The notes under the pieces: model-generated
Database searches by the model: none
The model's input: the letters and a program-made list of their open reading frames with translations, nothing else
Told to the model about the DNA's origin: nothing
In this document: positions 1-64,000 of the stretch, one piece after another
Numbering within the stretch: the first letter of the stretch is position 1
Layout: each line of letters begins with the position of its first letter
IMG/VR virus record: IMGVR_UViG_3300033075_000545
Coordinates: 1 to 64,000 of that record
DNA from: a virus
Taxonomy: Duplodnaviria; Caudoviricetes
DNA length: 64,000 nucleotides
Direction: 5' to 3' (one strand)
Position numbers and translations under genes: made by a program

Positions 1-402
1 GGTGGTGGTATGCCTCCGGAAGCGGGTGGTATGCCTCCTGGTGCTGGTGGTGAGTTGCCGCCTGAACTCGCAGGTGCGATGCCTCCCGAAGGTGCACCTC
101 CTGGCGAACCCGGCCCAGACGATAACGCTGCGGCTATGGGTGAGATGGGCATCACGCCGGAAATGCTGGAACAGCTCATTGCTCTCCTGAAGGAAAAGTC
201 CAAGGGCGAGGAAATGCCTCCGGAGACGAAGGAGGCAGTAGACAAGGTCCTTACGAAGGCCGCGTCTGTTGTTGCTAACACTAAGGCCCACATGCAGGCC
301 GGAAAGTTCCGATTCAAGCCCGCGGCTGAAAACAGCCCGGAGCGTAAGCGTCGGAATGCGGCCGTAGCGTACTTCCAAGAATTGCGGAACGCCGCAAACT
401 GA
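1..402 (+). CDS. 5'-partial Pro/Gly/Met-rich head (scaffold/prohead core-like) protein
   Basis: Frame is open from base 1; GGMPP low-complexity repeats; lies upstream of decoration and capsid genes; KAAS/KEA motifs. Confidence 0.5.
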   Translation, partial: GGGMPPEAGGMPPGAGGELPPELAGAMPPEGAPPGEPGPDDNAAAMGEMGITPEMLEQLIALLKEKSKGEEMPPETKEAVDKVLTKAASVVANTKAHMQAGKFRFKPAAENSPERKRRNAAVAYFQELRNAAN

Positions 403-440
403 CCCGCGCACCAGTTACTTGTACCTGAGAGATCTGTCAC

Positions 441-878
441 ATGGACCCACTTGCCGAAGCCTCGACGCTCGTGGCCAACAGCATCAAGGTCGCTAACGCC
501 TACAAGGAACGGCTTGACAAGGTCAAGCCCGCCGACCCGGCGCTGATCGAGAAGGCCGCGTCCGCTTTGCTCGGCGGCGGCTGGGTTCCGGCGTCTCGCA
601 AGGACGACTTGATGGCGATGCTGGCCGATAGCAACCAAGCGCTGCCCCTTCTAACCGAACTCGCCACTAAGGCGGCTGAGGCGTTGGAGCAGCAACGGAC
701 CAACCAGGGTAATGACCCTCGCCTTGCATCCGGGACGCCAATCCCAGGCAAAAAAGAGGCGTCGGCGCCGGCGGAGCGCGTCTGGGTTGGGGACCGCCCG
801 GAGAGTGAAGCAGACCGTGCCTTTGCGAATCGGATGGCTGCTCTCCGCGCCCAAATGGCAACCGGTACCATCCAGTAA
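441..878 (+). CDS. Hypothetical head-associated protein
   Basis: 145 aa helical ORF in the head operon with EKAAS and KKEAS motifs. Confidence 0.5.
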   Translation: MDPLAEASTLVANSIKVANAYKERLDKVKPADPALIEKAASALLGGGWVPASRKDDLMAMLADSNQALPLLTELATKAAEALEQQRTNQGNDPRLASGTPIPGKKEASAPAERVWVGDRPESEADRAFANRMAALRAQMATGTIQ

Positions 879-913
879 CCCTATAACCACCCGCTTCCGC
901 GAGGATTGTTTTC

Positions 914-1606
914 ATGGCTTACGTTAACCCTGGTCAAGCCTACGACCACACCCTCACGGCGTTGAAGGGGTGGTTCAAGGAAATGGCTCTCGATGCAGCC
1001 GTCACCATCGGCTCGAACGTCAACATCGGGAGTATTGGTAGCCCGGTCGTGCCGGGTCTTGTCGTGCACCCTGTCAGTACGGTTTCAGCCCTCTCGCCGT
1101 ATGGCGAAGGTATCGATGGTCCCAAGACCTTCACGGTCGAGATGGGTGCCAGCGGCGTAACCATGCCGATGTATGTGTACTCCAGCTCCACGGACCCAGA
1201 CGTGTCCAACCCTGGTGCCATCCCTGGCGTTCCAGTTTATGGTAACACGACCTACCCGGATGTGTACTTGTCGGTTCTGCCGCTCGTGGGTGGCTCGAAC
1301 CTCGTTGCCCTAGTGGCTGAGGGTGGGTACGAACTCGAAAGTACCGAGTACGACACCGCTCAGGTGTACGTGACGGGTCAAGCACTCCGGTGTGTGACCA
1401 GCAACACGGACGCGAATGCGGGCAAACTCACGAACCAACGGGGTACGACCGCAGCGTTCAACTCTGCGGGCCTGTTGCAGGTCGGTGACCCGACGATCGC
1501 GGCATGGGACACCATCGTTGGTATCGTTTCTGGCGGCGCGTATACGAACGCTAACCGTCGGACCGCTCTCGCCTTCTGGTCCAAGTACGTTCCCGGCACC
1601 CGCTAA
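914..1606 (+). CDS. Putative capsid decoration/cement protein
   Basis: 230 aa beta-rich ORF directly upstream of the major capsid gene; GAGGA RBS. Confidence 0.5.
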   Translation: MAYVNPGQAYDHTLTALKGWFKEMALDAAVTIGSNVNIGSIGSPVVPGLVVHPVSTVSALSPYGEGIDGPKTFTVEMGASGVTMPMYVYSSSTDPDVSNPGAIPGVPVYGNTTYPDVYLSVLPLVGGSNLVALVAEGGYELESTEYDTAQVYVTGQALRCVTSNTDANAGKLTNQRGTTAAFNSAGLLQVGDPTIAAWDTIVGIVSGGAYTNANRRTALAFWSKYVPGTR

Positions 1607-1661
1607 TTAATCATCGGCGGGCGTGCCTTGACCGCCCCCGAACCACCGGAGGTTCGACTAA

Positions 1662-2597
1662 GTGGCTCTTAAAGAACAAATCGTTCAACAGAACGAAACC
1701 TATCTCGACCTGATCGACCGGGACGGCGCGTTCCGCAAGAAGGCCGAAGAAGAAGCGTCGGATTTCATTCGACGTCAGCTCCGCGAAGAATCATTCTCCG
1801 AGCAGATCCTCCCAAGCGAGGATGTCGGGAATGATTTCGACCGGGCGCTCTGGACTGACAAGCCGATCAAGATCTACGACAAGGAAATGACCTTGTCGCA
1901 ATCGATCGCAGTCGGTTATATGGCCAACCCGACGAACTTCTACATTCGTCCGTCGCGGTTCGCCGTGACCCCGACGATGTTGATGTCGCCGAAGGTCATC
2001 AAGAACAAGTGGGAGCTCCGGACGTACAAGCACGACGTTCGTAAGCTCTTCGCCGACAACATGGTCAAGGACCTCCAGGCTGTCAAGGACATGGCGCTCC
2101 TTTCAGCCGTCAACGCGTACTTGATCGGTCCGGGTTCGACCGTGCCGTATAGTGGCGTTGCGCAGTACAAGCAGATCTCGGGTGGGTTCAGCCGGAACTC
2201 GACGGTTACGGCCTGCCACCAGATCGTTCAACAAACCCCGTTCAACATCCCGGTCGAGACCAACTTGGTGAATAACATCACCTGGTCGGAGCAATATCGA
2301 TGGGACTTGATCGAAGCCGGTGTGGACCGTACCGCGCAAACCCTTGTGGACCCGTACACCAAGTTCAGTCTTCACGGACAGAACTGGTTGGTGACGATCA
2401 AGCGGGGTCTTGTGGCGAACATGGTGCATTACCTGTTCGGGCCGACCGCGTTCCTCGGTAAGGCATGCCGGTTCACCCCGCCGACTATGTTGGTGAAGAC
2501 CGAAAACTTCGGCGTGTACATGTTCCAGTGTGCCGAAGAGTACGGTGTCACCTTGGCGCATTCTGGGGCCCTCGGTCGCGCTGACTATCTGGCGTAA
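1662..2597 (+). CDS. Putative major capsid protein (HK97-like)
   Basis: 311 aa; GGAGG RBS; strongly biased codons; LREESFSEQILP N-terminal segment; position in head module. Confidence 0.7.
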   Translation: MALKEQIVQQNETYLDLIDRDGAFRKKAEEEASDFIRRQLREESFSEQILPSEDVGNDFDRALWTDKPIKIYDKEMTLSQSIAVGYMANPTNFYIRPSRFAVTPTMLMSPKVIKNKWELRTYKHDVRKLFADNMVKDLQAVKDMALLSAVNAYLIGPGSTVPYSGVAQYKQISGGFSRNSTVTACHQIVQQTPFNIPVETNLVNNITWSEQYRWDLIEAGVDRTAQTLVDPYTKFSLHGQNWLVTIKRGLVANMVHYLFGPTAFLGKACRFTPPTMLVKTENFGVYMFQCAEEYGVTLAHSGALGRADYLA

Positions 2598-2629
2598 TGC
2601 CTATTGAGACCCACTAACGAGGAGCGCCT

Positions 2630-3088
2630 GTGACCCCCCAAAGTCGAGACGAAGCAAACGCGATTCTGATGACCAACGTCACCGTGCCCGTTTTCTGGAG
2701 CAAGATGGCGTCGGAGCTGGGTCACGTTGCGAAGTCCAAGGAGGAATCCGAGCGGTTCCTCCGTTTGAACGACATGATCAAGATGGCCGTCGACGGTTAC
2801 CTGAACGAAGTCGAAAACGGGAAGGCCGTCGTCGCCGAACAAGCCGTCAAGTACGCGCTGGACTCGACTTTCGAAGTCCTGGGCGGGAATGAAAAGCAAC
2901 AGCCACAGAGTCCTGAATTTCTTCTGGACGCGCAGGTCAAGGCCGCTGCTGCCTTCTTGTTCAACGAGAAGGTCAAAGCGTCTATGGACACTGGCGTTAT
3001 TCCAGCCAAGCCGTTCGAGGGTAAAGAAACCCCCGAAGAGGAAGAGGCGGAGAAGGAAAAGGCCAAGATGGCTGGTGAGGCCAAGTAA
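2630..3088 (+). CDS. Hypothetical head-associated protein
   Basis: 152 aa; GAGGAG RBS; SKMAS/VKAAA motifs; acidic tail. Confidence 0.5.
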   Translation: MTPQSRDEANAILMTNVTVPVFWSKMASELGHVAKSKEESERFLRLNDMIKMAVDGYLNEVENGKAVVAEQAVKYALDSTFEVLGGNEKQQPQSPEFLLDAQVKAAAAFLFNEKVKASMDTGVIPAKPFEGKETPEEEEAEKEKAKMAGEAK

Positions 3089-3121
3089 CCACAACGCGGA
3101 GACCCCCTTCGGGGATGAACC

Positions 3122-3460
3122 ATGGCGATCCCGACCAAGGCTGATGTCACGATCGTGCGCAACACGTCGGGCGTCACCATGTATTTCGACTTCCTTGGTC
3201 CGCGAGGCGCCACCCTTGCGGCCGGGGCGGACATGGCAATTCCGGGTAACATCTTTTCGATGTGGCACCGGAACCCACAGAAGTCCACGGCGATTGAGAA
3301 CGCTCTCATTGCCGGTCGCATTGAGATCCTTCAGACGCCGCAGAACTTCGTGTTCGATACAGCGGCTACGCGAGTGCGGGTACTTGCCTCGTCTAGCAAC
3401 GCTGCCACCGTTGCCGACCCAGACTACGGTAGCTACACCGGCGCAGCTCCGAGCGTCTAA
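3122..3460 (+). CDS. Hypothetical virion protein
   Basis: 112 aa; last gene before the terminator of the capsid operon. Confidence 0.55.
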   Translation: MAIPTKADVTIVRNTSGVTMYFDFLGPRGATLAAGADMAIPGNIFSMWHRNPQKSTAIENALIAGRIEILQTPQNFVFDTAATRVRVLASSSNAATVADPDYGSYTGAAPSV

Positions 3461-3478
3461 CGTCACCCCTGCTCACCT

Positions 3479-3508
3479 TCCCCGGCCACTCGCCGGGGAT
3501 TTTTTTTT
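3479..3508 (+). terminator. Rho-independent terminator
   Basis: TCCCCGGC-cactc-GCCGGGGA stem followed by a run of 9 T. Confidence 0.85.
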
Positions 3509-3566
3509 GGCTTTACGGACCCTATTTGCTAAAAATCCTCTGCACCCTTCCGCAGAAAGGATTTTT

Positions 3567-4619
3567 ATGTCCGGTCCCGTGGTTTCCGTCGTTTATCACA
3601 ACAACAAGTTTTACTTGCCTCCGCGATATGCGGGACACCCAACCGACCGTTTGGCGTCTACGGCTGGAGATAATCTAGCCGAATTCGCTGGTCGTCTTTG
3701 CTACGATAGTGTGACGAGTATTAAAGGCCGACCCACCCCCGCGTACCACGATCACATCCTTAACACCAAACACCACAGCGTCTACGCCCACGCTGTTGAA
3801 ACGTTTGCTGTAAGTGTCCCACACATCCAGACGCGGTACGAAACTCTTCTCGCACTTCAGTCTCGTCCTGGGGTTTGGGTTACAGCATTTACGGACACTG
3901 GGTTCCGTGTTGCTGTGAGTCTCCGAGCGATTATCGAGTGGGCAAGTCATCAACCCGTGGCCGAAATCAGCTCCGGGTTTAGTTTCCGTGATCGGATTCG
4001 AGTGTTGGGTTTAGGGCTTGGTCGTCGGTTTCTGGACGAGATCCGTAATTACTACCCGTGTGCTCTACAATCGACGGATCTTGACGCGGGGTACGTCACA
4101 GCTCTCCGACAGGCGGGTGTTACCGCTACGAAGACTGCGCCGGTGTACCCTATGGAACAATGGGTGAGCCTTTACATCGAAGGCGTGAGCCGAGACCTCC
4201 TTCAAGACTGGGTACGACACCACTACCAAACCAACTATTCGGTCCGTTCGACTCGGTACGTAGATGAAGGAGGGTCCACACAGATCGTCAATCCGACAAC
4301 TGCAGAGAAAGGTGTGGACCTGGGCCTCCATCGTACGCTGGCGGATGTATTCTCGAAGTGCAAGGAGGGGTACAAAGACGTTTACGGAAAGTTAACGGAG
4401 GCAGGAGTAGATCATAAGACTGCGCGATCCGCTGCGAGGAATCTGCTTCCCGGAGCCACGGAAACGCGGTTGGTATCATCCATGAGTTGGGAACAAGCTC
4501 GTCATACTCTTGCTCTGAGATCCAACGAATCTACGGGTGCCGTGGATCCTGAAATCCGCAGGTTGGCTAACCTCATACGTGAAGCTATCAGTGCGGAACC
4601 TGTGGGTTGGCTCCTCTGA
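3567..4619 (+). CDS. thyX: Flavin-dependent thymidylate synthase (ThyX family)
   Basis: EFAGRLCY, HHSVYAH, GVSRDLLQDWVRHH..YSVRSTRY, ARNLLP, EIRRLA motifs; start re-assigned to ATG 3567 (AAGGA RBS). Confidence 0.8.
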   Translation: MSGPVVSVVYHNNKFYLPPRYAGHPTDRLASTAGDNLAEFAGRLCYDSVTSIKGRPTPAYHDHILNTKHHSVYAHAVETFAVSVPHIQTRYETLLALQSRPGVWVTAFTDTGFRVAVSLRAIIEWASHQPVAEISSGFSFRDRIRVLGLGLGRRFLDEIRNYYPCALQSTDLDAGYVTALRQAGVTATKTAPVYPMEQWVSLYIEGVSRDLLQDWVRHHYQTNYSVRSTRYVDEGGSTQIVNPTTAEKGVDLGLHRTLADVFSKCKEGYKDVYGKLTEAGVDHKTARSAARNLLPGATETRLVSSMSWEQARHTLALRSNESTGAVDPEIRRLANLIREAISAEPVGWLL

Positions 4620-4714
4620 CCCGTCGGGCATCCCAAATCGAGAGGGCTTTTTCGTCTGTATTGTGATATGTTAACCCGTATGGGTTCCGCCACCCAGACA
4701 TTAGAAGGTGTGAT

Positions 4715-5029
4715 ATGGCTCTTATCGTTCCTGCAGCAGTTTACTCCGGATACTCAAACTTCCCCCCGTTGTTTCAGCCAGCGGTTGACTATGTTCTATT
4801 GAGCCTCGCGGATGACATCGACTTCCGAGACGATGCCGGGCCCACTAAGGGGGTCCTTCCTAGGGGCCTCTACATCGTCGGGGCCGGGAGCTTCAAGGTG
4901 GACACATTCTTCGGAGGCATCGGGCGAATCGTCCCGGTAGCGGCTAATACACGCCACGACCTGGTCGTTACGAAGCTTTACTCCACCGCGAACGGCACCA
5001 CCGCGACGAACATCTTTGCCATCGTGTAA
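4715..5029 (+). CDS. Head spike-base-like small virion protein
   Basis: PRGLYIVGAG...GTTATNIFAIV resembles RcGTA rcc01079-type spike base proteins. Confidence 0.5.
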   Translation: MALIVPAAVYSGYSNFPPLFQPAVDYVLLSLADDIDFRDDAGPTKGVLPRGLYIVGAGSFKVDTFFGGIGRIVPVAANTRHDLVVTKLYSTANGTTATNIFAIV

Positions 5030-5052
5030 CCCCAACATGAAAGGTTCATACT

Positions 5053-5340
5053 ATGAACCGTCCCGCCATCCGTTTGTTTCGGGTTCTATTGCGCGTCCGC
5101 CTTCTAGCGAAGGGGTACTCGCGCACCCAAATCTCCGACGTCATGGGGAAGCTGGGCGACGGAACGATTTTGGACTGGCTTAGGAAGTACGGGCCGACGA
5201 TTCTTGAGGTCATCAAGATCATTCTCCCGTTCATTCTGTCTCTGTTCACCTCGCCGCCGGAGAACCCACCCGTCGCCGAGTTCGACAACGACGATGTGCT
5301 GTTTGACGACACAGTGTTCACCCTCGACACCGACGAGTGA
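5053..5340 (+). CDS. Small protein with hydrophobic helix (possibly holin-like)
   Basis: Basic N-terminus, ILEVIKIILPFILSLF segment, acidic tail. Confidence 0.4.
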   Translation: MNRPAIRLFRVLLRVRLLAKGYSRTQISDVMGKLGDGTILDWLRKYGPTILEVIKIILPFILSLFTSPPENPPVAEFDNDDVLFDDTVFTLDTDE

Positions 5341-5541
5341 TGTGACCGGGATGTCGCGCGCAAAACCAACCCCGAAGTACGCCCGCTTCGGGATCCTCAA
5401 AGAGCTCCTTCCGCGATCTTGTCGTCCATAGTCAAGTAGTTCACAGATCTCATAGTGCACGTTACGGTTGGTTACACTACACGTCGTAGACTTATTAGTC
5501 AAAACAACAACTGACTGAATTGTTCAGCCTCGCCGTGTGCG

Positions 5542-6444
5542 GTGACGGGTGAGAGTACGACCAATTACATTTGGCTCGATGACGGGAATTTCCTTCGTGC
5601 AGGTAAAACCGACGCTTCGTATTGCACGTTCACCAGAGTCGGGGCCGCGGCGCAGGACTGGTCCGTTTCGCCGAGCGGCTCCGGAGATATGGCCCGGTTC
5701 GTAAACTGCACGTTCGATACGTGCGGTCGAATCAAGAACGGTCAGAACACGAACGGCGGCACCATCGTCGTGTTCCGCGACCGCGGCGATGGTATGTGGA
5801 CTAACGCAACTACATACACACTGACCGCAACATCGAACACGGGCCGTCCCAACGCTCCGAGCGGGCGGTTTGTTGTGCAGTTGGGTGGTACGACGACTGT
5901 AACGGCCACCTCACCTACAACGGTTACGCCGTCGGATGGTGGTGCTGGCGGAACGTTTTTACCTGCTTCGATCCCGTTGACTGCAGATCGACGACGTGCG
6001 ACGTTCCGCTATACCCCGGCTGTTGGTGCGTCAGGCGACGTTACGATTTCCACCACAAATGACGGTGGGTTGGTCAACCCGTCGCCGGTGACTTACACAG
6101 TAACCGGTACCGCTGCCACTGTAGCAACGGCTGTGACTTCAAATAGTAGCAGTGGTACGACGACTGTTGGGGTTCCGGTTACACTGACGTTTGCCTTTAG
6201 TGTGGCGGATGCGGTACCCCCACAGACAGGACAAGCCGTCATTAATGGTGGATGTGTGTTGGTCAATTTGTCAGACTCCAGCGGCGGCGGGTCTTTCAGC
6301 CCCGTCAAAGCATGGCTCTCGGCAGATGCGCCCAGTATGACAGTGGATTACACTCCAGGGAGTACTGGGACCAAAACCATTGTGGTCACTAATGATAGTG
6401 GACTATCAAACCCGGTAAACCTTTCCATTACTGTGACTTCCTAG
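5542..6444 (+). CDS. Thr/Gly-rich Ig-like repeat virion protein, probably 5'-truncated
   Basis: Two internal repeats ending TNDGGLVNP / TNDSGLSNP; no clear RBS; begins mid-domain. Confidence 0.5.
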   Translation: MTGESTTNYIWLDDGNFLRAGKTDASYCTFTRVGAAAQDWSVSPSGSGDMARFVNCTFDTCGRIKNGQNTNGGTIVVFRDRGDGMWTNATTYTLTATSNTGRPNAPSGRFVVQLGGTTTVTATSPTTVTPSDGGAGGTFLPASIPLTADRRRATFRYTPAVGASGDVTISTTNDGGLVNPSPVTYTVTGTAATVATAVTSNSSSGTTTVGVPVTLTFAFSVADAVPPQTGQAVINGGCVLVNLSDSSGGGSFSPVKAWLSADAPSMTVDYTPGSTGTKTIVVTNDSGLSNPVNLSITVTS

Positions 6445-6532
6445 TTCTGAGCGCCAACTTGCGCGGTTGGATGTAGGGCGTGTCACGTGGTAATCTGTCT
6501 GTGTTGTCACCTGACACGCAGGATACTACGAA

Positions 6533-6904
6533 ATGCTGACGCTCTACGATCTCGTTCATTACGACCCCGCGTTGGATCCCGCAAACGAGCCGGAACTCGT
6601 GTATGGGGTCCCTCGTAGTTCCCGCTGGCCTAAAGTGCGTGCAGAGCATCTAGTGTGCTTTCCAACGTGCGCCGCGTGCGGTTCGAAAACTGCGATTGCG
6701 GTACACCATGAGAAGCCCTTCCACCTCTATCCTGATCTTGAACTGGATCCAACCAATCTCGTGACGTTGTGTGAGTGTCCTTCACACAACTGTCACCTGA
6801 TCTTCGGTCATAACCTAAGTTGGCGTGCTTGGAATCCGCACGTACGTGAAGACGCAGCTCAATTTTTAGACCGGATCGCTAATCGGCGAGTTTCTGCAGA
6901 ATGA
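6533..6904 (+). CDS. HNH endonuclease
   Basis: CAACG..VHH..NLVTLC..CH motif. Confidence 0.8.
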   Translation: MLTLYDLVHYDPALDPANEPELVYGVPRSSRWPKVRAEHLVCFPTCAACGSKTAIAVHHEKPFHLYPDLELDPTNLVTLCECPSHNCHLIFGHNLSWRAWNPHVREDAAQFLDRIANRRVSAE

Positions 6905-7009
6905 CGCCGTTTCAGATTCTCAAAAGTATGCTATCGTATTTAGATTATGGTCGCAGCTCCAGACTGCGCAGAGGCTTCTGGTACCTGTTAGTTACAAGAG
7001 GTTTACTAC

Positions 7010-7756
7010 GTGGACAGCATTCAAATCCCGCAGAACACGGGCCGCGTTGTCACACTTAAACTGTATCTTGCAGGGACCAAAACTGCGGCAACAGGTCGAA
7101 CGCTCGCTGTTACCATTTCCAAGGCAGGAGGTGCGTTTACCAACCCCAACGTTGGAGCAACCAACGCCACAGAAATTTCTGACGGTTGGTACAAGGTCAC
7201 GCTAGCCACAACCGACACCAATACCTTAGGTGACCTGGTTGTACGTGGTACGGCGGCTGGGTGTGACGATTCCGAACGCGTTCTAGGCGTGGTCAAAGCA
7301 ACGAACGGTGGACTTACAGCACTTCCAGATACTACGATCGCCACGAACGATAGCTTGGTTACCATCGAATCGTTGTCGGCTTCTAGTATTTGGGCGTATG
7401 GCGACCGAACGCTCACGAGCGCTCCGACCCTGGACGCGACAGCAGTGACCGCTGCATGCGCTGCAGCGCTTCCTGCAGTTAATGATGTGATTGAAACCGT
7501 ATTCAATGCGCCAGTAGTAAATTTGACATCCACCGAACGCCTGACCGATCAAAATGGGGCACCCCTTACCGCACTCACGGTACACCAACTCCTTACATCG
7601 CTATTCGTCAACATGTTAGGCGATCGTGCAGGTGTAGGAACCACACGTATTGCCGCTACACTTCCTGGGTTCGGTGATTGTACGGTTACAGCAACTCGAA
7701 TATCGTCCACTGTCATCCAAGCGACGCTTATTGTCCCGGCTGCACCTCCGGCGTAG
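7010..7756 (+). CDS. Virion structural protein (paralog of 11895-12695)
   Basis: GWY motif, WAYGDRTLTS, and a C-terminal domain shared with 11895-12695. Confidence 0.6.
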   Translation: MDSIQIPQNTGRVVTLKLYLAGTKTAATGRTLAVTISKAGGAFTNPNVGATNATEISDGWYKVTLATTDTNTLGDLVVRGTAAGCDDSERVLGVVKATNGGLTALPDTTIATNDSLVTIESLSASSIWAYGDRTLTSAPTLDATAVTAACAAALPAVNDVIETVFNAPVVNLTSTERLTDQNGAPLTALTVHQLLTSLFVNMLGDRAGVGTTRIAATLPGFGDCTVTATRISSTVIQATLIVPAAPPA

Positions 7757-7858
7757 TCGGATGGTAGACATCTAGACATCTAGACCCTACTCATTTACAC
7801 TCTTACATAGGAATAACTAACCTGAAGTGAGACTTAGTTTTAATAGGAGGTTATTCAA

Positions 7859-8266
7859 TTGGCCATCCAATTGTCTACATCTGTCCGAAATGCTCGTCTG
7901 GACCAGATTGAAACCACGATCAGCACAGCTCCGGTGATGAAGATCCTTACAGGGTCGCCCCCCGCCGACTGCGCCACAGCAGAATCCGGTACGACTCTGG
8001 CCACACTCACGCTACCCTCAGACTGGATGGCCGCGGCATCGTCCGGTAGCAAGGCGAAATCTGGTACTTGGCAGGACACCAGTGCAGATAACACCGGCAC
8101 CGCCGGGTATTTTCGAATTTACGATAGTGGTGTAACTACGTGCCACATCCAAGGCACCGTCACACTCACGGGTGGTGGGGGGGATATGACTGTGGACTCC
8201 ACGAGTTTCACCGCGGGACAGAACTTCACTGTTACGACATTCACACTGACCGACGGTAACGCGTAA
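7859..8266 (+). CDS. Conserved small phage structural (fibre/decoration) protein
   Basis: RNARLD...TGTAGYFRI...GTV...GGGGDM pattern; AGGAGG RBS; TTG start. Confidence 0.65.
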   Translation: MAIQLSTSVRNARLDQIETTISTAPVMKILTGSPPADCATAESGTTLATLTLPSDWMAAASSGSKAKSGTWQDTSADNTGTAGYFRIYDSGVTTCHIQGTVTLTGGGGDMTVDSTSFTAGQNFTVTTFTLTDGNA

Positions 8267-8280
8267 TAAGGAGCCTGCAC

Positions 8281-8466
8281 ATGCGTATGTCCAAGAAAAT
8301 TGAATACACGAAATCAAATATCACCAGCATCACGCGACATGACGATCTGCCCGTATCCGTGCGGGAAGCTGCGGCTGTCGCGCTAATTAATTTCATCAAA
8401 GCCGAAATGGAAGAAGCCAAAATTCGGGAAGCCAAGCTCATTGTCGACGCTGTATCGACGGCGTGA
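8281..8466 (+). CDS. Hypothetical protein
   Basis: 61 aa with AAGGAG RBS. Confidence 0.45.
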   Translation: MRMSKKIEYTKSNITSITRHDDLPVSVREAAAVALINFIKAEMEEAKIREAKLIVDAVSTA

Positions 8467-8579
8467 TTATGATCCAGCGGACTGTCTGGCTTTTACCAAC
8501 CCAACCTTCGCAGTCGGCCAGTTAGCCAGGTTGTTCGTCATATATGTGACTATAAGTTTACCGCCGAAGGAGGGATACC

Positions 8580-9074
8580 GTGCCGACCCTGCAACAGATC
8601 AAGGCCGAACTCGACAACGACCCGGAGGCGCTCGGGTACGCAGCCCTGTTGTCGGGCAACACCCCCAACGACCAGGCCGTGGCGGACCTGCTCAACGCCC
8701 GGAACTACCGTGGGCTCGTCCCGATTATCGACCTGTCGGCGTACTGTACGACACACGGGATCACCGGCGGTATCGAAGCCACCGCGAATAACCAAGCCGC
8801 TGACATTCCTGTCCGCGGGCTGTGCTATTCGGTGCTCTCAGTGCTGCGGGACGATCTGCGGCTCAACTTCGCAGACCTCGACGACCCCGCGTTCGACACG
8901 ATGACGGACATGCTCGTCGGCGTGGGGTTACTTACGAGCCAGCAACAGACTAACATCAAGGCTCTTGGCGCAAACCGTCGCAGTCGGGCCGCGGTGTTGT
9001 GGGCTACGGCGGACGACTACTTCCCTACGGTGTCGGCTACGCAGGTCGGGAACGCGCGAAACGGGGTGGTGTAA
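8580..9074 (+). CDS. Hypothetical virion protein
   Basis: AAGGAGG RBS; LQQIKAELDNDPEALGY N-terminus; translationally coupled to the next gene. Confidence 0.6.
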   Translation: MPTLQQIKAELDNDPEALGYAALLSGNTPNDQAVADLLNARNYRGLVPIIDLSAYCTTHGITGGIEATANNQAADIPVRGLCYSVLSVLRDDLRLNFADLDDPAFDTMTDMLVGVGLLTSQQQTNIKALGANRRSRAAVLWATADDYFPTVSATQVGNARNGVV

Positions 9075-9574
9075 TGGCCGATATCAACGTCGCATACGGA
9101 TCGACGACGAGCAGTTCTGGCGGGCTGACCTCGCTGGCCACGTCGTCTACCTGGGTCGCGGGCTACGAATGGTTCGTGGTGGACAACACCACCGAACTTG
9201 CTCTCGACTATCGGCACGACGGTAAGATCCGCGTCGGCACCACGCCCACGAGCGGGACACAGATTCGGATCTACCTGATCGCGTGCAACGACGGCACCAA
9301 CTGGCCGGACGTGTTCGACGGCACCCCGAGTGCCGAGACGGTCACGAGCGTCGGTGTGCGGGACGGCTTCGCGAAGCTCGCGGCGGTCCTGTCCGTGGAC
9401 GCTACTACGAGCAACCGTGATTACTACTACGAGTTCAACGCCGCGCAGATTTTTGGTGGTGTGCTGCCCAAGAAGTACGCCGTGTTCGTCTCGCACAACA
9501 CGGCCGTGAACCTGAACGGCACGGCAGCAGAGCACACCTACAACTACACCCCTGTGTACGCCACGTCCGCGTGA
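9074..9574 (+). CDS. Hypothetical virion protein (beta-sandwich)
   Basis: ATG overlaps the upstream TAA (TAATG); beta-rich sequence. Confidence 0.6.
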   Translation: MADINVAYGSTTSSSGGLTSLATSSTWVAGYEWFVVDNTTELALDYRHDGKIRVGTTPTSGTQIRIYLIACNDGTNWPDVFDGTPSAETVTSVGVRDGFAKLAAVLSVDATTSNRDYYYEFNAAQIFGGVLPKKYAVFVSHNTAVNLNGTAAEHTYNYTPVYATSA

Positions 9575-9585
9575 GGTGACGCCCG

Positions 9586-11880
9586 ATGCTCGGACGCTAC
9601 CTCGACCTCGGAAACCCGGTCGCCCAGCACCCCCTTAACGAAGGGTTGGTCGCGTGGTGGCTCGGCCTTCCGCACAACTCGGGCAGCAAGACGATTTTTG
9701 ACTTGTGTCGGAAATACGACGGAACGCTAACTGCTTCAAATGGGTTTGTCCCACGGGCACAATCGCAGTTTTTAGGACTCAATACCAGCGTTGCCAATAG
9801 CACGTCATCCGTCGTTCCTACGGCGTTCCCGTCCACTCTTGCGGCAACAGTGATCCCCACGAGTGCGGGGGGAGGATTGCAATCCGCTGTTTGCATCGAC
9901 GGCGGCGGCGGGTGGGCATTTATCGGTATCTTGGTCGGAGGGAATTTCGGTACGTCCATTCGTGGCGGAAGTGATGCCCTTACCAGTTCAGGTGTCGCTG
10001 CCACCAACAATGTCCCAACTCGGTTACTTGCTTCGTTCGAGAATAATGGCAGTGGGACAAACCTCAAGATTTACGTTGACGGGCTGTTGAAGGTAAGCAC
10101 TTCGGTCAGTCCGGTTGCCCCCTTTCCTGCCTTTCCTTCAGCAACTCGAATCGGTAGTCGGAGCGGCAGTTTCAACGGGTTCGCGGGGCAGGTTCACGAC
10201 GTTCGCATCTACAACAAAGTCGTAACGGACGATGACGCCTGGGGCGACTACTGGGAATCCAAGTTCGACCACCCCAACACGCTCAAGTGGTACTCGCCGC
10301 GCGTGTCCGTCTTCGGCGGGTACGTGTCGGGTGGGGGCGAGATCTCCGGTTCGGCGTCTGTCACGCTCGGCGCCCTGTCGCCGTCCGCAACGGGTGCGCT
10401 CGCGATTACTGGCATTTTGACTAAAAGCTTGGATGGGTTAGGCGGAACGCGTACTGGAACTCTCTCAATCAATGGAGTGCTGACAAAGACACTGACGGGG
10501 CTTGCCGGGACCCGAACGGGTACCCTGACGGCAAATGGCACGTTGACCAAAACCCTGACCGATCTATCACGTACGGTCACAGGTGTTTTGACCGTGAATG
10601 GTACCTTAACGCAAACCCTTTCCGGTTTGGGAGGAACGCGTACTGGAACTCTCCCAATTGGTGGCGTGCTAACAAAGACGCTAGCAGGACTTGCTGGAAC
10701 CCGAACTGGTACCTTGGCGGTAAACGGCACGTTGACCAAAACCCTGACCGACCTATCGCGTACGGTCACGGGTGCTTTGACAGTGAATGGTATTCTGGCA
10801 CAGACGCTTTCTGGTTTGGGAGGTACACGTACAGGTTCGCTATCGCTTAATGGAGCCTTAATAAAAACACTAGGTACCGCATCGGTATCAAGTTTCGGGA
10901 TCGCAACATCAGGTGGGCACGTAATTATCACCCTGACCGATTTGGGGAGAGCAATTACCGGCACTATCCCGCTGAATGGGGCGGTGATCGGAACCTTCGG
11001 CAACACAACAACCAATGGCGTCGGAACCGTTGCGATTCAAGGCTCGGTAATCAAAGTGTTGGCGGGACTTAGTAAGTCGGTTACGGGAACTCTTACAGTC
11101 GGAGGCACCTTAACCCAAACGTTTTCACCAACTGCGCTTTCTAGTATCGCACAAGCACAGATCGCCGCATCACTCGCTCAGGCGATGGCTCCCGTGTCGC
11201 GAACCATCACAGGACTTCTGAGTATCCTCGGGGTTACGTCACGTACATTGTCTAGTGTAACGAATACCGCTACAGGTACGTTGCCGATAGTAGGCGATGT
11301 AGCAGAGCTATTGAACGCAGCATCCCTGACAAGTACAGGTACCGTACCGCTCAATGGTGCTGTAACGACATTGCTCTCACCTTTGGAATTGTGGGGCGTG
11401 AGTGCGATTCCGGTTATAGCGACACTTTCACAGTTCACAGCGGGTTTGGATCGTACGATTTATGGCACCGGGCTGGATCAGATCGGCAGCGATCTGGTGG
11501 TTACGCTTGCCCCCGCTGTTCTACGATCTACCTATGTCGACATCAATGCGGGCCCGTGGCAGTGGGTTGTCCGGACCTCGCTTGGTAAGTTCGTTGCACA
11601 GCGCGTAACGCCACCCCCATACAACCTGGTTGCTGATGCTGTTATGGGCGGCGTATCCTTGAATTGGGTACTGGTATTGGGTTACCCATACGTTAAAAAT
11701 ATCGTCGTCGAACGATCAGAGGATAACGTGACGTTTACGACCCTGGAAACAGTGCCCGGGGCTCCGACAATGTATGCAGATGTTACAACAGTACCGGGAT
11801 CAGTCTACTATTACCGTATCCGGGCACTCGGGAATCAGCTATCTTCAGGCTTATCTGACACCGTGGAAGTTACGGCGTAA
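9586..11880 (+). CDS. LamG/ConA-like domain fibre protein with 21-aa repeats and C-terminal FN3-like domain
   Basis: GLVAWW, KIYVDG, RIG..FAGQVHDVRIYN (LamG); repeat stalk; VERSED..PGSVYYYRIRA (FN3). Confidence 0.75.
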   Translation: MLGRYLDLGNPVAQHPLNEGLVAWWLGLPHNSGSKTIFDLCRKYDGTLTASNGFVPRAQSQFLGLNTSVANSTSSVVPTAFPSTLAATVIPTSAGGGLQSAVCIDGGGGWAFIGILVGGNFGTSIRGGSDALTSSGVAATNNVPTRLLASFENNGSGTNLKIYVDGLLKVSTSVSPVAPFPAFPSATRIGSRSGSFNGFAGQVHDVRIYNKVVTDDDAWGDYWESKFDHPNTLKWYSPRVSVFGGYVSGGGEISGSASVTLGALSPSATGALAITGILTKSLDGLGGTRTGTLSINGVLTKTLTGLAGTRTGTLTANGTLTKTLTDLSRTVTGVLTVNGTLTQTLSGLGGTRTGTLPIGGVLTKTLAGLAGTRTGTLAVNGTLTKTLTDLSRTVTGALTVNGILAQTLSGLGGTRTGSLSLNGALIKTLGTASVSSFGIATSGGHVIITLTDLGRAITGTIPLNGAVIGTFGNTTTNGVGTVAIQGSVIKVLAGLSKSVTGTLTVGGTLTQTFSPTALSSIAQAQIAASLAQAMAPVSRTITGLLSILGVTSRTLSSVTNTATGTLPIVGDVAELLNAASLTSTGTVPLNGAVTTLLSPLELWGVSAIPVIATLSQFTAGLDRTIYGTGLDQIGSDLVVTLAPAVLRSTYVDINAGPWQWVVRTSLGKFVAQRVTPPPYNLVADAVMGGVSLNWVLVLGYPYVKNIVVERSEDNVTFTTLETVPGAPTMYADVTTVPGSVYYYRIRALGNQLSSGLSDTVEVTA
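10441..10830 (+). repeat. 63-bp coding repeat organised as a 189-bp higher-order duplication
   Basis: 10441-10629 is closely similar to 10630-10818 (GGTRTGTL..GLAGTRTGTL..DLSRTVTG..). Confidence 0.85.
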
Positions 11881-11894
11881 CGAGGGCCTGTCTG

Positions 11895-12695
11895 ATGCTC
11901 CGGAAGATGGTTGCCGGGTCCGTCTCACAGGCGGTTCCGGTTTTTGTACAGAGTGCATCCAGTGCAGCCAACGGTGGCTTGGGTGGACTGGTGTTTAATA
12001 CGGCGGGGCTCATCTGTAGATATCGACGTCAAGGACAGTCGTCGTGGACTGCTGTTTCGCTTGTGTCCGGGACGCTCGGTACGTGGGCGGCAGGCGCATT
12101 CACCGCGGACGCATCGACAGGTTGGTACGAACTAGGGATCCCCGACGCGGCGCTCGTTGCTGGTGCCGAATGGGTGCAGATTGAACTGTCTGGGGCCCCG
12201 GATATGACACCCAGTCGGGTATTTATCGAACTCGACACAATCAATTATCAAGTCCCATCGGGGTACCTCCCTACAAACACTGTTCAATTAGCCGGTGTGG
12301 CGGCGGAGCCCAGCAATGTCGCGGAAGACGTCTGGAGTTACGCAGACCGAACACTTACGTCTATGGCGGATAACACCGCAGACATTACGAGCGCGGTTAC
12401 TGCAGCTCTCCCGAGCGTTGCAGATGTCGTCCCGCAGGTGCTTGGAACAACCATGTTGACCGTTACACCCTCCGGCAGATACGTTGACGAGAACGGTAAT
12501 ACAATCAGCACCATGACGGTACATCAGTTGTTGATCGCACTTTTTGTCACCATGTGTGGGGACCGGACTGGAGTAGGGACGTCGGCAATTACGACACACA
12601 TGCCTGGATACGGCGACTGTACACTCACCGCCCAACGAGTGTCGGCGTCCATAATCGAGGCAACTATTCGGTTCCCCACGGATTATTCGCACTAA
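11895..12695 (+). CDS. Virion structural protein (paralog of 7010-7756)
   Basis: GWYEL, VWSYADRTLTS, TVHQLL..LFV.M.GDR.GVGT...PG.GDCT shared with 7010-7756. Confidence 0.6.
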   Translation: MLRKMVAGSVSQAVPVFVQSASSAANGGLGGLVFNTAGLICRYRRQGQSSWTAVSLVSGTLGTWAAGAFTADASTGWYELGIPDAALVAGAEWVQIELSGAPDMTPSRVFIELDTINYQVPSGYLPTNTVQLAGVAAEPSNVAEDVWSYADRTLTSMADNTADITSAVTAALPSVADVVPQVLGTTMLTVTPSGRYVDENGNTISTMTVHQLLIALFVTMCGDRTGVGTSAITTHMPGYGDCTLTAQRVSASIIEATIRFPTDYSH

Positions 12696-12705
12696 CGAGG
12701 GACCC

Positions 12706-13656
12706 ATGGCTGAGTCCAGCGACAACCTTCTCGATGATTTCTTCGGACCGCTCAACCCGACGTGGGACCCAACTCCGTCGCGCCGCGTTATTACGGTCGC
12801 GACCTCGAAACTCTACGACGATCCTCTGTACGGCAAAACTCGAGGGGTCAAATACGACCAAGGTCTCACGGCATGGGTCAAACTGCCTCTGACTTCTGAA
12901 ACAACTGGTGCGCCTGTTACGATTGCGCTCGGAAACTATTCTTCGGCGCCGGTTGTGGATGTCCGCATCCGTGAGGCGTCTGGTGCCGACCCTCGCGTTT
13001 ATGAACCCGACGTTCCGGCTGAACTCGCGGATTCGGGTACTGCTGTTATGTTTGCAGTCCCACCCGAAGTCGCCAACATGTCGGGCGTGTTCCGAGCGCA
13101 GATCCGGGTCGTGGATGCACAGTCGATTGAAAAGACGCGCGACGAGTTCTGGATTTATGTGGATCGAGGGTTGTGGACTACTACTGGAGATATGCCACAA
13201 GATATCGGTCCGCCGACATTCTCCGAAGTTCGTACAGCGATGCGAGATCACCCTGTTGCTAACCGCCTATTGGCGGAATACGAGTTTGACCCCGCAGAAA
13301 TCGGTATGGCTGTTGTATCTGCGGTGCAGCGTTTTAACGGCGAGCTTCCGCCGCTGCCACGTCAGTTTCTAATGTCGACGATCAACCTCCCAGGGGCGTG
13401 GCGCCGGCAACTATTAAATGGTACCTTGTCGTATCTGTTTGAAACCGCTGCAACGTACTTCCGCCGGGGAGACCTTCCGTATAACTCGGGCGGCTTGGCA
13501 GTCAACGACCTGGCGAAGAATAAAGATTACCAACAAGCCATCGATCGGCTCCGGGAGGAGTTTTTGCGGTGGATTAAACTGACGCGGATGTCGATCAACC
13601 TGGCTGCGGCCCACGGCTCGGTAGGGTCTGGGTTTCCTGCCTTCCCCACGTATTGA
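12706..13656 (+). CDS. Putative head-tail adaptor/neck protein
   Basis: Position; helical C-terminal region with YNSGGLAVND typical of adaptors. Confidence 0.5.
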   Translation: MAESSDNLLDDFFGPLNPTWDPTPSRRVITVATSKLYDDPLYGKTRGVKYDQGLTAWVKLPLTSETTGAPVTIALGNYSSAPVVDVRIREASGADPRVYEPDVPAELADSGTAVMFAVPPEVANMSGVFRAQIRVVDAQSIEKTRDEFWIYVDRGLWTTTGDMPQDIGPPTFSEVRTAMRDHPVANRLLAEYEFDPAEIGMAVVSAVQRFNGELPPLPRQFLMSTINLPGAWRRQLLNGTLSYLFETAATYFRRGDLPYNSGGLAVNDLAKNKDYQQAIDRLREEFLRWIKLTRMSINLAAAHGSVGSGFPAFPTY

Positions 13657-13659
13657 CCT

Positions 13660-15117
13660 ATGCCCGACATCGTCGATTTGCTGTACACCACCGACAGCGG
13701 ACCGGGGTATGCCTTCTCACAGGAGGTCCCGGCCGCGAGTATTGGTGGGTTCGCGTCCAATACTCCGTATCTTGGCGGTGCGACGGGGGATTTGTTCGGA
13801 CAATCGTCGAGTGTCGATCTCGATAACGCGCGTGCGGATTACCGGTGCTTGTACGTCTACAATCCGAGTTATACGTCGGGATTGACCGATGTACGGATTC
13901 ATATGGTCTCCGTGTCTCCCGGATCCGCAGCTACAACGATTGGTGTAGATCCACGACCGGTGACCGCTGTGGACTCATCCGCAGCACAAGCCGTCGAGCC
14001 TGTGTCGATTTACGCTGCACCTGGGGGTGTCACGTTTACAGCTCCGTCATCGTATGCGAGCGGGATACCGTTAGGTAATCTTGGCGTTCGTATGGGGCGG
14101 GCGATTTGGATCCGTCGCGTTCCTGTTTCTTCGGGCAGCTCCGCAGCAGAATCCATTGACGTCGTGATCTCAAACGGTGTGGGAACTGTTCTCCGTCGTG
14201 TGTATTGGTCCACAGAAGTCTCTTCAACCCCCTCCGCGCCCTATCGGGTCCCAACGTACGTCCCTACCCCGACGCCAGTTCGTCGCGTGAATGTCGATTT
14301 TGTTACGTCAGGAAACTCGCGAATTACGTGGGAGGTCGATCGTGCTTTTGGCGAGCGAGGACCATACCGCTACCAACTGCAATGTTCTCAATCGGGCGGT
14401 GCAAACGCTACCGATTGGATTGATGTGGGCCCGCCCGTTCAGGATGCGGTGTATCTAATCGATCCAGAACGGCGGTTGTGGGGTGTATCGTCAACACTGC
14501 ACTACCGCATCATTCTCAACACCGCCGATGGGCACGCGTATACGTCTCCGTCCGCTAACGTTTACGGCATGTTGAACAAAGAGCAGTGGTTGATTGTGCG
14601 TGAAGTGTACCGCAAAGAGAGTCTTATGCTCCGGCGGTTTACCGGAGTCAAAGGGTATCTTCTCAAAGCCAAGCGTTACGGAACGCCGTGCACTTGTGTC
14701 GATCCAGTTTCATACGAGATTGAAAACTCGTCGTGCCCTGACTGTTACGGAACTGGTATTTTGGGTGGGTATGAGACTCCCATCCCTTATTCACTGGTGG
14801 ATACGGGTAACGAGTCGTTCAAGGAACGGGTTGCCTACAACGAGAACCTGGGGACAATTGGCGATGCTGTGAACATCAAAGGTCGTGCCCTAGCGTTCCT
14901 TCCACTGGTCCATCGAGATGCTTGGATCGCAGAAGGTTCAGATCGTCGGTACTATATTCATAGAGTGGCCGCAATTTCTGCCAGGCTTGGTGTTCCGATT
15001 GTTTACGACGTGGAGTTGAGATTCGCGGCTCGATCGGATGTACTATACACCTTACCGATCATCCGCCCGCCGGACGACCCGCCGTATTGGCAAGTAACCG
15101 AAACCATCCCGGTTTGA
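13660..15117 (+). CDS. Putative neck/head-closure protein with Zn-finger
   Basis: CTC..CPDCYGTGILGGY motif; position between adaptor and tail genes. Confidence 0.5.
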   Translation: MPDIVDLLYTTDSGPGYAFSQEVPAASIGGFASNTPYLGGATGDLFGQSSSVDLDNARADYRCLYVYNPSYTSGLTDVRIHMVSVSPGSAATTIGVDPRPVTAVDSSAAQAVEPVSIYAAPGGVTFTAPSSYASGIPLGNLGVRMGRAIWIRRVPVSSGSSAAESIDVVISNGVGTVLRRVYWSTEVSSTPSAPYRVPTYVPTPTPVRRVNVDFVTSGNSRITWEVDRAFGERGPYRYQLQCSQSGGANATDWIDVGPPVQDAVYLIDPERRLWGVSSTLHYRIILNTADGHAYTSPSANVYGMLNKEQWLIVREVYRKESLMLRRFTGVKGYLLKAKRYGTPCTCVDPVSYEIENSSCPDCYGTGILGGYETPIPYSLVDTGNESFKERVAYNENLGTIGDAVNIKGRALAFLPLVHRDAWIAEGSDRRYYIHRVAAISARLGVPIVYDVELRFAARSDVLYTLPIIRPPDDPPYWQVTETIPV

Positions 15118-15118
15118 T

Positions 15119-15787
15119 ATGCCTGACGTAAATTACGACGCCGATCCTATTCGCCCCGGCGCGGCACCTACGTTAAGTATTACCGGGGCAGGGTTAGGCG
15201 ATCTCGCCGCGCAGCAGCCTATGTGCGTGCGGATGACAGATGCTCTCGTATCGTGGCTCCGATACCATTTTTCCGCTGTGTCGCGAATTGAGTATCCGAA
15301 CCTGACGAGTCGTGTGTACAACGACAATCAAGAAGTCACCCAGATCGTCATTGATTCTTTAGCTGCGTGGAAACCTCAAAGGTCAGGAAACCGCCCGGCG
15401 ATATTGGTTGATCGTCTGGATCAAGAAAAGGATATGGCCCATCGAGTTATTGGTGACCAGTTTCAAGGCGTCAAAGAAGGATTTTTCTGGCATCTTATGC
15501 AAGGCGCCCACGTGGTGCACTGTATTGGCGGACGAGAGGGTGAGGCAGAAATTCTAGCATCTGAAGTGTGGCGAGAGTTGGTCCGGTTTGGTCCAGTTGC
15601 TCGACAGGCGCTGTGTCTGATGCGTTTTCTCCCTGTAAAGTGGGGAAAACGTGTACAATTGGATGAGTATAAAGAACACTACTCCGTGCCCGTCGTCTGT
15701 ACGTACACGTACGAAGAGACGTGGCGGATCCGTCCTCTCGACGAAGCCGAGATCACCGGTATCGCGTTGGGACTTACAGTACCGTAA
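15119..15787 (+). CDS. Putative tail terminator/completion protein
   Basis: Directly before the sheath gene; RPAILVDR motif. Confidence 0.45.
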   Translation: MPDVNYDADPIRPGAAPTLSITGAGLGDLAAQQPMCVRMTDALVSWLRYHFSAVSRIEYPNLTSRVYNDNQEVTQIVIDSLAAWKPQRSGNRPAILVDRLDQEKDMAHRVIGDQFQGVKEGFFWHLMQGAHVVHCIGGREGEAEILASEVWRELVRFGPVARQALCLMRFLPVKWGKRVQLDEYKEHYSVPVVCTYTYEETWRIRPLDEAEITGIALGLTVP

Positions 15788-15860
15788 TTTCGCTAGTTTA
15801 TTTCTCGTTGGTTAGTTATCGTAATCGTTGTCACATGCGACGAGTAAACCGAGGGCGTCC

Positions 15861-18650
15861 ATGAAAAAGGTATTGTCCGCGTCCGACGCGGTACGGCGAG
15901 CCGATCAGGTCAATCGCGGCCTGCTGTCGTCGCTGCGCCCTCTTATTATGGGGCCCCGCGCTGCTTTGCACCGCTACTCCGAAGTGGGTGAGCGCGCACT
16001 TTTGGCGACATACGACATCCTCGCGGATCACACCTACGCATATCCCGGCAAGGCTACGGGTTCGACGGTAGACCTGTCGTACGTGTCCCTGTACGCTTCT
16101 ACTGCAGATTTGAACTACTTTAACAAGTACGTCGGATCCAACGGTAGCTGTCAACCGTCTTCGGCCTACCCGAACCGCGTGCGGGCGGCTAACTACGTCT
16201 TCCAGACCGCCAACGGGACGTCGCGGTCAGCAGACTTCTACGACCGAGATGTCAAGGTCGGAGACATCGTCTACGTCCGCGGTAACAGCGGCGGGACTGT
16301 GGAGCTCACGACGTCTGTCACAGGGTTTATCGGTGAGACGGTAGCCGCCGTAACCGCTGCCGCGACGTCGGACACTAATAATCCTGCAACGCAGATTGCA
16401 GCCGCCAACGTTACGCAAACTGCCGACACCCCGATCAACGACGTCGTTGTGACTGTGGACGGGTCGGCATACGACTCCGTGGACGACGGGTACATCAACC
16501 GGACCTATACGGTTACGGTAACGCAGTCCTCGACTGGCGGTGATGCGACTACGGGTCGGTTGCGGGTTCGATCCTCGGATGGGTTGGAGTCGATTGATAA
16601 CGTAGTCCCCGCGACGTTTGGGTCCCCGACGACTATCGGCACGAAGGGCCTCACGCTCACATTTGACATTGATAGCGTTCACTCCTCGGCGTCTCTGTTC
16701 GGAATCGCAGAGCAGGATTTCGTTGTTGGGCAGCAATGGGTTTGTAACGTCTCTCAGGCGTTTACAAAACCCGCTCCGACCTCGGCCGGTACATACACAG
16801 GAACGCAAAGCACGACTTACGTTGTGACTGTGTCTCTTGGTGGGACGTACTCCGGTTCACAGCCGCAAATTACCATCACGTCCAGCAACGGGTACGACCA
16901 GTCGGGTCCGACAACTGTAACTGCTGCTGCAACGCCGGTAGCTATCGGTAACTATGGGGTTACCGTTGCGTTCAGCGGTACCAAGCTCCGCAAGGGGGAC
17001 AAGTACTACGTTGTCGCTACCGCAGCATCTTCGGGGGCAATCAAGACTCTGGTTCTCAAGGACGATGTCCCTGCTGCGATCCGTGGTACCGAAGTCGATC
17101 TTCGGTTGTTTGCTCGTCGTACAAGCCTTAGCATCCCGAAGGTTCGGACGGTACCGACGAATGCGACCAACTGGTCGCTTGACGCCAACGGCGTCACGGT
17201 CAAAGCCGCCATCAAGGTTCTCGACTCGGAGTTTACCGACAGCGGGACTATGTTTGCAGTCCCGATCGAAAACGCGATCCTTTACGTAAACTACCGCGAG
17301 TGGGTTACGGATGGTGCCGCGACGAAGGTTGTGCTGAACCGGACTACGGATGTGGCTGCAGCTCTGGGTACAGTGACTCCAGATAATCCCTTAGCGTATG
17401 CTGCGTATCAGGCACTCTTGAATACTGCAGGGGAGCTGGAAGGGGATCCGACGTTCCCGGCCGCAGCGACAACGGATGAGGTGATGTGCCTCCCGTTAGG
17501 CGGCGATCCGACTACCGCAGCATTGTGGACCACGGCGTTGCAAGCGATCGAGAACGAAGAGGATGCGTATCAGCTTGTTCCGTTGACGACAGATGCAACC
17601 ATCCTTAATACGGTCCGCGACCACGTCGAAGCTCAGAGCACGACAAACGTCGGGTTCTATCGGGTGGCATGGGTCCCGTCGACAGTAAACGAAACTGCCG
17701 CAATCGTGTCGGCTGCAACGTCTACCGACGACGAGGCTGTAACTGCAACGATCGCAACTAACGGTGCGGGGCAGTTTACAATCGTAACGGCGTCTGCAAA
17801 CGCTCAATTCGTCACGAACGCAGTCCGAGCTGGGGATACCCTCCGTATCAACTACGGTGTGGATGCGTTCGGTACTACTACATACGACTCGTACACTGTT
17901 GCCTCCGTTACGTCGCAAACTACGTTGGTACTATCCAGCGGTCCGGTCGCTGCTATCACTGTCGGCGTTATGTGCGAGGTATGGCGGACGTACACAAAAG
18001 ACGAGTTGGTTACTCAACTTACGTCTCGAGCGGCTGCTTTGGGGTCTGATCGTGTACGTATGGTGTGGCCAGACACCGTTGGTTTCGGTGGCGTTTCGCT
18101 AAGCGGTTATCACCTGTGCGCGTCTCTTGCGGGCCTTGCTGGTAGCATCCCGAGCCACCAGGGGCTTGCCAACGTGAGCTTCGCTGGGGTGGACGACGTA
18201 ACGCGATCGAGTCGATACTTCACAAACTCCCAACTGGCTTCTCTGGCAGTGGGAGGTGTGTTTGTCGTTACTCAAACCCCTGATGGTGTCCCGTACGTCT
18301 TTAAGCCGTACACCACAGACCCGACGTCGGCTTCGACACAAGAGGAGTCCATCGTTCGGAATGCTGACATGCTGCGAAAGGCTGTCCTGGACGCGTGGGC
18401 TGTGTATATCGGCTCTGGTAACATGATTAGCAACATCCGCCAGTTGTTGGATGGCGCGCTTGTCACCCTCGTGAACCAACTGAAGTCGGCCAACAACGTA
18501 CAGCAGTTGGGACCTCCGATTGCCAACTTGTCGATCGATTCGTTGATGACCTCAACGGACGACCCGCGACTGTTGGACGTTACCCTAAACATGGTCGGCA
18601 TGCCGGCCCCGCTCAACCAGATTCGGCTGAGCCTGCCGATCACCGTCTAA
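15861..18650 (+). CDS. Tail sheath protein (large, with inserted domains)
   Basis: C-terminal sheath motifs RVRMVWP, ASLAGL, HQGLAN, EESIVRNAD, PAPLNQI; followed by tube-sized gene. Confidence 0.75.
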   Translation: MKKVLSASDAVRRADQVNRGLLSSLRPLIMGPRAALHRYSEVGERALLATYDILADHTYAYPGKATGSTVDLSYVSLYASTADLNYFNKYVGSNGSCQPSSAYPNRVRAANYVFQTANGTSRSADFYDRDVKVGDIVYVRGNSGGTVELTTSVTGFIGETVAAVTAAATSDTNNPATQIAAANVTQTADTPINDVVVTVDGSAYDSVDDGYINRTYTVTVTQSSTGGDATTGRLRVRSSDGLESIDNVVPATFGSPTTIGTKGLTLTFDIDSVHSSASLFGIAEQDFVVGQQWVCNVSQAFTKPAPTSAGTYTGTQSTTYVVTVSLGGTYSGSQPQITITSSNGYDQSGPTTVTAAATPVAIGNYGVTVAFSGTKLRKGDKYYVVATAASSGAIKTLVLKDDVPAAIRGTEVDLRLFARRTSLSIPKVRTVPTNATNWSLDANGVTVKAAIKVLDSEFTDSGTMFAVPIENAILYVNYREWVTDGAATKVVLNRTTDVAAALGTVTPDNPLAYAAYQALLNTAGELEGDPTFPAAATTDEVMCLPLGGDPTTAALWTTALQAIENEEDAYQLVPLTTDATILNTVRDHVEAQSTTNVGFYRVAWVPSTVNETAAIVSAATSTDDEAVTATIATNGAGQFTIVTASANAQFVTNAVRAGDTLRINYGVDAFGTTTYDSYTVASVTSQTTLVLSSGPVAAITVGVMCEVWRTYTKDELVTQLTSRAAALGSDRVRMVWPDTVGFGGVSLSGYHLCASLAGLAGSIPSHQGLANVSFAGVDDVTRSSRYFTNSQLASLAVGGVFVVTQTPDGVPYVFKPYTTDPTSASTQEESIVRNADMLRKAVLDAWAVYIGSGNMISNIRQLLDGALVTLVNQLKSANNVQQLGPPIANLSIDSLMTSTDDPRLLDVTLNMVGMPAPLNQIRLSLPITV

Positions 18651-18666
18651 CGCGAGGGCATCGAGC

Positions 18667-19266
18667 ATGGACCTTTTTGGGCGACAGGATCAGGTGCTCA
18701 ACGGCGGGTTGAGCAGCGACGGCATGTTCGTAACGTGGCCTTCGTTGGCTACCGTTACGAACGGCGGTGTCGGTTTGCTCATCCAGCAGACCTCGTTCGA
18801 CTACCGTCAACCCGTACGGCGGATCTTCGAGATTGGGCCGGGTGTAATTCCGGTAGGGTTCTTCGGTTTGACGGTCAACGTCGACGCGTCGTTTTGCGAC
18901 GGGTCGAGTTTGACCCCAGATCAGGTTGAACAGTGTCAATATCGCGCACAACCTACCTATTACATTATCGGGCGTCCAGAGGGGTCGCTCCAAATGGGCC
19001 GATTCGTCGGTCCTAATGCCCTCTCTACATGTTTCTACCGCACGTATGGTAACCCTTGCGGATCGAATGATATGATCCTCTCGGGCAAGGCCGGGTGTAA
19101 CGCGACGGATGCGTCCGCCAAGAAGATGACCTGGACGTTGAACGGCGTACTGCTGAACGGTGTCTCGGTCGATCTTAACGGACAGGAGATGGTTATTCAG
19201 GAGAAATTGACGGCGATGTTTGTCGGTCTCAACATCGCAATCCAGGGTGACACACAGCAGTGCTAA
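18667..19266 (+). CDS. Putative tail tube protein
   Basis: 199 aa after the sheath; YRQPVRRIFEIG motif. Confidence 0.65.
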   Translation: MDLFGRQDQVLNGGLSSDGMFVTWPSLATVTNGGVGLLIQQTSFDYRQPVRRIFEIGPGVIPVGFFGLTVNVDASFCDGSSLTPDQVEQCQYRAQPTYYIIGRPEGSLQMGRFVGPNALSTCFYRTYGNPCGSNDMILSGKAGCNATDASAKKMTWTLNGVLLNGVSVDLNGQEMVIQEKLTAMFVGLNIAIQGDTQQC

Positions 19267-19281
19267 TGAAAGGACGCAACG

Positions 19282-22104
19282 ATGTACAACGAGAGGCGCG
19301 CGGTCGCCGCGAACCGTCGGTTGGACATCGAGGCGGCTTCCCGCAGATCCGGAACAGCAGACCCGTACTTGGCCGGGGCGATTGGACGGTCTCGGTTTGA
19401 AGCCAATCGGCCTCGTGGGGAGGTTGGCGTCATTGTGGACGCTCTCCCCGGGCAACAAGCATACCTCGTCTCCGCCAGTTACAACTCCCGACTGTGGTGC
19501 TCCGTAGGAGGCACTGCAGCCGGGTTTGGTAACGTTGGGGCGAAGTCATTAACGACCCTTCCAATTGGGTCGGTTGTACACTTCATTCGACACCCAGACT
19601 TCCCAGACCGCGGTGTGATCCACGTTGTGGAGCCTCACTGGTCCACGCACACAGCCAATCAACCAGCCGACACGATTTGGCCATTCACTCGATCTGGTCA
19701 GTTTGTTGAGGCTGCGCATCAGGAACCTCTGTCGATCTCCACGACTGCTGCGGGGACTGTACCCACGGCCTTGGGTTCGACGGAAGGGTTCGACTTCTCC
19801 GCAGGTCGGCCGGCTGACGCTACGACTGTGGGTGAATGGGGCGTCATTACGGAGACTGGGTGCGGCGTGTTCGTAGACCCATTTCAAGTCTACATGCGGG
19901 TGGATGAGGAGACAGGCGTTTTTGGGTTTGGTCCGGATCAAATGCTCCGTGTGACCGGCCACAACTTCCAGCAATTCACCAGCTTGTGTGACCTGGAACA
20001 CTTGGACGATCAGGGGGAATTAGTAGGGTTCACTCGTGAAAACGTCTATCCCTGGGAGCCGTACGGGTTGTCACGGTTTAACCAGGTGACGCCTGGATGG
20101 TTGGCGTCTACCATTCCGTCCCACGGGTTGGCTGCTGGGCAGGGTCAAAGGTTGACTGACCCATATCAGTCCGGGTCTGGGTCAGGTTACGCCGTCCGCG
20201 AGCCGGAGTACGTTTCGCAGATTTCCGCTTCACGTAAATACACGTGGTCTGGATATCTAGGTCAAGGCGGTACAACTATCGTCTCGGCCCCCATGCAGTT
20301 GGATTGGGCATACCCAGCACTGCCAGGGGAAACTCGAGCCCTACCTGTGGCAGCGGTTGCTTTGAATGGAGCGCCTGCAGGTCGACTCCAAACTGACGGT
20401 GTCTCCGTTGCGGAACTCCAACCATATGCAGTACCGCCCAACACTCGGGCTGCGGGACCTGATCAACCAGGGCTGTTTGAAGAGCATCGCAGCGTTGCAG
20501 GTACGTATTCGGTCCGCGCCGCAAAATCGATGTACTTTACGAAGCGGGCGTCGATCCCGACTCCGCGACCTGTCCGGCGACAAGAAGACCCGGCTGGGGA
20601 TAGTCCTCTCAATTACGCGCCATCTGGACTAGCGAGTGGCGTCCCTGCGCACTTCGTTACTGCGGATGTAGGTCCAGCCGTTGCCGTACCTGCTGGTGGC
20701 AGCGCGATTCTGTTACCGGATCTGATTGCGTACACGTTTAATTGGGAGAATTTGCACCCATTTGCGTACCACACGAACGACTGGGCTGTGGCTCAGGAGG
20801 GTGCAGCAGGCAGTGACTTGGTAAACCAAGAACCCCCGGACTACACAGCATTGTCACTTCAGCAATATCTGGATCGTCCGTCGTACTTGTTTCTCGACGT
20901 AGATCACCGGTATGGGTTTGTGAAGTACTTCCAAGGCGAGTCCGGGTGGGCTCTGTTGGATGATGGGTCTGTATCCATCTGGGATGCTTGGGGGTCCGAA
21001 ATCAGAATGACGGCAGGGAACATCGAGTTTCGTGCCGCTGGCGATATCGCGTTATATCCTGGGCGGAACGCAATTACCTGGGCCGGTCACGACGTGGATA
21101 TCAAGTCCGGCGATACGATCGACATTGCCGCTACCGGCGGAGATCTGTTCATTCGGTCAGAGTATAAATTCCACGCCGTTTCCGGTAACGGCGGATGTGG
21201 AGGGTTTTTGTTCGAGAATAAGGCCACATGCCCGGCGTATCAGTTTGCGGGTAAAGTTGGTGCGGAAGCTGTCAGTTCGGGGTTCAACATTCTGTGTCCA
21301 GACTCGGCGTTTATGGTTGAGGCTCAAGAAATCAACATGACCCTGGCGGACACAGCTCCAGACGGACGCATCTATATCGACGCTGGCGCGAACAAGGGGA
21401 TTTACACCCAAAGTAAGGTGTTCGTTAACAACCTGACAACGGACGGGTCCGTGGTCCACCTGTTTAACAACGGCCCGACCGCCAATGAGTTCTCGGAAGA
21501 CTACACACTGATCGGTACGAATCTGAGCGTCAACGGAACGGGGTTCTTCAGTGACTGCCTGACGTCAGGTGGGTGGATACAGTCCGCCAAACACTTCGTT
21601 AGCACGGATGCCAATAAGTTCTCGCAGAAGGTGGTCAACAGTGCCGTTAATGTGAACACTGTTGACGATGAGATTTTTACGCGGAGTGCGTACCTTACAG
21701 ACACATACCTGGATGCGTTCCAGAATCAAATCGTCCTACCCGAAGGGTTTGAAGACGCTGAGTTCACTCACCGTAACGTCGCGCAGTATCGAACGTCGGA
21801 CTACACGTTTTGGGAGTCTCGGTGGCAGACGCTGGCGATCCAAGATGGTCAGTCGTTGTGGAGCTGGTCTGAAACCCCCGTTATCGGGCTACGGTCTGGC
21901 GCTTCAACTACGTCGTTCCCTGGTGACCGACGTACTGCGGCGGGGAGTTACAAGTTTACGGACCCGACGTTTGTTGACCCTACAACTGGATGGACGGCTA
22001 TTGATCGCACGATCAACGCGGCGGTTTACGAAGCAGGGCAGACGGCAGCGATCTCGTCGTCTAATATTGATTCGTCGATGAAGATTACCACCCCCACAGG
22101 TTGA
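19282..22104 (+). CDS. Baseplate spike/hub protein (VgrG/gp5-like)
   Basis: N-terminal OB-like region; WGSEIRMTAGNIEFRAAGDI beta-helix-like repeats. Confidence 0.55.
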   Translation: MYNERRAVAANRRLDIEAASRRSGTADPYLAGAIGRSRFEANRPRGEVGVIVDALPGQQAYLVSASYNSRLWCSVGGTAAGFGNVGAKSLTTLPIGSVVHFIRHPDFPDRGVIHVVEPHWSTHTANQPADTIWPFTRSGQFVEAAHQEPLSISTTAAGTVPTALGSTEGFDFSAGRPADATTVGEWGVITETGCGVFVDPFQVYMRVDEETGVFGFGPDQMLRVTGHNFQQFTSLCDLEHLDDQGELVGFTRENVYPWEPYGLSRFNQVTPGWLASTIPSHGLAAGQGQRLTDPYQSGSGSGYAVREPEYVSQISASRKYTWSGYLGQGGTTIVSAPMQLDWAYPALPGETRALPVAAVALNGAPAGRLQTDGVSVAELQPYAVPPNTRAAGPDQPGLFEEHRSVAGTYSVRAAKSMYFTKRASIPTPRPVRRQEDPAGDSPLNYAPSGLASGVPAHFVTADVGPAVAVPAGGSAILLPDLIAYTFNWENLHPFAYHTNDWAVAQEGAAGSDLVNQEPPDYTALSLQQYLDRPSYLFLDVDHRYGFVKYFQGESGWALLDDGSVSIWDAWGSEIRMTAGNIEFRAAGDIALYPGRNAITWAGHDVDIKSGDTIDIAATGGDLFIRSEYKFHAVSGNGGCGGFLFENKATCPAYQFAGKVGAEAVSSGFNILCPDSAFMVEAQEINMTLADTAPDGRIYIDAGANKGIYTQSKVFVNNLTTDGSVVHLFNNGPTANEFSEDYTLIGTNLSVNGTGFFSDCLTSGGWIQSAKHFVSTDANKFSQKVVNSAVNVNTVDDEIFTRSAYLTDTYLDAFQNQIVLPEGFEDAEFTHRNVAQYRTSDYTFWESRWQTLAIQDGQSLWSWSETPVIGLRSGASTTSFPGDRRTAAGSYKFTDPTFVDPTTGWTAIDRTINAAVYEAGQTAAISSSNIDSSMKITTPTG

Positions 22105-22117
22105 TGAAAGGGTACCC

Positions 22118-22762
22118 ATGGCCGTTGAGATCCCTATTGATTTGGTTAAGACGGGCGGGAAATTAATTCCTCCTGGAATGAACCTCAAGACCGACACGGA
22201 ACCTCGGCCTCCCAAGATGGAGAAGGAAGTTAAACCAGAAGGTCCCGTCGATCACACACATGATTTGGGCGCTGGGACGTGTAAGCACTGTGGTTGGAAC
22301 AACACGGTTGATCCGGTGGAACCTACCCAAGACGACTGGACTGAGTTCGTGAAGTCCGTGCGGATGGGTAACTTATTCAACAAGCAGATCGATCTCTACG
22401 AAGGGGCTACGAAAGTAACGTTTCGGGTTCTCACTGCAGAGGAAGAAGATACGATCAGTAACACAATCAAACGGGAAGCTGCATCTGGAATCTACAAACA
22501 ATCCATTGAGGTGGTTGAGAGATTTACCGATCTCCGCTTGGCGGTTGCTGTACAAGCGATTCTCACAGGAACGACAAACTACACCGGCCCCGAACCCGAC
22601 ACTACGACGATGTATGAGGAGCAACTTAAGAAAGTTCGAACCGCGTGTAAACTGGAACCGATTTACCGGGCTGTACGATGGCAGTACACTCGGTTCCATG
22701 CGATGATGGGGACCATCCAAGCCCGTTCGGTCGAAAAGTCTTTCTCAGCGGCGACCGCGTGA
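22118..22762 (+). CDS. Putative tail assembly chaperone
   Basis: CKHCGW, VTFRVLT; upstream of the tape measure gene. Confidence 0.45.
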   Translation: MAVEIPIDLVKTGGKLIPPGMNLKTDTEPRPPKMEKEVKPEGPVDHTHDLGAGTCKHCGWNNTVDPVEPTQDDWTEFVKSVRMGNLFNKQIDLYEGATKVTFRVLTAEEEDTISNTIKREAASGIYKQSIEVVERFTDLRLAVAVQAILTGTTNYTGPEPDTTTMYEEQLKKVRTACKLEPIYRAVRWQYTRFHAMMGTIQARSVEKSFSAATA

Positions 22763-23214
22763 TTTGGAACGTGGTCCGGACATTGTTTAGTTCCGGACCG
22801 CTTGTTCGTCACGGAAAGCCCGGTCGCTTTGACAACGTTGGGATTCTTTGGGCCGCACAGGTTTCTGCGGCCCTCGATAAGGCCAGGGCTTTTGAGCTCA
22901 TGGCCGTTGTCGTTGGAACACACGACCCAAAAGCCGCAGCGCGGATGTTGGATCATGCAGAAACAATCCGCAGTACGGGCAAAATCGACGGGTCTGTAGC
23001 CGGCCTTCCCTCTCGTGAGGAATCGATCAAGGAGTGGGAGCGGATGCACGGAGGGTCAATGGACGACCCCGAGGTTCGTGAAAGGATCTATAAAGCCGTT
23101 GCAGACATGCGTAAACTGGACCTCGAAAAGTCCGAAACGGACGCGAGGAACAGAGCCAAAGCGGCCTCGGCAGCGGCCAAGTTGCGCCGCAAGGATCGTC
23201 CCCGCCCGAGGTAA
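22759..23214 (+). CDS. Hypothetical protein (possible second tail chaperone)
   Basis: GTGA overlap with the previous stop; -1 frame relative to the upstream gene. Confidence 0.45.
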   Translation: MIWNVVRTLFSSGPLVRHGKPGRFDNVGILWAAQVSAALDKARAFELMAVVVGTHDPKAAARMLDHAETIRSTGKIDGSVAGLPSREESIKEWERMHGGSMDDPEVRERIYKAVADMRKLDLEKSETDARNRAKAASAAAKLRRKDRPRPR

Positions 23215-23217
23215 GCC

Positions 23218-25512
23218 ATGCCCGGACCATTTGACAGCTATTACAACGACCCGCGATGGTCTTCGCTTTACGGGTACGTTCCGCCGCCCCGCGGTCCCGG
23301 CATGTTCGGGATGGATGGCGGTGGCGGTAGCGGTATGTTCGGCGGGGCGATGCAGTCGCTCATGCCGATGGTGGCGGAGATGTTTCGGGGCCAGTTAGGA
23401 GGGTTCGGGTTCAACTTCGGCTCCGACATGAACATCGCGGCGTCGGAGTACGCCCGCCAATTCGTTCAGCAGCTTAATCAAGCACGCTCCGCCGGCGCCG
23501 TTGCGGACACCTCGCAAGTAAACGACCTGCTCCGTGGTATGGCCGTTATGATCGGTCACGAACCGATCGGCAAGACGGCGTGGGGTCAGGTCATGTTCAA
23601 CCCCGCCACGGAGATGGCGATGGGTCGCATGGCCTCGGACGCTTCGGCCATGCTGCCGATTTTGGCGTCCATGTTTCCGGACACCGTGGATAAGTTTTTC
23701 CCTCGCGGGTCCATGACTGTCGCGTCAACGTCCTTTGTGAACGCTGGACGGTTTATCGTCGATCCTGCAACCGGCGACTCGATCGCCAACGATCCGCAGT
23801 ACGGTGTACGCGTGCTTGGGTCGTTGTTGGATAGGGGTCCTAAAGCCACCGCAGGTCTCGGTGCGGGTCGTTTGGGTCAGTTATTTGAACAGCTTACCGC
23901 GCAGGGGTTTGTTAGTTCAGGTAACGAACTAGGGGCCCTGGTTAAGACAGGTGTACTCACTGGTGACCAAGCGCGGGGAATTCAAGCCGATCGTATTACC
24001 AGTCAGATTGAAAACTACAGTCAGGTTGTTGCAGCAATCAACGACATCTTCGCGGAGTCTGGGCGTCCCAACGCTCCAATGGCGGAATTGATTCGGGGCC
24101 TTCAAACACTCACCCAAGGCGGGATGGGGTCTTACAACGCGTCGGACTTGGCTCGGATTGTCCGGACGACACAAGGGGCTGCACAACTCAGTGGTATGGG
24201 GTTTGAGCAGCTCGTTCAAATGTCTGTAGCGAGTGGCGCAGCTCTCCAGCGGTATGGTGCACATGCGGCTTATGCTGCTCCTGTTGCAACGTATACAGCA
24301 GCGGTGGGTGCGGCGTACGCAAATGCTGGGTTCGGCGGTCCTTCGATGGAAGGGATGGGTCGCGACGCGTTCACCCGCGCCTACGCTGATAGTCTCGCAG
24401 CAGGTATGGGTAGCGAGCAGATGAATCTGTTCGGAGCTCTTGCTCAGCAAGCGAAATATGCAGCACCAGGCTCCGCGTTAGCCGCTGTAGGTGATGCTCT
24501 ACGATCCGGGAAAACCACGGTTAACGTTCCAGGTGTAGGCGAGGTTAACCTTCTCAACGCGAGTACAGAGACACTTCAGAAACTATTCTCCGCGTCGGGA
24601 TTAGACCCTACGGCGTTGCTGACACAGTTGTCGGCACGAAATCAAAACAAGGGTGCGTTCTCTCCAGATACAGCGATGGCGCTCACACGAGCGGCTCAGT
24701 CTTCTGAAGCGATGGCGGCGTTCTCTAGTGCGAATCTCGAACTGTTGGCTGGTGGCGATCCGGCTGAAATGGCTCGGATCGTTAAAGCTCTATCCGACGC
24801 GTCTGGTGAGACGAGCGACGCCGGAATGGCTATGGCTGCAGCGAAAGCGCTTGGTAAGGATTCTGCGTGGGCTTCACGTGTGGGTCCCGAACTGACTCGC
24901 GCAGCAATGGCTAGTCGATTCAGCTCAGGGTTCGAGATGTTTCGCGCGTATACCCGCATGGGTGGGGCTGAAGACTTATACGAAAGCTTCGGGGCTCGTG
25001 GTGCGGATTACGCAGCACTAACTCACCTGGGCCGCGGTGGTATGTTGCGAAACATTACCAATGCCATCAAAGGCGTCGGAATGGGGGATGACCCTGGGTT
25101 GTTGGGTCTCGCCGCAAAGGGTCTTTTGGGTATGGTCGACGCAGAGTCCGTACGAAATGCCCGCTTAGCACCGCTGTACGACGCAATGAAAGGTGCGTTT
25201 CCAGGTGTTATGGGTCTGGAGATGATGAAGTCGTTTGATACGGCAATGTCGATGAACGAGTACAACAATAAAAACAACTCGTTCAGTGCGGTGCTCGATG
25301 CAATCCTTCCCGGTGCGGGCGGTGCTACGAGTGTTGCGCTAGCTGAAGGAAAGGCAGGAAAGGGGGCGAAGGCTAAGGAACCGATGACCCTCGAAGCAAC
25401 GATCGGTAAACTAGAGATTACAGCCGGTGCAGACGGGGCACTTGCAGGTTTCCTGAAGATTGCAGGTACCATGACGGGCGGCGGGACCGCCATTCCTCCG
25501 GCGGGACCCTGA
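23218..25512 (+). CDS. Putative tape measure protein
   Basis: 764 aa Ala/Gly/Met-rich helical protein in the tail module. Confidence 0.6.
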   Translation: MPGPFDSYYNDPRWSSLYGYVPPPRGPGMFGMDGGGGSGMFGGAMQSLMPMVAEMFRGQLGGFGFNFGSDMNIAASEYARQFVQQLNQARSAGAVADTSQVNDLLRGMAVMIGHEPIGKTAWGQVMFNPATEMAMGRMASDASAMLPILASMFPDTVDKFFPRGSMTVASTSFVNAGRFIVDPATGDSIANDPQYGVRVLGSLLDRGPKATAGLGAGRLGQLFEQLTAQGFVSSGNELGALVKTGVLTGDQARGIQADRITSQIENYSQVVAAINDIFAESGRPNAPMAELIRGLQTLTQGGMGSYNASDLARIVRTTQGAAQLSGMGFEQLVQMSVASGAALQRYGAHAAYAAPVATYTAAVGAAYANAGFGGPSMEGMGRDAFTRAYADSLAAGMGSEQMNLFGALAQQAKYAAPGSALAAVGDALRSGKTTVNVPGVGEVNLLNASTETLQKLFSASGLDPTALLTQLSARNQNKGAFSPDTAMALTRAAQSSEAMAAFSSANLELLAGGDPAEMARIVKALSDASGETSDAGMAMAAAKALGKDSAWASRVGPELTRAAMASRFSSGFEMFRAYTRMGGAEDLYESFGARGADYAALTHLGRGGMLRNITNAIKGVGMGDDPGLLGLAAKGLLGMVDAESVRNARLAPLYDAMKGAFPGVMGLEMMKSFDTAMSMNEYNNKNNSFSAVLDAILPGAGGATSVALAEGKAGKGAKAKEPMTLEATIGKLEITAGADGALAGFLKIAGTMTGGGTAIPPAGP

Positions 25513-25513
25513 A

Positions 25514-26038
25514 ATGCTTGTGTTCAGTTCTACACCTGGAGTTGTTGGCGCCATTGTTACGGGACAGACGCTCCCGTTCTCGATTGCTATTGGCGGTACC
25601 AATGGTGTCGCGGGGTTTCCGAGTTATCTACTCGCGAAGGCAGTCCTCACCGGGTTCAAGTACGGAGGGAGGTCGGGGCTAGGATTCACCCACACGTTGC
25701 GGGATCGGATCTATCTGTACGTTTCAGGTGAACGGATGGGTGAGGTGGAAATCTCCGGGGTGGGGTTTGCAGGAGCGTGCGGCGTGTCTCCAAATCAGGG
25801 GGGCAACTGGACGGGATTCGACTCCATTTACGCATACTACGAACGCGTTCGGGCGTCGACTCAGGGACAGTCGTGTCGCTTAATCCTCGGACCACGGACG
25901 ACGATCGCCGGGTTTATGAGTGATGTGAGCTTCTCTCTAGACGATCCTCAAACTGCCGTGGGGTCGTTTACATTCAAGTTCGCAGCCGTACCCCGCGTTA
26001 TTAACTTTGGGGAGACCCGGGTACTCCCCTGGGAATAG
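25514..26038 (+). CDS. Putative baseplate/tube-initiator protein
   Basis: Follows tape measure; IYLYVSGERMGEVEISG tube-like motif. Confidence 0.5.
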   Translation: MLVFSSTPGVVGAIVTGQTLPFSIAIGGTNGVAGFPSYLLAKAVLTGFKYGGRSGLGFTHTLRDRIYLYVSGERMGEVEISGVGFAGACGVSPNQGGNWTGFDSIYAYYERVRASTQGQSCRLILGPRTTIAGFMSDVSFSLDDPQTAVGSFTFKFAAVPRVINFGETRVLPWE

Positions 26039-26040
26039 TG

Positions 26041-26793
26041 ATGGTTAATTGGTTTCGTACTGTACTCCTCAATCAACGGGCCGCCGCTACACCTGGGCCC
26101 GCGGAGGAATACGTACCTCCAGATTACGTACCGATTACACTCCCAGATACCCTCACCGCTGCGCGCACAGCTCTTTTCGGTGTCTCTCCAGACCGCGCCG
26201 GTATTAACGTCACTCTGTCTCGAATCTTGGGATTCCTGTCTGTTACAAAGTATTCTGACGCCCCGTTATACTACGATGCGAGAGTTACGTACGACCCGAC
26301 GACACCGTTGCCTGCGTGGTGGACCCAAATCGGGGCGACCGTTACTACGCTGTCTGGATCAGCTCCGGAGGGTTGGAGTGGGTCTCCGACTTTTTATGTC
26401 ACCGGACGTTCTCGGGGAGAGTGGATCGTCACGACAGACGGCGCAGGAAATTATTCGGTATCCTCGGACACAGACGGTAACGCAACTGGGTCTGTAGGTA
26501 TCGTTACAACAGGCGATGCGATCCCTTTGCCGGGATCCACCCTCCGTCTTGTCGTTCCGACAAATGCGACGGGAACGTGGTCCGTGTCCCTGTTGACGTC
26601 CCCCACGCATTCGTGGGTGGACGCAGCAAATTTTTCGGGCGGAGGTATTTTTAACCCGTCGGCTAGTTCTCGAGAGGCCGCATGGTTTGCGGATTGGTCC
26701 GACGCTGGATTACCAGCACCTCTTCGTGCTGCGGTGCTCGCTTTGGCTGTTGCTGAGCGGTCGTACGAACTGGTCCTGGCCCGGGAGTCCTAA
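26041..26793 (+). CDS. Hypothetical baseplate protein
   Basis: MVNWFRTVLLN start; position in baseplate module. Confidence 0.5.
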   Translation: MVNWFRTVLLNQRAAATPGPAEEYVPPDYVPITLPDTLTAARTALFGVSPDRAGINVTLSRILGFLSVTKYSDAPLYYDARVTYDPTTPLPAWWTQIGATVTTLSGSAPEGWSGSPTFYVTGRSRGEWIVTTDGAGNYSVSSDTDGNATGSVGIVTTGDAIPLPGSTLRLVVPTNATGTWSVSLLTSPTHSWVDAANFSGGGIFNPSASSREAAWFADWSDAGLPAPLRAAVLALAVAERSYELVLARES

Positions 26794-26869
26794 ATTGCCG
26801 CAGCCGTGGTACCGCGCCATTCGTGTCGAGGCGTTCCTGGGTATTTCCCGGGTAGCTCTAGATACAATC

Positions 26870-28948
26870 ATGGCGAATGAAATCCTTACGATCCCCCAAC
26901 GGGCGACGTTTAATTCCTTATTGAACTACTACACCGCTAAGGAACCCCTCACCGTCGCAGCGATTGATGCGGGCTACAACCAGACGAATACGCCCGATGC
27001 TGTGGTTCTTGAGGTTGCTGCGTTCCAAACGGACGCGGGTCTTAATGAAATTCCTCAAGCTACCGTCCGTCTTGGTGTCGGCCGTGACGCGCAGATGGTC
27101 GCAGCGGGTGCTCCGGACCTACTGTCCACGTCTGTTGTCCACCTTATTGAGAAAGTCTTCTCAACGTTTCGGCTCCCAGCCAAGTTGTTTGTGCGGGCCT
27201 TAACTACTGAAGAGGATGGGAATCTAGACGGCTTCGACAACGTTCCGTTCGACAACGAATGGGTCGTAATGTTCGAGGGTACCGTGACAGGCGTCAACCG
27301 ACGGGGTGGGGAAGGCGGGTCCTCGGTTAGTCTCCACCTGACACACTTTCTCAGCGCGTTGTCGGACTCGTCATCTGTTTCTGGACAGGTAACTGCAGGG
27401 CCGTTCAATCCTGCTGCAATGTCCCCGTTGCTCGTCCCGTTCCGCAACGCTAACGCGCTACCACCTGCGTTCACAGCGTTTGGTGGGGCGGCATTGGCCA
27501 TGGCAGGCGGACAGGCACTGGACACGGATTTTTGGGGTTACCAAGTTCCCGGTGGTGTTGGGAACACCCCACCCAATTTGGTGGGCATTAAAGGGTTTTT
27601 CAATCTCCTCGCGTCACAAGACACATTCGCATGGGAGAACCTCGCACGTGCGGACCTAGGGTCTTCTGCGTGCGTCGTGGGCCGACGTCGGAATGATTTA
27701 GCGCTATCAGCCCTTGCTAAGATCGAACCGATGTGGCCCTCGTGGACCTCACAAGAGGCAGCAACCGAGTGGTCCGCAGCCCTCACAACAATTAAGGGGA
27801 TTCGGACCCTTCAGTCGTCCGCTATTACCAGACAAAACATTAAGGCAATTGCCGGCGGGGCATACGACACAATCGGATACCGATATGGTATGCCGATCGC
27901 GTTCTATCTCTCAAATTCGGCTCTCGTGCCCCTCCCGAGTGGGCGGGCGTTTGCGATGGATATTGCTGGGGCGACGTTCGCAGATTTGGCTGGGAACACG
28001 TTTTGGGGACTCTTGTCCGGACAATACTCGTCGCGGTACCAGATTGCGATTGCTCCCATGGCTGACCGAGCAGTTGTGCTTCCTGTGCAGCCGATTCTGG
28101 ATAAGTACTGGCAATCAATTTCGGACAGTGAGATTATTGCGTGGGATGACGATTTCTCGAACCCTATTGCGATCCGGGGAATTATCCTCACCAGTGATCA
28201 CCCCTCAACTGCGGGTGTATACGCGTCGGGTAATGACGCATCTGGAGCTGGGGTGCAGGGTCAATATCAGATGATGTCGGCTGGGTTCGACAGTTGCGAT
28301 GCTGGAGCGTTTGAGGTGCGTACGTTACCACCATGGCTCATTAACCTGTGGCGTCCCGCAGAGGTTTACGCAGCAAAAACTGCTACTGTGCCGTTCCGAG
28401 CTCGTGCGGACGTACCGTGGACGACCGGGCTGAACGCCTTGGCAGCAGTTACTTCAGCGTTTGGAGGACCTTTAGCGTTCGCAAGCACCGGACTAAGTGC
28501 GAGTGCTCCGACGGCGCCGCCGGACTGGGCAATTTCTACGTCTGCACGGTTGGCGAAGGCTATGTACCAACAGGAGCGGACGCGGCACAACACGTTGTAT
28601 GTAACGTCAAGGTTCCGGTACGATATTGGACCAGGATCGCTTGTTAAGGTGGCTCTACCTGGGGATCGATACGTTCGTCAAACACTGTTGGGCGACGTAA
28701 ATACGGTTAACTACGGGATGGTTCTACGGGTGACGATCTCCGTCGATTGCGAGAGTCACGACTACCGGACACACTTGAGCGTAGGGTTCGCTCGCACAGA
28801 AGGACAGGCAGACCGAAACAGTAAATTGTTCGCAGACATCCACCCATTCTGGTCGACGGCATGTCTTGGTGTGCCGTGGGCTGACGCACAGTGGATTCGC
28901 GACACGTTGGGTAATAACTCCACAATCGCCCCGGACGCCAACGTATGA
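26870..28948 (+). CDS. Putative baseplate hub protein (gp27/GpD-like)
   Basis: MFEGTVTG and RFRYDIGPGSLVKV motifs; start re-assigned to ATG 26870. Confidence 0.5.
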   Translation: MANEILTIPQRATFNSLLNYYTAKEPLTVAAIDAGYNQTNTPDAVVLEVAAFQTDAGLNEIPQATVRLGVGRDAQMVAAGAPDLLSTSVVHLIEKVFSTFRLPAKLFVRALTTEEDGNLDGFDNVPFDNEWVVMFEGTVTGVNRRGGEGGSSVSLHLTHFLSALSDSSSVSGQVTAGPFNPAAMSPLLVPFRNANALPPAFTAFGGAALAMAGGQALDTDFWGYQVPGGVGNTPPNLVGIKGFFNLLASQDTFAWENLARADLGSSACVVGRRRNDLALSALAKIEPMWPSWTSQEAATEWSAALTTIKGIRTLQSSAITRQNIKAIAGGAYDTIGYRYGMPIAFYLSNSALVPLPSGRAFAMDIAGATFADLAGNTFWGLLSGQYSSRYQIAIAPMADRAVVLPVQPILDKYWQSISDSEIIAWDDDFSNPIAIRGIILTSDHPSTAGVYASGNDASGAGVQGQYQMMSAGFDSCDAGAFEVRTLPPWLINLWRPAEVYAAKTATVPFRARADVPWTTGLNALAAVTSAFGGPLAFASTGLSASAPTAPPDWAISTSARLAKAMYQQERTRHNTLYVTSRFRYDIGPGSLVKVALPGDRYVRQTLLGDVNTVNYGMVLRVTISVDCESHDYRTHLSVGFARTEGQADRNSKLFADIHPFWSTACLGVPWADAQWIRDTLGNNSTIAPDANV

Positions 28949-29802
28949 CGACAGTTCCAAAACTCCCGGAGCACAGCTCGCCGCCAGAAGGGATCCAAAT
29001 TCAGATCCCTCAGCAGCCTAAAGTTCACACTCCGGCAAAAGGTAGTACGGTGCCGACGCTATGGTCTGCGATCGGTCCGGACAAATCGAAACTTCTTATC
29101 GAACCCGAGTTCCATGCGGAATACGACGATTACGTAAAGTCCCGTACTCCAGAGTCCGCAGACAAGTTACTGAAGAAACTGTCCCCCGTTATTGACGAGT
29201 CGCTTCGATCGTACGGAGGATCCGAAGCGCAAACCGCTACGGCGCGGGCCCAAGCAAAAAAGTTGGCACTGGAAGCCGTACGGAGATATGACCCGGAGCG
29301 AGCTAAACTCAAAACGCACTTACTGTCGCACCTGCGGGGGATCCGCCGTCCAATCGAGCGGTCTTCCGCAGGCGTATATGTGCCAGAACAGTGGCGACTG
29401 GACGCACAACGTGCCCATGGCGTTATGGAGGACCTTCGGGAAGATTTGGGACGAGAACCATCGGAAGCTGAGCTTGCGACCAAATTAAACATTCCACTCG
29501 ACCGTATCCGTCGGGCACTTACCGTCCCGAATACGATGGCGTCGAGTCAGTTTGAGGGGTCCGTTGAGGGCTCAGGCGGGACTTCTCAAAAAGCTTGGGA
29601 TCAGTGGGTTGAAGGTATTTATCACGACTTGCACCCTGTCGACCAGGTAATATTGGAACATTCGTTCGGGTTGCATGGTAAGGAAATAACGCCTGCGAAC
29701 GTGTTGGCCAAATTGGTGAATTTGTCACCTGGTGCCATTAGCCAACGGAAGGCGCGAATTCAGCAAATGTTGGACGAGTTCGAATCTTTCATGGGACGGT
29801 AA
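28945..29802 (+). CDS. Sigma-70 family RNA polymerase sigma factor (FliA/WhiG-like)
   Basis: Region 2 LEAVRRYDPERAKLKTH; region 3 LGREPSEAELA; region 4 DQVILEHSFGL..LAKLVNLSPGAISQ. Confidence 0.8.
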   Translation: MTTVPKLPEHSSPPEGIQIQIPQQPKVHTPAKGSTVPTLWSAIGPDKSKLLIEPEFHAEYDDYVKSRTPESADKLLKKLSPVIDESLRSYGGSEAQTATARAQAKKLALEAVRRYDPERAKLKTHLLSHLRGIRRPIERSSAGVYVPEQWRLDAQRAHGVMEDLREDLGREPSEAELATKLNIPLDRIRRALTVPNTMASSQFEGSVEGSGGTSQKAWDQWVEGIYHDLHPVDQVILEHSFGLHGKEITPANVLAKLVNLSPGAISQRKARIQQMLDEFESFMGR

Positions 29803-29805
29803 GTC

Positions 29806-29919
29806 GTGCCACGTAAGTTGACTGTTTCCTGCTTCAACCCTGACGTTGAGCCGGTATGGTGGCTGGTGGTCATCGGTATTGTGTTGTTCGCGTTGTACCG
29901 CGTTTTGTACCAACAGTGA
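29806..29919 (+). CDS. 37-aa single-pass membrane peptide
   Basis: Read manually: MPRKLTVSCFNPDVEPVWWLVVIGIVLFALYRVLYQQ; fills the gap between genes. Confidence 0.4.
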   Translation: MPRKLTVSCFNPDVEPVWWLVVIGIVLFALYRVLYQQ

Positions 29920-29927
29920 GCTCGTAA

Positions 29928-30389
29928 ATGTTACCCGCACCGTTCGTCGCGCACATTCTGGGGATCATGCTCCAAGAATCCGCACAGGGATCGGCCGCGG
30001 CCATGCCGGGTGTAGTGCCGCGTACATGGCAGGTACCGCTTACGTTTCCCATTGGTACGGATATTCAGGATCCAGCCGGATTCATCACAGCGTGCGATCG
30101 AACAGAACTGAACTATGACTGCATTGAAGAATACCACGCAGGCACTGTAATTAACGGCGGTCGGATCGGTGTCGTGGGTGCGCTTAAGACCGCTATGGAT
30201 TACCAAGCGTGTTACGAGCGTGCTCTTCATGCTCGACACGCCTCTCCGGTCAGGTTGCGCGCATGGTCGTCCGCACGACGAACAGGGCATGGTGACAGTA
30301 CATTCGGCGTGTACGCTCAAATGATGGCTAGTCTCAACGCGTCGATTTCTGCGGCCCGCTCCGTCCCCAACATGCAGCCCAATGCCTAA
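29928..30389 (+). CDS. Hypothetical protein
   Basis: 153 aa ORF overlapping the wedge gene start. Confidence 0.5.
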   Translation: MLPAPFVAHILGIMLQESAQGSAAAMPGVVPRTWQVPLTFPIGTDIQDPAGFITACDRTELNYDCIEEYHAGTVINGGRIGVVGALKTAMDYQACYERALHARHASPVRLRAWSSARRTGHGDSTFGVYAQMMASLNASISAARSVPNMQPNA

Positions 30390-30798
30390 CACCGAGCTCC
30401 AACTGTTCAGCGGCTCCACGTACACACTTGATCTGAACTCATGGGCTCCAGACGGGGTTCGTGGGGCGGACAAAGTTGCGTCTCGTGTGGTTTACGCGCT
30501 CCTCACTCAACAAGGTTCGGTGCCCGGCCGTCCAACGGACGGATCTCCGTTTACCGACTTGGTGGCGCAATACCATAGCGAGTATGAAGTGTTCACCGCA
30601 TTCGCAGCGGCAGAAGCGGCTGTACTCGCAACGGTACGCGCTGCGGAATCCGCAGACGAAGCAGATTCCGAAAAAGTGGGTACTGTACGTCTAGCGTCCG
30701 TGGCGGTTAGTGGAACTGGGATTACGCTCACCTTGTCTGTAACCGCGAAGGACGGATCCTCCCCGTCTGCGGCCGTTGACTTCACTGTGGATCTGTAA
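30382..30798 (+). CDS. Baseplate wedge protein (gp25/GpW-like)
   Basis: KVASRVVYALLTQQGSVPGRPTDGS motif; precedes J-like gene. Confidence 0.65.
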   Translation: MPNTELQLFSGSTYTLDLNSWAPDGVRGADKVASRVVYALLTQQGSVPGRPTDGSPFTDLVAQYHSEYEVFTAFAAAEAAVLATVRAAESADEADSEKVGTVRLASVAVSGTGITLTLSVTAKDGSSPSAAVDFTVDL

Positions 30799-30800
30799 GC

Positions 30801-32414
30801 ATGGCAACTTTTGCAGAACTCGCCGGAGCAACCGACGCCGAGTTGGCTGAGGCTCGCACCGCAGTCTCAAACTACCTCGTGGCGAAGTTCCCTACGATTT
30901 CGGCCGTGAGCGGCCCAATCGCGGATCTCAACCTTGGCCCGTCTACGGACGCTCTTGCTGCAGTTGAGCATCGAGCCGCTCTTGTTGAATCGTCTTTAGA
31001 CCCAGCCGTTGGGTTGGCGTCGGGAAGTTACGATGCGGACGTCATGGCTGCGGCCCTCGCGGGATTGGGGGTAGTCCGGGGGGTCGCAGCCGTGGCAACA
31101 GGTACCGTTGCGTTGACGTTCACGACGTCAACACAACAAGCCGTAAATACCGGAGCTAGGTTTCACACAGCCGACGGTACTTACTACCGTACAACATCCG
31201 CCGTTCGATTCTTAAGTCCCGGTTCGACCGCGGTAAACGCTACAGACGTCGTGTTGGTTCAGGATCCGTCCAATCGATATGTTGGGGCTGTGCCTGTCAG
31301 TGCTGAAGATGCAGGAGCCGCAGGGAACCGAGTCGCAGGCGTTACACTGACTGTAGACACCACACTGTTGAATCTTTACTCTGCGGTTTTCGCTACAGAC
31401 GCTACAGGGGGTGCTGATGCAGAAACAGACGGAGAGCTCCTCGCACGACTCCCATCAGCGACCACTGCGCGCACTGCTGCCTCGTTTGCTGGTGCTGAAG
31501 GTACTGTGCGTAGTGCGTACGCGTTCTCAGATGTAAAGGTTATTGGGTACGGTCATGTGGGAATGTGTCGAGGACGTTCGGTACTGACAGGTCAAACACC
31601 CGGTCGTGTGGATGTTCGAGTACGTACCGCCACAGCTCCCACACGACAACGCGTGTCAGTAACGGCCACGTACATTGGGACGTATCTGGGGCAAACACAG
31701 TGGCGGTTCTCGTTAGCTATTGGAACGGCCCCAGGGTGGTTTGTGGTTGAGCGAGTTACGAAAGTCAACGCGAGCCTTACAACGGGTGGATACGCTCCGA
31801 CTGTTACACCTGGGTATGATCTTACTGGAGCAGATCCAGTACCCGACGTACGAAGTGTGCAGGACGCATTCCTATCTGAATATTGCACGGCGAGCGTAAC
31901 GTTTGTGGATCCTGATACGCCTGTTGGTAGTCTCGTGGTTAACGTATCCACCAAAGCGTACAACGCGTCCGTTCGTCAAATTCCAGGTATCGTAGCCGCA
32001 CAAACCGCTGTGGACGAGGACTCAGCACGGGCCGTCGGTGGTGATTGTTTAGTCCGCGGCGCGACGCCCGTGATGGTTGCGGTAACTGCTGTGGCCAGAG
32101 TACCTGCTTCAGTCACGTTAACTACCGCAGAACTCGCAAACGCCGTCGCCCGCGCGATAAACGAAACTTCCATTAATTCCACGCTGTACGGTTCTGTTGT
32201 CGGATCAAACGCGTTACTATATTTACCATCAGGCACAACACTACAGCTTTCGGGGTGGTCGGGAACCGTGTACAAGGGTAACGGGACAACCTCGTCGGTG
32301 TCAGGGACCTCGGATCTGGCGGTATCCACGGATTGGGTAAATGGTGTAGGTTCGGACGCTGTTGCGTTCTATTGTGACGATGCATCCGTTACTGCAACAG
32401 TAACAACCCTTTGA
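30801..32414 (+). CDS. Baseplate J-like protein
   Basis: ATGTVALTF, AEDAGAAGN, TGGADAETDGELLAR, GRVDVRV motifs. Confidence 0.75.
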   Translation: MATFAELAGATDAELAEARTAVSNYLVAKFPTISAVSGPIADLNLGPSTDALAAVEHRAALVESSLDPAVGLASGSYDADVMAAALAGLGVVRGVAAVATGTVALTFTTSTQQAVNTGARFHTADGTYYRTTSAVRFLSPGSTAVNATDVVLVQDPSNRYVGAVPVSAEDAGAAGNRVAGVTLTVDTTLLNLYSAVFATDATGGADAETDGELLARLPSATTARTAASFAGAEGTVRSAYAFSDVKVIGYGHVGMCRGRSVLTGQTPGRVDVRVRTATAPTRQRVSVTATYIGTYLGQTQWRFSLAIGTAPGWFVVERVTKVNASLTTGGYAPTVTPGYDLTGADPVPDVRSVQDAFLSEYCTASVTFVDPDTPVGSLVVNVSTKAYNASVRQIPGIVAAQTAVDEDSARAVGGDCLVRGATPVMVAVTAVARVPASVTLTTAELANAVARAINETSINSTLYGSVVGSNALLYLPSGTTLQLSGWSGTVYKGNGTTSSVSGTSDLAVSTDWVNGVGSDAVAFYCDDASVTATVTTL

Positions 32415-32427
32415 GAAAGGTAATTTC

Positions 32428-33237
32428 GTGGCTTTCAAAAATCTTGCACTGGCAGGGTGGCTGCTGTCCCTATCCACCCTGATTGGGTTTGCGAACGACG
32501 GACCTTTCGATCTTCCTGTAGCTCCGATCGTTACGCCGCCCGCTCCGAAGGTGTCCGAAGCTGTTGCCGGTGATCAACTCTGGGTCGTCAACGGTAAGAC
32601 AGATGCGGTTGTTCGAGACCACCCGAAAGGTCTCGTGAAGATTACCAAGGAAAATGGTCCGCTCCGTATCCGTGGGAAGTTTGCAGGTGGCACGCAGGTC
32701 GAGACCAAAACATTCCCTGGACCGTTCGTATTCATTGTGGAAGCTGTTCCGGGGGTGTCCGGAAAAGTCGACATCGACATCATTCCGCTCGGGTTCAAAG
32801 CTGAAACAGAAATTATCAGCCGGACCCTCAGCGTTAACAGTGGTACAGACCCTCCGCCGATAATCCCTCCGGTCACACCCACAGACCCACTCGTCGCCCT
32901 GTTTCAGACCGCTATTGACGGCGATCCCGATAGTGTTACAGCCAAGGATGGTACGGTTTATACGCGGTTGCAGTACGCGTCCAAGTTGGCCGCGCTGTAT
33001 GAGGGGGCTGCAAAGATTACCGTACCGACTGTGAAGACGTACGGAGAACTATTTGCAGATCTGAAGGCAGCGGCTGTGTTTCCTGAAACCACTATGCCGA
33101 AACTCAAGATCGCCGTAGGTACGTATCTTGACAGCAAGCTCGCCCCGACCACAAACAAAGCCATCGACAAAGCCGCGTGCGTCGCCGAGTTCAATAAGGT
33201 TGCTGCCACTCTCAAATCCTTGAAGGAGACAAAATAA
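32428..33237 (+). CDS. Exported protein with Pro-rich linker
   Basis: N-terminal signal peptide; DPPPIIPPVTPTDP linker; coupled (TAATG) to the protease gene. Confidence 0.6.
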   Translation: MAFKNLALAGWLLSLSTLIGFANDGPFDLPVAPIVTPPAPKVSEAVAGDQLWVVNGKTDAVVRDHPKGLVKITKENGPLRIRGKFAGGTQVETKTFPGPFVFIVEAVPGVSGKVDIDIIPLGFKAETEIISRTLSVNSGTDPPPIIPPVTPTDPLVALFQTAIDGDPDSVTAKDGTVYTRLQYASKLAALYEGAAKITVPTVKTYGELFADLKAAAVFPETTMPKLKIAVGTYLDSKLAPTTNKAIDKAACVAEFNKVAATLKSLKETK

Positions 33238-35462
33238 TGGCAGGTCCCACAGGCTTCATTGAGCCGGCAGATCGTACCCCCGCACAAGAGGCAGCGCACA
33301 ACGACGCCCTCTCGCGGATGGTGATGTTTTCGTTGCCGCCAGTTGTGACGGCCGGTCCGGTCAAGGTACTGTTGACTGACTTCCTGAAAGATCCAGATGT
33401 CGTTGCGGATATTGGCCGTGAGTTTGATGGCTTCCGGCAACTCACCGGGAGTTGCTTCCCTGCGGGAACGCCTGTTCGTATGGTCGACGGTACTGAGAAG
33501 TCTATTGAAAACGTTAAAGTCGATGATCGTGTGGTTACGCATGAAGGTCGTGCGCGGCGCGTAGTTGACACCATGCGGCGAGAATACACGGGTGAGATGG
33601 TTACGCTACATGTCAGCGGGTTCCCATTCCCAGTTGAGTCTACGGCAGACCATCAATTTGCCGTGTCGGTTGGCGGCGAAATTGAATGGAAGCCTGCAGG
33701 GGACATTCAGGAGGGCGACAAGGTTTTGATTGGTTGGAGCCAAACGTTTGCGTCTCCGAAGCCTTTGGACACTGCAGAGCTGCTTGGCGACGGCTGTATC
33801 ATTCTCGACGAACTAATGAAAGACGAGGCTTACACCAAGGGTAACGAACCCGATGTCCCGAACAGTAACATTAGTTCGGCACGTTATATGGTCAAACGGA
33901 GCGGGATTGATTGGCGTGGTCGCGTCCGATTACATAAGTCCCGGGTCGAGAATTCGATTTTTCGTAACGTCCCTATCTGTCCGTCATTCGGACGTTTGCT
34001 TGGCTTGTACCTGGCCGAAGGAGGGTGTCACGAAGGTCGTGTGACCTTTACGTTCCATATGAAAGAACGCGATACCCTGGCTGCGGAAGTATTGGCGCTT
34101 GTTCGTGGATTGTTCGGTGTTGAAGGTGAGCTTGAAATTCAGGAAGCGCATCCAAATCGTTGCGGAGTACGGTTTTCGAACCAAAATCTTGCAACAGTGC
34201 TGAAAGAGCTTGTTCCGGGTAACATCTATACAAAACGCGTCCCGGCCATCATTTTCGGAGCACCAGAGGAAGTACGTTTAGCTGTACTCCTCGGGTGGAT
34301 GGCTGGCGATGGTTACGTAGGCGTTAAAGGTGGAAGGCAACCAGGCAATATTCGGCTAACTGGCGTCTCTGTGTGTGCGGATCTCGCACGCGACATGACT
34401 ACATTAGCACTGTCTTGCGGCCTACGTGCTACGGCCGGACTTCGCAAAGCAAGAGGCGCGTCAAAGGTGTCTTATAGCGTTGATCTGGCAGGCAAAAAAG
34501 CTGTCAGCTTATTCCCTGCCGTCGCGCATCGAGCAACGGGTCCGACGTTTCGTGACAACGATGTGCTTCGAACAGCGAATGGGTACGCACGTAAGGTTCG
34601 AAAGATTACTTACCGAACCGTGGAGCACGTCTCTGTGTACGACTTTGAGGTGGAAGAAGATCACTCTTTCATCGCAGGCGGTCTAGTTGTACATAACTGT
34701 GTTGGCGCTGCGACAGGTAACGCATTGACCGTGCTCAGCGCCGTGCAGCGGAAGATCGCAGACAACCCCACCCAAGCCTTCGTAAATTTTTGGCCGTACG
34801 CATACGGACGTACGCGGTTTAATCAGGGCGACCGTAACCCTGGCGAGGGTGCAGTATCGTCGGTTATGGCAACAACGCTCGGTAACGACGGCGTTCTCGG
34901 TACCCACGAGCCGGGACTCCCAACGTTTACCCATGACGACGGTTACACGCTGACCAAGGCCATTGAAATGCAATGGTCCGATGGCGATTCCCCTACCGTT
35001 ACTCGGTGGTTGGACGCAGGACGGAAGCATACCGTTGGTAGTCGCGGACCCGTCTACACGGCGGAAGACGTGAAAACGGCTATCCTCAATGGTTACCCAG
35101 TACTCAACGGATGTGCGTATTTCGTCGACAACGGCAGCATTCGCGGAAGCGGCGATTCTGCCTATGTCCGCGGACGGTACGACTCGCGGGGTGGTCACGA
35201 AACAGGGTGGTTCGGGTATTGGGATCACCCGGATGACGGGCCGCTGTACCTGTATTGGAACCAATGGACGGCGTCGACGTACGGTAAGGATCCGGCTGGC
35301 GGTCCTCGATGTTCCGTGTGGGTGCCCGAATCCGAAGTTACTCGGATGATGAAAGCTGGATTTGGTGGAATCGTCCGTGGCGAAGCCTTTGCGATTTCGA
35401 ATCTCTCATGGTTTCCGGCACAGGCTGACAAAATCTTGAGCTTCACACAAGTGGGTGCGTAA
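33237..35462 (+). CDS. Papain-like (C1-type) cysteine protease containing an intein
   Basis: Spliced extein of 326 aa: RQLTGS|CVG catalytic Cys, GGHE His, YWNQW Asn. Confidence 0.8.
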   Translation: MAGPTGFIEPADRTPAQEAAHNDALSRMVMFSLPPVVTAGPVKVLLTDFLKDPDVVADIGREFDGFRQLTGSCFPAGTPVRMVDGTEKSIENVKVDDRVVTHEGRARRVVDTMRREYTGEMVTLHVSGFPFPVESTADHQFAVSVGGEIEWKPAGDIQEGDKVLIGWSQTFASPKPLDTAELLGDGCIILDELMKDEAYTKGNEPDVPNSNISSARYMVKRSGIDWRGRVRLHKSRVENSIFRNVPICPSFGRLLGLYLAEGGCHEGRVTFTFHMKERDTLAAEVLALVRGLFGVEGELEIQEAHPNRCGVRFSNQNLATVLKELVPGNIYTKRVPAIIFGAPEEVRLAVLLGWMAGDGYVGVKGGRQPGNIRLTGVSVCADLARDMTTLALSCGLRATAGLRKARGASKVSYSVDLAGKKAVSLFPAVAHRATGPTFRDNDVLRTANGYARKVRKITYRTVEHVSVYDFEVEEDHSFIAGGLVVHNCVGAATGNALTVLSAVQRKIADNPTQAFVNFWPYAYGRTRFNQGDRNPGEGAVSSVMATTLGNDGVLGTHEPGLPTFTHDDGYTLTKAIEMQWSDGDSPTVTRWLDAGRKHTVGSRGPVYTAEDVKTAILNGYPVLNGCAYFVDNGSIRGSGDSAYVRGRYDSRGGHETGWFGYWDHPDDGPLYLYWNQWTASTYGKDPAGGPRCSVWVPESEVTRMMKAGFGGIVRGEAFAISNLSWFPAQADKILSFTQVGA
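33453..34697 (+). mobile_element. Intein with LAGLIDADG homing endonuclease (415 aa)
   Basis: Starts CFPAGT; block B STADH; LLGLYLAEG and LLGWMAGDG; ends VYDFEV..VVHN|C. Confidence 0.9.
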
Positions 35463-36007
35463 TGCGTTCCCTGCTCCTATTATTCCTGTTGTCGTCACCC
35501 GCGTTGGCCTCCGACGCGGACGACGCTGAAGCCGCATTGCGATTAGCCGCGGCGCGGCGTGCAACACCATCGCCTAAGATTTCTCCTCCACCGAAGGAAG
35601 TCGAGTCCAAGCCATACAGCTACAAGGAGACAACGCGTCGAGTGCTCCTGGGACAGCGAGTGTCACTTGCTGTAGGTGTACCTGATCTGGATGCAGACGG
35701 TTACGTTGGCAGTCTGCCCGGCATTGCTCCGGGAGTTTACGATTGCTTTCTTAACGGCGAGTCGCCGATGATGACGCTTCGACCCGCTAAAGTGTTACCA
35801 ACTTCGAAAGTTGAGGTACCCCAGTCCCCAAAAGTCGAACTCCCGGTCACCACGAAGGGCACAGTTGTCCACGGTGTGGACACACTTCTGCGCCGGGGAC
35901 CGGGACTTGGATCGTTCGCGGTTACGCCCCAAATGGGGAACACTACCATGAATGTCCCGTGGACGGGACACGGTGGTCACATTGACAACTGTCCCCCAAG
36001 TGGGTGA
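35462..36007 (+). CDS. Exported protein
   Basis: Signal peptide MRSLLLLFLLSSPALA; coupled to the protease stop. Confidence 0.6.
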   Translation: MRSLLLLFLLSSPALASDADDAEAALRLAAARRATPSPKISPPPKEVESKPYSYKETTRRVLLGQRVSLAVGVPDLDADGYVGSLPGIAPGVYDCFLNGESPMMTLRPAKVLPTSKVEVPQSPKVELPVTTKGTVVHGVDTLLRRGPGLGSFAVTPQMGNTTMNVPWTGHGGHIDNCPPSG

Positions 36008-36070
36008 CGTATAAAGTAGTGGCCCGGTCGGGCCGCTCGGTTCGGTTAGCTAACTCCTTGGAGAGATTTG

Positions 36071-36409
36071 ATGCGTTACACGATTTCCGCCGCGGCTCTA
36101 CTGATTGTCACCAACGTCTCGTTTGGGCAATGTGCAAACGGGCGGTGTCAACTCCCGATGCGGACGGTAACAAAATCCTCAACGTCCTCGTGGCAGTTGT
36201 TGACGCCCGCACCGCAAACGGTTCCAGCACCCAAGACTGTGACCATCCCGAAAGCGACCGTTACGGTTCCTATGCCAATGCCTGGGCCCACCACGGTAAC
36301 CCGGGTACAGACTACAACGGTCAAGAAGACTGTGATCGTGAAGGAAGCCCCGCGTCTGGGCTTTGTTGATCGCCTCAAGGCCCGCGTCCAACTGTGGGCC
36401 AGTCGATAA
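36071..36409 (+). CDS. Exported Thr/Val/Pro-rich small protein
   Basis: Signal peptide followed by QCANGRC; GGAG RBS. Confidence 0.55.
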   Translation: MRYTISAAALLIVTNVSFGQCANGRCQLPMRTVTKSSTSSWQLLTPAPQTVPAPKTVTIPKATVTVPMPMPGPTTVTRVQTTTVKKTVIVKEAPRLGFVDRLKARVQLWASR

Positions 36410-36439
36410 CTACCTACTCCATCCTTGAAAGGTTGTGCT

Positions 36440-36817
36440 ATGAATCTCAAGTCCACACTCTTGGCTGTCATCGATCTGGTGTCGAACACCGCGGGTCCTG
36501 CGGCTAAGGCCGTCTTGGTGTTGGCTCGATGGGCCGTGACTTGGTTTGTGCCGGACAACGCATCGGTCGGCGATAGTACGCTGATGAACGCCGCTCCTGA
36601 GACTGCGAAGGAGATCGTTGAGAAGATCTTCGATCTCGCTGCGTCTTACGTCTCCAGCGACTTCCTCAAGTCGACGCTGACCACGGCGAAGAACCTGATC
36701 CTCAACTACGCTCTCGACTACGTGTGGGATAACATCTTCTCCCCGACCCCGGTTGCCAACGTGATTCCCGGTGAGGTGAAGATCACCGACGACCACGTTG
36801 CCGAGATCTGCAAGTAA
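36440..36817 (+). CDS. Amphipathic small protein (possibly membrane-associated)
   Basis: AAGG RBS; strongly biased codons; helical sequence. Confidence 0.55.
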   Translation: MNLKSTLLAVIDLVSNTAGPAAKAVLVLARWAVTWFVPDNASVGDSTLMNAAPETAKEIVEKIFDLAASYVSSDFLKSTLTTAKNLILNYALDYVWDNIFSPTPVANVIPGEVKITDDHVAEICK

Positions 36818-36820
36818 ACC

Positions 36821-37966
36821 ATGCCAAGCGCGTCCGACGTCTGTGGTAGTTTCTGGGGAACCGCGATCCTATCGGAGTTCGCGGACGCGTACGTATCAGC
36901 TAGTCGGGCATGCTTGGAGCACGCTACCAAGTATTCGCCCGGCTTCATTCGTGGTTGGACACTTCTCAGTACGGACCTGACGCTTGGGAGCGCCAATGGG
37001 CGTCCGACGTATGGGTATCCGCTTCCCCTCAACATCCCAACGATTGTCGCAGCCGATTTAGTTGGTGGTCGCGTTTTGATCCGGGATATCGATTTTTCCA
37101 TATCCAACAACACCATCTGGTTTAATGACGACCCTCTACTGTCGTGGGCCACAGTGAAGCGGTTCCAGTGGGTCTCTGGATCCCCAGTGTCTGCTGCGGA
37201 TCTCATCTACGTTGCAACAGATGACGCTGTTGAACCAAATACAGAATCCACGTACGAATCACTCATCAATGCAATCGTTACGTCCTGCGACTCCCCCGCA
37301 TCTGTTGGAGGCGAAACCGTAACGGATGTCTGGGCTGACGCTGATGGTACGTACCGTGTTATTACGGACAAGAGCGCGTATCTTCTGCCGTCCAGCGATA
37401 CTCCGTCGGTAGCCGTTGGTGCGGCGCTGAAAAAAGGTCAGCCTATTGGTTCCGCATGGATCCTAACGAAGCTTGGACCAGCCCTTCCTGATCTGAGTTA
37501 TCTAACCGTGCCAGCGGACTACCACCAGGGTGTAACGTCAGGCGGAGTGACGTGGTACAACGGCACGCGCAACCTCGTTGTGGATACAGTATCCTCTCGC
37601 ACTCGCGTTCGGTGGCCTTTAGGGGCTTCTGGCGGGGACTTCACGGCGTTCTGGACGGAGTCACACACAACGGGGATTGCGGGTTCTGTGAAGTCACTGG
37701 CGCAGGCTATGGACGTTCGAGCAAATCCTGTTGGCGATCCAGACGCAACAAGCCTTCCCACGACGGTAAACCCGCTACAGTTTGTTTGTCAGGAACTGTT
37801 CCAGGGCAACGCGTACTTGCTGATCGTCAATTCCGCCAAACTAGGTCCGAAGGCTACGTCTACTGCCGACCGTCAAGCTGCAACGGCCAAGGCAGTGGGG
37901 CCGTATGCAACCGTATTCGATTACACAGACACCATGCCATCAATCCCCGAGATCACGCCCACCTGA
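36821..37966 (+). CDS. Putative baseplate/tail protein
   Basis: 381 aa Thr/Gly/Val-rich; YRVITDK..Y..P..VAVG motif. Confidence 0.5.
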   Translation: MPSASDVCGSFWGTAILSEFADAYVSASRACLEHATKYSPGFIRGWTLLSTDLTLGSANGRPTYGYPLPLNIPTIVAADLVGGRVLIRDIDFSISNNTIWFNDDPLLSWATVKRFQWVSGSPVSAADLIYVATDDAVEPNTESTYESLINAIVTSCDSPASVGGETVTDVWADADGTYRVITDKSAYLLPSSDTPSVAVGAALKKGQPIGSAWILTKLGPALPDLSYLTVPADYHQGVTSGGVTWYNGTRNLVVDTVSSRTRVRWPLGASGGDFTAFWTESHTTGIAGSVKSLAQAMDVRANPVGDPDATSLPTTVNPLQFVCQELFQGNAYLLIVNSAKLGPKATSTADRQAATAKAVGPYATVFDYTDTMPSIPEITPT

Positions 37967-37968
37967 AT

Positions 37969-38193
37969 ATGAACGGAACAGACTGCATCATTCGCGCCAT
38001 CAAAAGCCACATTCCCGGCTCTCGTACTGAAGTTGCAGTCGAGAACGGAAAATACGTTGTGACCGTGACCAGCTCGAAGTTTGCGTCCCACTCACGATCC
38101 GACAACGAGGCACACGTTTACGGCGCTTTTGGGTCGCTCCCCTTACACCTGCTCGCTAAGATCATACAAATCAAAACAGTCGCACCCCGCTGA
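37969..38193 (+). CDS. BolA-like protein
   Basis: 74 aa from ATG 37969: AIKSHIPGSRTEV..YVVTVTSSKFASHSR..VYGAFG..IKTVAP matches the BolA pattern. Confidence 0.6.
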   Translation: MNGTDCIIRAIKSHIPGSRTEVAVENGKYVVTVTSSKFASHSRSDNEAHVYGAFGSLPLHLLAKIIQIKTVAPR

Positions 38194-38210
38194 AGCTTAG
38201 ACGGTGATAA

Positions 38211-38978
38211 ATGGCCGATCCGTGCGAAGATGTATGTCCGCCGGATGGTTGGCGGATGACCCCCGAATGGGTCAAAGGTACCGTCACATCTGTCGAGTGT
38301 TTTACTGGAACAGGAAGCGGAACGGGGACTGGTACAGGCTCCGACTGCTCGACACTGTTCCCAAACGAAGAATCACAACCTGACGGTCTAGATCCCGAGG
38401 TGGTGTACGACATTGGTCCGTGCGATGGATACGGAAACCAAATTATTACGTACGCCAAACTCCGAATTGTCTGTGATGCCTTGGCGCAAATTCCTCGGCT
38501 TCAAACTTACGACCTACGCAACGAACTTCAGTGTTGCACCCCGTGTGGAACGGGCACAGGTACAGGCACAGGTACAAGCACAGGTACAGGTATAGGCACG
38601 GAAACCGTGCCTGTGCCATCGTGTTGCGACGATACGATACCCGATGACATTTATATTATTTTCACTGCGGTTGGTGGATGTACGAACGCCGAAGATTTGG
38701 TCATTCACCTGGTGCGCGTTGGCGTTACGACAGTGTGGTCATATGCCGACAGCACTGGTGGGGCGGGGGGATGTACATTCATTACGCTAGCTTCGTTCAA
38801 TTGCGATGACGGTTCTCTACATGTCGTATTTGGCGCAGACAACGGTATGCTTGGTACACCAGTCACATACGAATGTGAGCCTCTTTTAGCAGTATACACG
38901 CTGACACCCATATCAGTTGAAGACACGACCTGTTGTATCGAAACAATTACCGTTGTGGTCTCGGAGACGCCGCCGTGA
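38211..38978 (+). CDS. Cys-rich acidic protein with Thr-Gly repeats (putative appendage/fibre tip)
   Basis: Several CC pairs; GTGSGTGTGTG and GTGTGTGTGTSTGTG tracts (ACAGGY hexamer repeats near 38551-38600). Confidence 0.6.
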   Translation: MADPCEDVCPPDGWRMTPEWVKGTVTSVECFTGTGSGTGTGTGSDCSTLFPNEESQPDGLDPEVVYDIGPCDGYGNQIITYAKLRIVCDALAQIPRLQTYDLRNELQCCTPCGTGTGTGTGTSTGTGIGTETVPVPSCCDDTIPDDIYIIFTAVGGCTNAEDLVIHLVRVGVTTVWSYADSTGGAGGCTFITLASFNCDDGSLHVVFGADNGMLGTPVTYECEPLLAVYTLTPISVEDTTCCIETITVVVSETPP

Positions 38979-40081
38979 GTGCAGTACAGGAAATTATTGC
39001 AAAAATTGCAGCCAAAGATAAGCGATATGCGGTACATCTCCGCGGCAAGACTACGAAACGACGAACACTTCCATGTCTTCATGAAGGTCCTGTAGTTGAG
39101 CCGTGTACAAGTTGTGCTGGAGAAATGCGACATGTTCGGTCGTGTTTTCACCCCAATGGCGTACGTGATAAATGCACACGTGGTGTTGTGGGTCCTGCAG
39201 TACAAGCATGCTCTGTCTGTTCGGATTACGAGGCGCCGCCTGTGAAGTGGGCGCCTCTTTATCACTCGTGGACAGGAGGCTCGTACTTAAAGCCTTGGGA
39301 GTACCCTGTCACTATTGGTATGGCCCACCTAAACACCATCGAGGAACTCAAGCTCTCAATTGCAATGTGGCGACATCAGACCATGCGTCCGTACTTCCAG
39401 ATTGTGGACACAGGGTCACACGAGTCCCTTATGCCGGAACTGGAAAAGCTCCGCGCCGAAGACGTCGAGATTCATTACGTACGGTCGCACGCATACCGTC
39501 ACTCCAGTGCTCCTGTATCAGTGGCACTGGATCTAATCCATGCACTGTGTCAAACGCAGTTTCTGTTCCACACGCACACAGATGTGTTTCCGTTTCGTAA
39601 GGATTTCATCGCGTGGCTCCAGGCCAAGTGCTCGGCGACACACCCTGTGGTCGGGTGGCAGATGTCCCCCCGAGCAACGTGTAAGTCAGGAGAGTGGAAG
39701 CAGGTAGTCAGTCACACAGCAACCATGGTTCACATGCCTACGGCCCGGAAGAACGGGCTCCAGTGGAACTTCGAACGGTATTACGACGAGCGGCCCCACG
39801 AGCGCGGTGACACCCGCGGATGGCCTGATACGGAAAGTCCGTTCTATCTGACCATGCAAAAAAGTGGGTTGTCTCCTGTATTACTGGGTACTGAGCCAAA
39901 CTACCAACTCCACCCGATTGCTGCGGAAGGTATTGAATGGGCTGTCCACGCGAGATCATACACGGGCCTGAAGATGGCCAGTGATGAGAACAATCCGTTG
40001 TGGGTGAACGCAAAGCGATATATGGAATGGACCCTGGCGCAAGCCCGGACACGTCTACAAGTTTGGAACGCGGAGGAATAA
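38975..40081 (+). CDS. GT-A/GT2-like glycosyltransferase with N-terminal Cys-rich domain
   Basis: VTIGMAHLN, QIVDTGS, FLFHTHTDVF (DxD-like); GTGA coupling to the upstream gene. Confidence 0.65.
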   Translation: MSAVQEIIAKIAAKDKRYAVHLRGKTTKRRTLPCLHEGPVVEPCTSCAGEMRHVRSCFHPNGVRDKCTRGVVGPAVQACSVCSDYEAPPVKWAPLYHSWTGGSYLKPWEYPVTIGMAHLNTIEELKLSIAMWRHQTMRPYFQIVDTGSHESLMPELEKLRAEDVEIHYVRSHAYRHSSAPVSVALDLIHALCQTQFLFHTHTDVFPFRKDFIAWLQAKCSATHPVVGWQMSPRATCKSGEWKQVVSHTATMVHMPTARKNGLQWNFERYYDERPHERGDTRGWPDTESPFYLTMQKSGLSPVLLGTEPNYQLHPIAAEGIEWAVHARSYTGLKMASDENNPLWVNAKRYMEWTLAQARTRLQVWNAEE

Positions 40082-40082
40082 T

Positions 40083-40637
40083 ATGCCCGAGCCAAAGACC
40101 GCAATTCAAGCCTACGACCTGCTAATCGATTATCACAACGACCCCGCCATTCTCACCGTCGTGATTCCTGGGACGATCACGTGGGGGGACGTCGGAGAGG
40201 ACACGGGACCTGGAATTCTTCAGGGGATCACAACCTTCCTCAGGACGAGAAGGGAGTGGTCCGTCATTGAGATCTCCAAGGTTGGGAACGGCTATATCAC
40301 AATCACACGTGACCCCAACAAGAAACAACAGCTTCCATCATTAGGGATCCAAGCGTGGAACCTGACGAAGTTCAAGCTCGGATCCATTATCCACGGTAAG
40401 CGATTGGTTTCGTTGGAGGTTCTTCAAGAAAGACTGTCGTACTGTTGGCTATGTCCATACCGTACGAACTCTCAATGCACTCGTTGTGGGTGTTACCTCG
40501 ATCGGGTCCCAGACGACGCCATTGTCGACGCAGGGAAACCCGGAAAGGCTGCGTATGAACGAGAGTCCTGTCCAATGGGTGCCTGGGGACCCAGTCCATC
40601 TCCGGTGCGTGAGGAGGGGTCTGGGCGACGTGTTTAA
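40083..40637 (+). CDS. Methyltransferase-remnant plus Cys-rich (DUF6171-like) protein
   Basis: TWGDVGEDTGPGIL..FL..EWSV..NG resembles the C-terminal half of Methyltransf_24; RLSYCWLC..CTRCGC..CPMGAW. Confidence 0.45.
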   Translation: MPEPKTAIQAYDLLIDYHNDPAILTVVIPGTITWGDVGEDTGPGILQGITTFLRTRREWSVIEISKVGNGYITITRDPNKKQQLPSLGIQAWNLTKFKLGSIIHGKRLVSLEVLQERLSYCWLCPYRTNSQCTRCGCYLDRVPDDAIVDAGKPGKAAYERESCPMGAWGPSPSPVREEGSGRRV

Positions 40638-41541
40638 CATGACGGGTTTGGTACGGGATCTGTACCTGCGGAACAACGTTTGTCAAATCACGGTCTCGGG
40701 CGCCCACGAAGAAAAGGTATTTGGGCACAACGGCTTCCACGACGTCAGCGGCTACGCGGACGTCGTGACCGCCCCGCCCCCAGGGGTGGCGGTAGTCAAT
40801 ATTGACTACAAGCCGACCATCGACCGTTCCGTTACGGACAAGTCCGCAAGGTACTGCGAAGCCGGCCACGACAGTTTCGAGGAGCAGACTGGGGCCACGA
40901 TTAACCGAAATCCAATACCCAAACCCGACTTCCCGTTCAACCTGTTCAGTCACCACGAACCGTTCTCCCGTGCAAAGAACGATTACGATTACGGGGTAGT
41001 TGCGTGCGGCATTAAGCCGGACATGCGCCTCAAGCAGTGGCCCGTAGATTACTTCCAGCGCGTAGTGGACGAGGTCCCGATCGACTGGAAGCAGGTCGGA
41101 TTGCTACACGACGGGCGATTCGCACACGACCAGACGATGTTGTTTAATTGCAGTTGTCTGTTAGGGAAGACGAACTTTAAGCAACTCTGTGCTGTGATTC
41201 GACATGCTCGGGTCGTTGTGTGTCACGTGTCACTGCCGATGTTAATTGCGATGTCGTGTGGCACTCCATGCGTAGCAATCATGGGGGGTCGGGAGGACCC
41301 GTGGCTATTCGACGACGTTCGGTCGCTTAAAGTTCTTCACACGATTGGAGAGTTGGATTGTTGTAAGTCGTATGGGTGCCGTCGGTGTAGCCCAATTAAG
41401 GGACACGCGGACACTCCTTTTCCTCCGAACTGGTTGTGCGAGTTACCGGTCCATGTCGGCGGGAGTGACGTAGGAAAGTGTATGGAATTGATAACGCCAG
41501 AAACAGTAATCGCAGCAGTAAACGCACAACTGTCCCGATAA
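40555..41541 (+). CDS. GT9 family (ADP-heptose-type) glycosyltransferase
   Basis: GLGDV, KQWP, LLGKTNFKQLCAVIRHA, PMLIA..GTPCVAIMGG, CMELITPETV. Confidence 0.75.
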   Translation: MNESPVQWVPGDPVHLRCVRRGLGDVFNMTGLVRDLYLRNNVCQITVSGAHEEKVFGHNGFHDVSGYADVVTAPPPGVAVVNIDYKPTIDRSVTDKSARYCEAGHDSFEEQTGATINRNPIPKPDFPFNLFSHHEPFSRAKNDYDYGVVACGIKPDMRLKQWPVDYFQRVVDEVPIDWKQVGLLHDGRFAHDQTMLFNCSCLLGKTNFKQLCAVIRHARVVVCHVSLPMLIAMSCGTPCVAIMGGREDPWLFDDVRSLKVLHTIGELDCCKSYGCRRCSPIKGHADTPFPPNWLCELPVHVGGSDVGKCMELITPETVIAAVNAQLSR

Positions 41542-41568
41542 ATAACCAGCCTCTGGCTGTCAAAATAT

Positions 41569-41600
41569 ACTAGTAGGATGCGATGTTGCGTCTTACTAGT
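41569..41600 (+). promoter_or_regulatory. 15-bp inverted repeat/hairpin at the structural/non-structural boundary
   Basis: ACTAGTAGGATGCGA-tg-TTGCGTCTTACTAGT; the three mismatches are G-U pairs. Confidence 0.5.
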
Positions 41601-41635
41601 GGCCCCTTGGTGAGATTCTGGAGCGAGGTAGAGAG

Positions 41636-42886
41636 ATGTTGCAAGAAACTCCGTTGGCGCAACTGAAGCAGGACGTTTGGGATGCATGCATGTCGGAGAC
41701 GGTGCCGATCATTTGGGGACCTCCGGGGGTCGGCAAGACCGAGATGGTCAAGTCGATCGGGAAAGACCACAGGATCCCCGTTTACATCATCATCGGTTCG
41801 CTGTGCGACCCCACAGACATCAACGGTTTCCCAGTGGTGTCCACGACGATCAAGGACGCGTCTGGAGAGGAACACAAGAGTATCGAGTTTGCCCCACGCA
41901 GTTTCCTGCGGGAGATCCAGAACAAGCACGACGGACGAGCCATCGTCTTCTGGGACGAGCTCACGACAACACCGCCGGCTACGCAGGCCGCGGGCCTGAC
42001 GACCATCCAAACGAAGAGGTTCGGCGACTTTCAGATGGATGCGAAGAAACTGTTGTTCATCGCAGCAGCGAACAAGACGGAGCACGCCGCGAACGGCCAG
42101 GAGCTGGCCCTGCCGATGAAGAACCGTTTGGTCCACCTGGACTTTCCTGTCAACGAGATGTCAGCCAAAGAATGGGCGGCGCAGTTCCCGATCTATTGGG
42201 GTCGGGAACCCGATGTCGGTATGGACGGTCACGAGATCGCGAAAGACGTTATGCGGCGGGCACGCACGATGGTGTCTGGGTTCATCGTGCGCCATCCGTC
42301 GCTGTGGTTCAAGATGCCAAAGGATCCGGAGGGGGTGAACGGGTATCCGACGCCGCGGTCGTGGGACGCGGTCTCTCGGTTCTTGGGCCTTGCGTACCAC
42401 CGAAACGGGTACAAGACGGGCTCGGAGTTTTCGATCGCACGTTTGGTGAGCGGTGCGGTCGGCGAGGCTGGTGTTGAGTTCATGACGTACGTGAGGGAGT
42501 CAAACATCCCCGACCCGGAAGATGTGATTCGTACCGCTGCGACCTGGGAACCGTCGGACCGATCGGACATCAACTTCGTGGTGCTGACGGGTGTCGTGGC
42601 TGCGGTGCAGGGCCGTCCGACTCCGGATCGGTTGATGGCAGGGCTGATGGTGTGTAACAGGGTTGCGGCACGCCGCGGTAAGAGTGGTGTGGCCTCGTAT
42701 GAGGCTTCGGCGATCCCAGCCATCCGCTTGGCACAACTCGTCAACACCGACGAGCGGTTGGACAAGTTCGCGAAAGACCACAAGATGAGCCGCGACGCTC
42801 TCGCGAAGTTGTCGATCGAGGCCGGCAAACTGCTGAAACCTTACCTCGGGATGCAAACGAAGATGCTGGAGGCGGTGACGAGCTGA
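41636..42886 (+). CDS. MoxR-like AAA+ ATPase
   Basis: Walker A GPPGVGKT; Walker B IVFWDE; AAAN; arginine finger KNRLVH; TPRSW. Confidence 0.85.
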   Translation: MLQETPLAQLKQDVWDACMSETVPIIWGPPGVGKTEMVKSIGKDHRIPVYIIIGSLCDPTDINGFPVVSTTIKDASGEEHKSIEFAPRSFLREIQNKHDGRAIVFWDELTTTPPATQAAGLTTIQTKRFGDFQMDAKKLLFIAAANKTEHAANGQELALPMKNRLVHLDFPVNEMSAKEWAAQFPIYWGREPDVGMDGHEIAKDVMRRARTMVSGFIVRHPSLWFKMPKDPEGVNGYPTPRSWDAVSRFLGLAYHRNGYKTGSEFSIARLVSGAVGEAGVEFMTYVRESNIPDPEDVIRTAATWEPSDRSDINFVVLTGVVAAVQGRPTPDRLMAGLMVCNRVAARRGKSGVASYEASAIPAIRLAQLVNTDERLDKFAKDHKMSRDALAKLSIEAGKLLKPYLGMQTKMLEAVTS

Positions 42887-42899
42887 TAATTTGGGTTGC

Positions 42900-42930
42900 G
42901 GTACCCACCGACAGCGGTGGGTATCCTTTT
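42900..42930 (+). terminator. Probable terminator/attenuator hairpin
   Basis: GGTACCCACCG-acag-CGGTGGGTATC followed by CTTTT. Confidence 0.55.
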
Positions 42931-42953
42931 ATTCATCGATCAGAGGGTCTGGT

Positions 42954-44402
42954 ATGTCGATGGTAAGTGGGATCGCGACGAAGACGATTGATGACCCGGA
43001 AGCCATGGATAAGCTTGTGGCAGCGAAGACGATCGTGACGGCTTCGTGGCCCTATCTGCACAGCCTGATGTGGCAGTTGGCGGCTCGGTGGACGGATCAG
43101 GTTCCGACTATAGGCGTTGATGATAAGTGGCGTCTGTACTTGAATCCAAGTTGGGTTAAGACACAACACGCGGGAACTCTCGCGCTGATTATTGCCGGCC
43201 ACGAGCTTCAGCACCTGTTCGGGGAACACAGTCGACGGTTAACGGAGCACCAAGACAAGTTCGTTGTCAATGTGCAGGGGTGCCCCTGTTCGTTGTCCAA
43301 CTTGGCGCACGATTTGGCCATCAACAGCGCTCTCCAATCATTCTTGGATAGCGCAAAGCTCTATCGTGAGTCACAGGGGTACACACCTTTTCCAATGAAG
43401 GTGTCCGAAGAAATTGCAGAGGGCGCATACCCCAACAAGTACATGGACAGCAATGGTCGTCCGTTTCCGACAGGTCTGATTTCCGAAGATTACGCGGATC
43501 TGTTGATCCGACACGCCAAGCCCACACCTCAGTGTGGTAAAGCCAACAGCCGCGCCAAAGGCAAGGGCAAGGACAAGGACAAAGGCAAGGGTAACGACGA
43601 CGGTGATGGTGAAGGGAAGGGCAACGGAGCAGGTGATGGCAACCGTCCGCATGCAGCATCAGGACGGTGTGGATCGGGGGGTGGAGGTCCTCCTGAAGAC
43701 TACGAGGACCGCAGTCCTGTGGATCCCACGGATCAAACGTCTGGGACGTGTCGGGAAGAACAGGAAATCATTCGGAAGAAGGTGGCCCAGGAGATCATCG
43801 AGCAGGATAAGAAAGCGCGGGGAACAGTTCCCGCTGGGCTCCGATTGTTGGCGGAGAAGTATTTCATCCCCAGCAAGGTAAACTGGGTTGAGCTTCTCAA
43901 AGGCGCCATTCGGTCTGCTGTAAATAAAGTCGCGGGCCAGCACGACTTCACTTACACGAGGTTGAACAAACGGCAGGAGGACCACCAGGTTCGAATGCCT
44001 ACGTTGTTTGCCCCTGCGCCTAAGGTGATGGTTGCTCTGGATACATCCGGTTCGATGGGTAAGAAGGACTATGAGCTCGCGTTTGGACACATCCACGGCG
44101 TCATGCGAAGCTTGGGATTCACGAAAATCCCCGTCTTCTGTTGTGATGCACGAGCCGGAGATGTCCAGTGGATCTCAAGCCTCAAGGATCTAGAACTTGA
44201 AGGCGGCGGCGGGACGGACATGTCCGCTGCAATCGACCAAGCAGCAAAACTGAAGCACTCGAAGCTTCTGATTGTTCTTACCGACGGTGAGACAGGGTGG
44301 CCCGCGCATAAGATTAAGTCAATGGACGTAGTTGCGTGCCTCACCAGGAAGCCGCATTGCGATCCGCCGCCTTCATGGATTAGGACAATTATCCAAGAGT
44401 AA
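42954..44402 (+). CDS. DUF2201-like metallopeptidase-VWA protein
   Basis: HELQH (HExxH); DLAIN; DTSGSM MIDAS; GGGGTD; LTDG. Confidence 0.8.
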   Translation: MSMVSGIATKTIDDPEAMDKLVAAKTIVTASWPYLHSLMWQLAARWTDQVPTIGVDDKWRLYLNPSWVKTQHAGTLALIIAGHELQHLFGEHSRRLTEHQDKFVVNVQGCPCSLSNLAHDLAINSALQSFLDSAKLYRESQGYTPFPMKVSEEIAEGAYPNKYMDSNGRPFPTGLISEDYADLLIRHAKPTPQCGKANSRAKGKGKDKDKGKGNDDGDGEGKGNGAGDGNRPHAASGRCGSGGGGPPEDYEDRSPVDPTDQTSGTCREEQEIIRKKVAQEIIEQDKKARGTVPAGLRLLAEKYFIPSKVNWVELLKGAIRSAVNKVAGQHDFTYTRLNKRQEDHQVRMPTLFAPAPKVMVALDTSGSMGKKDYELAFGHIHGVMRSLGFTKIPVFCCDARAGDVQWISSLKDLELEGGGGTDMSAAIDQAAKLKHSKLLIVLTDGETGWPAHKIKSMDVVACLTRKPHCDPPPSWIRTIIQE

Positions 44403-44406
44403 CGCG

Positions 44407-44685
44407 ATGGACGAGAATCGCATCGTCATCACTTCCTCATCCGTGACCGGGTTGGCTGTCAACCCGGTCATTGTTGAGGCGTTTCCATTTCTTAAGCATT
44501 ACGCACCCGGAGCAAGACGCGGGTGTTGCGGTAAAGCTCAACCGCAACAGGATGGTAATAAAGCGATTAAAGCCTTGCTACTGCTACCATCCGAGCGTAA
44601 AAAGGAATTGAAGCGGCTGCTCGGGTCCGACAACGTCGTCGTGACCGTCGTGAAGGCTGGTCGCGTTGTGTTAGAAAGTCTGTAG
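44407..44685 (+). CDS. Hypothetical protein
   Basis: ATG 44407; RRGCCGK motif. Confidence 0.5.
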   Translation: MDENRIVITSSSVTGLAVNPVIVEAFPFLKHYAPGARRGCCGKAQPQQDGNKAIKALLLLPSERKKELKRLLGSDNVVVTVVKAGRVVLESL

Positions 44686-44687
44686 TA

Positions 44688-45074
44688 ATGTCAACGTACC
44701 AAATCGATCCGAACCGTCTTTGGGTTCGTCAAGAGGGCACCAACGCCCCCTACGACACATCGGCTCCGGATGCCGTCTGGGTTGCTGTGACAGGTCCATC
44801 TATGGAATCTCTCCTCCATAACCCTGAGATTCCACGCAACGCGGGAATCTTCGTGGCCAATAAGTACGGTGCTGTTGACGGCATCGACGCGGAGGAAGGT
44901 CCCATGCCCGACGATGGGACGGTGGCTCCTTCATTCGAACAACTAGCTACGGCTGATGGAACAACGTCGGTGAACGAGTACTTGAAGATGGCGGCGAAGA
45001 TGGCGCTCCATAATAAGGCAGGAGCTACGCAGTATGTCCGATTCTTCCGGTTCCGTCGATTCCACCTCCTATGA
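44688..45074 (+). CDS. Hypothetical protein
   Basis: 128 aa ORF in the operon. Confidence 0.5.
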   Translation: MSTYQIDPNRLWVRQEGTNAPYDTSAPDAVWVAVTGPSMESLLHNPEIPRNAGIFVANKYGAVDGIDAEEGPMPDDGTVAPSFEQLATADGTTSVNEYLKMAAKMALHNKAGATQYVRFFRFRRFHLL

Positions 45075-45078
45075 GAAC

Positions 45079-45495
45079 GTGTACCGCGCAGCAAATGTTT
45101 CGTTCGGAACTCCGCGGTATGTGGTCGAATGTTTGCAGTCTGTATTGGGAACGGCTCCAGGATACAATGGAGCCTTTACGGCATTTGTAGTTTCACTCTT
45201 AGTTTCCGACGGCGTTTTGGGTATGCGCGCTATCAGTCGGGCTTTAGTCGAGTGGGTCAACCGAGTGGATTGGAAAACAGTCCTGACTGACAAAAAGCCG
45301 GCTGGAATGAGCGTAACATCGGCTGAAGTTGTTTGTCTTCCGGGTGCGCATGGCGGGTTCTCAATCGAAGCCACAGCGCCAGTTAAACGGATCAATGACG
45401 ACTGGTTCGAGATGAGAATTTTCAATCTCCGAGTGATTGAAAAACTGTTCAGGAGATCTTTGAACGATGTCGAACCGAAACGAGATGGTCGCTAG
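45079..45495 (+). CDS. Hypothetical protein
   Basis: GTG start just after the previous stop; start uncertain. Confidence 0.45.
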   Translation: MYRAANVSFGTPRYVVECLQSVLGTAPGYNGAFTAFVVSLLVSDGVLGMRAISRALVEWVNRVDWKTVLTDKKPAGMSVTSAEVVCLPGAHGGFSIEATAPVKRINDDWFEMRIFNLRVIEKLFRRSLNDVEPKRDGR

Positions 45496-46153
45496 GGTCT
45501 TCACTGACCCTGAGAGTTTCGCCACATGCCTCTTGGCGGTGGGTTTAGACCATTTCGGTTCGTGTGTGAATTGGACGCCGCAAACGTGGGTCGACGAGGT
45601 TCGTGATACGTTTCGGGTGGATATGCACCCGCGAAATCTAGATCGTGTTATGGGTATGTGTCAGGTGCTATCGAGCCCGGACGAATTTTACGTGTCGGAA
45701 GCTGGGTTCAACGACATTGTCCAAGCGATTGCCAGTGAATGGTTCTCGCCTACGACGTGGCACCCTCCTACTACTGCGGAGTGCCTCTGGGCGTGTGTAG
45801 AGACGTTCTTGATCGACCCTCCCGACAACCGCAGCACTCCGCGGTTTTCTCCGGACGTAATGAGCTACATAACGCAGATCGCACGTAATGAGGGATTCCA
45901 CAGCCTTCCCCAAGTGTTCACGGCTTTTGGGGTGATCGAGGACAAATCAGTTTACGCGCCATACGACTATTCGGAAGACGCCTCTTTGGTTCAGGCTGCA
46001 ATGAAGGGCGCGCAGTTTCGGGAAGAGGATTTGGACGGGTGGCTCGCCGGAGAACTCCGTGAGTATACGACACAGCTTGAGAAGTTGCCACTTACTCATG
46101 GACATGGAATCGCCGCGGTAACTGGCGAGTTGAAGCAGTTCATCTCAAAATAA
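45467..46153 (+). CDS. Hypothetical protein
   Basis: 228 aa acidic helical ORF. Confidence 0.55.
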   Translation: MSNRNEMVARVFTDPESFATCLLAVGLDHFGSCVNWTPQTWVDEVRDTFRVDMHPRNLDRVMGMCQVLSSPDEFYVSEAGFNDIVQAIASEWFSPTTWHPPTTAECLWACVETFLIDPPDNRSTPRFSPDVMSYITQIARNEGFHSLPQVFTAFGVIEDKSVYAPYDYSEDASLVQAAMKGAQFREEDLDGWLAGELREYTTQLEKLPLTHGHGIAAVTGELKQFISK

Positions 46154-46189
46154 GACTCTGACACCAATAGCAAGACAAGGAGACGTGCG

Positions 46190-47272
46190 ATGCCCGCAAC
46201 GTCTAAGGTCGCTTCGTTGGAAAAGTTCATTCAGGAGACGTATTACAAGGATCCGATCGCCGCGGTCAGGATGGTTAATAAGAAATACCGGATCATTAAG
46301 ATCCGTAAATCGTGGTGGAGGGGATACCACAAGATCAAGGACGCGAAGGTCGTTGTAGGATCAGAAGAGGCTACCACGAGTTCTACAACGAACCCGAACT
46401 GGAAGCTGGTACCTGCGAAGATGCGAGAGGAGTTTCAGAATCTCGAGGCCAATGTCAACGTCGTCATTAAGTTGTACTGCGTAACGCAGAGACAAAAAGA
46501 CGCAGCCGAGTCCCTGATCCTAGGGGACGGCATGTACGCAATCGAAGAAGAGCAGTGGCCTAGAGTACGGGAAAAATTGGCCCACATGCAAGCCGTATGG
46601 TCTCGTACGGCTGACAAGTGGTGCACGAACGATGGTCACGTTTTACTGCGGTCGTATCTCAAAGACCAAATGGGCGCCGCGGATTTTAACAAGGCTGAAG
46701 CACTGATTCCCGAACCCCAAGATATGCGTGCTAAGTTCGGGCTGCACTACTATGAGATTCCCGTGCGGGTGATAGAAGACGCTGGTTTGGCGCCAGAGCT
46801 TCAGGAGAACCGATTCCGTACGGTAGCTGAGTTACTCTCCGCAGCGGTCCGCACGCCACGGCTGGAAGCTGCAGAGGAATGGGCAGGGCTGATCCAACAG
46901 TTAGTAGAGACCGTAACAGATGCAGACGGAAACCAGGTAGTGAGATCGCGACAAGCCCCGGTTGACGGAGTCGTGCGGAAGAAAGCGTGGTCTCGAACGG
47001 TACGAGGACAATCTCTTGTAAATAGTCGGGAGATCTCAGACGCTTTGTCGAGATGCGGAAAGGCCATCGATGAGTCTTTGGATCATTATAGATCTATGAT
47101 CGCCGCAGAACTACCCAACAACGCAACGGACGCAAAGAAAGTAGCAGCGCAAATCAACGCAGACGACGGTGTCGCGTTGCGGATTGGTAAGTTGATGCTG
47201 GAAGCTTACAATGTTGCCGTCGACGAGGCGGCTATGTGTGAGGCCGTCGCGGCGTCATTTAAGACCGCCTAG
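46190..47272 (+). CDS. DUF3150-like protein
   Basis: WKLVP..FQNLE..GMYAI..IPEPQDMRAKFG pattern; AAGGAG RBS; near the MoxR/VWA pair. Confidence 0.45.
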   Translation: MPATSKVASLEKFIQETYYKDPIAAVRMVNKKYRIIKIRKSWWRGYHKIKDAKVVVGSEEATTSSTTNPNWKLVPAKMREEFQNLEANVNVVIKLYCVTQRQKDAAESLILGDGMYAIEEEQWPRVREKLAHMQAVWSRTADKWCTNDGHVLLRSYLKDQMGAADFNKAEALIPEPQDMRAKFGLHYYEIPVRVIEDAGLAPELQENRFRTVAELLSAAVRTPRLEAAEEWAGLIQQLVETVTDADGNQVVRSRQAPVDGVVRKKAWSRTVRGQSLVNSREISDALSRCGKAIDESLDHYRSMIAAELPNNATDAKKVAAQINADDGVALRIGKLMLEAYNVAVDEAAMCEAVAASFKTA

Positions 47273-47286
47273 CGAGGTACCGAACG

Positions 47287-47826
47287 ATGTTTACGGACGA
47301 CGTACCGGTCAAAGAGGTCCGCGCCGGCGTCCCTAGAAAGGACTTTGTTTACATAAAGGAGAACGTACTCAAAGGACCAGAATCGGTTTGGTTCGGAGAA
47401 CCCCACAAGGACTTCCGCAACCATCCGAAAAAGTCTGCACTTGTCGGTAATTGTTGGACGGCAGTTGCAGTTGACGCAACCAACCGTCCGATCGGTGTGG
47501 CGTTCTACGAGGGAGGTACCTCCAAGAGACTGCCAACGATGCTTGTAACATCGATTGCCGTGGACCCTAGATTTGACGCCGCTACTCGCGCCGCAATCGG
47601 GTCTGCAATTATCCAAAGCATTGGCACTCGGTTCCAAACCTGGAGCCAGGGTAAAGGATACATTACCGCCGACATTCAAAAGTCGGCCACGGTCGCCCAG
47701 GACGTCTTACAGTCCCACGGGTGGAGGTGCCTCCAGACACGTAACGACTGGTCTACAGACCGGTTCGTCATTTTCTCTGGAAGCGAAAATGCCCAACAAG
47801 AAGAATCCGACCAAGAAGGTCGTTAA
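47287..47826 (+). CDS. GNAT-fold-like protein
   Basis: AVAVD..PIGVAFY, LVTSIAVDPRF..IGSAII, LQSHGW pattern. Confidence 0.45.
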   Translation: MFTDDVPVKEVRAGVPRKDFVYIKENVLKGPESVWFGEPHKDFRNHPKKSALVGNCWTAVAVDATNRPIGVAFYEGGTSKRLPTMLVTSIAVDPRFDAATRAAIGSAIIQSIGTRFQTWSQGKGYITADIQKSATVAQDVLQSHGWRCLQTRNDWSTDRFVIFSGSENAQQEESDQEGR

Positions 47827-48106
47827 ATATATCCACGTGGCCTCAGCCGTCATCCGAAGGAACAAAAAGACGGGGTCTAACGACCCGCCCGTCATTGTCC
47901 GAAAGTCGCGGTCTGGGAAGTCATCGCGGAAACAGTACGAATCGATCTACGACGAGAATGGTAAGATTGTAGCGCGAATTATAAACGCCCCGACCAGGAC
48001 GTTATCCTGCGGGGCGGTTGTATATATCGAATGCTTTTACGACCGGGCCAAAGCAGCCCAATCAACCCGCGGATCACGGGGGACTTCAACGGGCGAAACA
48101 CCGTGA
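47789..48106 (+). CDS. Small basic phage protein
   Basis: ATG 47789; YIHV..VIRRNKKTGSNDPPVIVRK..LSCGA. Confidence 0.5.
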   Translation: MPNKKNPTKKVVKYIHVASAVIRRNKKTGSNDPPVIVRKSRSGKSSRKQYESIYDENGKIVARIINAPTRTLSCGAVVYIECFYDRAKAAQSTRGSRGTSTGETP

Positions 48107-49053
48107 TGGTCGAGAACCTCACGGAATGCTGCGCACTTCTCCTGGAGCAAGGAGCATCGGGCCGTGTTAGAAACCACGGCTGGTAGGTCAAACAAGTTAG
48201 AAAGGGTCTCGTCCGGGATTTTGTTCAGGTCTGCCCTTTTGTACCAACTCCCATCCGCCGCCCGGACCATCGCGGCAAGCTTGCGCCGCGCCGCGGAGGG
48301 CGTCTCGTCGCAGAGCTGTGTCAAGGGGTCCGGGAGCTGCCAATTGTTGACCCGGTCAACGGCCCGGAGATGGGTCGCTGCAAGAACTGGGTCGGTCGGT
48401 GGAGAAGCAGAGGCTTCTTTGAGAACCTCAACAAGGGCTGGGAGTTTATCGCGAGTTGCGTGCCAGATCCGTTGATCGAATGCCTCCTTCCACGTACTCG
48501 CGAGTCGACCGAGACCTGCTGCTGCTTCGATCTGATCAACGACAGCGTTGCTGAGAGCGCCAGGAACACGCTCCCCTGCGCTGAGAACATTACGGGAGAA
48601 AGTCTGAAGATCCGTAGGGGTAAATTGGTCGCTGTACTTGGTGAAGTAGTCTGCTGCTGCCTTCACTTGTTCTGCGGTGTCCAAAGGATACTTCTTACTG
48701 TCGGGGAGTCCGTAGTGTCGAGATTCGGCGGGAACTGGTCGGTTCTGTTCGAGACGGGACCACTCACCGAACAGGCGGTGCTGATCAAGAGCCGCTTTAA
48801 TACGATTTCCTACCTTGGTGTCCGTTGAGAGTGTTGCGTGGTAATGGGCAGCAGAAGCCCAAGCTGCAGACGGGGTGTGGACGGGAAACGTCTTCCCGGC
48901 GTCTGCGTAGGCAGAGGCCACCTTCTCAACGGGCTCCAAGTCTTCAACGCTGGCTTCAAGTACCCCGGCTGGTGCTGCGTACTTGACCATCAGTACGGCT
49001 GTGCGAGCGCCGGTTCGGTCCGCCAGCGGCCCGTCACCAAGGGTAGTTACCAT
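48037..49053 (-). CDS. Putative head protein with two (F/Y)P-x-x-T repeats (DUF6582-like)
   Basis: KTFPVHTPSAAWAS and KYPLDTAEQVKAAADYF; EKVAS/KEAS motifs; start at ATG 49053 with AAGGTG RBS. Confidence 0.5.
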   Translation of the reverse strand: MVTTLGDGPLADRTGARTAVLMVKYAAPAGVLEASVEDLEPVEKVASAYADAGKTFPVHTPSAAWASAAHYHATLSTDTKVGNRIKAALDQHRLFGEWSRLEQNRPVPAESRHYGLPDSKKYPLDTAEQVKAAADYFTKYSDQFTPTDLQTFSRNVLSAGERVPGALSNAVVDQIEAAAGLGRLASTWKEAFDQRIWHATRDKLPALVEVLKEASASPPTDPVLAATHLRAVDRVNNWQLPDPLTQLCDETPSAARRKLAAMVRAADGSWYKRADLNKIPDETLSNLFDLPAVVSNTARCSLLQEKCAAFREVLDHHGVSPVEVPRDPRVDWAALARS

Positions 49054-49114
49054 GTCGTCACCTTTGTGGGAGTCGTACTGGCCAGTGGCCAGAGTTCCAA
49101 TCAGTCTGGGTTTA

Positions 49115-50494
49115 ATGGCGGTCCGACAGGACCCCACATCCAAACCATATTACTGTCATGAATGCGGTAACAAAAGTATAGATTGCGTCGTCACTGATGA
49201 CTCGGGTCAGCACTGGATGCGATGTGCATCGTGTGGCTGGAGCGGATACGCGTTCAATTATGTCTTTGAGAGCCTCAACGAGGATTGGACAGCAACGATT
49301 GCGGCATTGAATGCTGTAGGTATGAAACTTAAGTTGAAGGACTTTAGCACAAACGAATTCTCAGCGCACAGTAAACACGTCAAATTGATTCGTAACCTGG
49401 AGCAGATTGCAAAGAATATGGCCCATAGGCGAGTCGGGGCCCAGCCAGGACAACCGTATGCAGCCCACAACCACCCAAGTTGGTGGGCCGTGACAGAACC
49501 TGAGTTCTGTCAGTATTTGGAGATCAAGACTTCAGCTAAGAACCATAACGAATCGTACCACATCTGTACCGCAGTACCCGGATATGATCGGATGATGCGA
49601 CCGATCGGCGCGGTACTCTATGAAGGCACTAAGAACCGAATAGTGTGTGCAACAGGTACATACGGCGGAGTACTGTTTCGGCACACCATTCGACCGGACC
49701 GCAGGGTTTACGTTTCTACAGATACGCGGGATGACATCGCTCTCCAAGTTCAAAGACTCGCCGCGACGAATGGGACCACAGTGCCCGTGACGTCGCTTGT
49801 TCAGATGTCATACCAGAACATTGACAAAATTGCGTCTGATCTCCAGGGGTACCGAGTTACGATCGTCCGCGATTTTGTAATCAATGCGATACCTGTGGAC
49901 TGGATGTCTCTTGCAATCAAGATGAACGCTGATTTGGCTCCTGTAGGTGAAGAAGACCAGAGTCTGTCGGCACAGATGATTTGTGATAACTGGGATAAAT
50001 CCGCAGTGCACTGGTCCGAAGTACTGTTGACGCTCCTGAACAACAAACCGGATTGGCGGATTCGGGCCATGGTTAACGGTGTAGGGGACGCTGAAGACGT
50101 CATGAGTCAGTTGAAGACGCGTTGGTCTCGTACGAGCTACGAGAAGCTTAGAGCGGTAGTTAATTTGCCACTTGTTGACACGGTAGAGCTTAGGAAAGAT
50201 CTGGCGGTGTATGACTCACCTGATGGTGTTCGCGACGTAAGAACCAACGCTGTACTTTGTGAGACGGTACCTTACGTAACAGCCGTCGGGTTCGAAAACT
50301 CGAGAATCGTTTATACGGGCTACGTCCGATACCGCGGCAAATGTTTCAACTTCCGGTCTCGAAAGTTTAAGAACGACCCTATGGGGGTGATTGAGTCCAC
50401 GATGCTCAAAGCAGGAATTACGGACTTTGCGCCTGTGCACCCGAAACTGGTGCCGTATCTGTACACAATGGCTCGCCACTGGGGAGTTGTTTGA
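49115..50494 (+). CDS. Zn-ribbon protein (possibly primase-related)
   Basis: CHECG...CASCGWSG N-terminal Zn ribbon; start uncertain. Confidence 0.4.
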   Translation: MAVRQDPTSKPYYCHECGNKSIDCVVTDDSGQHWMRCASCGWSGYAFNYVFESLNEDWTATIAALNAVGMKLKLKDFSTNEFSAHSKHVKLIRNLEQIAKNMAHRRVGAQPGQPYAAHNHPSWWAVTEPEFCQYLEIKTSAKNHNESYHICTAVPGYDRMMRPIGAVLYEGTKNRIVCATGTYGGVLFRHTIRPDRRVYVSTDTRDDIALQVQRLAATNGTTVPVTSLVQMSYQNIDKIASDLQGYRVTIVRDFVINAIPVDWMSLAIKMNADLAPVGEEDQSLSAQMICDNWDKSAVHWSEVLLTLLNNKPDWRIRAMVNGVGDAEDVMSQLKTRWSRTSYEKLRAVVNLPLVDTVELRKDLAVYDSPDGVRDVRTNAVLCETVPYVTAVGFENSRIVYTGYVRYRGKCFNFRSRKFKNDPMGVIESTMLKAGITDFAPVHPKLVPYLYTMARHWGVV

Positions 50495-50548
50495 AAGGGA
50501 GAACTGGGAGCCATAACTAAACGATTCACACTTTTTGAAAGGGACTCT

Positions 50549-51307
50549 ATGCGTCACGTTGACCAAATGTTGGACGCCGCGTGCGAGGCGCCCGACGATC
50601 TAGCGGTGCGGATGGCGCTGGCAGATGTGTTAAAGGCCGACGAGAGACCAGAACTGGCACAGGCCATCGAGGACAGAAGGTGTGGTCCGGAACTGTTAAG
50701 GTTGGTACGGGACAGAGCTGCGTTCTTCAAGCTCCCATTGACCATCGAGTTGTTGTGGTACTGCTTCCACCTTCACCCACGGGTCACGGACTACACGAAC
50801 AGGCTCTTACGAAGCTACCCGGGGTATACGACAGGGAGCCTTACCTTCCCGCCAGCAGAAACGTTCCCAGTTCCTACCGTCGAACCGCCGTCGCGGTGGC
50901 AGAGGATTACCCGAACGTCTCCGGCTGTAACGTGGAAAGAGTACACGCCTCCCACAAACCCGTACCTGTTGATGTCATCCACGACGACCAATCCAGTTTC
51001 TGCAACGTGGGGTGATGCTGCCCATAACGCTGCGGTTCAGGCTATGAATGCAGCACTAGCAACACCACCCGAGCTTGCGCCGGTTCCACGAGAAGTTCAG
51101 GACGCCCCAGAGATCGCACCAATGCCGCGGGAGGTCAACGACGCCCCGGTTGTGGATTCCTGTGACTACTCGAGTTCTCGTTCTGACACCAGTTCGTCGT
51201 ACGATTCGGGATCCAGTAGTAGTTATTCCTCCTACGACAGTGGGTCGTCTTCGAGCTCCGACTGCGGTAGCTCGTCTTGCGACAGCGGATCCTCAAGCTG
51301 TGACTGA
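50549..51307 (+). CDS. TIGR02996-like domain protein with Ser-rich tail
   Basis: MLDAACEAPDDLAVRMALADVL..PELAQAI; 13-aa duplicated Pro motif; SSSYDSG tail. Confidence 0.65.
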   Translation: MRHVDQMLDAACEAPDDLAVRMALADVLKADERPELAQAIEDRRCGPELLRLVRDRAAFFKLPLTIELLWYCFHLHPRVTDYTNRLLRSYPGYTTGSLTFPPAETFPVPTVEPPSRWQRITRTSPAVTWKEYTPPTNPYLLMSSTTTNPVSATWGDAAHNAAVQAMNAALATPPELAPVPREVQDAPEIAPMPREVNDAPVVDSCDYSSSRSDTSSSYDSGSSSSYSSYDSGSSSSSDCGSSSCDSGSSSCD

Positions 51308-51309
51308 CC

Positions 51310-53016
51310 TCAGTAGCCGTAAGGATTAACTCGGCCGACCGTAACCAGGTTTGGCCACCCGCCAGAAGCTTCCCATCCTGCACACGCCGCGAAATTAACG
51401 GCGTGTGCAAAGTCGTCTGTCTGCTGGTCATACACCTTGACGATCCGGTAGAACTGTCCGGTAGAGCTGTCTTTTAGCTCTTGGGCAAGATTGGTGAAGT
51501 CGTAGATCAATCCCGTTTGGTGTACGTCTGCGTAATCATAGTTGAAGAACCGCAACTTCTTAGCTTTGATTGCACTACAAAGGAATTGGAGAGACTGTCC
51601 CTTATCGAGGGAGTAAAACCCTCGAGATCGGTTGTTCACAGCTTTGTGGTGCTCGACCATATCTCCGCCCACTGTCGCCCGGTAAACCATGGGTGCAATT
51701 CGCGTAATGGGCCATCCGCACTGTGTAACGGTAGCTTCACTGACGCGACCAGAGCCGTTACCATCGTGAGCAATGAGTTGGGCACGGAACACCCCTGCCA
51801 AACGCGCAATTTCTTTGCCTTCAGAAATAGGATCAATCGTAGGTGGGAACCGGTACCCAAAAAATGCTTCAGCGGTTCCGTCGTGATTGAACCCAACAGC
51901 CGCTACGGATGTACGGCTGGCTCCAGACTCCCCACCACCGCCCCAGTCGACCCCGAGAACGATAAACGGATATCGAGACATCCGGTTCATGGCGTCCTTC
52001 ATCGTGTTTGGGCCAACGCCTTGAGCGGCTTCTCGGAGCTGTTCTTCGGTGATGAGTTTATACGCCTGGTCATAGGCTTCTCCGAGAACCTCGTTGTGAA
52101 ACTTGGCAACGGTGAACGATTCTGCCCCGTTCATCTTCCCGATGAGTTGAGACCACTTGACGGGATGCGCGTAGTGACTGGGCATGATAGGTTGGGGGAT
52201 GAAGTACCCCACACTATCGCGACGACGTTCTGGAAATCGGTGGACCCACCTGCCGTGTCGCGGGCGGACTGGTTTCTGGCATCGATGACAGACAAGTCCT
52301 GGCTCATTCTCGGAGATGTCGTCGCGGACTGGTCCCAACATTGTCATCATGTGCCCGTCGGGCTCGATGCAGCAGATGTTGTCGAATGAGCACAGGTCAC
52401 ACTTGATGTGCCACACCCCCTGTGAGGACATCATCCAGGATTTTTCAAGCAAACTGCCGTTGGTCTTGCTTGTTCCACTGAGAATGGTGACTGGCGACGG
52501 TCGTGATGATTGACATTCACGAAGGATAGGAAGGTGCTCAGAATCCAGATCCTGGCTTTCATCGACGTAAAGTTGGTCGATACCGGCAATACCACGCACA
52601 CGGTTTGCGTCGGCACCTGCGTAGGAGAAGTAGATCAAGGACCCGTTATCAAACTTTCGCCGACGAACGGATCCCATAGATCCTTCGTAACCCAAGATCG
52701 CCCGGACGGGGCTCTCGTCGACCATGGGCTTAAAGATGATCGATGACATTCGGTCCGATTGCTCCTGAAGGGGGAGCACGACGAGGACCTTGTATCCTGG
52801 TTGAGTAGCCAAATCGAGAATCAAGCGGGCTGAGGTTTGGTGCGTCTTACCGATCTGACGTCCGGCACGTACAGTAACGTTCGGAACGCAGTAGGTAGAG
52901 AACAAGGGGTAGAAAACGAAGTGATCGTCCAGAGTCATCGGCTTACGCTCCAGATTCAGGAGCGATGGTAGAAAGCTAGTCAGATTGTTGACCTTTTCTT
53001 CCGCTGCGAGGACCAC
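51310..53016 (-). CDS. terL: Terminase large subunit (GpA-like)
   Basis: Walker A RAGRQIGKT; Walker B LYVDESQD; GTSKT; CxxC pairs; nuclease LGVDWG..DDFAHA; start re-assigned to GTG 53016 (AAGGAG RBS). Confidence 0.85.
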   Translation of the reverse strand: MVLAAEEKVNNLTSFLPSLLNLERKPMTLDDHFVFYPLFSTYCVPNVTVRAGRQIGKTHQTSARLILDLATQPGYKVLVVLPLQEQSDRMSSIIFKPMVDESPVRAILGYEGSMGSVRRRKFDNGSLIYFSYAGADANRVRGIAGIDQLYVDESQDLDSEHLPILRECQSSRPSPVTILSGTSKTNGSLLEKSWMMSSQGVWHIKCDLCSFDNICCIEPDGHMMTMLGPVRDDISENEPGLVCHRCQKPVRPRHGRWVHRFPERRRDSVGYFIPQPIMPSHYAHPVKWSQLIGKMNGAESFTVAKFHNEVLGEAYDQAYKLITEEQLREAAQGVGPNTMKDAMNRMSRYPFIVLGVDWGGGGESGASRTSVAAVGFNHDGTAEAFFGYRFPPTIDPISEGKEIARLAGVFRAQLIAHDGNGSGRVSEATVTQCGWPITRIAPMVYRATVGGDMVEHHKAVNNRSRGFYSLDKGQSLQFLCSAIKAKKLRFFNYDYADVHQTGLIYDFTNLAQELKDSSTGQFYRIVKVYDQQTDDFAHAVNFAACAGWEASGGWPNLVTVGRVNPYGY

Positions 53017-53305
53017 AAAAATCTCCTTCAAATGTCTGTCAAAATTACATGTACGGATTCGCTTGTGTTCCGTCCCCACCCGGATTAGGGTGGTTGTTCC
53101 ATACGAACTAGGGAGCTGCGAGGGTGAAATCAGCAACACCTGATGAAATCAGGTCGGCAATACTTCTATCGTTTGTGGGTTGCTTCATGGTTTATTGGGA
53201 GACTAAAGCCGCGGGCGTAATGCTAGCGCCGCTGCTTATGTTAGCGCTCTACTTGTCGATCCCTCCGTCTAACGAATAACACGAACTTACTATAAGGGTC
53301 CAACA

Positions 53306-56300
53306 ATGTCTCAGCAAATTGAGGCACGGCTGTCGTCCAATTCGCCACATGCCGGGCTCAACTTTGTCCAGCGTCGTTCTGTGATCTCGAAGCGTGACGG
53401 TACTGTCCTCTACGACTTGTCCGTAATCGCGCCAGAAAACTGGTCCCAGACCGCAGTGGACATGATCGCGCAGAAGTACCTCCGTAAGGCAGGCGTACCA
53501 GACAAAACCACTGCCATCACTGAAGAGAAAGTTCCCGAATGGTTGTGGCGCAGAACCGGAGCCCCAGACGCCAAATACGATCGGGAGACGGACTCCCGCC
53601 AGGTGTTCCACCGCATCGCAGGGTGCTGGACATATTGGGGTTGGAAGTTGGGGTATTTCCTCGACGAAGCGCAGGCCAAGAATTACTACGACGAAATCGT
53701 TTTCATGTTGGCCAATCAGATGATGGCCCCCAACAGCCCACAGTGGTTCAACACCGGGTTGAACTACGCGTACGGTATCACAGGCGACGACCGAGGTATG
53801 TGGGGTTTGTACGGGGACGACGTGAAAGCAATCGACGACGCTTACAGTCGGCCTGCGTCTGGAGCGTGTTTCATCCAAACTTTGGATGATACACTAGTCG
53901 GCCCTAACGGTATCACGGACTTTATCGAACGGGAAGCTCGGATCTTCTCGAATGGTGCCGGGAGCGGTGCCAACTACAGCGAGCTCCGTGGCGCCGGCGA
54001 ACCGTTATCTGGTGGTGGTACGTCTTCTGGTCTGTTGAGTTTTCTAAAACCCATCGATGCATCTGCTGGGGCCATTAAAAGTGGGGGAACGTGCCTCGCC
54101 CCTGATACCCGCGTGTTCACGGACCGGGGTGTAGTCCCAGTTTCTGAGTTGGAAGCTTCCGGAGAACGATTCGTATGCTTGAGTTACGATCCCCCTGCGG
54201 GGCGGTACAAAGCAAAGTGGGCTGAAGCGTTCAAGTCCGGACGAAAAATGGTGGTGTTGGTAAAGACCGACAAGGGAGAATTCCGAGTCAGTCACGATCA
54301 CCCGATGCGGTTAGCTTGTGGTGAGTACGCACAAGCAGTAGATCTAGTTGCTGGACAACGCCTGTTCGCGTGTCACGTCGCTAATCGCAACGGCTACTTG
54401 CGTGTTTCGTTGCGTACCGGAAAACGTGGAGGGGGGAGTCGTTACTGGCACCGTCTGATTGGTGAAGACGTTCTTGGTGCGTCGCGTGAGATGGTCGTTG
54501 ACCACGCTGACGACAACAAGCACAACAATCTCATTACTAACTTGGAGTTAAAATCGTCATCGGACCACGCACGACGTCACGGTAGGGCTTTGGCTGCTGT
54601 GGGTAATCATGTATTCCAACAGCGGAAGTTTCCCAAATGTGGTGCGTCTAATCCCATGGCGTCGGGTGCCGCGTTTTGGACCGACACCGTAAAGGTCGCA
54701 TCTTACAAAGCAAAGCAAGCGGACCGTATTCAAGGGCGCGCCGAGGGTATGGCGTTGCTCTCGTCCCGCCAGAAGATGTTGAACTACGCTTGGAAGTGCT
54801 TGAACGCCGGTCAGGTCATTGACAGTTTTTCGGACTACGTGAAAGCGCGCGAGGTCGTTTGCGGACGGATCGGTTGCAAGAAGACTCTCTTGCGAACCAT
54901 TGAGAGTAGGTTCGGTTCATACGCGGAGTTTCTTCGGGAGGTGAATAGTAACAATCACCGAGTCGTGTCTGTTACAGAAGTCGGGGAGATGGACGTTTAC
55001 GATGTCCAAGTGGATTGTCCCACGACCGACGAAAAGGTCCCGGAGAGTGGTCACAACTTTGTGATTTGGTCGGGAGACAATCCCGAGGGCTCTGGTGTCG
55101 CAGTTCACAACACTCGCAGGGCCGCACGTATGGTTGTGCTGGATGTGGACCATCCAGACATCGAAGACTTCATTGGGTGGAAAGCCCGCGAGGAAAAGAA
55201 AGTCGCAGCTCTGGTTGCCGGATCTCGACTGGTCAAACGGAACGTAGACGCGGTGTACAAAGAGAAGGATCCCACCCGTCAGAAGAAGCTAATCGCCAAA
55301 GCGGTCAAGGAGGGTGTTCCTTATGGAACTCTCAAGGCCGTTAAACTTGCCGCGCAGCACGGACAACCATGTCCGCAGGTCGACGAGTTTGACACGGATT
55401 ACGAAAAGGAGGCGTACCAAACCGTGTCTGGACAAAACGCAAACAACTCAGTTCGTATCAGCGATAAGTTCATGGAAGCCGTTCTGGGCGACCGGGAGTG
55501 GCACCTTTACTATCGGACTGAGCTTCGAAAAGCCAAGAAGGAACGTCGCACACCTAAGCCGTGTAAGTCACTCAATGCGCGTGACTTATGGACGAAAATT
55601 GCTCGAGCCTCTTGGGAGTGTGCTGATCCTGGGGTTCAGTTCGACGACGCGGTCAACGACTGGAATCCCGTCATCAATGACTCTAGGATCCGTGCGACTA
55701 ACCCTTGTTGTTTCGTCGGAGAAACGATAGTTGATACGTCAGAGGGGAAGCTGCGGATCGACGAGCTGGTCGCAATGTGTGACCGTGGTGAAATCCTTCC
55801 GTACGCTTTTGGTCACGACCGTGGATCGAAGTCTCTCGCGTTGAAGCCCATCAAACGGGCTTGGTGCGCGGGCCGCACGAGGACCTTGGTACGTGTTACC
55901 ACGGACAAGGGTGTTCAGTTCACGTGCACCCCGGAGCACAAGGTCCTGACATTTAATGGCGATTACATTGAAGCCCAGAATCTTGCCGTAGGAACAAGTC
56001 TCCGCAAGATCCCGAGACACGTGAACGTACGGCGTTCCGGTCGCGTGATGGTTACGGACTCCAAGGCGGGTACTCCGAACGGTACGCAGTACCAGAACAT
56101 TTGGATGTGGGAGAAGGTAAACGGCCCCATCCCGGAAAATATGGAGGTCCATCACAAAAACGACGATCCGGCTGACGACCGCGTCAGTAATTTTGAGCTC
56201 GTCGATCGCATCGAGCACCGGAAGTATCACAGTGCCGGGGAGAACAACCCCAGGTTCCTGGACGTGGACGAATCGTTGCTCGTCGAGGCTTACGAAACAC

Positions 56301-58309
56301 TGACGACCACAGGTAAAGGCAAGGTGTACGGGCGGTTTACCGTGGGCCGTTGGAACAAGATGGTTCAGGAGAAGGGCTGGACCGGACGATTACCCCTGGC
56401 ACGACGTCCCAAGGGGGCGAACGGGATCGTACAAGGTATGTCCTGGGAAGCGTTCGAGTCGAAGCTAAAGGACCTGCGTCAGAAAGCGAACGACAAGGTC
56501 GCGTTGGTAGAGCACATAGCTCTTGGAGAGGAGGTCCCGGTTTACGACCTTGAAGTCGAAGGCACTCACAACTTCGCTGTCACGAACTCGACGTCCCCTG
56601 CGACGCAATCGATCGTGGTCAGTAACAGCGAATTCAATTTCATAGACGATAGTACATGTAACCTATCGTGCTTGAACCTGGTGAAGGCCGTCGTTCGCGA
56701 CGGTGACGTCATCAATTGGCCCGCCACGGTCGAAAGACTGCGGCATATGGCCCGGCTGACGACGATCGGACTCGACATTACCGTGTCGATGTCTTCGTAT
56801 CCGTCGGAAGCCATTGCAAACGGTGCGTACAAATACCGCACCATCGGTCTGGGGTACGCCAATCTCGGCGCGCTCCTTATGCAAAATGGTATTCCTTACG
56901 ACAGTGTCGAGGGCCGAGCGTGGGCGGTCGCCTTCACGGGCGTCATCCACTACCAGTCCACCCTAACTTCGATAGCACTCGCGCAATCGCTGGGGTCTTT
57001 TCCCCAGTACGCCAACAACATTGCGTGCGTAAATAAAGTTCTGAACAACCATGCTCAATATGTTTTGGAGGAGAAGTACGAGGATCTGACCTACCCGCCC
57101 CCGTCCGCTAAACCTCTCCTGGATGCGCTTCCTGCTGTGTTGCGAGAGAAGCTCCAAGATGTTGCGCGAAGCACATTAGTCGTGTTAGACGAGGGGCTCC
57201 GCAACGCCCAGCTCACCCTGGTCCAGCCCGCAGGAACCGTGGGCCTTCTGATGGATTGTGACTGCACCGGCGTAGAACCAGATTTCGCCCTGGTGAAAGG
57301 TAAACAGCTCGCTGGTGGTGGGTGGATCACGATCGTCAACCAGTCAGTTACGCCAGCTCTCAAGAAGCTGGGGTACTCTGACGCGGACGTCGCGACCATC
57401 TGCGACCACGTGCTCAAGAAGGGTACCGTAGAGGGTTGCGAGATCCTCAAGGCGGAGCACCTTCCGGTGTTCGACTGCGCTGTCCCCTGTACGAAGGGTG
57501 GGGGTGTGAGGTCCATCTCCGCAGATGGGCACATGGACATGTTGGCGGCTGTCCAGCCATTGCTCAGCGGCTCCTGCTCGAAGACTCTCAACCTCGATCA
57601 CGACGTAACGGTCGCGGAAGTCGAGCGGGTCCACATGAAGTGCTGGAAGGACCGTATCAAGTGTGCAGCGCTGTATCGTGACGGCTCAAAGTTGAGCCAA
57701 CCACTGAACGCAGGAGACCAGGCTGACGTTTCCGATGTTGAAGACACGGAGGACAAGGAAACCAAATTCGAGGCCACGAAGCGGCGGTATCTTCCGAGTC
57801 GTCGTCGAGGATACACCCAGAAGTTCCGGGTTCCAGGTCACAAGCTCTATCTGCGAACTGGGGAATACGACGATGGGACGATCGGAGAGATCTTCCTGAC
57901 TGCGCACAAGGATGGGGCTCTGTTACAGAGCGTATTGGGGGCTCTGGCCCAAGCCGTGTCGATCGGTCTTCAATACGGGGTCCCGCTGAGCGAGTTTATC
58001 GACGCCTACGTATTCACGCAGTTCGAGCCGAATGGTCCGGTGTCAGGTCACGAGAAGATTAAGAACTGTACTTCGCTGTTGGACGCAATCTTCCGCGATC
58101 TGGGCATTGAATACGGCGGACGGACGGAGCTCGCTCACGTCATCCCACAGGGTAAGGAGGTACCCACCAAGTCTATTACGGCGGATGACGCTGGAGCTGA
58201 GGTGAAATATGAAGGTACTCCGTGTAGGCACTGCGGACAGTTAAAGTTGATCCGTAATGGAACGTGTCTAGTCTGCGTGGCATGTGGAACGACTACAGGT
58301 TGCGCGTGA
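53306..58309 (+). CDS. nrdJ: Class II (B12-dependent) ribonucleotide reductase with two inteins
   Basis: PNSPQWFNTG, ACFI, IKSGG(T|T)RRAARM, TNPC|SE, CNL, QPAGTVG, YRDGSK, TSCPD-like domain and C-terminal CxxC; spliced length 1021 aa. Confidence 0.92.
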   Translation: MSQQIEARLSSNSPHAGLNFVQRRSVISKRDGTVLYDLSVIAPENWSQTAVDMIAQKYLRKAGVPDKTTAITEEKVPEWLWRRTGAPDAKYDRETDSRQVFHRIAGCWTYWGWKLGYFLDEAQAKNYYDEIVFMLANQMMAPNSPQWFNTGLNYAYGITGDDRGMWGLYGDDVKAIDDAYSRPASGACFIQTLDDTLVGPNGITDFIEREARIFSNGAGSGANYSELRGAGEPLSGGGTSSGLLSFLKPIDASAGAIKSGGTCLAPDTRVFTDRGVVPVSELEASGERFVCLSYDPPAGRYKAKWAEAFKSGRKMVVLVKTDKGEFRVSHDHPMRLACGEYAQAVDLVAGQRLFACHVANRNGYLRVSLRTGKRGGGSRYWHRLIGEDVLGASREMVVDHADDNKHNNLITNLELKSSSDHARRHGRALAAVGNHVFQQRKFPKCGASNPMASGAAFWTDTVKVASYKAKQADRIQGRAEGMALLSSRQKMLNYAWKCLNAGQVIDSFSDYVKAREVVCGRIGCKKTLLRTIESRFGSYAEFLREVNSNNHRVVSVTEVGEMDVYDVQVDCPTTDEKVPESGHNFVIWSGDNPEGSGVAVHNTRRAARMVVLDVDHPDIEDFIGWKAREEKKVAALVAGSRLVKRNVDAVYKEKDPTRQKKLIAKAVKEGVPYGTLKAVKLAAQHGQPCPQVDEFDTDYEKEAYQTVSGQNANNSVRISDKFMEAVLGDREWHLYYRTELRKAKKERRTPKPCKSLNARDLWTKIARASWECADPGVQFDDAVNDWNPVINDSRIRATNPCCFVGETIVDTSEGKLRIDELVAMCDRGEILPYAFGHDRGSKSLALKPIKRAWCAGRTRTLVRVTTDKGVQFTCTPEHKVLTFNGDYIEAQNLAVGTSLRKIPRHVNVRRSGRVMVTDSKAGTPNGTQYQNIWMWEKVNGPIPENMEVHHKNDDPADDRVSNFELVDRIEHRKYHSAGENNPRFLDVDESLLVEAYETLTTTGKGKVYGRFTVGRWNKMVQEKGWTGRLPLARRPKGANGIVQGMSWEAFESKLKDLRQKANDKVALVEHIALGEEVPVYDLEVEGTHNFAVTNSTSPATQSIVVSNSEFNFIDDSTCNLSCLNLVKAVVRDGDVINWPATVERLRHMARLTTIGLDITVSMSSYPSEAIANGAYKYRTIGLGYANLGALLMQNGIPYDSVEGRAWAVAFTGVIHYQSTLTSIALAQSLGSFPQYANNIACVNKVLNNHAQYVLEEKYEDLTYPPPSAKPLLDALPAVLREKLQDVARSTLVVLDEGLRNAQLTLVQPAGTVGLLMDCDCTGVEPDFALVKGKQLAGGGWITIVNQSVTPALKKLGYSDADVATICDHVLKKGTVEGCEILKAEHLPVFDCAVPCTKGGGVRSISADGHMDMLAAVQPLLSGSCSKTLNLDHDVTVAEVERVHMKCWKDRIKCAALYRDGSKLSQPLNAGDQADVSDVEDTEDKETKFEATKRRYLPSRRRGYTQKFRVPGHKLYLRTGEYDDGTIGEIFLTAHKDGALLQSVLGALAQAVSIGLQYGVPLSEFIDAYVFTQFEPNGPVSGHEKIKNCTSLLDAIFRDLGIEYGGRTELAHVIPQGKEVPTKSITADDAGAEVKYEGTPCRHCGQLKLIRNGTCLVCVACGTTTGCA
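54092..55111 (+). mobile_element. Intein 1 in NrdJ with HNH endonuclease (340 aa)
   Basis: CLAPDT start; SHDH block B; VDHADDNKHNN..NLE; ends VAVHN|T. Confidence 0.88.
55709..56626 (+). mobile_element. Intein 2 in NrdJ with HNH endonuclease (306 aa)
   Basis: CFVGET start after NPC; CTPEH; EVHHKNDD..NFE; ends IVVSN|S. Confidence 0.88.
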
Positions 58310-58329
58310 CGTCCGTTTAACAACGATCC

Positions 58330-58361
58330 GCCCGGTCCCATAACAAGGACCGGGCTTTTTT
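58330..58361 (+). terminator. Rho-independent terminator after nrdJ
   Basis: GCCCGGTCC-loop-GGACCGGGC followed by 6 T. Confidence 0.85.
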
Positions 58362-58373
58362 GTTGGAGGGTCT

Positions 58374-58664
58374 GTGACACTTGAAGAAAAGTTCGAGTAC
58401 TACTGGTGGTTGTGGTTGCGCGACGAGCGCTTGTTTGCCGTCGCTAAAAACCACATCAGCCGTATGGAAACTTTGGGTCCGGAAATCCTCGGACTAGTCC
58501 TACAAAAAGTCCGTAAGGCTGGAAGCCTCGGGAAACTTCCGATGTCGTGGATACGTCTGCTTAAGAATTTAACAGGTCGGAAAAAGTCACCGAAACGTGA
58601 TACGGGATACCGTGATGCCTGGATCCGTTGGGGCATGGCGTATGGGTATTTGACACCGGAGTAA
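58374..58664 (+). CDS. Hypothetical protein
   Basis: GGAGG RBS, GTG start, Trp-rich. Confidence 0.5.
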   Translation: MTLEEKFEYYWWLWLRDERLFAVAKNHISRMETLGPEILGLVLQKVRKAGSLGKLPMSWIRLLKNLTGRKKSPKRDTGYRDAWIRWGMAYGYLTPE

Positions 58665-58745
58665 CGTAACGATGTGTGGACTTTCCGCCGCAGTAATCTA
58701 TTATTCCCAAGATCGAATCACATAACCTGCGGTTGGACCCTATAG

Positions 58746-59117
58746 ATGCGGAAGTCATCCGTTTCTACTCGCGAATCCGTTCCCACTGAGATTAGCGGCG
58801 CGCTTTCTGTCATCGTCGCAACTGCGACGACCATACAAAACGAGATGTTAGAGCACTTGGACACGGACTGGGTTGCAAAATCTGGTCCTCGAGTCCCGGC
58901 AGTACGCGACGGGATGGTCTATCTTTATCGAGCTTGGTCAACGCTTCTACATAGCGTATCCCAACGTCACGGTAATTTGGTGATCGCCCAGCATATGCTG
59001 GAACTCGCTGGGTGCGCCATGAAGATTGGTTTGGATGTATCACACATCCTCTCTGCGGAGCACATGGCTATGATGTCTGAGCCCCTAGAGAGGATGGATG
59101 AAGAACTGGAGGTTTAG
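58746..59117 (+). CDS. Hypothetical protein
   Basis: 123 aa helical ORF. Confidence 0.45.
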   Translation: MRKSSVSTRESVPTEISGALSVIVATATTIQNEMLEHLDTDWVAKSGPRVPAVRDGMVYLYRAWSTLLHSVSQRHGNLVIAQHMLELAGCAMKIGLDVSHILSAEHMAMMSEPLERMDEELEV

Positions 59118-59120
59118 TGC

Positions 59121-60146
59121 ATGGGTAGCGTGTTTACGGCGTCGCACCTGACGCCGTTGGAACCGGACTGGGCGCGGACGCCCCAGGCCGGAAGATTGAA
59201 CTACCGCTTTCAGTGCAGCGACGTCAAACAAATCTGCGAAGTCTTCAACCGCGCTTGCGGTCGACAAACCAACGAACTCTACTCGAAGCTACTCAGTCAC
59301 CGGTCCTCGGGGATCACCGGGGACTATCACGCCATGACTGAGTTTGGTGGGGCTGTGGGTGTCGTATGGTACCAAATCAAACGATCACGTCAGAGAATCT
59401 ATCGCGTCAGCATTACCACCGTGCGAGACCCGAACTTCAGTTTTAAGATGTCCGCGTCCTTCGACTTACAGATCAAACTTGTAATGCCCGACTACCGTAG
59501 CGGTCAGGACGAGGAGATCACCGTAATCCATCCTACTGACGCTACGACCATAGACGGGTTTACCGTTTTTACTTTACCACCTATGGCGTCTGCGACAAGT
59601 ACCGCCGCCCGTTACGCGATCAAACACCCACTAACGAACGCAACCACCTCTACGAGGTACGAACCTACGCCGTCCACGACTACTTACGTGAAGTACAAGG
59701 AGCCGTATTACGAGAAGAAGTTGATACAACTTCATAACCCACAAGCACATACACACGCGGTACACACGGGAGTCTATCTCCACAGTCCCGACGATGTCGT
59801 ATCGGAAGACCTTGTGTTTACTCATGCGATCTTTGCCCACGAGCGATACCCGAGAGGGTACAGGGACTATTACCGCTCGATGCTTCTTCGTAGGGTAGGT
59901 TGGAAGTTCGATTTGGAACAAAGCACTAAGTTTGTGAAGTTAGTAGCCAACGTGACCAAAACAGTGCTAGCCGCGAGCGACGACTATCAAACCAGGGAAA
60001 CAAACATCAACGATCCTGACCGTGTGTTACGGATCTTGGCTGCACACGTTGAGAAACGTAAGAATGACGACGACGTCTGGAGCACTATGATCAAACACGC
60101 GTCATTTGCTCGATTTAAAGACATTTCGAATGTCGTTAAGTTGTGA
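59121..60146 (+). CDS. Hypothetical protein
   Basis: 341 aa; GGAGG RBS. Confidence 0.55.
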   Translation: MGSVFTASHLTPLEPDWARTPQAGRLNYRFQCSDVKQICEVFNRACGRQTNELYSKLLSHRSSGITGDYHAMTEFGGAVGVVWYQIKRSRQRIYRVSITTVRDPNFSFKMSASFDLQIKLVMPDYRSGQDEEITVIHPTDATTIDGFTVFTLPPMASATSTAARYAIKHPLTNATTSTRYEPTPSTTTYVKYKEPYYEKKLIQLHNPQAHTHAVHTGVYLHSPDDVVSEDLVFTHAIFAHERYPRGYRDYYRSMLLRRVGWKFDLEQSTKFVKLVANVTKTVLAASDDYQTRETNINDPDRVLRILAAHVEKRKNDDDVWSTMIKHASFARFKDISNVVKL

Positions 60147-60435
60147 GCCGACAACGAGATACGACGAATTCTCCTAAGACTGAGGGTATAGTCGTCGACA
60201 GTGTTTGATCCGTGTCATAATGAAGTAGAATTCCCCTACAAACCGTGGGTAATCTGCAGATGCTCAAACCGACACCTAAATTCGACGCGTCTCTTATAAA
60301 CATAAATGTTATATTACTAGGTGTGAAGAAAGACTACGAAGACTCCGTCTTTCTTCCCAAAGAAATTACGCCTCCGCTCGTGCCGCTTCGGCGTTTTCCT
60401 CCCTGGAAAGGCAAATACACTGGAGTTTCGTTTGC

Positions 60436-61329
60436 ATGAAAAAATATGATTATGTAGTGTCACCGAAGGTTGCTGAGCACAATTTAGGATCAGTAAGTTC
60501 GTCTTACCATCCAATACAATACACAAAAAGTCCTGGATCATTATTAGCAAGAATATTGGTAGCTCGAAGCTATTCAAGGATTCTTAATAGGGCTAGAGCT
60601 TTCGTGAAATTTGGGAAGACCACAATTCACGACCGGTGGACCTTGTCGACCAGTCTATGCCAGGTATATACTGCCCGTGCCGTGCGGTTGATGAGTGCAG
60701 ACGACAGTTTCAAACAACTCAGTAGAAAGGTCGTAAAGTCACTAGGATGTCCACCTGCGGGTTACATCCTCAAAAAGTCTTCGCTAACGCAGCAGAGCAG
60801 ACGTTGTCGGTTGCCAATGTGTATTCAGTGTCACGCTCGTGACGGTTGGGAAGTTTACAACGCCTTGAAGAAAGGCATGTCGAGACGACCGGTCGGTTCG
60901 GATTTTCACGTTGGGGTTTACGTTTCAACCACGGAAAACAACGAATATCTTCGGTCTTGGTCAATCAAGAGTCATTGTGCAGGGGGCGTTGCTTACCGGT
61001 TTCTAGCGGATGAGAAGCGTAGGAATCGGTGGACTTACGTGATCATGGCTTACTCAGATTCTGCGAAGGATTTGAAGCGAAGCAGGGTGAAGAAGGTCGA
61101 AAAGATCGAGAACGACTTTCAGTTGGTTCGGTTCATCAGTCAGCATTTTCGGTATCCAGCGAACTGGGCTCGCGGTCAAATCGAGAACAAGATCAAGATT
61201 CTGAGTAAGGCGTACACGGACTACAAACACCGGTGTTGGACGTACAGGTCTTTCGGTGCTTCGACGGAGAGCTACACGCCTGGTAAATCCTGGTTGGACT
61301 TTGTAGGATTCAGTCCAAAACCAGGGTGA
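60436..61329 (+). CDS. Basic protein with CxxxxCxxC motif (possibly Rep-like)
   Basis: RRCRLPMCIQCHAR; Lys/Arg-rich. Confidence 0.45.
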   Translation: MKKYDYVVSPKVAEHNLGSVSSSYHPIQYTKSPGSLLARILVARSYSRILNRARAFVKFGKTTIHDRWTLSTSLCQVYTARAVRLMSADDSFKQLSRKVVKSLGCPPAGYILKKSSLTQQSRRCRLPMCIQCHARDGWEVYNALKKGMSRRPVGSDFHVGVYVSTTENNEYLRSWSIKSHCAGGVAYRFLADEKRRNRWTYVIMAYSDSAKDLKRSRVKKVEKIENDFQLVRFISQHFRYPANWARGQIENKIKILSKAYTDYKHRCWTYRSFGASTESYTPGKSWLDFVGFSPKPG

Positions 61330-61338
61330 GCTCCCAAG

Positions 61339-62925
61339 ATGAAAAACCGCGTACTCGTTTACGGAGACGTCATGTTGGACGTCTCCGTTTTTCGTTCTAC
61401 ATATCCCACCACCCAAGAAGACCACACCGTTCCAATCTACCCAAAGTACGATCTATCCCAAGACGTGTGCGTCGCTGGTGGCGCGGGTAACCTTGCAGCA
61501 AACTTGGCTACGTTGGGTTGCGATGTGACCCTGGCATGCCACCCCGCAGGTGACGCAGAGTGGGTGGCAGTTGAAGCGCATCTCAAATCTTTAGGGGTCA
61601 AGTTCTACTACCTCGACACCGTTCTCAGAACCACGGTCAAGTGTCGGTACTACGTCGGTGATCGTTTAGTTGCTCGGGTGGATGACAACTACAAGGTCAC
61701 GTCGGTGGACAAAGTTAACGTGGCCCGAGACCTTTCCAACCAGTTCGACGCAGTTGTCATCACGGATTACGGCAAAGGGTCCATTGAGACTGTGGAAGAT
61801 GCGCACTTTTGGGCGTCGCTGTGTCCCAAAAAGTTTGCTGACCCCAAAAAGGGGAGAACTTCTCTGTGGGCGGATGTGAAACTTACCACGTTCGTGATGA
61901 ACTGGGAGGAGGCGTCCGGTTCGTTCAAATACGACGGATCGAATTTCGATAAGCGGATATCGTCCGACGTTGATGCAGGAAAACTCGCAGACAGGGTAGC
62001 CGCAGCATATTCGGCCAATTCAGTAATTGTTAAACGAGGCAAGTACGGATCGACTCTTACGTGGGCGAACCACGGCTCATCAGGCAACCGCACAGGGTTG
62101 CCTGTGACGATCCCGCCGTTCATTGTCAATCACGCTCGGGATGTGCAGGGGGCTGGAGACACGTATCTTGCGGGATACGTCTGCGCAGATCTCCGCGGGT
62201 TGTCGACAGCAGAAGCATGCGCTTTTGCATCGGCTGCTGCGGGAGTGGCTGTCTCGAAGGCAGGAACTGCCACAGTGACTCTGGACGAGGTTACTACGGT
62301 TGTAGCTCCGTATTTTGTCGGCAGTGATAAGGAGGCTGCGGTTTACTCGAATGGATCGCTGAACGCGTTGGCGAGGTACGTCATGAAGTGCCAGGCAATT
62401 GGGCTAACCGTGGGTTACACCAACGGGTGCTTTGATGCGCGGCTCCACGCCGGGCATAGGTTTACAATTGGCCAGTCGGCTAAGGGGTGCGACGTCTTGA
62501 TTGTGGGAGTGGACTCTGACGCACGAGTGCGTAAACTCAAGGGGGATACAAGACCCATCCACGGTGAGTGGGAGCGGGCTTTAGCTATTGCCTCCCTCCG
62601 CGGCGTTCACGCAGTACTGATTTTTGATTTGGATCCGGCTGAAATCCTCGCGGCCCTAAAACCCGATTTTCTGTTTAAGGGTGGGGACTACGTTAGGGAG
62701 ACGATGCCAGAGATCTCTGCATCTGGGTGGGCCGGAACGTTCGTGAACATTGGGACCGTGGTCTGCGAGCAAACTACGACGTTTATCGAGCGCATCAAAG
62801 AAGAGGCCCAACCATGCGATCGGTTATCGCCTACGCAACTTCTGACTCCCACTTTCCCGAACGCGCCGGTGGAGGATCCTGGGTCAATGTCCCAGAAGTT
62901 CGCGGAGACGCCCTCCACACACTAA
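61339..62925 (+). CDS. hldE: Bifunctional heptose 7-phosphate kinase / heptose 1-phosphate adenylyltransferase
   Basis: PfkB domain VLVYGDVMLD, GGAGNLAANL, DYGKG, DVQGAGDT; nucleotidyltransferase TNGCFD..HAGH, DSD..VRKLKG..RPI, KGGDY. Confidence 0.85.
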   Translation: MKNRVLVYGDVMLDVSVFRSTYPTTQEDHTVPIYPKYDLSQDVCVAGGAGNLAANLATLGCDVTLACHPAGDAEWVAVEAHLKSLGVKFYYLDTVLRTTVKCRYYVGDRLVARVDDNYKVTSVDKVNVARDLSNQFDAVVITDYGKGSIETVEDAHFWASLCPKKFADPKKGRTSLWADVKLTTFVMNWEEASGSFKYDGSNFDKRISSDVDAGKLADRVAAAYSANSVIVKRGKYGSTLTWANHGSSGNRTGLPVTIPPFIVNHARDVQGAGDTYLAGYVCADLRGLSTAEACAFASAAAGVAVSKAGTATVTLDEVTTVVAPYFVGSDKEAAVYSNGSLNALARYVMKCQAIGLTVGYTNGCFDARLHAGHRFTIGQSAKGCDVLIVGVDSDARVRKLKGDTRPIHGEWERALAIASLRGVHAVLIFDLDPAEILAALKPDFLFKGGDYVRETMPEISASGWAGTFVNIGTVVCEQTTTFIERIKEEAQPCDRLSPTQLLTPTFPNAPVEDPGSMSQKFAETPSTH

Positions 62926-63641
62926 GTGCCGCGGTTGATCTATGCTGTGAAAGCGGCGTTCCCTTGATTCTCGCAGGGGATATTTTCGACGGTCCCGATC
63001 CAGAACCAGGAGCTGTGTCTGCCGTCTACAACGAACTTCGGCGGATGTTCCGCGACGACCAACCTGTGTACTACGTTCTTGGCAACCATGACCGTGGTCG
63101 GGATTGGTTGATGCCTGTAGGCGAGATGGCGCGGAACGTTGATAGTCGTGTGGAGAAGTCCCCAACCGGATCGTTTACTATCACCGGCTTGTCGTGCGTA
63201 TCGACACGCGAGCAGTTTGTCGAAGGTACTGCTTCGGCCCCCAGGACAGATATCGGCGTGTATCACCAGAGATGGGATGAGCTGTCGGGTCCGAGTCCTT
63301 TTTCTATCGTTCAGCTTCCTGACCATAAGCTCTCCGTGTGCGGAGACGTCCACGTCCGAGCTTTCCTTGACCGCCCTACCTACCCACGTAGAATTCTCTC
63401 TCCCGGACCGTACGCACCGCAATCCGTCGCGGAGTTCCATCAAAGCACCGTTGTGTACGCGGTGTACGAGGACTTCTCCGTACGGCCGATTGAGGTCCGA
63501 GGTAGAAAGTACGTTCGGTACGATATTACAGACGCGGAGACAGCGGACGCTGCGCTTGTGGGTATGGCGGGATTGAGTCCCGACCCAACCATTCCGAAGC
63601 ACCTGTCCAAACCGATGGTTGCGGTGAAGGTTACTGTGTAG
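62814..63641 (+). CDS. sbcD: SbcD/Mre11/gp47-like metallophosphoesterase nuclease (N-terminal part)
   Basis: SDSH, AGDIFD, GNHD, GDVH motifs; start at ATG 62814. Confidence 0.8.
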   Translation: MRSVIAYATSDSHFPERAGGGSWVNVPEVRGDALHTLSAAVDLCCESGVPLILAGDIFDGPDPEPGAVSAVYNELRRMFRDDQPVYYVLGNHDRGRDWLMPVGEMARNVDSRVEKSPTGSFTITGLSCVSTREQFVEGTASAPRTDIGVYHQRWDELSGPSPFSIVQLPDHKLSVCGDVHVRAFLDRPTYPRRILSPGPYAPQSVAEFHQSTVVYAVYEDFSVRPIEVRGRKYVRYDITDAETADAALVGMAGLSPDPTIPKHLSKPMVAVKVTV

Positions 63642-63647
63642 ATCTCG

Positions 63648-63911
63648 GTGGTCGCCGTATCATTAGAAAAACTCGCAGAAAAGCGAGACTTGGTCCTCCG
63701 AATTGTAAACCCTCCCGCCACTCCAGGCGCTGGGTCCGTCCTAAAATCCATTGTCGGGGACAACCTGGTCGATGTTGTCCGTACCTGGCCTGACGTACTC
63801 CCGGAAGCCCGATTGTTGGCTGGGAGTCTTGTAACTCCGGGGGCCGACTTCCAATCAGCAATTCAGAAAGCACGAGCCGATCATGAAACTCGTTTCGGTC
63901 GAACTGCGTAA
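63648..63911 (+). CDS. In-frame continuation of the sbcD-like gene after TAG (probable C-terminal domain)
   Basis: Same frame as 62814-63641; no RBS; overlaps the sbcC start. Confidence 0.5.
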   Translation: MVAVSLEKLAEKRDLVLRIVNPPATPGAGSVLKSIVGDNLVDVVRTWPDVLPEARLLAGSLVTPGADFQSAIQKARADHETRFGRTA

Positions 63912-64000
63912 TGTTGGGAAGTACAAGAAGAACCTCATCAGCCTGTCAGGGAATTTGGTTGGGATTGTAGGTCCGAACGGGTCGGGAAAATCAACGGCAC
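63883..64000 (+). CDS. sbcC: SbcC/Rad50/gp46-like ATPase (3'-partial)
   Basis: Read manually: MKLVSVELRNVGKY..LVGIVGPNGSGKST (Walker A). Confidence 0.8.
   Translation, partial: MKLVSVELRNVGKYKKNLISLSGNLVGIVGPNGSGKSTA

Follow-up and report, generated by a model that had tools for sequence, protein, structure and literature searches.

In its textbook form, lysis by tailed phages requires a holin and a muralytic endolysin, to which a spanin is added in diderm hosts. The respective genes of diderm phages are organised in cassettes like S-R-Rz/Rz1 of phage lambda or Y-K-lysABC of phage P2, the latter being located between head and tail genes. The cassette analysed here resembles both in forming a compact, translationally coupled late block, in which an enzyme without signal sequence stands amid small membrane or exported proteins, and in occupying varying positions, including one directly upstream of a terminase gene (L026) and one within a structural operon, similar to P2. 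Unlike in the lambda and P2 cassettes, however, the enzyme does not belong to the known muralytic families, searches detected neither holin nor spanin families, and the obligate, predicted exported partner g1 (about 200-340 aa) has no canonical counterpart.

For a Cys-His peptidase acting as wall-opening enzyme of a phage, precedents exist in CHAP and NlpC/P60 enzymes and in PeiW and PeiP, the pseudomurein endoisopeptidases of methanogen phages, which are clan CA cysteine-peptidase endolysins (PMC10318531 and its reference 100). Wall-binding domains are usual in these enzymes, which fall into the NlpC/P60-CHAP-transglutaminase branch, whereas the present protease is a single-domain enzyme of the papain (C1) branch. 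With xylellain (PDB 3OIS; MEROPS family C1) it shares the fold, the order of the catalytic residues and apparently an N-terminal segment in the position of the pro-region. Xylellain-type peptidases are reported to have been acquired by tailed phages (PMC10380794). In contrast to the short C1A peptidases of bacteria, to which xylellain belongs, the phage family has no sequence match to PF00112 or to a PDB chain. We know of no description of the function of these phage copies so far. Among eukaryotic viruses, baculoviruses produce, alongside a chitinase, V-cathepsin, a papain-family proenzyme which is held latent together with a partner protein, is freed at cell death and breaks host barriers. 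Its likeness to the present protease is an analogy only, as it involves a eukaryotic virus, retention in the ER and an unrelated sequence.

The cassette is located in a stretch of 64,000 nucleotides (the window) from an uncultured phage contig of ~130 kb, which is ~65% complete according to CheckV. Five closely packed plus-strand genes follow the Baseplate_J gene, namely g1, the protease precursor, g3, g4 and g5, and all five were found where the initial annotation of this DNA had placed them. The features of the locus are:

30801..32414, plus strand: Baseplate J-like gene, upstream boundary (PF04865, E 1.8e-16; L036 has a 48% identical homologue in the same place)
32428..33237, plus strand: g1, predicted exported two-domain partner (ORF, 269 aa)
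33237..35462, plus strand: precursor of the papain-fold cysteine protease with one intein (ORF, 741 aa)
33237..33452, plus strand: N-extein of the protease, 72 aa (oxyanion Gln in ...FRQLTGS; pro-segment-like N-terminus)
33453..34697, plus strand: intein, 415 aa, with LAGLIDADG homing endonuclease (PF14890, PF05203, PF14528)
34698..35462, plus strand: C-extein of the protease, 254 aa (catalytic Cys as +1 residue, His, Asn, Trp; conserved Cys pair)
35462..36007, plus strand: g3, predicted exported partner (ORF, 181 aa)
36021..36034, no strand given: GC-rich hairpin within the 60 nt that separate g3 from g4 (GGCCCG-loop-CGGGCC; no T-run on the plus strand)
36068/36071..36409, plus strand: g4, predicted small exported Pro-rich protein (ORF, about 112 aa; CxNGxC motif)
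36425..36817, plus strand: g5, small amphipathic protein (ORF, 130 aa; weakly hydrophobic N-terminus)
36821..37966, plus strand: 381-aa gene, downstream boundary (L036 has a 44% identical homologue in the same place)

The junctions g1/protease and protease/g3 both read TAATG, in agreement with the coupling of the first three genes that had been noticed before. The five genes had also been described as interrupting a baseplate module. This is only half borne out: it fits with the Baseplate_J gene upstream and with the gene order of the relative L036, in which the cassette likewise lies between Baseplate_J and a homologue of the 381-aa gene, whereas the downstream 381-aa gene itself has no recognisable function (no Pfam, PHROG or PDB match). 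In the window, the cassette sits within a late structural operon.

The assignment of the second gene to papain-like Cys proteases could be confirmed by fold and catalytic residues, albeit not via Pfam. For the C-extein, 108 homologues were obtained (E down to 7e-107), and in an alignment of 40 sequences the residues Q71, C76, H243, N264 and W266 (homologue numbering) are invariant. The window protease exhibits every catalytic motif (QLTGS with the subsequent C, GGHE and NQW), and the order Gln-Cys-His-Asn-Trp, including the Asn-x-Trp motif, is that of papain-type enzymes. The fold was modelled on the intein-free homologue P0001, which is 66% identical to the C-extein of the window. This model (pLDDT 93.7, with high values also at the N-terminus) superposed on xylellain (3ois) over 233 residues with a Z of 21.6 and an rmsd of 2.7 A. 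A Z of at least 8 was reached by more than 300 C1 chains, and a papain-fold match was also obtained with Foldseek for the protease homologue model (E 7e-10). No Pfam or PHROG model matched the exteins, PF00112 being absent at E<=10, and the protease was not matched by the models of CHAP and NlpC/P60 either. Likewise, PF00112 gave no protease match in any of the 19 protease-carrying records at E<=1, and the profile of the family matched no PDB chain at E<=10. Judged from the model, the protease is an enzyme of papain (C1) fold and mechanism, yet not a member of PF00112 as defined by Pfam. Its family comprises 579 protein clusters (50% identity), which so far stem only from uncultured phages and metagenomes.

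The LAGLIDADG intein is inserted exactly before the catalytic Cys, following the Gln-x-x-G-S motif. It matches PF14890 (3.1e-11), PF05203 (1.7e-8) and PF14528 (3.3e-6), and Cys1 (CFPAGT), a TADH block B, the terminal VVHN and the subsequent Cys+1 can be read from its sequence; with Hint splicing blocks and two LAGLIDADG motifs it is a class 1 intein. At least nine other alleles carry their intein at this very site, and inteins occupy two active-site positions across the family, with about a third of the best-matching protease lineages carrying active-site inteins. Inteins usually sit in conserved, indispensable genes, and the invasion of two active-site positions may therefore be read as the signature of an essential gene. 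As the intein separates Gln-x-x-G-S from the catalytic Cys, the protease would be inactive until splicing. Such a strict dependence of activity on splicing would represent a rare splicing-gated activation in a phage late function. Even the spliced protease would probably still be zymogen-like: residues 1 to about 30 of the model overlay the ends of procathepsin propeptides, and the alignment with proenzymes starts at model residue 1, that with mature enzymes only at about residue 26-40. This suggests that the conserved N-terminal segment takes the place of a procathepsin propeptide. The N-extein is 71% identical to the N-terminus of the intein-free protease of L005.

The partner g1 consists of a signal-like hydrophobic N-terminus, a Pro linker, an Ig-like sandwich, another Pro linker and a conserved helical bundle (AF2 model with pLDDT 86.1; sandwich 44-137, helices 154-263). 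A fold search returned generic matches with a Z of at most 6.7 and no informative family match. Inhibitors of C1 peptidases of the chagasin/ICP type combine an Ig-like fold with NPTTG, GxGG and RPW loops. The Ig-like domain of g1 was considered as such an inhibitor and rejected, as 3m86 reached only a Z of 6.1, equal to unrelated Ig domains, and as all three loops are missing from the g1 sequence. A search with an HMM of g1 showed that, in at least 23 of 29 loci of unrelated phages, the gene immediately preceding the protease is a member of the g1 family, and the stop codon of the first often overlaps the start codon of the second. The g1 gene and the protease gene thus form a near-obligate pair.

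The window protease had already been described as lacking an obvious signal peptide, and the observation holds for the family as a whole, with neither a signal peptide nor a transmembrane segment in any member, including the N-terminally extended subfamily. The protease would need to be released. The lack of a signal peptide would equally fit a cytoplasmic processing enzyme, which serves virion morphogenesis or the cleavage of host proteins and whose exported neighbours are unrelated or loosely linked, and the frequent location of the gene within structural late operons (window, L005, L012, L024 and L027) would also be in line with this. We nevertheless regard such a role as unlikely, since the pair with its overlapping codons recurs in unrelated phages and positions and is also found away from structural genes (L006, L007 and L037). 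Furthermore, C215 and C281, which are kept in at least 90% of the aligned homologues, flank His and Asn like the papain disulfide. This hints at an oxidising workplace and would suit an extracytoplasmic enzyme.

Among unrelated phages the position of the module varies: it follows a capsid gene in L005, adjoins an integrase in L007, forms a plus-strand island amid minus-strand genes in L037 and directly precedes the terminase gene gpA in L026, a position which we take to be the slot of the lambda lysis genes. G016 is a provirus carrying the protease. Genomic context and sequence features support the view that the cassette is probably a self-contained, envelope-directed and mobile gene module. 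In the lineage of the window its stable embedding beside baseplate genes also fits a virion or entry role, and a virion-associated baseplate enzyme digesting a proteinaceous surface layer at entry would account for the location between Baseplate_J and the conserved 381-aa gene in both the window and L036. This is, however, very improbable, as the partner genes encode predicted exported proteins, which are unexpected for virion parts, and as L006, L007, L026 and L037 have the pair at a great distance from their tail genes. Moreover, the protease consists of one domain (about 325 aa) and has no tail-attachment domain, and the longer forms that were found (574 aa or more) are all intein carriers.

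The initial annotation had recognised no canonical muramidase, amidase or spanin gene in the window, and none of these families was found in the 130-kb contig by Pfam searches on ORFs with a length of at least 70 aa or, for the cassette and 36.8-130 kb, by PHROG searches. Six-frame family searches agree in revealing no peptidoglycan-hydrolase family in the contig, and holin and spanin families were detected neither in the window nor in the contig. An 'endolysin' match to phrog_938 is in fact an InPase domain. The whole-genome search for endolysins and holins that had been proposed thus recognised none, in a contig of ~65% completeness, which leaves room for an endolysin in the third that is missing. 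The 19 protease-carrying records, eight of which are at least 90% complete, gave zero matches over the cut-off to ten peptidoglycan-hydrolase or -binding families (Phage_lysozyme, Amidase_2, Amidase_3, SLT, GH25, M15_4, M23, NlpC/P60, CHAP and PG_binding_1; for one of the ten, no control genome gave a positive), and the spanin family PF03245 was absent from five records. As PF00112 misses the protease, Pfam could equally miss divergent endolysins in such phages.

We see an even chance that the cassette is a conserved, mobile late module which, as infection ends, opens the envelope of the host. This reading as a lysis module is favoured because small membrane or exported neighbours adjoin the pair in relatives, because the 19 records contain no recognisable endolysin and because the module is mobile, including its lambda-like pre-terminase slot in L026. 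It is weakened by the lack of any detected holin or spanin family and by g5, the hydropathy of which displays no clear transmembrane segment. Whether a latent xylellain-type (clan CA) papain-fold protease acts as the lysis enzyme instead of a known muralytic endolysin appears to us equally balanced. Of the lysis or envelope-remodelling module initially proposed, the self-contained and envelope-directed character and the lack of a recognisable endolysin have held up, whereas lysis itself is, like latency, release and substrate, what we infer. Remodelling of the envelope without lysis, either by destroying or masking receptors (superinfection exclusion) or by changing the surface of a lysogen, would agree with several predicted exported proteins around the protease and with the module lying by the integrase in L007 and in the provirus G016, both typical places of conversion genes. 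Yet the module also occurs in large, apparently lytic phages and in late structural operons, a non-exported protease would have no access to the surface as long as the cell is intact, and the missing recognisable endolysin in the 19 records would be left unexplained, which makes such remodelling rather unlikely.

If the module does serve lysis, the protease precursor would be made in the cytoplasm and require splicing, while g1, g3 and g4 would already have been exported and await it in the periplasm. Once a holin (none was recognised in the window) breaches the inner membrane, the protease would enter the periplasm, meet its partners and cleave an envelope substrate, with the stem peptides of peptidoglycan or structural proteins of the envelope as candidates. 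Somewhat short of evenly balanced, but quite conceivable, is that this represents a widespread, so far undescribed egress route, in which a latent C1-fold protease (also splicing-gated in about a third of the best-matching lineages) and its obligate exported partner g1 replace the endolysin and cut envelope proteins or peptide cross-links after the breach. If true, the papain-fold protease and its exported partner would add a new enzyme class to lysis, account for part of the phage genomes annotated without endolysin and provide a novel type of enzyme for degrading envelopes.

The planctomycete-like host suggested initially remains tentative: its signal consists of one Gemmata-labelled g1 homologue, whereas three protease-carrying MAGs, all without DUF1559, are labelled as proteobacterium, Micrococcales and Bacteroidetes. 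As planctomycetes are now known to possess peptidoglycan, the premise of a protein-rich envelope is weak as well.

Signal-like N-termini of the cassette proteins were judged from hydropathy and by eye, and g1, g3 and g4 are on this basis predicted to be exported. The signal-like N-terminus of g3 begins with MRSLLLLFLLSSPALA, directly followed by SD, and leads into a DADDAEAALRLAAA helix, a small core domain and a C-terminal NCPPSG. L005 shares the CPPSG end, L005 and L014 share the N-terminal motif, and a homologue of the core domain lies at L020 2043-2396. No Pfam family and no informative fold or family match was found for g3, and its interpretation as an exported thioredoxin-fold partner was discarded, as it contains no CxxC motif and has no Pfam match. 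The g3 counterpart of L007 alone exhibits a CLAC and a sub-threshold match to Thioredoxin_2 (E 0.0028). In g4, a signal-like N-terminus without lipobox is followed by QCANGRC and a Pro-rich stretch; proteins with CxNGxC-like motifs adjoin the protease in L030, L027 and L036. The best PHROG match of g5 is weak (phrog_2572, E 0.017), and g5 is a possible membrane-active component. In L011, L013, L014, L018, L020, L025 and L037, the pair has small neighbours with one or two transmembrane segments, which match no holin family, and small lipobox-containing, Pro-rich proteins occur in L006, where one adjoins the pair, and in L013.

The five genes that follow the Baseplate_J gene form a real, conserved and envelope-directed module, which is centred on a latent, splicing-dependent protease of papain fold. 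The initial annotation had proposed a lysis or envelope-remodelling module. The conserved envelope-directed gene set is retained from this proposal, and lysis appears to be the most likely role, although we would give a non-canonical lysis cassette only about an even chance. The source is a single, linear IMG/VR virus record of 129,973 bp (CheckV completeness 65%), whose first 64 kb make up the window; nearly all genes are on the + strand. It encodes a gpA-type terminase, a ribonucleotide reductase, a family A DNA polymerase, RNA polymerase subunits and many inteins.

Genes of the cassette and its flanks (window coordinates)
30382-30798, baseplate-wedge-like gene (weak phrog_43 match, E 0.0028)
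30801-32414, Baseplate_J gene, upstream of the cassette
32428-33237, + strand, g1, signal-like exported two-domain partner
33237-35462, + strand, protease precursor
35462-36007, + strand, g3, exported protein
36071-36409, + strand, g4, exported protein
36425-36817, + strand, g5, small amphipathic protein
directly after g5, gene for a 381-aa protein with no assigned function

As initially described, the first three genes are TAATG-coupled, the overlap being present at both the g1/protease and the protease/g3 junction. A scan of 30-39 kb yielded no promoter-like sites, and terminator-like sites were no commoner there than by chance; the cassette is therefore read as part of a late operon. The 60-nt gap between g3 and g4 contains a perfect GC-rich hairpin (36021-36034; no T-run on the + strand), which may be connected with differential expression or with RNA stability inside the cassette. 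A PDB sequence search with the 381-aa protein gave no meaningful match. The run of tail and baseplate genes also includes one (28945-29802) whose product has a Sigma-70 region 3 domain (E 2.9e-8).

In the 741-aa precursor, an intein of 415 aa (Hint and LAGLIDADG domains) separates an N-extein of 72 aa from a C-extein of 254 aa. Neither extein matched any Pfam or PHROG family, and the protease family showed no sequence-level match to PF00112 or to any PDB chain. The earlier call of a papain-like Cys protease is instead borne out by the modelled fold and the invariant catalytic residues. The C-extein has 108 intein-free homologues of ~320-330 aa, and a profile built from 40 homologues collected 579 cluster representatives at E<=1e-3. 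Q71, C76, H243, N264 and W266 are invariant in the alignment and represent the papain catalytic set in papain order. The closest homologue without an intein was modelled with AlphaFold at high confidence (pLDDT 93.7); the model matches xylellain (Z 21.6, with an rmsd of 2.7 A over 233 residues) as well as hundreds of C1 peptidases. In BFVD, the matches were Peptidase_C1 proteins of viruses, plus a few phage proteins whose names refer to muramidase or to the binding of peptidoglycan. Judged by fold and catalytic residues, the protease works like a C1 peptidase, without being a Pfam-defined member. Xylellain-type C1A peptidases are reported to have been acquired by tailed phages (PMC10380794).

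Proenzymes align with the model from residue 1, mature enzymes from residue ~26-40. The N-terminus is well conserved (G7, R14, Q18, A21) and, on the model, probably occupies the propeptide position, which would imply latency of the protease. At least 90% of the sequences contain the pair C215 and C281, which in the alignment flanks the His and Asn like the papain disulfide and may hint at an oxidising workplace. A signal peptide was found in no family member, which extends what had been noted for the window copy. A putative exported subfamily was dismissed, as the N-terminal extension of ~30 residues is hydrophilic and contains no signal peptide. One of the main rival readings takes the protease for a cytoplasmic processing enzyme, which the missing signal peptide would favour and the cysteine pair may speak against.

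The intein (33453-34697) follows Ser75 and directly precedes the catalytic Cys76, its +1 nucleophile. An unspliced precursor, in which this Cys is split from Ser75, can therefore have no protease activity. At least nine other alleles have an intein at this site, and a second site is located directly after the catalytic His243; both sites, noted in the window intein and proteins P0119-P0130, adjoin a catalytic residue. A rough tally puts the share of intein carriers, with one or two inteins each, at ~30% of the top 150 representatives, and some representatives of ~1090 aa appear to hold two. Domain fusions that might betray a substrate were not among the longer homologues (at least 574 aa), 13 of 13 being intein carriers; those of 446-573 aa were surveyed by the representative search alone. 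Such invasion fits a conserved gene which the phage cannot do without, and is silent on the role of this gene. In L037, a protease locus of a 170-kb phage, a free-standing 144-aa ORF that is Hint-like by eye (L037:7520-7954) lies immediately 5′ of the intein-bearing protease gene.

The g1 protein was modelled (pLDDT 86.1) as an Ig-like sandwich and a helical bundle with Pro-rich linkers between them. Its fold matches were generic only, and a protein-atlas search gave no usable match; a chagasin-type inhibitor was rejected, since fold matches were at noise level and the motifs absent. In at least 23 of 29 loci, the g1 HMM detects a family member immediately 5′ of the protease gene. In L008 and L016, the Ig domain has given way to a cytoplasmic coil with a membrane anchor, which leaves the periplasmic helical domain as the conserved element. 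An apparent g1-protease fusion in the MAG contig L008 (553-aa open frame, L008:5281-6939) was discarded, as it results from a 1-nt frame change near the g1 end, probably an assembly indel; the true g1 end, FTRIAALLEQLP followed by the stop codon, overlaps the protease start as ATGA. Exported g3-like proteins are found 3′ of the protease in several loci and share an acidic, then Ala-rich helix after the signal; the C-terminal CPPSG recurs in L005. A PDB sequence search with g3 gave no meaningful match. Some g3-like proteins contain a CxxC motif, which is absent from the window copy, and a thioredoxin was thus rejected. Small exported g4-like proteins with a CxNGxC motif recur as well. A conserved small Cys-rich protein (its start including HYRNGREAKNGD) is encoded near the protease pair at L005:9560-9826 and L023:6707-6955, in otherwise different phages.

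With regard to the host, the proposed planctomycete-like affiliation is no more than possible: one g1 homologue is labelled Gemmata, and three MAG protease matches bear other labels, with DUF1559 absent from them (a search run without a positive control). The host cannot be named from these labels. No cultured phage relative was found by tblastn against 50,697 GenBank phage records, and full-text literature searches returned no title or abstract describing the protease cassette or giving it a function.

The genomic position of the g1-protease pair bears on another main rival, in which the protease is a virion enzyme.

Position of the g1-protease pair in other loci
L005, after a capsid-like gene
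L006, with early-type small genes to one side and a regulatory block to the other
L007, adjoining an integrase
L037, + strand island among - strand genes
L026, directly upstream of the small and large terminase genes
L036, a close relative of the window, likewise after Baseplate_J

The position in L026 is the one held by the lysis genes in lambda. Frequent neighbours of the pair are small proteins with one or two transmembrane segments as well as proteins that combine a lipobox with Pro-rich sequence; these small membrane and lipobox neighbours matched no known holin family. Non-lytic envelope remodelling, also among the main rivals, would draw on the same envelope-directed gene set as the lytic reading.

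Wall-cutting cysteine peptidases belong to the NlpC/P60-CHAP branch (PMC10318531). Six-frame family searches covered 19 protease-carrying records (eight at least 90% complete, five with terminal repeats), and none of Phage_lysozyme, Amidase_2, Amidase_3, SLT, GH25, M15_4, M23, NlpC/P60, CHAP and PG_binding_1 exceeded the cut-off. GH19 was blank in 19 of 19 records, with no control genome giving a match, and GH108 (without a working control), VanY and Rz stayed below the cut-off in five records. Pfam likewise revealed no endolysin among contig ORFs of at least 70 aa. The view that a recognisable endolysin is lacking thus withstood a check of the 65%-complete contig and the 19 records; the negatives are weakened by this incompleteness and because PF00112 was also blank on the protease. 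The sole PHROG match labelled endolysin at 36.8-130 kb was phrog_938 (E 1.6e-23), a profile of 2185 positions which we take to be a polyvalent-protein family. It was rejected, as the match (94665-95156 of the whole contig) is the InPase domain PF18823, here a stand-alone 185-aa protein (94668-95225; L002:10668-11225) adjoining an 894-aa gene.

Elsewhere on the contig, the ribonucleotide reductase gene is closely preceded by an ORF of 51 aa (window 53124-53279), possibly a small membrane protein, as it has two hydrophobic segments. Neighbouring genes at contig positions 98017-98556 and 98636-99208 encode apparent paralogues of ~180-190 aa, each with an N-terminal membrane anchor and the shared motif WNA-DKK...F-W...FPL.

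Follow-up and report, generated by a model that had tools for sequence, protein, structure and literature searches.

A gene cluster in the tail region of a large phage encodes a GT9-like enzyme with a heptosyltransferase fold, a GT-A fold glycosyltransferase and a Cys-rich protein with Thr-Gly tracts, and the same DNA encodes a bifunctional HldE. The best reading of these genes, which falls a little short of probable and draws on sequences and predicted models, is a phage-encoded module, co-expressed with the tail-appendage genes, that performs cytoplasmic O-heptosylation of tail-appendage linkers. The transferases stand beside tail-appendage genes and the phage would make its own activated heptose, which suggests that Thr-rich stretches of its own tail proteins are likely sugar-coated. 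A wider proposal is made with less assurance. In it, large phages that infect planctomycetes and other aquatic bacteria may possess a dedicated machine for O-heptosylation in the cytoplasm, which would sheathe tail-fibre linkers in mucin-like or collagen-type glycan sleeves; virion glycosylation of this kind would be widespread and has so far gone unrecognised. The machine would consist of a GT9 enzyme resembling the bacterial autotransporter heptosyltransferases (BAHT) and equipped with a Cys4 metal finger, of a GT-A enzyme, in many cases fused to the first, and in some cases of an ADP-heptose pathway of its own.

Organisation of the locus and its relatives

The window, which is the whole stretch of 64,000 nucleotides analysed, is part of an assembled contig of 130 kb with 118 ORFs and an estimated completeness of only 65%. 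The source is an uncultured large phage, and its host bacteria are probably planctomycetes. All genes of the cluster 36821-41541 are on the + strand, and neighbours abut or overlap (Table 1). The sequence-only reading had placed these tightly packed genes at the end of the tail operon; they exist at the positions it gave, on one strand, and a baseplate wedge gene is found upstream. The GT-A gene starts at the GTG at 38975, not at 38933, and overlaps the preceding stop codon (GTGA). The start of the GT9-like gene is set at 40555 (or 40579), overlapping 40083-40637, because homologs retain the N-terminal R-G-x-G-D strand.

Table 1. Genes discussed in the text, with window coordinates and the basis or position of each assignment.
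Feature	Coordinates	Strand	Basis or position
Baseplate wedge gene (phrog_6)	30801-32414		upstream of 36821-37966
Tail-appendage anchor module, 381 aa	36821..37966	+	exhaustive HMMER family; no Pfam/PHROG match
BolA-like small protein, 74 aa	37969..38193	+	sub-threshold PF01722 via positional ortholog
Cys-rich protein, two Thr-Gly tracts, 255 aa, candidate glycan acceptor	38211..38978	+	
GT-A fold glycosyltransferase, 368 aa, Cys-rich N-terminal extension	38975..40081	+	AlphaFold model and Foldseek
Cys-rich protein, 184 aa	40083..40637	+	weak DUF6171 and phrog_13558 matches
GT9-like heptosyltransferase-fold enzyme, 328 aa, Cys4 cluster	40555..41541	+	PF01075 and fold match
Bifunctional HldE, heptose-7-phosphate kinase and heptose-1-phosphate adenylyltransferase	61339..62925	+	NF008454, full-length

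The nearest relative (L002, 110 kb) retains the same gene order and also has HldE. The same GT9-like domain recurs in 49 large aquatic phages that form a distant clade; 42 of the 49 genes combine it with a GT-A domain, and a collagen-like tail-fibre ORF lies upstream in 13 of the 21 genes that have enough upstream DNA.

Two smaller genes of the cluster were interpreted with the help of this relative. The product of 37969-38193 has no Pfam match and is homologous (phmmer 7.7e-6) to the same-sized positional ortholog L002:4095-4319, which scores 24.6 bits against PF01722 (cut-off 25.7), so its description as BolA-like stays plausible at a sub-threshold level. The product of 40083-40637 has weak matches to DUF6171 (E 0.023) and phrog_13558 (1.5e-6), both covering its C-x2-C motif, and aligns with 31% identity to residues 167-340 of the 625-aa multidomain protein L002:8097-9974, the C-terminal part of which is GT9-like (hhalign probability 85%). 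It is possibly a truncated relic of a larger multidomain enzyme. Its earlier description as a methyltransferase remnant rich in Cys is right about the cysteines, but none of the libraries searched gave a methyltransferase match.

The GT9-like enzyme and its Cys4 cluster

According to its predicted model (pLDDT 79), the product of 40555-41541 is a true heptosyltransferase-fold enzyme, which has the two lobes of GT-B and is nearest to solved GT9 enzymes. Its VIA Z was 20.4 for 3tov (GT9), 18.0 for WaaC and 17.9 for WaaF, with rmsd of 3.3-4.0 over 246-270 residues, and 18.8 for the protein heptosyltransferase TibC; LPS core GT9 structures spanned Z 17.7-20.4, and other, unrelated GT-B enzymes gave Z of 10.7 or less. 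PF01075 matches with 30.1 bits (cut-off 22), in the C-terminal half only (profile positions 117-210 of 247), and scores in relatives reach 46 bits. The initial GT9 call is confirmed by both HMM and structure searches.

In 25 sequences from two clades, the conserved residues are G24-D25, K154, D156, K160, G244-G245, E247, C269, C275, C295 and C309, and R246 is kept in 24 of them. G24-D25 and the donor-site lysine K160 align with the G-D and P-A-K-R-W-P motifs of WaaF; the N-terminal catalytic Asp and the donor-site Lys are taken here to correspond to Asp13 and Lys192 of WaaC. The D-S-G motif, which contacts heptose in the C-lobe of LPS enzymes, is absent from the family in this alignment: members of the near clade have H-V-S at this place and those of the distant clade G/P-V/I-T, and because of this replacement the sugar donor is not certain. 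Genomic linkage to HldE/RfaE genes in three phages points to ADP-heptose as a candidate donor. In the model, the N-lobe is small and contains three strands, which agrees with the description of TibC (PMC4358343), and its sequence has no likeness to that of LPS enzymes beyond the G-D motif.

BAHT enzymes (TibC, AAH; PDB 4RAP/4RB4) are soluble cytoplasmic GT-B-type proteins that transfer heptose from ADP-heptose to Ser of a repetitive protein, and TibC has a small, reduced N-lobe and an iron finger built by Cys339, Cys342, Cys358 and Cys370 (PMC4358343). In the phage enzyme, Cys269, Cys275, Cys295 and Cys309 are invariant in a family of about 30% overall identity, and they are located after the last strand and ahead of the C-terminal helix, in a stretch with pLDDT 60-64. 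Their spacing is C-x5-C-x19-C-x13-C, compared with C-x2-C-x15-C-x11-C in TibC (PMC4358343), and their placement was equated with the iron finger by ranges and spacing, not by residue-level superposition. The fold match of the model to TibC covers 272 residues (Z 18.8, rmsd 3.5; TibC residues 65-389). In each enzyme the N-lobe is reduced and begins with the catalytic Asp, and the four conserved Cys ahead of the C-terminal helix seem to be equivalent, whereas the N-terminal beta-barrel of TibC (residues 1-97) is missing in the phage enzyme, which begins 13 residues before the first N-lobe strand, the TibC alignment starting at residue 64-65. At the level of sequence, none of the autotransporter-heptosyltransferase models in NCBIfam matched 40555-41541, only models of LPS heptosyltransferases being returned, and a profile search of PDB sequences did not recover TibC.

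Partner enzyme, predicted heptose supply and candidate acceptor

The AlphaFold model of the 38975-40081 product has pLDDT 83, with values above 90 at residues 105-368, and Foldseek relates it to SpsA, TarP, PcManGT and ColGalT1 (E ~1e-8, probability 1.00). The enzyme had been described as GT2-like, which is supported by the GT-A fold and by PF00535 in 10 of its 85 homologs, but not by the protein itself, in which PF00535 has no match. D145, H201, D203, D285 and E287 are invariant, and nine of its 11 genomic homologs are found in Gemmataceae, Planctomycetaceae or Schlesneria MAGs. The GT-A genes of the window phage, the nearest relative and the distant clade are not orthologous.

HldE is encoded in a replication/nucleotide block, beside ribonucleotide reductase and SbcCD genes and 20 kb from the transferases. 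The protein contains fused PfkB (PF00294) and CTP_transf_like (PF01467) domains and matches NF008454 at residues 2-488 with 190.8 bits (equivalog cut-off 521); TIGR02198 and TIGR02199 give 123.7 (cut-off 345) and 103.8 (cut-off 181.5), and the next-best families 37 or less. The kinase motif D-x-x-G-A-G-D (DVQGAGD, D268-D274) and the nucleotidyltransferase motif H-x-G-H (H370-H373) are kept in the HldE of the nearest relative, which is 40% identical. As judged from its sequence, the protein is a full-length bifunctional HldE with both active-site motifs intact, in agreement with the original identification, and it is a divergent member because it scores below the NCBIfam equivalog cut-offs.

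In one phage of the distant clade, the heptose-nucleotide pathway lies beside the GT9-like/GT-A pair, with RfaE-I kinase, HAD-IIIA phosphatase, cupin and RfaE-II adenylyltransferase genes 1-4 kb from the GT9-GT-A fusion gene. An HldE-like gene occurs in 3 of 23 GT9-bearing viral contigs and PF01075 in 3 of 18 HldE-bearing viral contigs, most contigs of both sets being fragments. The expected co-occurrence of hldE and GT9 genes is seen in the closest relative and in the pathway block of the distant phage but is not universal. The idea that phage-made ADP-heptose serves the GT9-like enzyme is favoured by the enzyme identities and this comparative linkage, and weakened by the small share of contigs with both genes.

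The 38211-38978 protein, which is indeed Cys-rich (6.7% Cys) with Thr-Gly tracts as first described, has these tracts at aa 32-44 and 113-130 (nt 38304-38342 and 38547-38600), and the second corresponds to a 12-nt tandem repeat in the DNA. They are the only TG/poly-Thr tracts in the 118 ORFs of the 130 kb contig, and the 14 T6 tracts of the nearest relative are found only in proteins encoded directly upstream of transferases. The protein is an orphan, with no homologs of similar length among 5.8 billion proteins, and shares a weak N-terminal motif, PC-x3-CP-x-PD-W (E 0.007), with a poly-Thr/Cys-rich protein of 731 aa that occupies the corresponding place in the relative.

The 36821-37966 family comprises 495 representative clusters, and its long members carry receptor-binding-type or tailspike-type modules and poly-Thr linkers. 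In one member (P0181), a poly-Thr stretch of about 200 aa precedes a GH136-like beta-helix (PDB 5gqc/7v6m, E ~1e-15), another (P0117) has an added FN3 domain, and the ortholog L002:2042-4072 (36% identity) carries Cys-rich modules and five T6 tracts as fused extensions. From these sequences, 36821-37966 could carry the glycosylated protein or act as its partner, and 38211-38978, a presumed virion member, is the putative glycan acceptor. Thr-rich tracts can also serve as plain linkers. The proposal that the Thr-Gly tracts of an appendage protein are acceptors finds circumstantial evidence in the confinement of such tracts to transferase neighbours in two phages, in the anchor family upstream and in the collagen-like fibres of the distant clade.

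Proposed pathway, alternatives and known systems

In the O-heptosylation pathway, the host would supply the isomerase and phosphatase steps, and the GT9-like enzyme would transfer heptose from ADP-heptose to Ser/Thr hydroxyls in the Thr-rich tracts of 38211-38978 and its partners, with Asp25 serving as base in catalysis. The putative metal finger of the four invariant Cys may aid oligomerisation or substrate binding, as in TibC, and the GT-A enzyme would add a second sugar. The product would be a mucin-like glycan sleeve on tail-fibre linkers, which could provide stiffness, protease resistance or surface masking. Of this pathway, the analysis shows the enzyme folds, the conserved residues, the synteny and where the Thr-rich tracts occur, and from these the donor, the acceptor, the sequence of steps and the benefit are deduced.

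For glycosyltransferases encoded near the tail fibres of aquatic phages, the usual, untested assumption is a change of the host surface. Here, the transferases and HldE would act during infection on the host envelope and alter its LPS core, O-chain or another surface glycan. Competing phages could in this way be kept from superinfecting the cell, or progeny from adsorbing to cell debris, and the tail-fibre location would merely mark a variable host-interaction island. This explanation is rather unlikely; in its favour are the sequence matches of 40555-41541 to LPS heptosyltransferases II, III and RfaQ and a WaaC/WaaF fold match that nearly equals TibC. A heptose pathway is also present in the putative host clade, which makes envelope glycans with heptose probable. 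In pelagimyophages and cyanomyophages, glycosyltransferases, with GT8 dominant, and rfaE in tail-fibre hypervariable regions have been read as modifying the host O-chain (PMC7029224), an interpretation without experimental test. LPS seroconversion, however, is characteristic of phages with a temperate life cycle, and the N-lobe, to which Kdo2-lipid A would have to bind, is unlike the LPS enzymes in sequence, save for G-D; envelope remodelling also leaves unexplained the invariant four Cys of the putative finger and the restriction of Thr-rich tracts to adjacent proteins.

It is improbable that HldE and the transferase cluster have unconnected functions, with another nucleotide sugar as the donor of the GT9-like enzyme and some other acceptor made or modified by the cluster, for instance a small molecule, a non-virion protein or a lipid-linked glycan. 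Such a separation would fit the 20 kb between them, the minority of contigs in which GT9 and HldE occur together, the absent D-S-G motif and the swapping of the GT-A partner for a non-orthologous one between relatives; yet ADP-heptose is the donor of every solved structure with known donor in the top, well-separated fold group, and the family is tied to heptose-nucleotide genes in two independent phage lineages. Very improbable is the addition of heptose-containing glycans to the phage's own DNA for the evasion of restriction. Heptose hypermodification is on record in phage clusters that add mono- or di-heptose to 5-hydroxymethylcytosine by GT-B enzymes and phage sugar-nucleotide genes, but the known DNA heptosyltransferase resembles T4 beta-GT (bioRxiv 10.1101/2023.12.21.572611), while 40555-41541 groups with GT9 and TibC. 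The placement of HldE among replication and nucleotide genes would suit DNA glycosylation, whereas the transferase genes lie in a structural operon, away from DNA-metabolism genes. A thymidylate-synthase-type hydroxymethylase was not found in the assembled 130 kb (contig about 65% complete), and neither was a Tet/JBP dioxygenase, a search that does not show absence because the Tet_JBP profile was also silent in 14 of 14 control genomes.

If O-heptosylation of tail linkers is true, this protein modification, known from enterobacterial adhesins, reaches viruses, and the GT9-GT-A genes of environmental phages, which form a large and conserved family, gain a function. The role of Thr-rich or collagen-like fibre segments in adsorption, stability and immune/defence evasion would become directly testable, and E. 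coli, a native producer of ADP-heptose, could be used to glyco-engineer repetitive proteins with a compact soluble two-enzyme system.

Among known systems, BAHT enzymes act on a beta-helix passenger domain, whereas 40555-41541 is phage-encoded, paired with a GT-A enzyme and presumably directed to Thr-rich low-complexity tracts of phage proteins. The LPS core heptosyltransferases of CAZy GT9 (WaaC, WaaF, WaaQ; PDB 2H1H, 1PSW, 3TOV) share PF01075, the fold and the G-D and Lys motifs with the phage enzyme, which differs from them by the replaced D-S-G, a much shorter N-lobe, the Cys4 insertion and its location in a phage structural operon. Virion glycosylation has been experimentally shown in mycobacteriophages, where Freeman et al. 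reportedly found, in 2023, glycans on the C-termini of capsid and tail-tube subunits. The likeness, presumed for the phage described here, is that the phage itself encodes the glycosyltransferases for its structural proteins, which receive their sugars in the cytoplasm, either ahead of assembly or in its course; the presumed targets here are instead internal Thr-rich tail-appendage linkers, the presumed sugar is heptose and the phage supplies a sugar-nucleotide enzyme. Pelagimyophages and cyanomyophages are also large aquatic phages with glycosyltransferases and rfaE among or near tail-fibre genes (PMC7029224), whereas in the system described here a specific GT9-like family with a putative Cys4 finger has a constant GT-A partner and, as neighbours, proteins that are Thr-rich or collagen-like.

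Gene layout around the transferase cluster

The window makes up the first 64 kb of a linear viral contig of 129,973 bp, whose completeness is estimated at 65%. The cluster ORFs are found where the sequence-only reading had placed them and, like HldE, are all on the + strand. Upstream lie a baseplate wedge gene and then a protease cassette. There is a LAGLIDADG intein in the papain-like protease gene, and the class II ribonucleotide reductase gene downstream has intein and HNH endonuclease insertions. Directly 3' of the GT9-like gene there is a pair formed by a MoxR-type AAA ATPase and a DUF2201 metallopeptidase/VWA protein, which is kept in the nearest related phage (IMGVR_UViG_3300020577_014401, 110 kb, here called the relative). 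A scan for promoters and terminators gave results no better than those of shuffled sequence.

The GT-A gene starts with GTG within a GTGA overlap of the preceding stop, and the database gene call is also of 368 aa. The start of the GT9-like gene is placed at 40555 or 40579, with an overlap of up to 83 nt with the Cys-rich gene, because an R-x-G-x-G-D strand present in 11 of 11 family members is lost with a later start. The gene order of the window is kept in the relative, where it reads anchor, BolA-like, Cys-rich low-complexity, GT-A, multidomain Cys-rich/GT9-like, GT9-like, AAA and VWA; synteny in the close clade refers to two phages, the window phage and the relative.

Features of the window, of the contig beyond it (L001) and of a distant-clade phage (L024)
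Feature	Position	Remark
Baseplate wedge gene	30801-32414	phrog_6; upstream of cluster
Papain-like protease gene	33237-35462	
Anchor gene	36821-37966	cluster
BolA-like gene	37969-38193	cluster; 74 aa
Thr-Gly gene	38211-38978	cluster
Second Thr-Gly tract	38553-38599	
GT-A gene	38975-40081	cluster
Cys-rich segment of GT-A	38975-39280	
Cys-rich gene	40083-40637	cluster; 184 aa
Cys-rich segment of 184-aa protein	40380-40600	
GT9-like gene	40555-41541	cluster
Cys-rich segment of GT9-like enzyme	41359-41481	
MoxR-type AAA ATPase	41636-42886	downstream of cluster; pair spans 41636-44402
DUF2201/VWA protein	42891-44402	downstream of cluster
Class II ribonucleotide reductase gene	53306-58309	
HldE	61339-62925	
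SAM methyltransferase	L001:4191-5153	Methyltransf_23
491-aa ORF	L001:5110-6585	contig 90109-91584
Four-gene block	L024:12958-14929	minus strand

The GT9-like enzyme and its neighbours

The GT9-like enzyme matches PF01075 (Pfam) with 30.1 bits, in the donor-binding half only. Its structure model, built from 11 homologs (pLDDT 79), has VIA Z scores of 20.4 with the Veillonella GT9 protein 3tov, 18.8 with TibC, an autotransporter protein heptosyltransferase, 18.0 with WaaC and 17.9 with WaaF, against a Z of 15 with the chloroplast GT9-like NDH subunit and at most 10.7 with all remaining GT-B enzymes. HMM and structure search agree with the GT9 identity first read from the sequence, and the modelled fold groups with the solved heptose-transferring enzymes. 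Among 25 sequences from two clades, which are only ~30% identical to each other, G24-D25, K154, D156, K160, G244-G245 and E247 are invariant, as are Cys 269, 275, 295 and 309, while R246 is kept in 24. The G-D and the Lys align with WaaF. LPS heptosyltransferases have a D-S-G motif, whereas the phage enzyme has not kept it, which lowers confidence in the donor.

The four Cys follow the last strand and precede the C-terminal helix, in a stretch with pLDDT of 60-64. At that place TibC has Cys339, 342, 358 and 370, which form an iron finger needed for oligomerisation and substrate binding (PMC4358343), and placing the phage Cys cluster as such a finger, matched by aligned ranges and spacing only, is a lead and not a result. 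TibC also has an N-terminal beta-barrel, whereas the phage enzyme does not, and by sequence the latter is not a BAHT member. Scanning metagenomes with the GT9 profile gave hardly anything but distant-clade members and short contigs.

The GT-A model (pLDDT 83) shows this fold from residue 105 on, and PF00535 is found in 10 of 85 homologs, in line with the original GT2-like call. Nine of the 11 genomic copies of these homologs are in Gemmataceae, Planctomycetaceae or Schlesneria MAGs, a distribution that would agree with a planctomycete host. A single orthologous GT-A partner was considered and dropped, since the GT-A families of the window, the relative and the distant fusions have no relation detectable by hhalign. 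The BolA-like protein has a homolog of equal size at the matching position in the relative; this homolog scores just below the BolA threshold, and the BolA call is plausible. The relative has a 625-aa protein with a GT9-like C-terminal part, to whose middle the 184-aa protein corresponds. The reading of the 184-aa protein as a methyltransferase remnant is not confirmed: Pfam, NCBIfam and PDB sequences gave no methyltransferase match, either for it or for the 625-aa protein, and an hhalign comparison with the Methyltransf_23 protein of the window phage was negative as well. The GT-A, 184-aa and GT9-like proteins each have a Cys-rich, probably metal-binding segment, with a BolA-like gene among them; together these features hint at a common metal or redox requirement.

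Beyond the window, a 491-aa ORF contains a G-G-L-G-D motif and briefly matches the donor-binding region of GT9. Its neighbours are a portal-like gene and a SAM methyltransferase, and its counterpart in the relative is 41% identical. It is at most a candidate second heptosyltransferase, putatively for head proteins: its similarity to the GT9 profile is weak (hhalign probability 4%), and it has no Pfam or NCBIfam match.

Thr-rich candidate tail proteins and predicted heptose-nucleotide supply

For the Thr-Gly protein, searches gave no homolog of comparable length and no usable result from the ESM Atlas; it is weakly similar to a 731-aa protein of the relative (E 0.007) and to a Cys-rich protein of the distant-clade phage IMGVR_UViG_3300031623_000011 (L024; E 0.14). 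A 12-nt tandem repeat (3.2 copies with 92% matches) codes for its second Thr-Gly tract, which could therefore change length by slippage; the first tract has mixed codons. In the relative, five T6 tracts and Cys-rich modules are fused to the anchor protein, and nine T6 tracts lie in the protein after it. Thr-rich tracts are absent from every other ORF of both contigs. The anchor family has 495 representative clusters (including the member proteins P0098-P0247) and is covered by no Pfam or PHROG family; Pfam is empty on its long members too, whose C-terminal modules are recognised only by PDB sequence search. Among long members with tailspike-type additions, one has a poly-Thr stretch of ~200 residues ahead of a GH136-like beta-helix, and another has an FN3 domain. 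The family behaves as an N-terminal anchor that bears tail-appendage tips of different kinds, and the poly-Thr indicates that Thr-rich tracts recur in appendages on this anchor.

HldE matches the bifunctional HldE model end to end with 190.8 bits, and its two halves fit their respective RfaE domain models; no other family exceeds 37 bits. Since none of these scores reaches its equivalog cut-off, it is a divergent member. The copy of the relative, which is 40% identical and adjoins SbcD as in the window phage, shares the kinase D-V-Q-G-A-G-D and transferase H-x-G-H motifs, and the assignment made from the sequence is borne out. GmhA/SIS, cupin and HAD-IIIA genes were not found in the 129,973-bp, estimated 65% complete contig. 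Of the planctomycete MAGs with GT-A homologs, five contain GmhA-like genes as well as RfaE matches of HldE size, of which four score 312-320 bits and one is weaker, so that the phage HldE would supplement an existing pathway and not create one.

Co-occurrence of hldE with the GT9 gene, proposed as a check, holds in the relative but is not the rule: an HldE-like match is found in only 3 of 23 GT9-bearing viral records, and PF01075 in only 3 of 18 HldE-bearing ones, with none in the four HldE-bearing phages that are complete. This weakens any argument from co-distribution; phages without HldE could draw on host ADP-heptose. Viral and metagenomic scans gave 49 distinct distant GT9-like genes (~30% identity), mostly on aquatic phage contigs of 100-235 kb. 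The GT9-like domain is fused to GT-A in 33 of them, and GT-A is the next gene in 9 more. Where the upstream DNA extends for 3.5 kb or more, 13 of 21 follow a collagen-like ORF, and matches to many PHROG families confirm one of these ORFs as a tail fibre. In L024, genes for an RfaE-I kinase, a HAD-IIIA phosphatase, a Cupin_2 protein and an RfaE-II adenylyltransferase lie 1-4 kb from the GT9-GT-A fusion gene, on the opposite strand. This block independently provides a second link of the GT9-like family to heptose-nucleotide synthesis. The cupin may be a substitute for GmhA (sedoheptulose-7-phosphate isomerase), in which case the block would be a self-contained phage ADP-heptose pathway.

Predicted role and relation to known systems

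The reading favoured here, to which we give slightly less than an even chance, is a predicted protein O-heptosylation of tail-appendage linkers. It fits the fold, the TibC-like Cys cluster, the co-expression with structural genes, the Thr-rich tracts confined to neighbouring proteins, the conserved position beside fibre genes and the phage-borne donor synthesis, and a soluble cytoplasmic enzyme would suit a phage because virions assemble in the cytoplasm. Its main rival, which we regard as rather unlikely, is that the enzymes remodel host LPS or a surface glycan; the GT9-like enzyme is similar in sequence to LPS enzymes, and this is the untested literature reading of similar pelagimyophage genes (PMC7029224). 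Heptosylation of the phage's own DNA, although documented for other phage gene clusters (bioRxiv 10.1101/2023.12.21.572611), is highly improbable here, as the enzyme class of those clusters differs from the GT9-like enzyme and no hydroxymethyl-pyrimidine pathway was found in the incomplete contig, the control search for Tet_JBP being uninformative. That HldE and the transferase cluster are unrelated is a residual possibility.

HldE/rfaE and GT9 genes of phages are already known, as are virion glycosylation and protein heptosylation, each singly. Their combination is new, as are the GT9-like family that bears the Cys4 and has a fixed GT-A partner, and the association with Thr-rich or collagen-like tail proteins.
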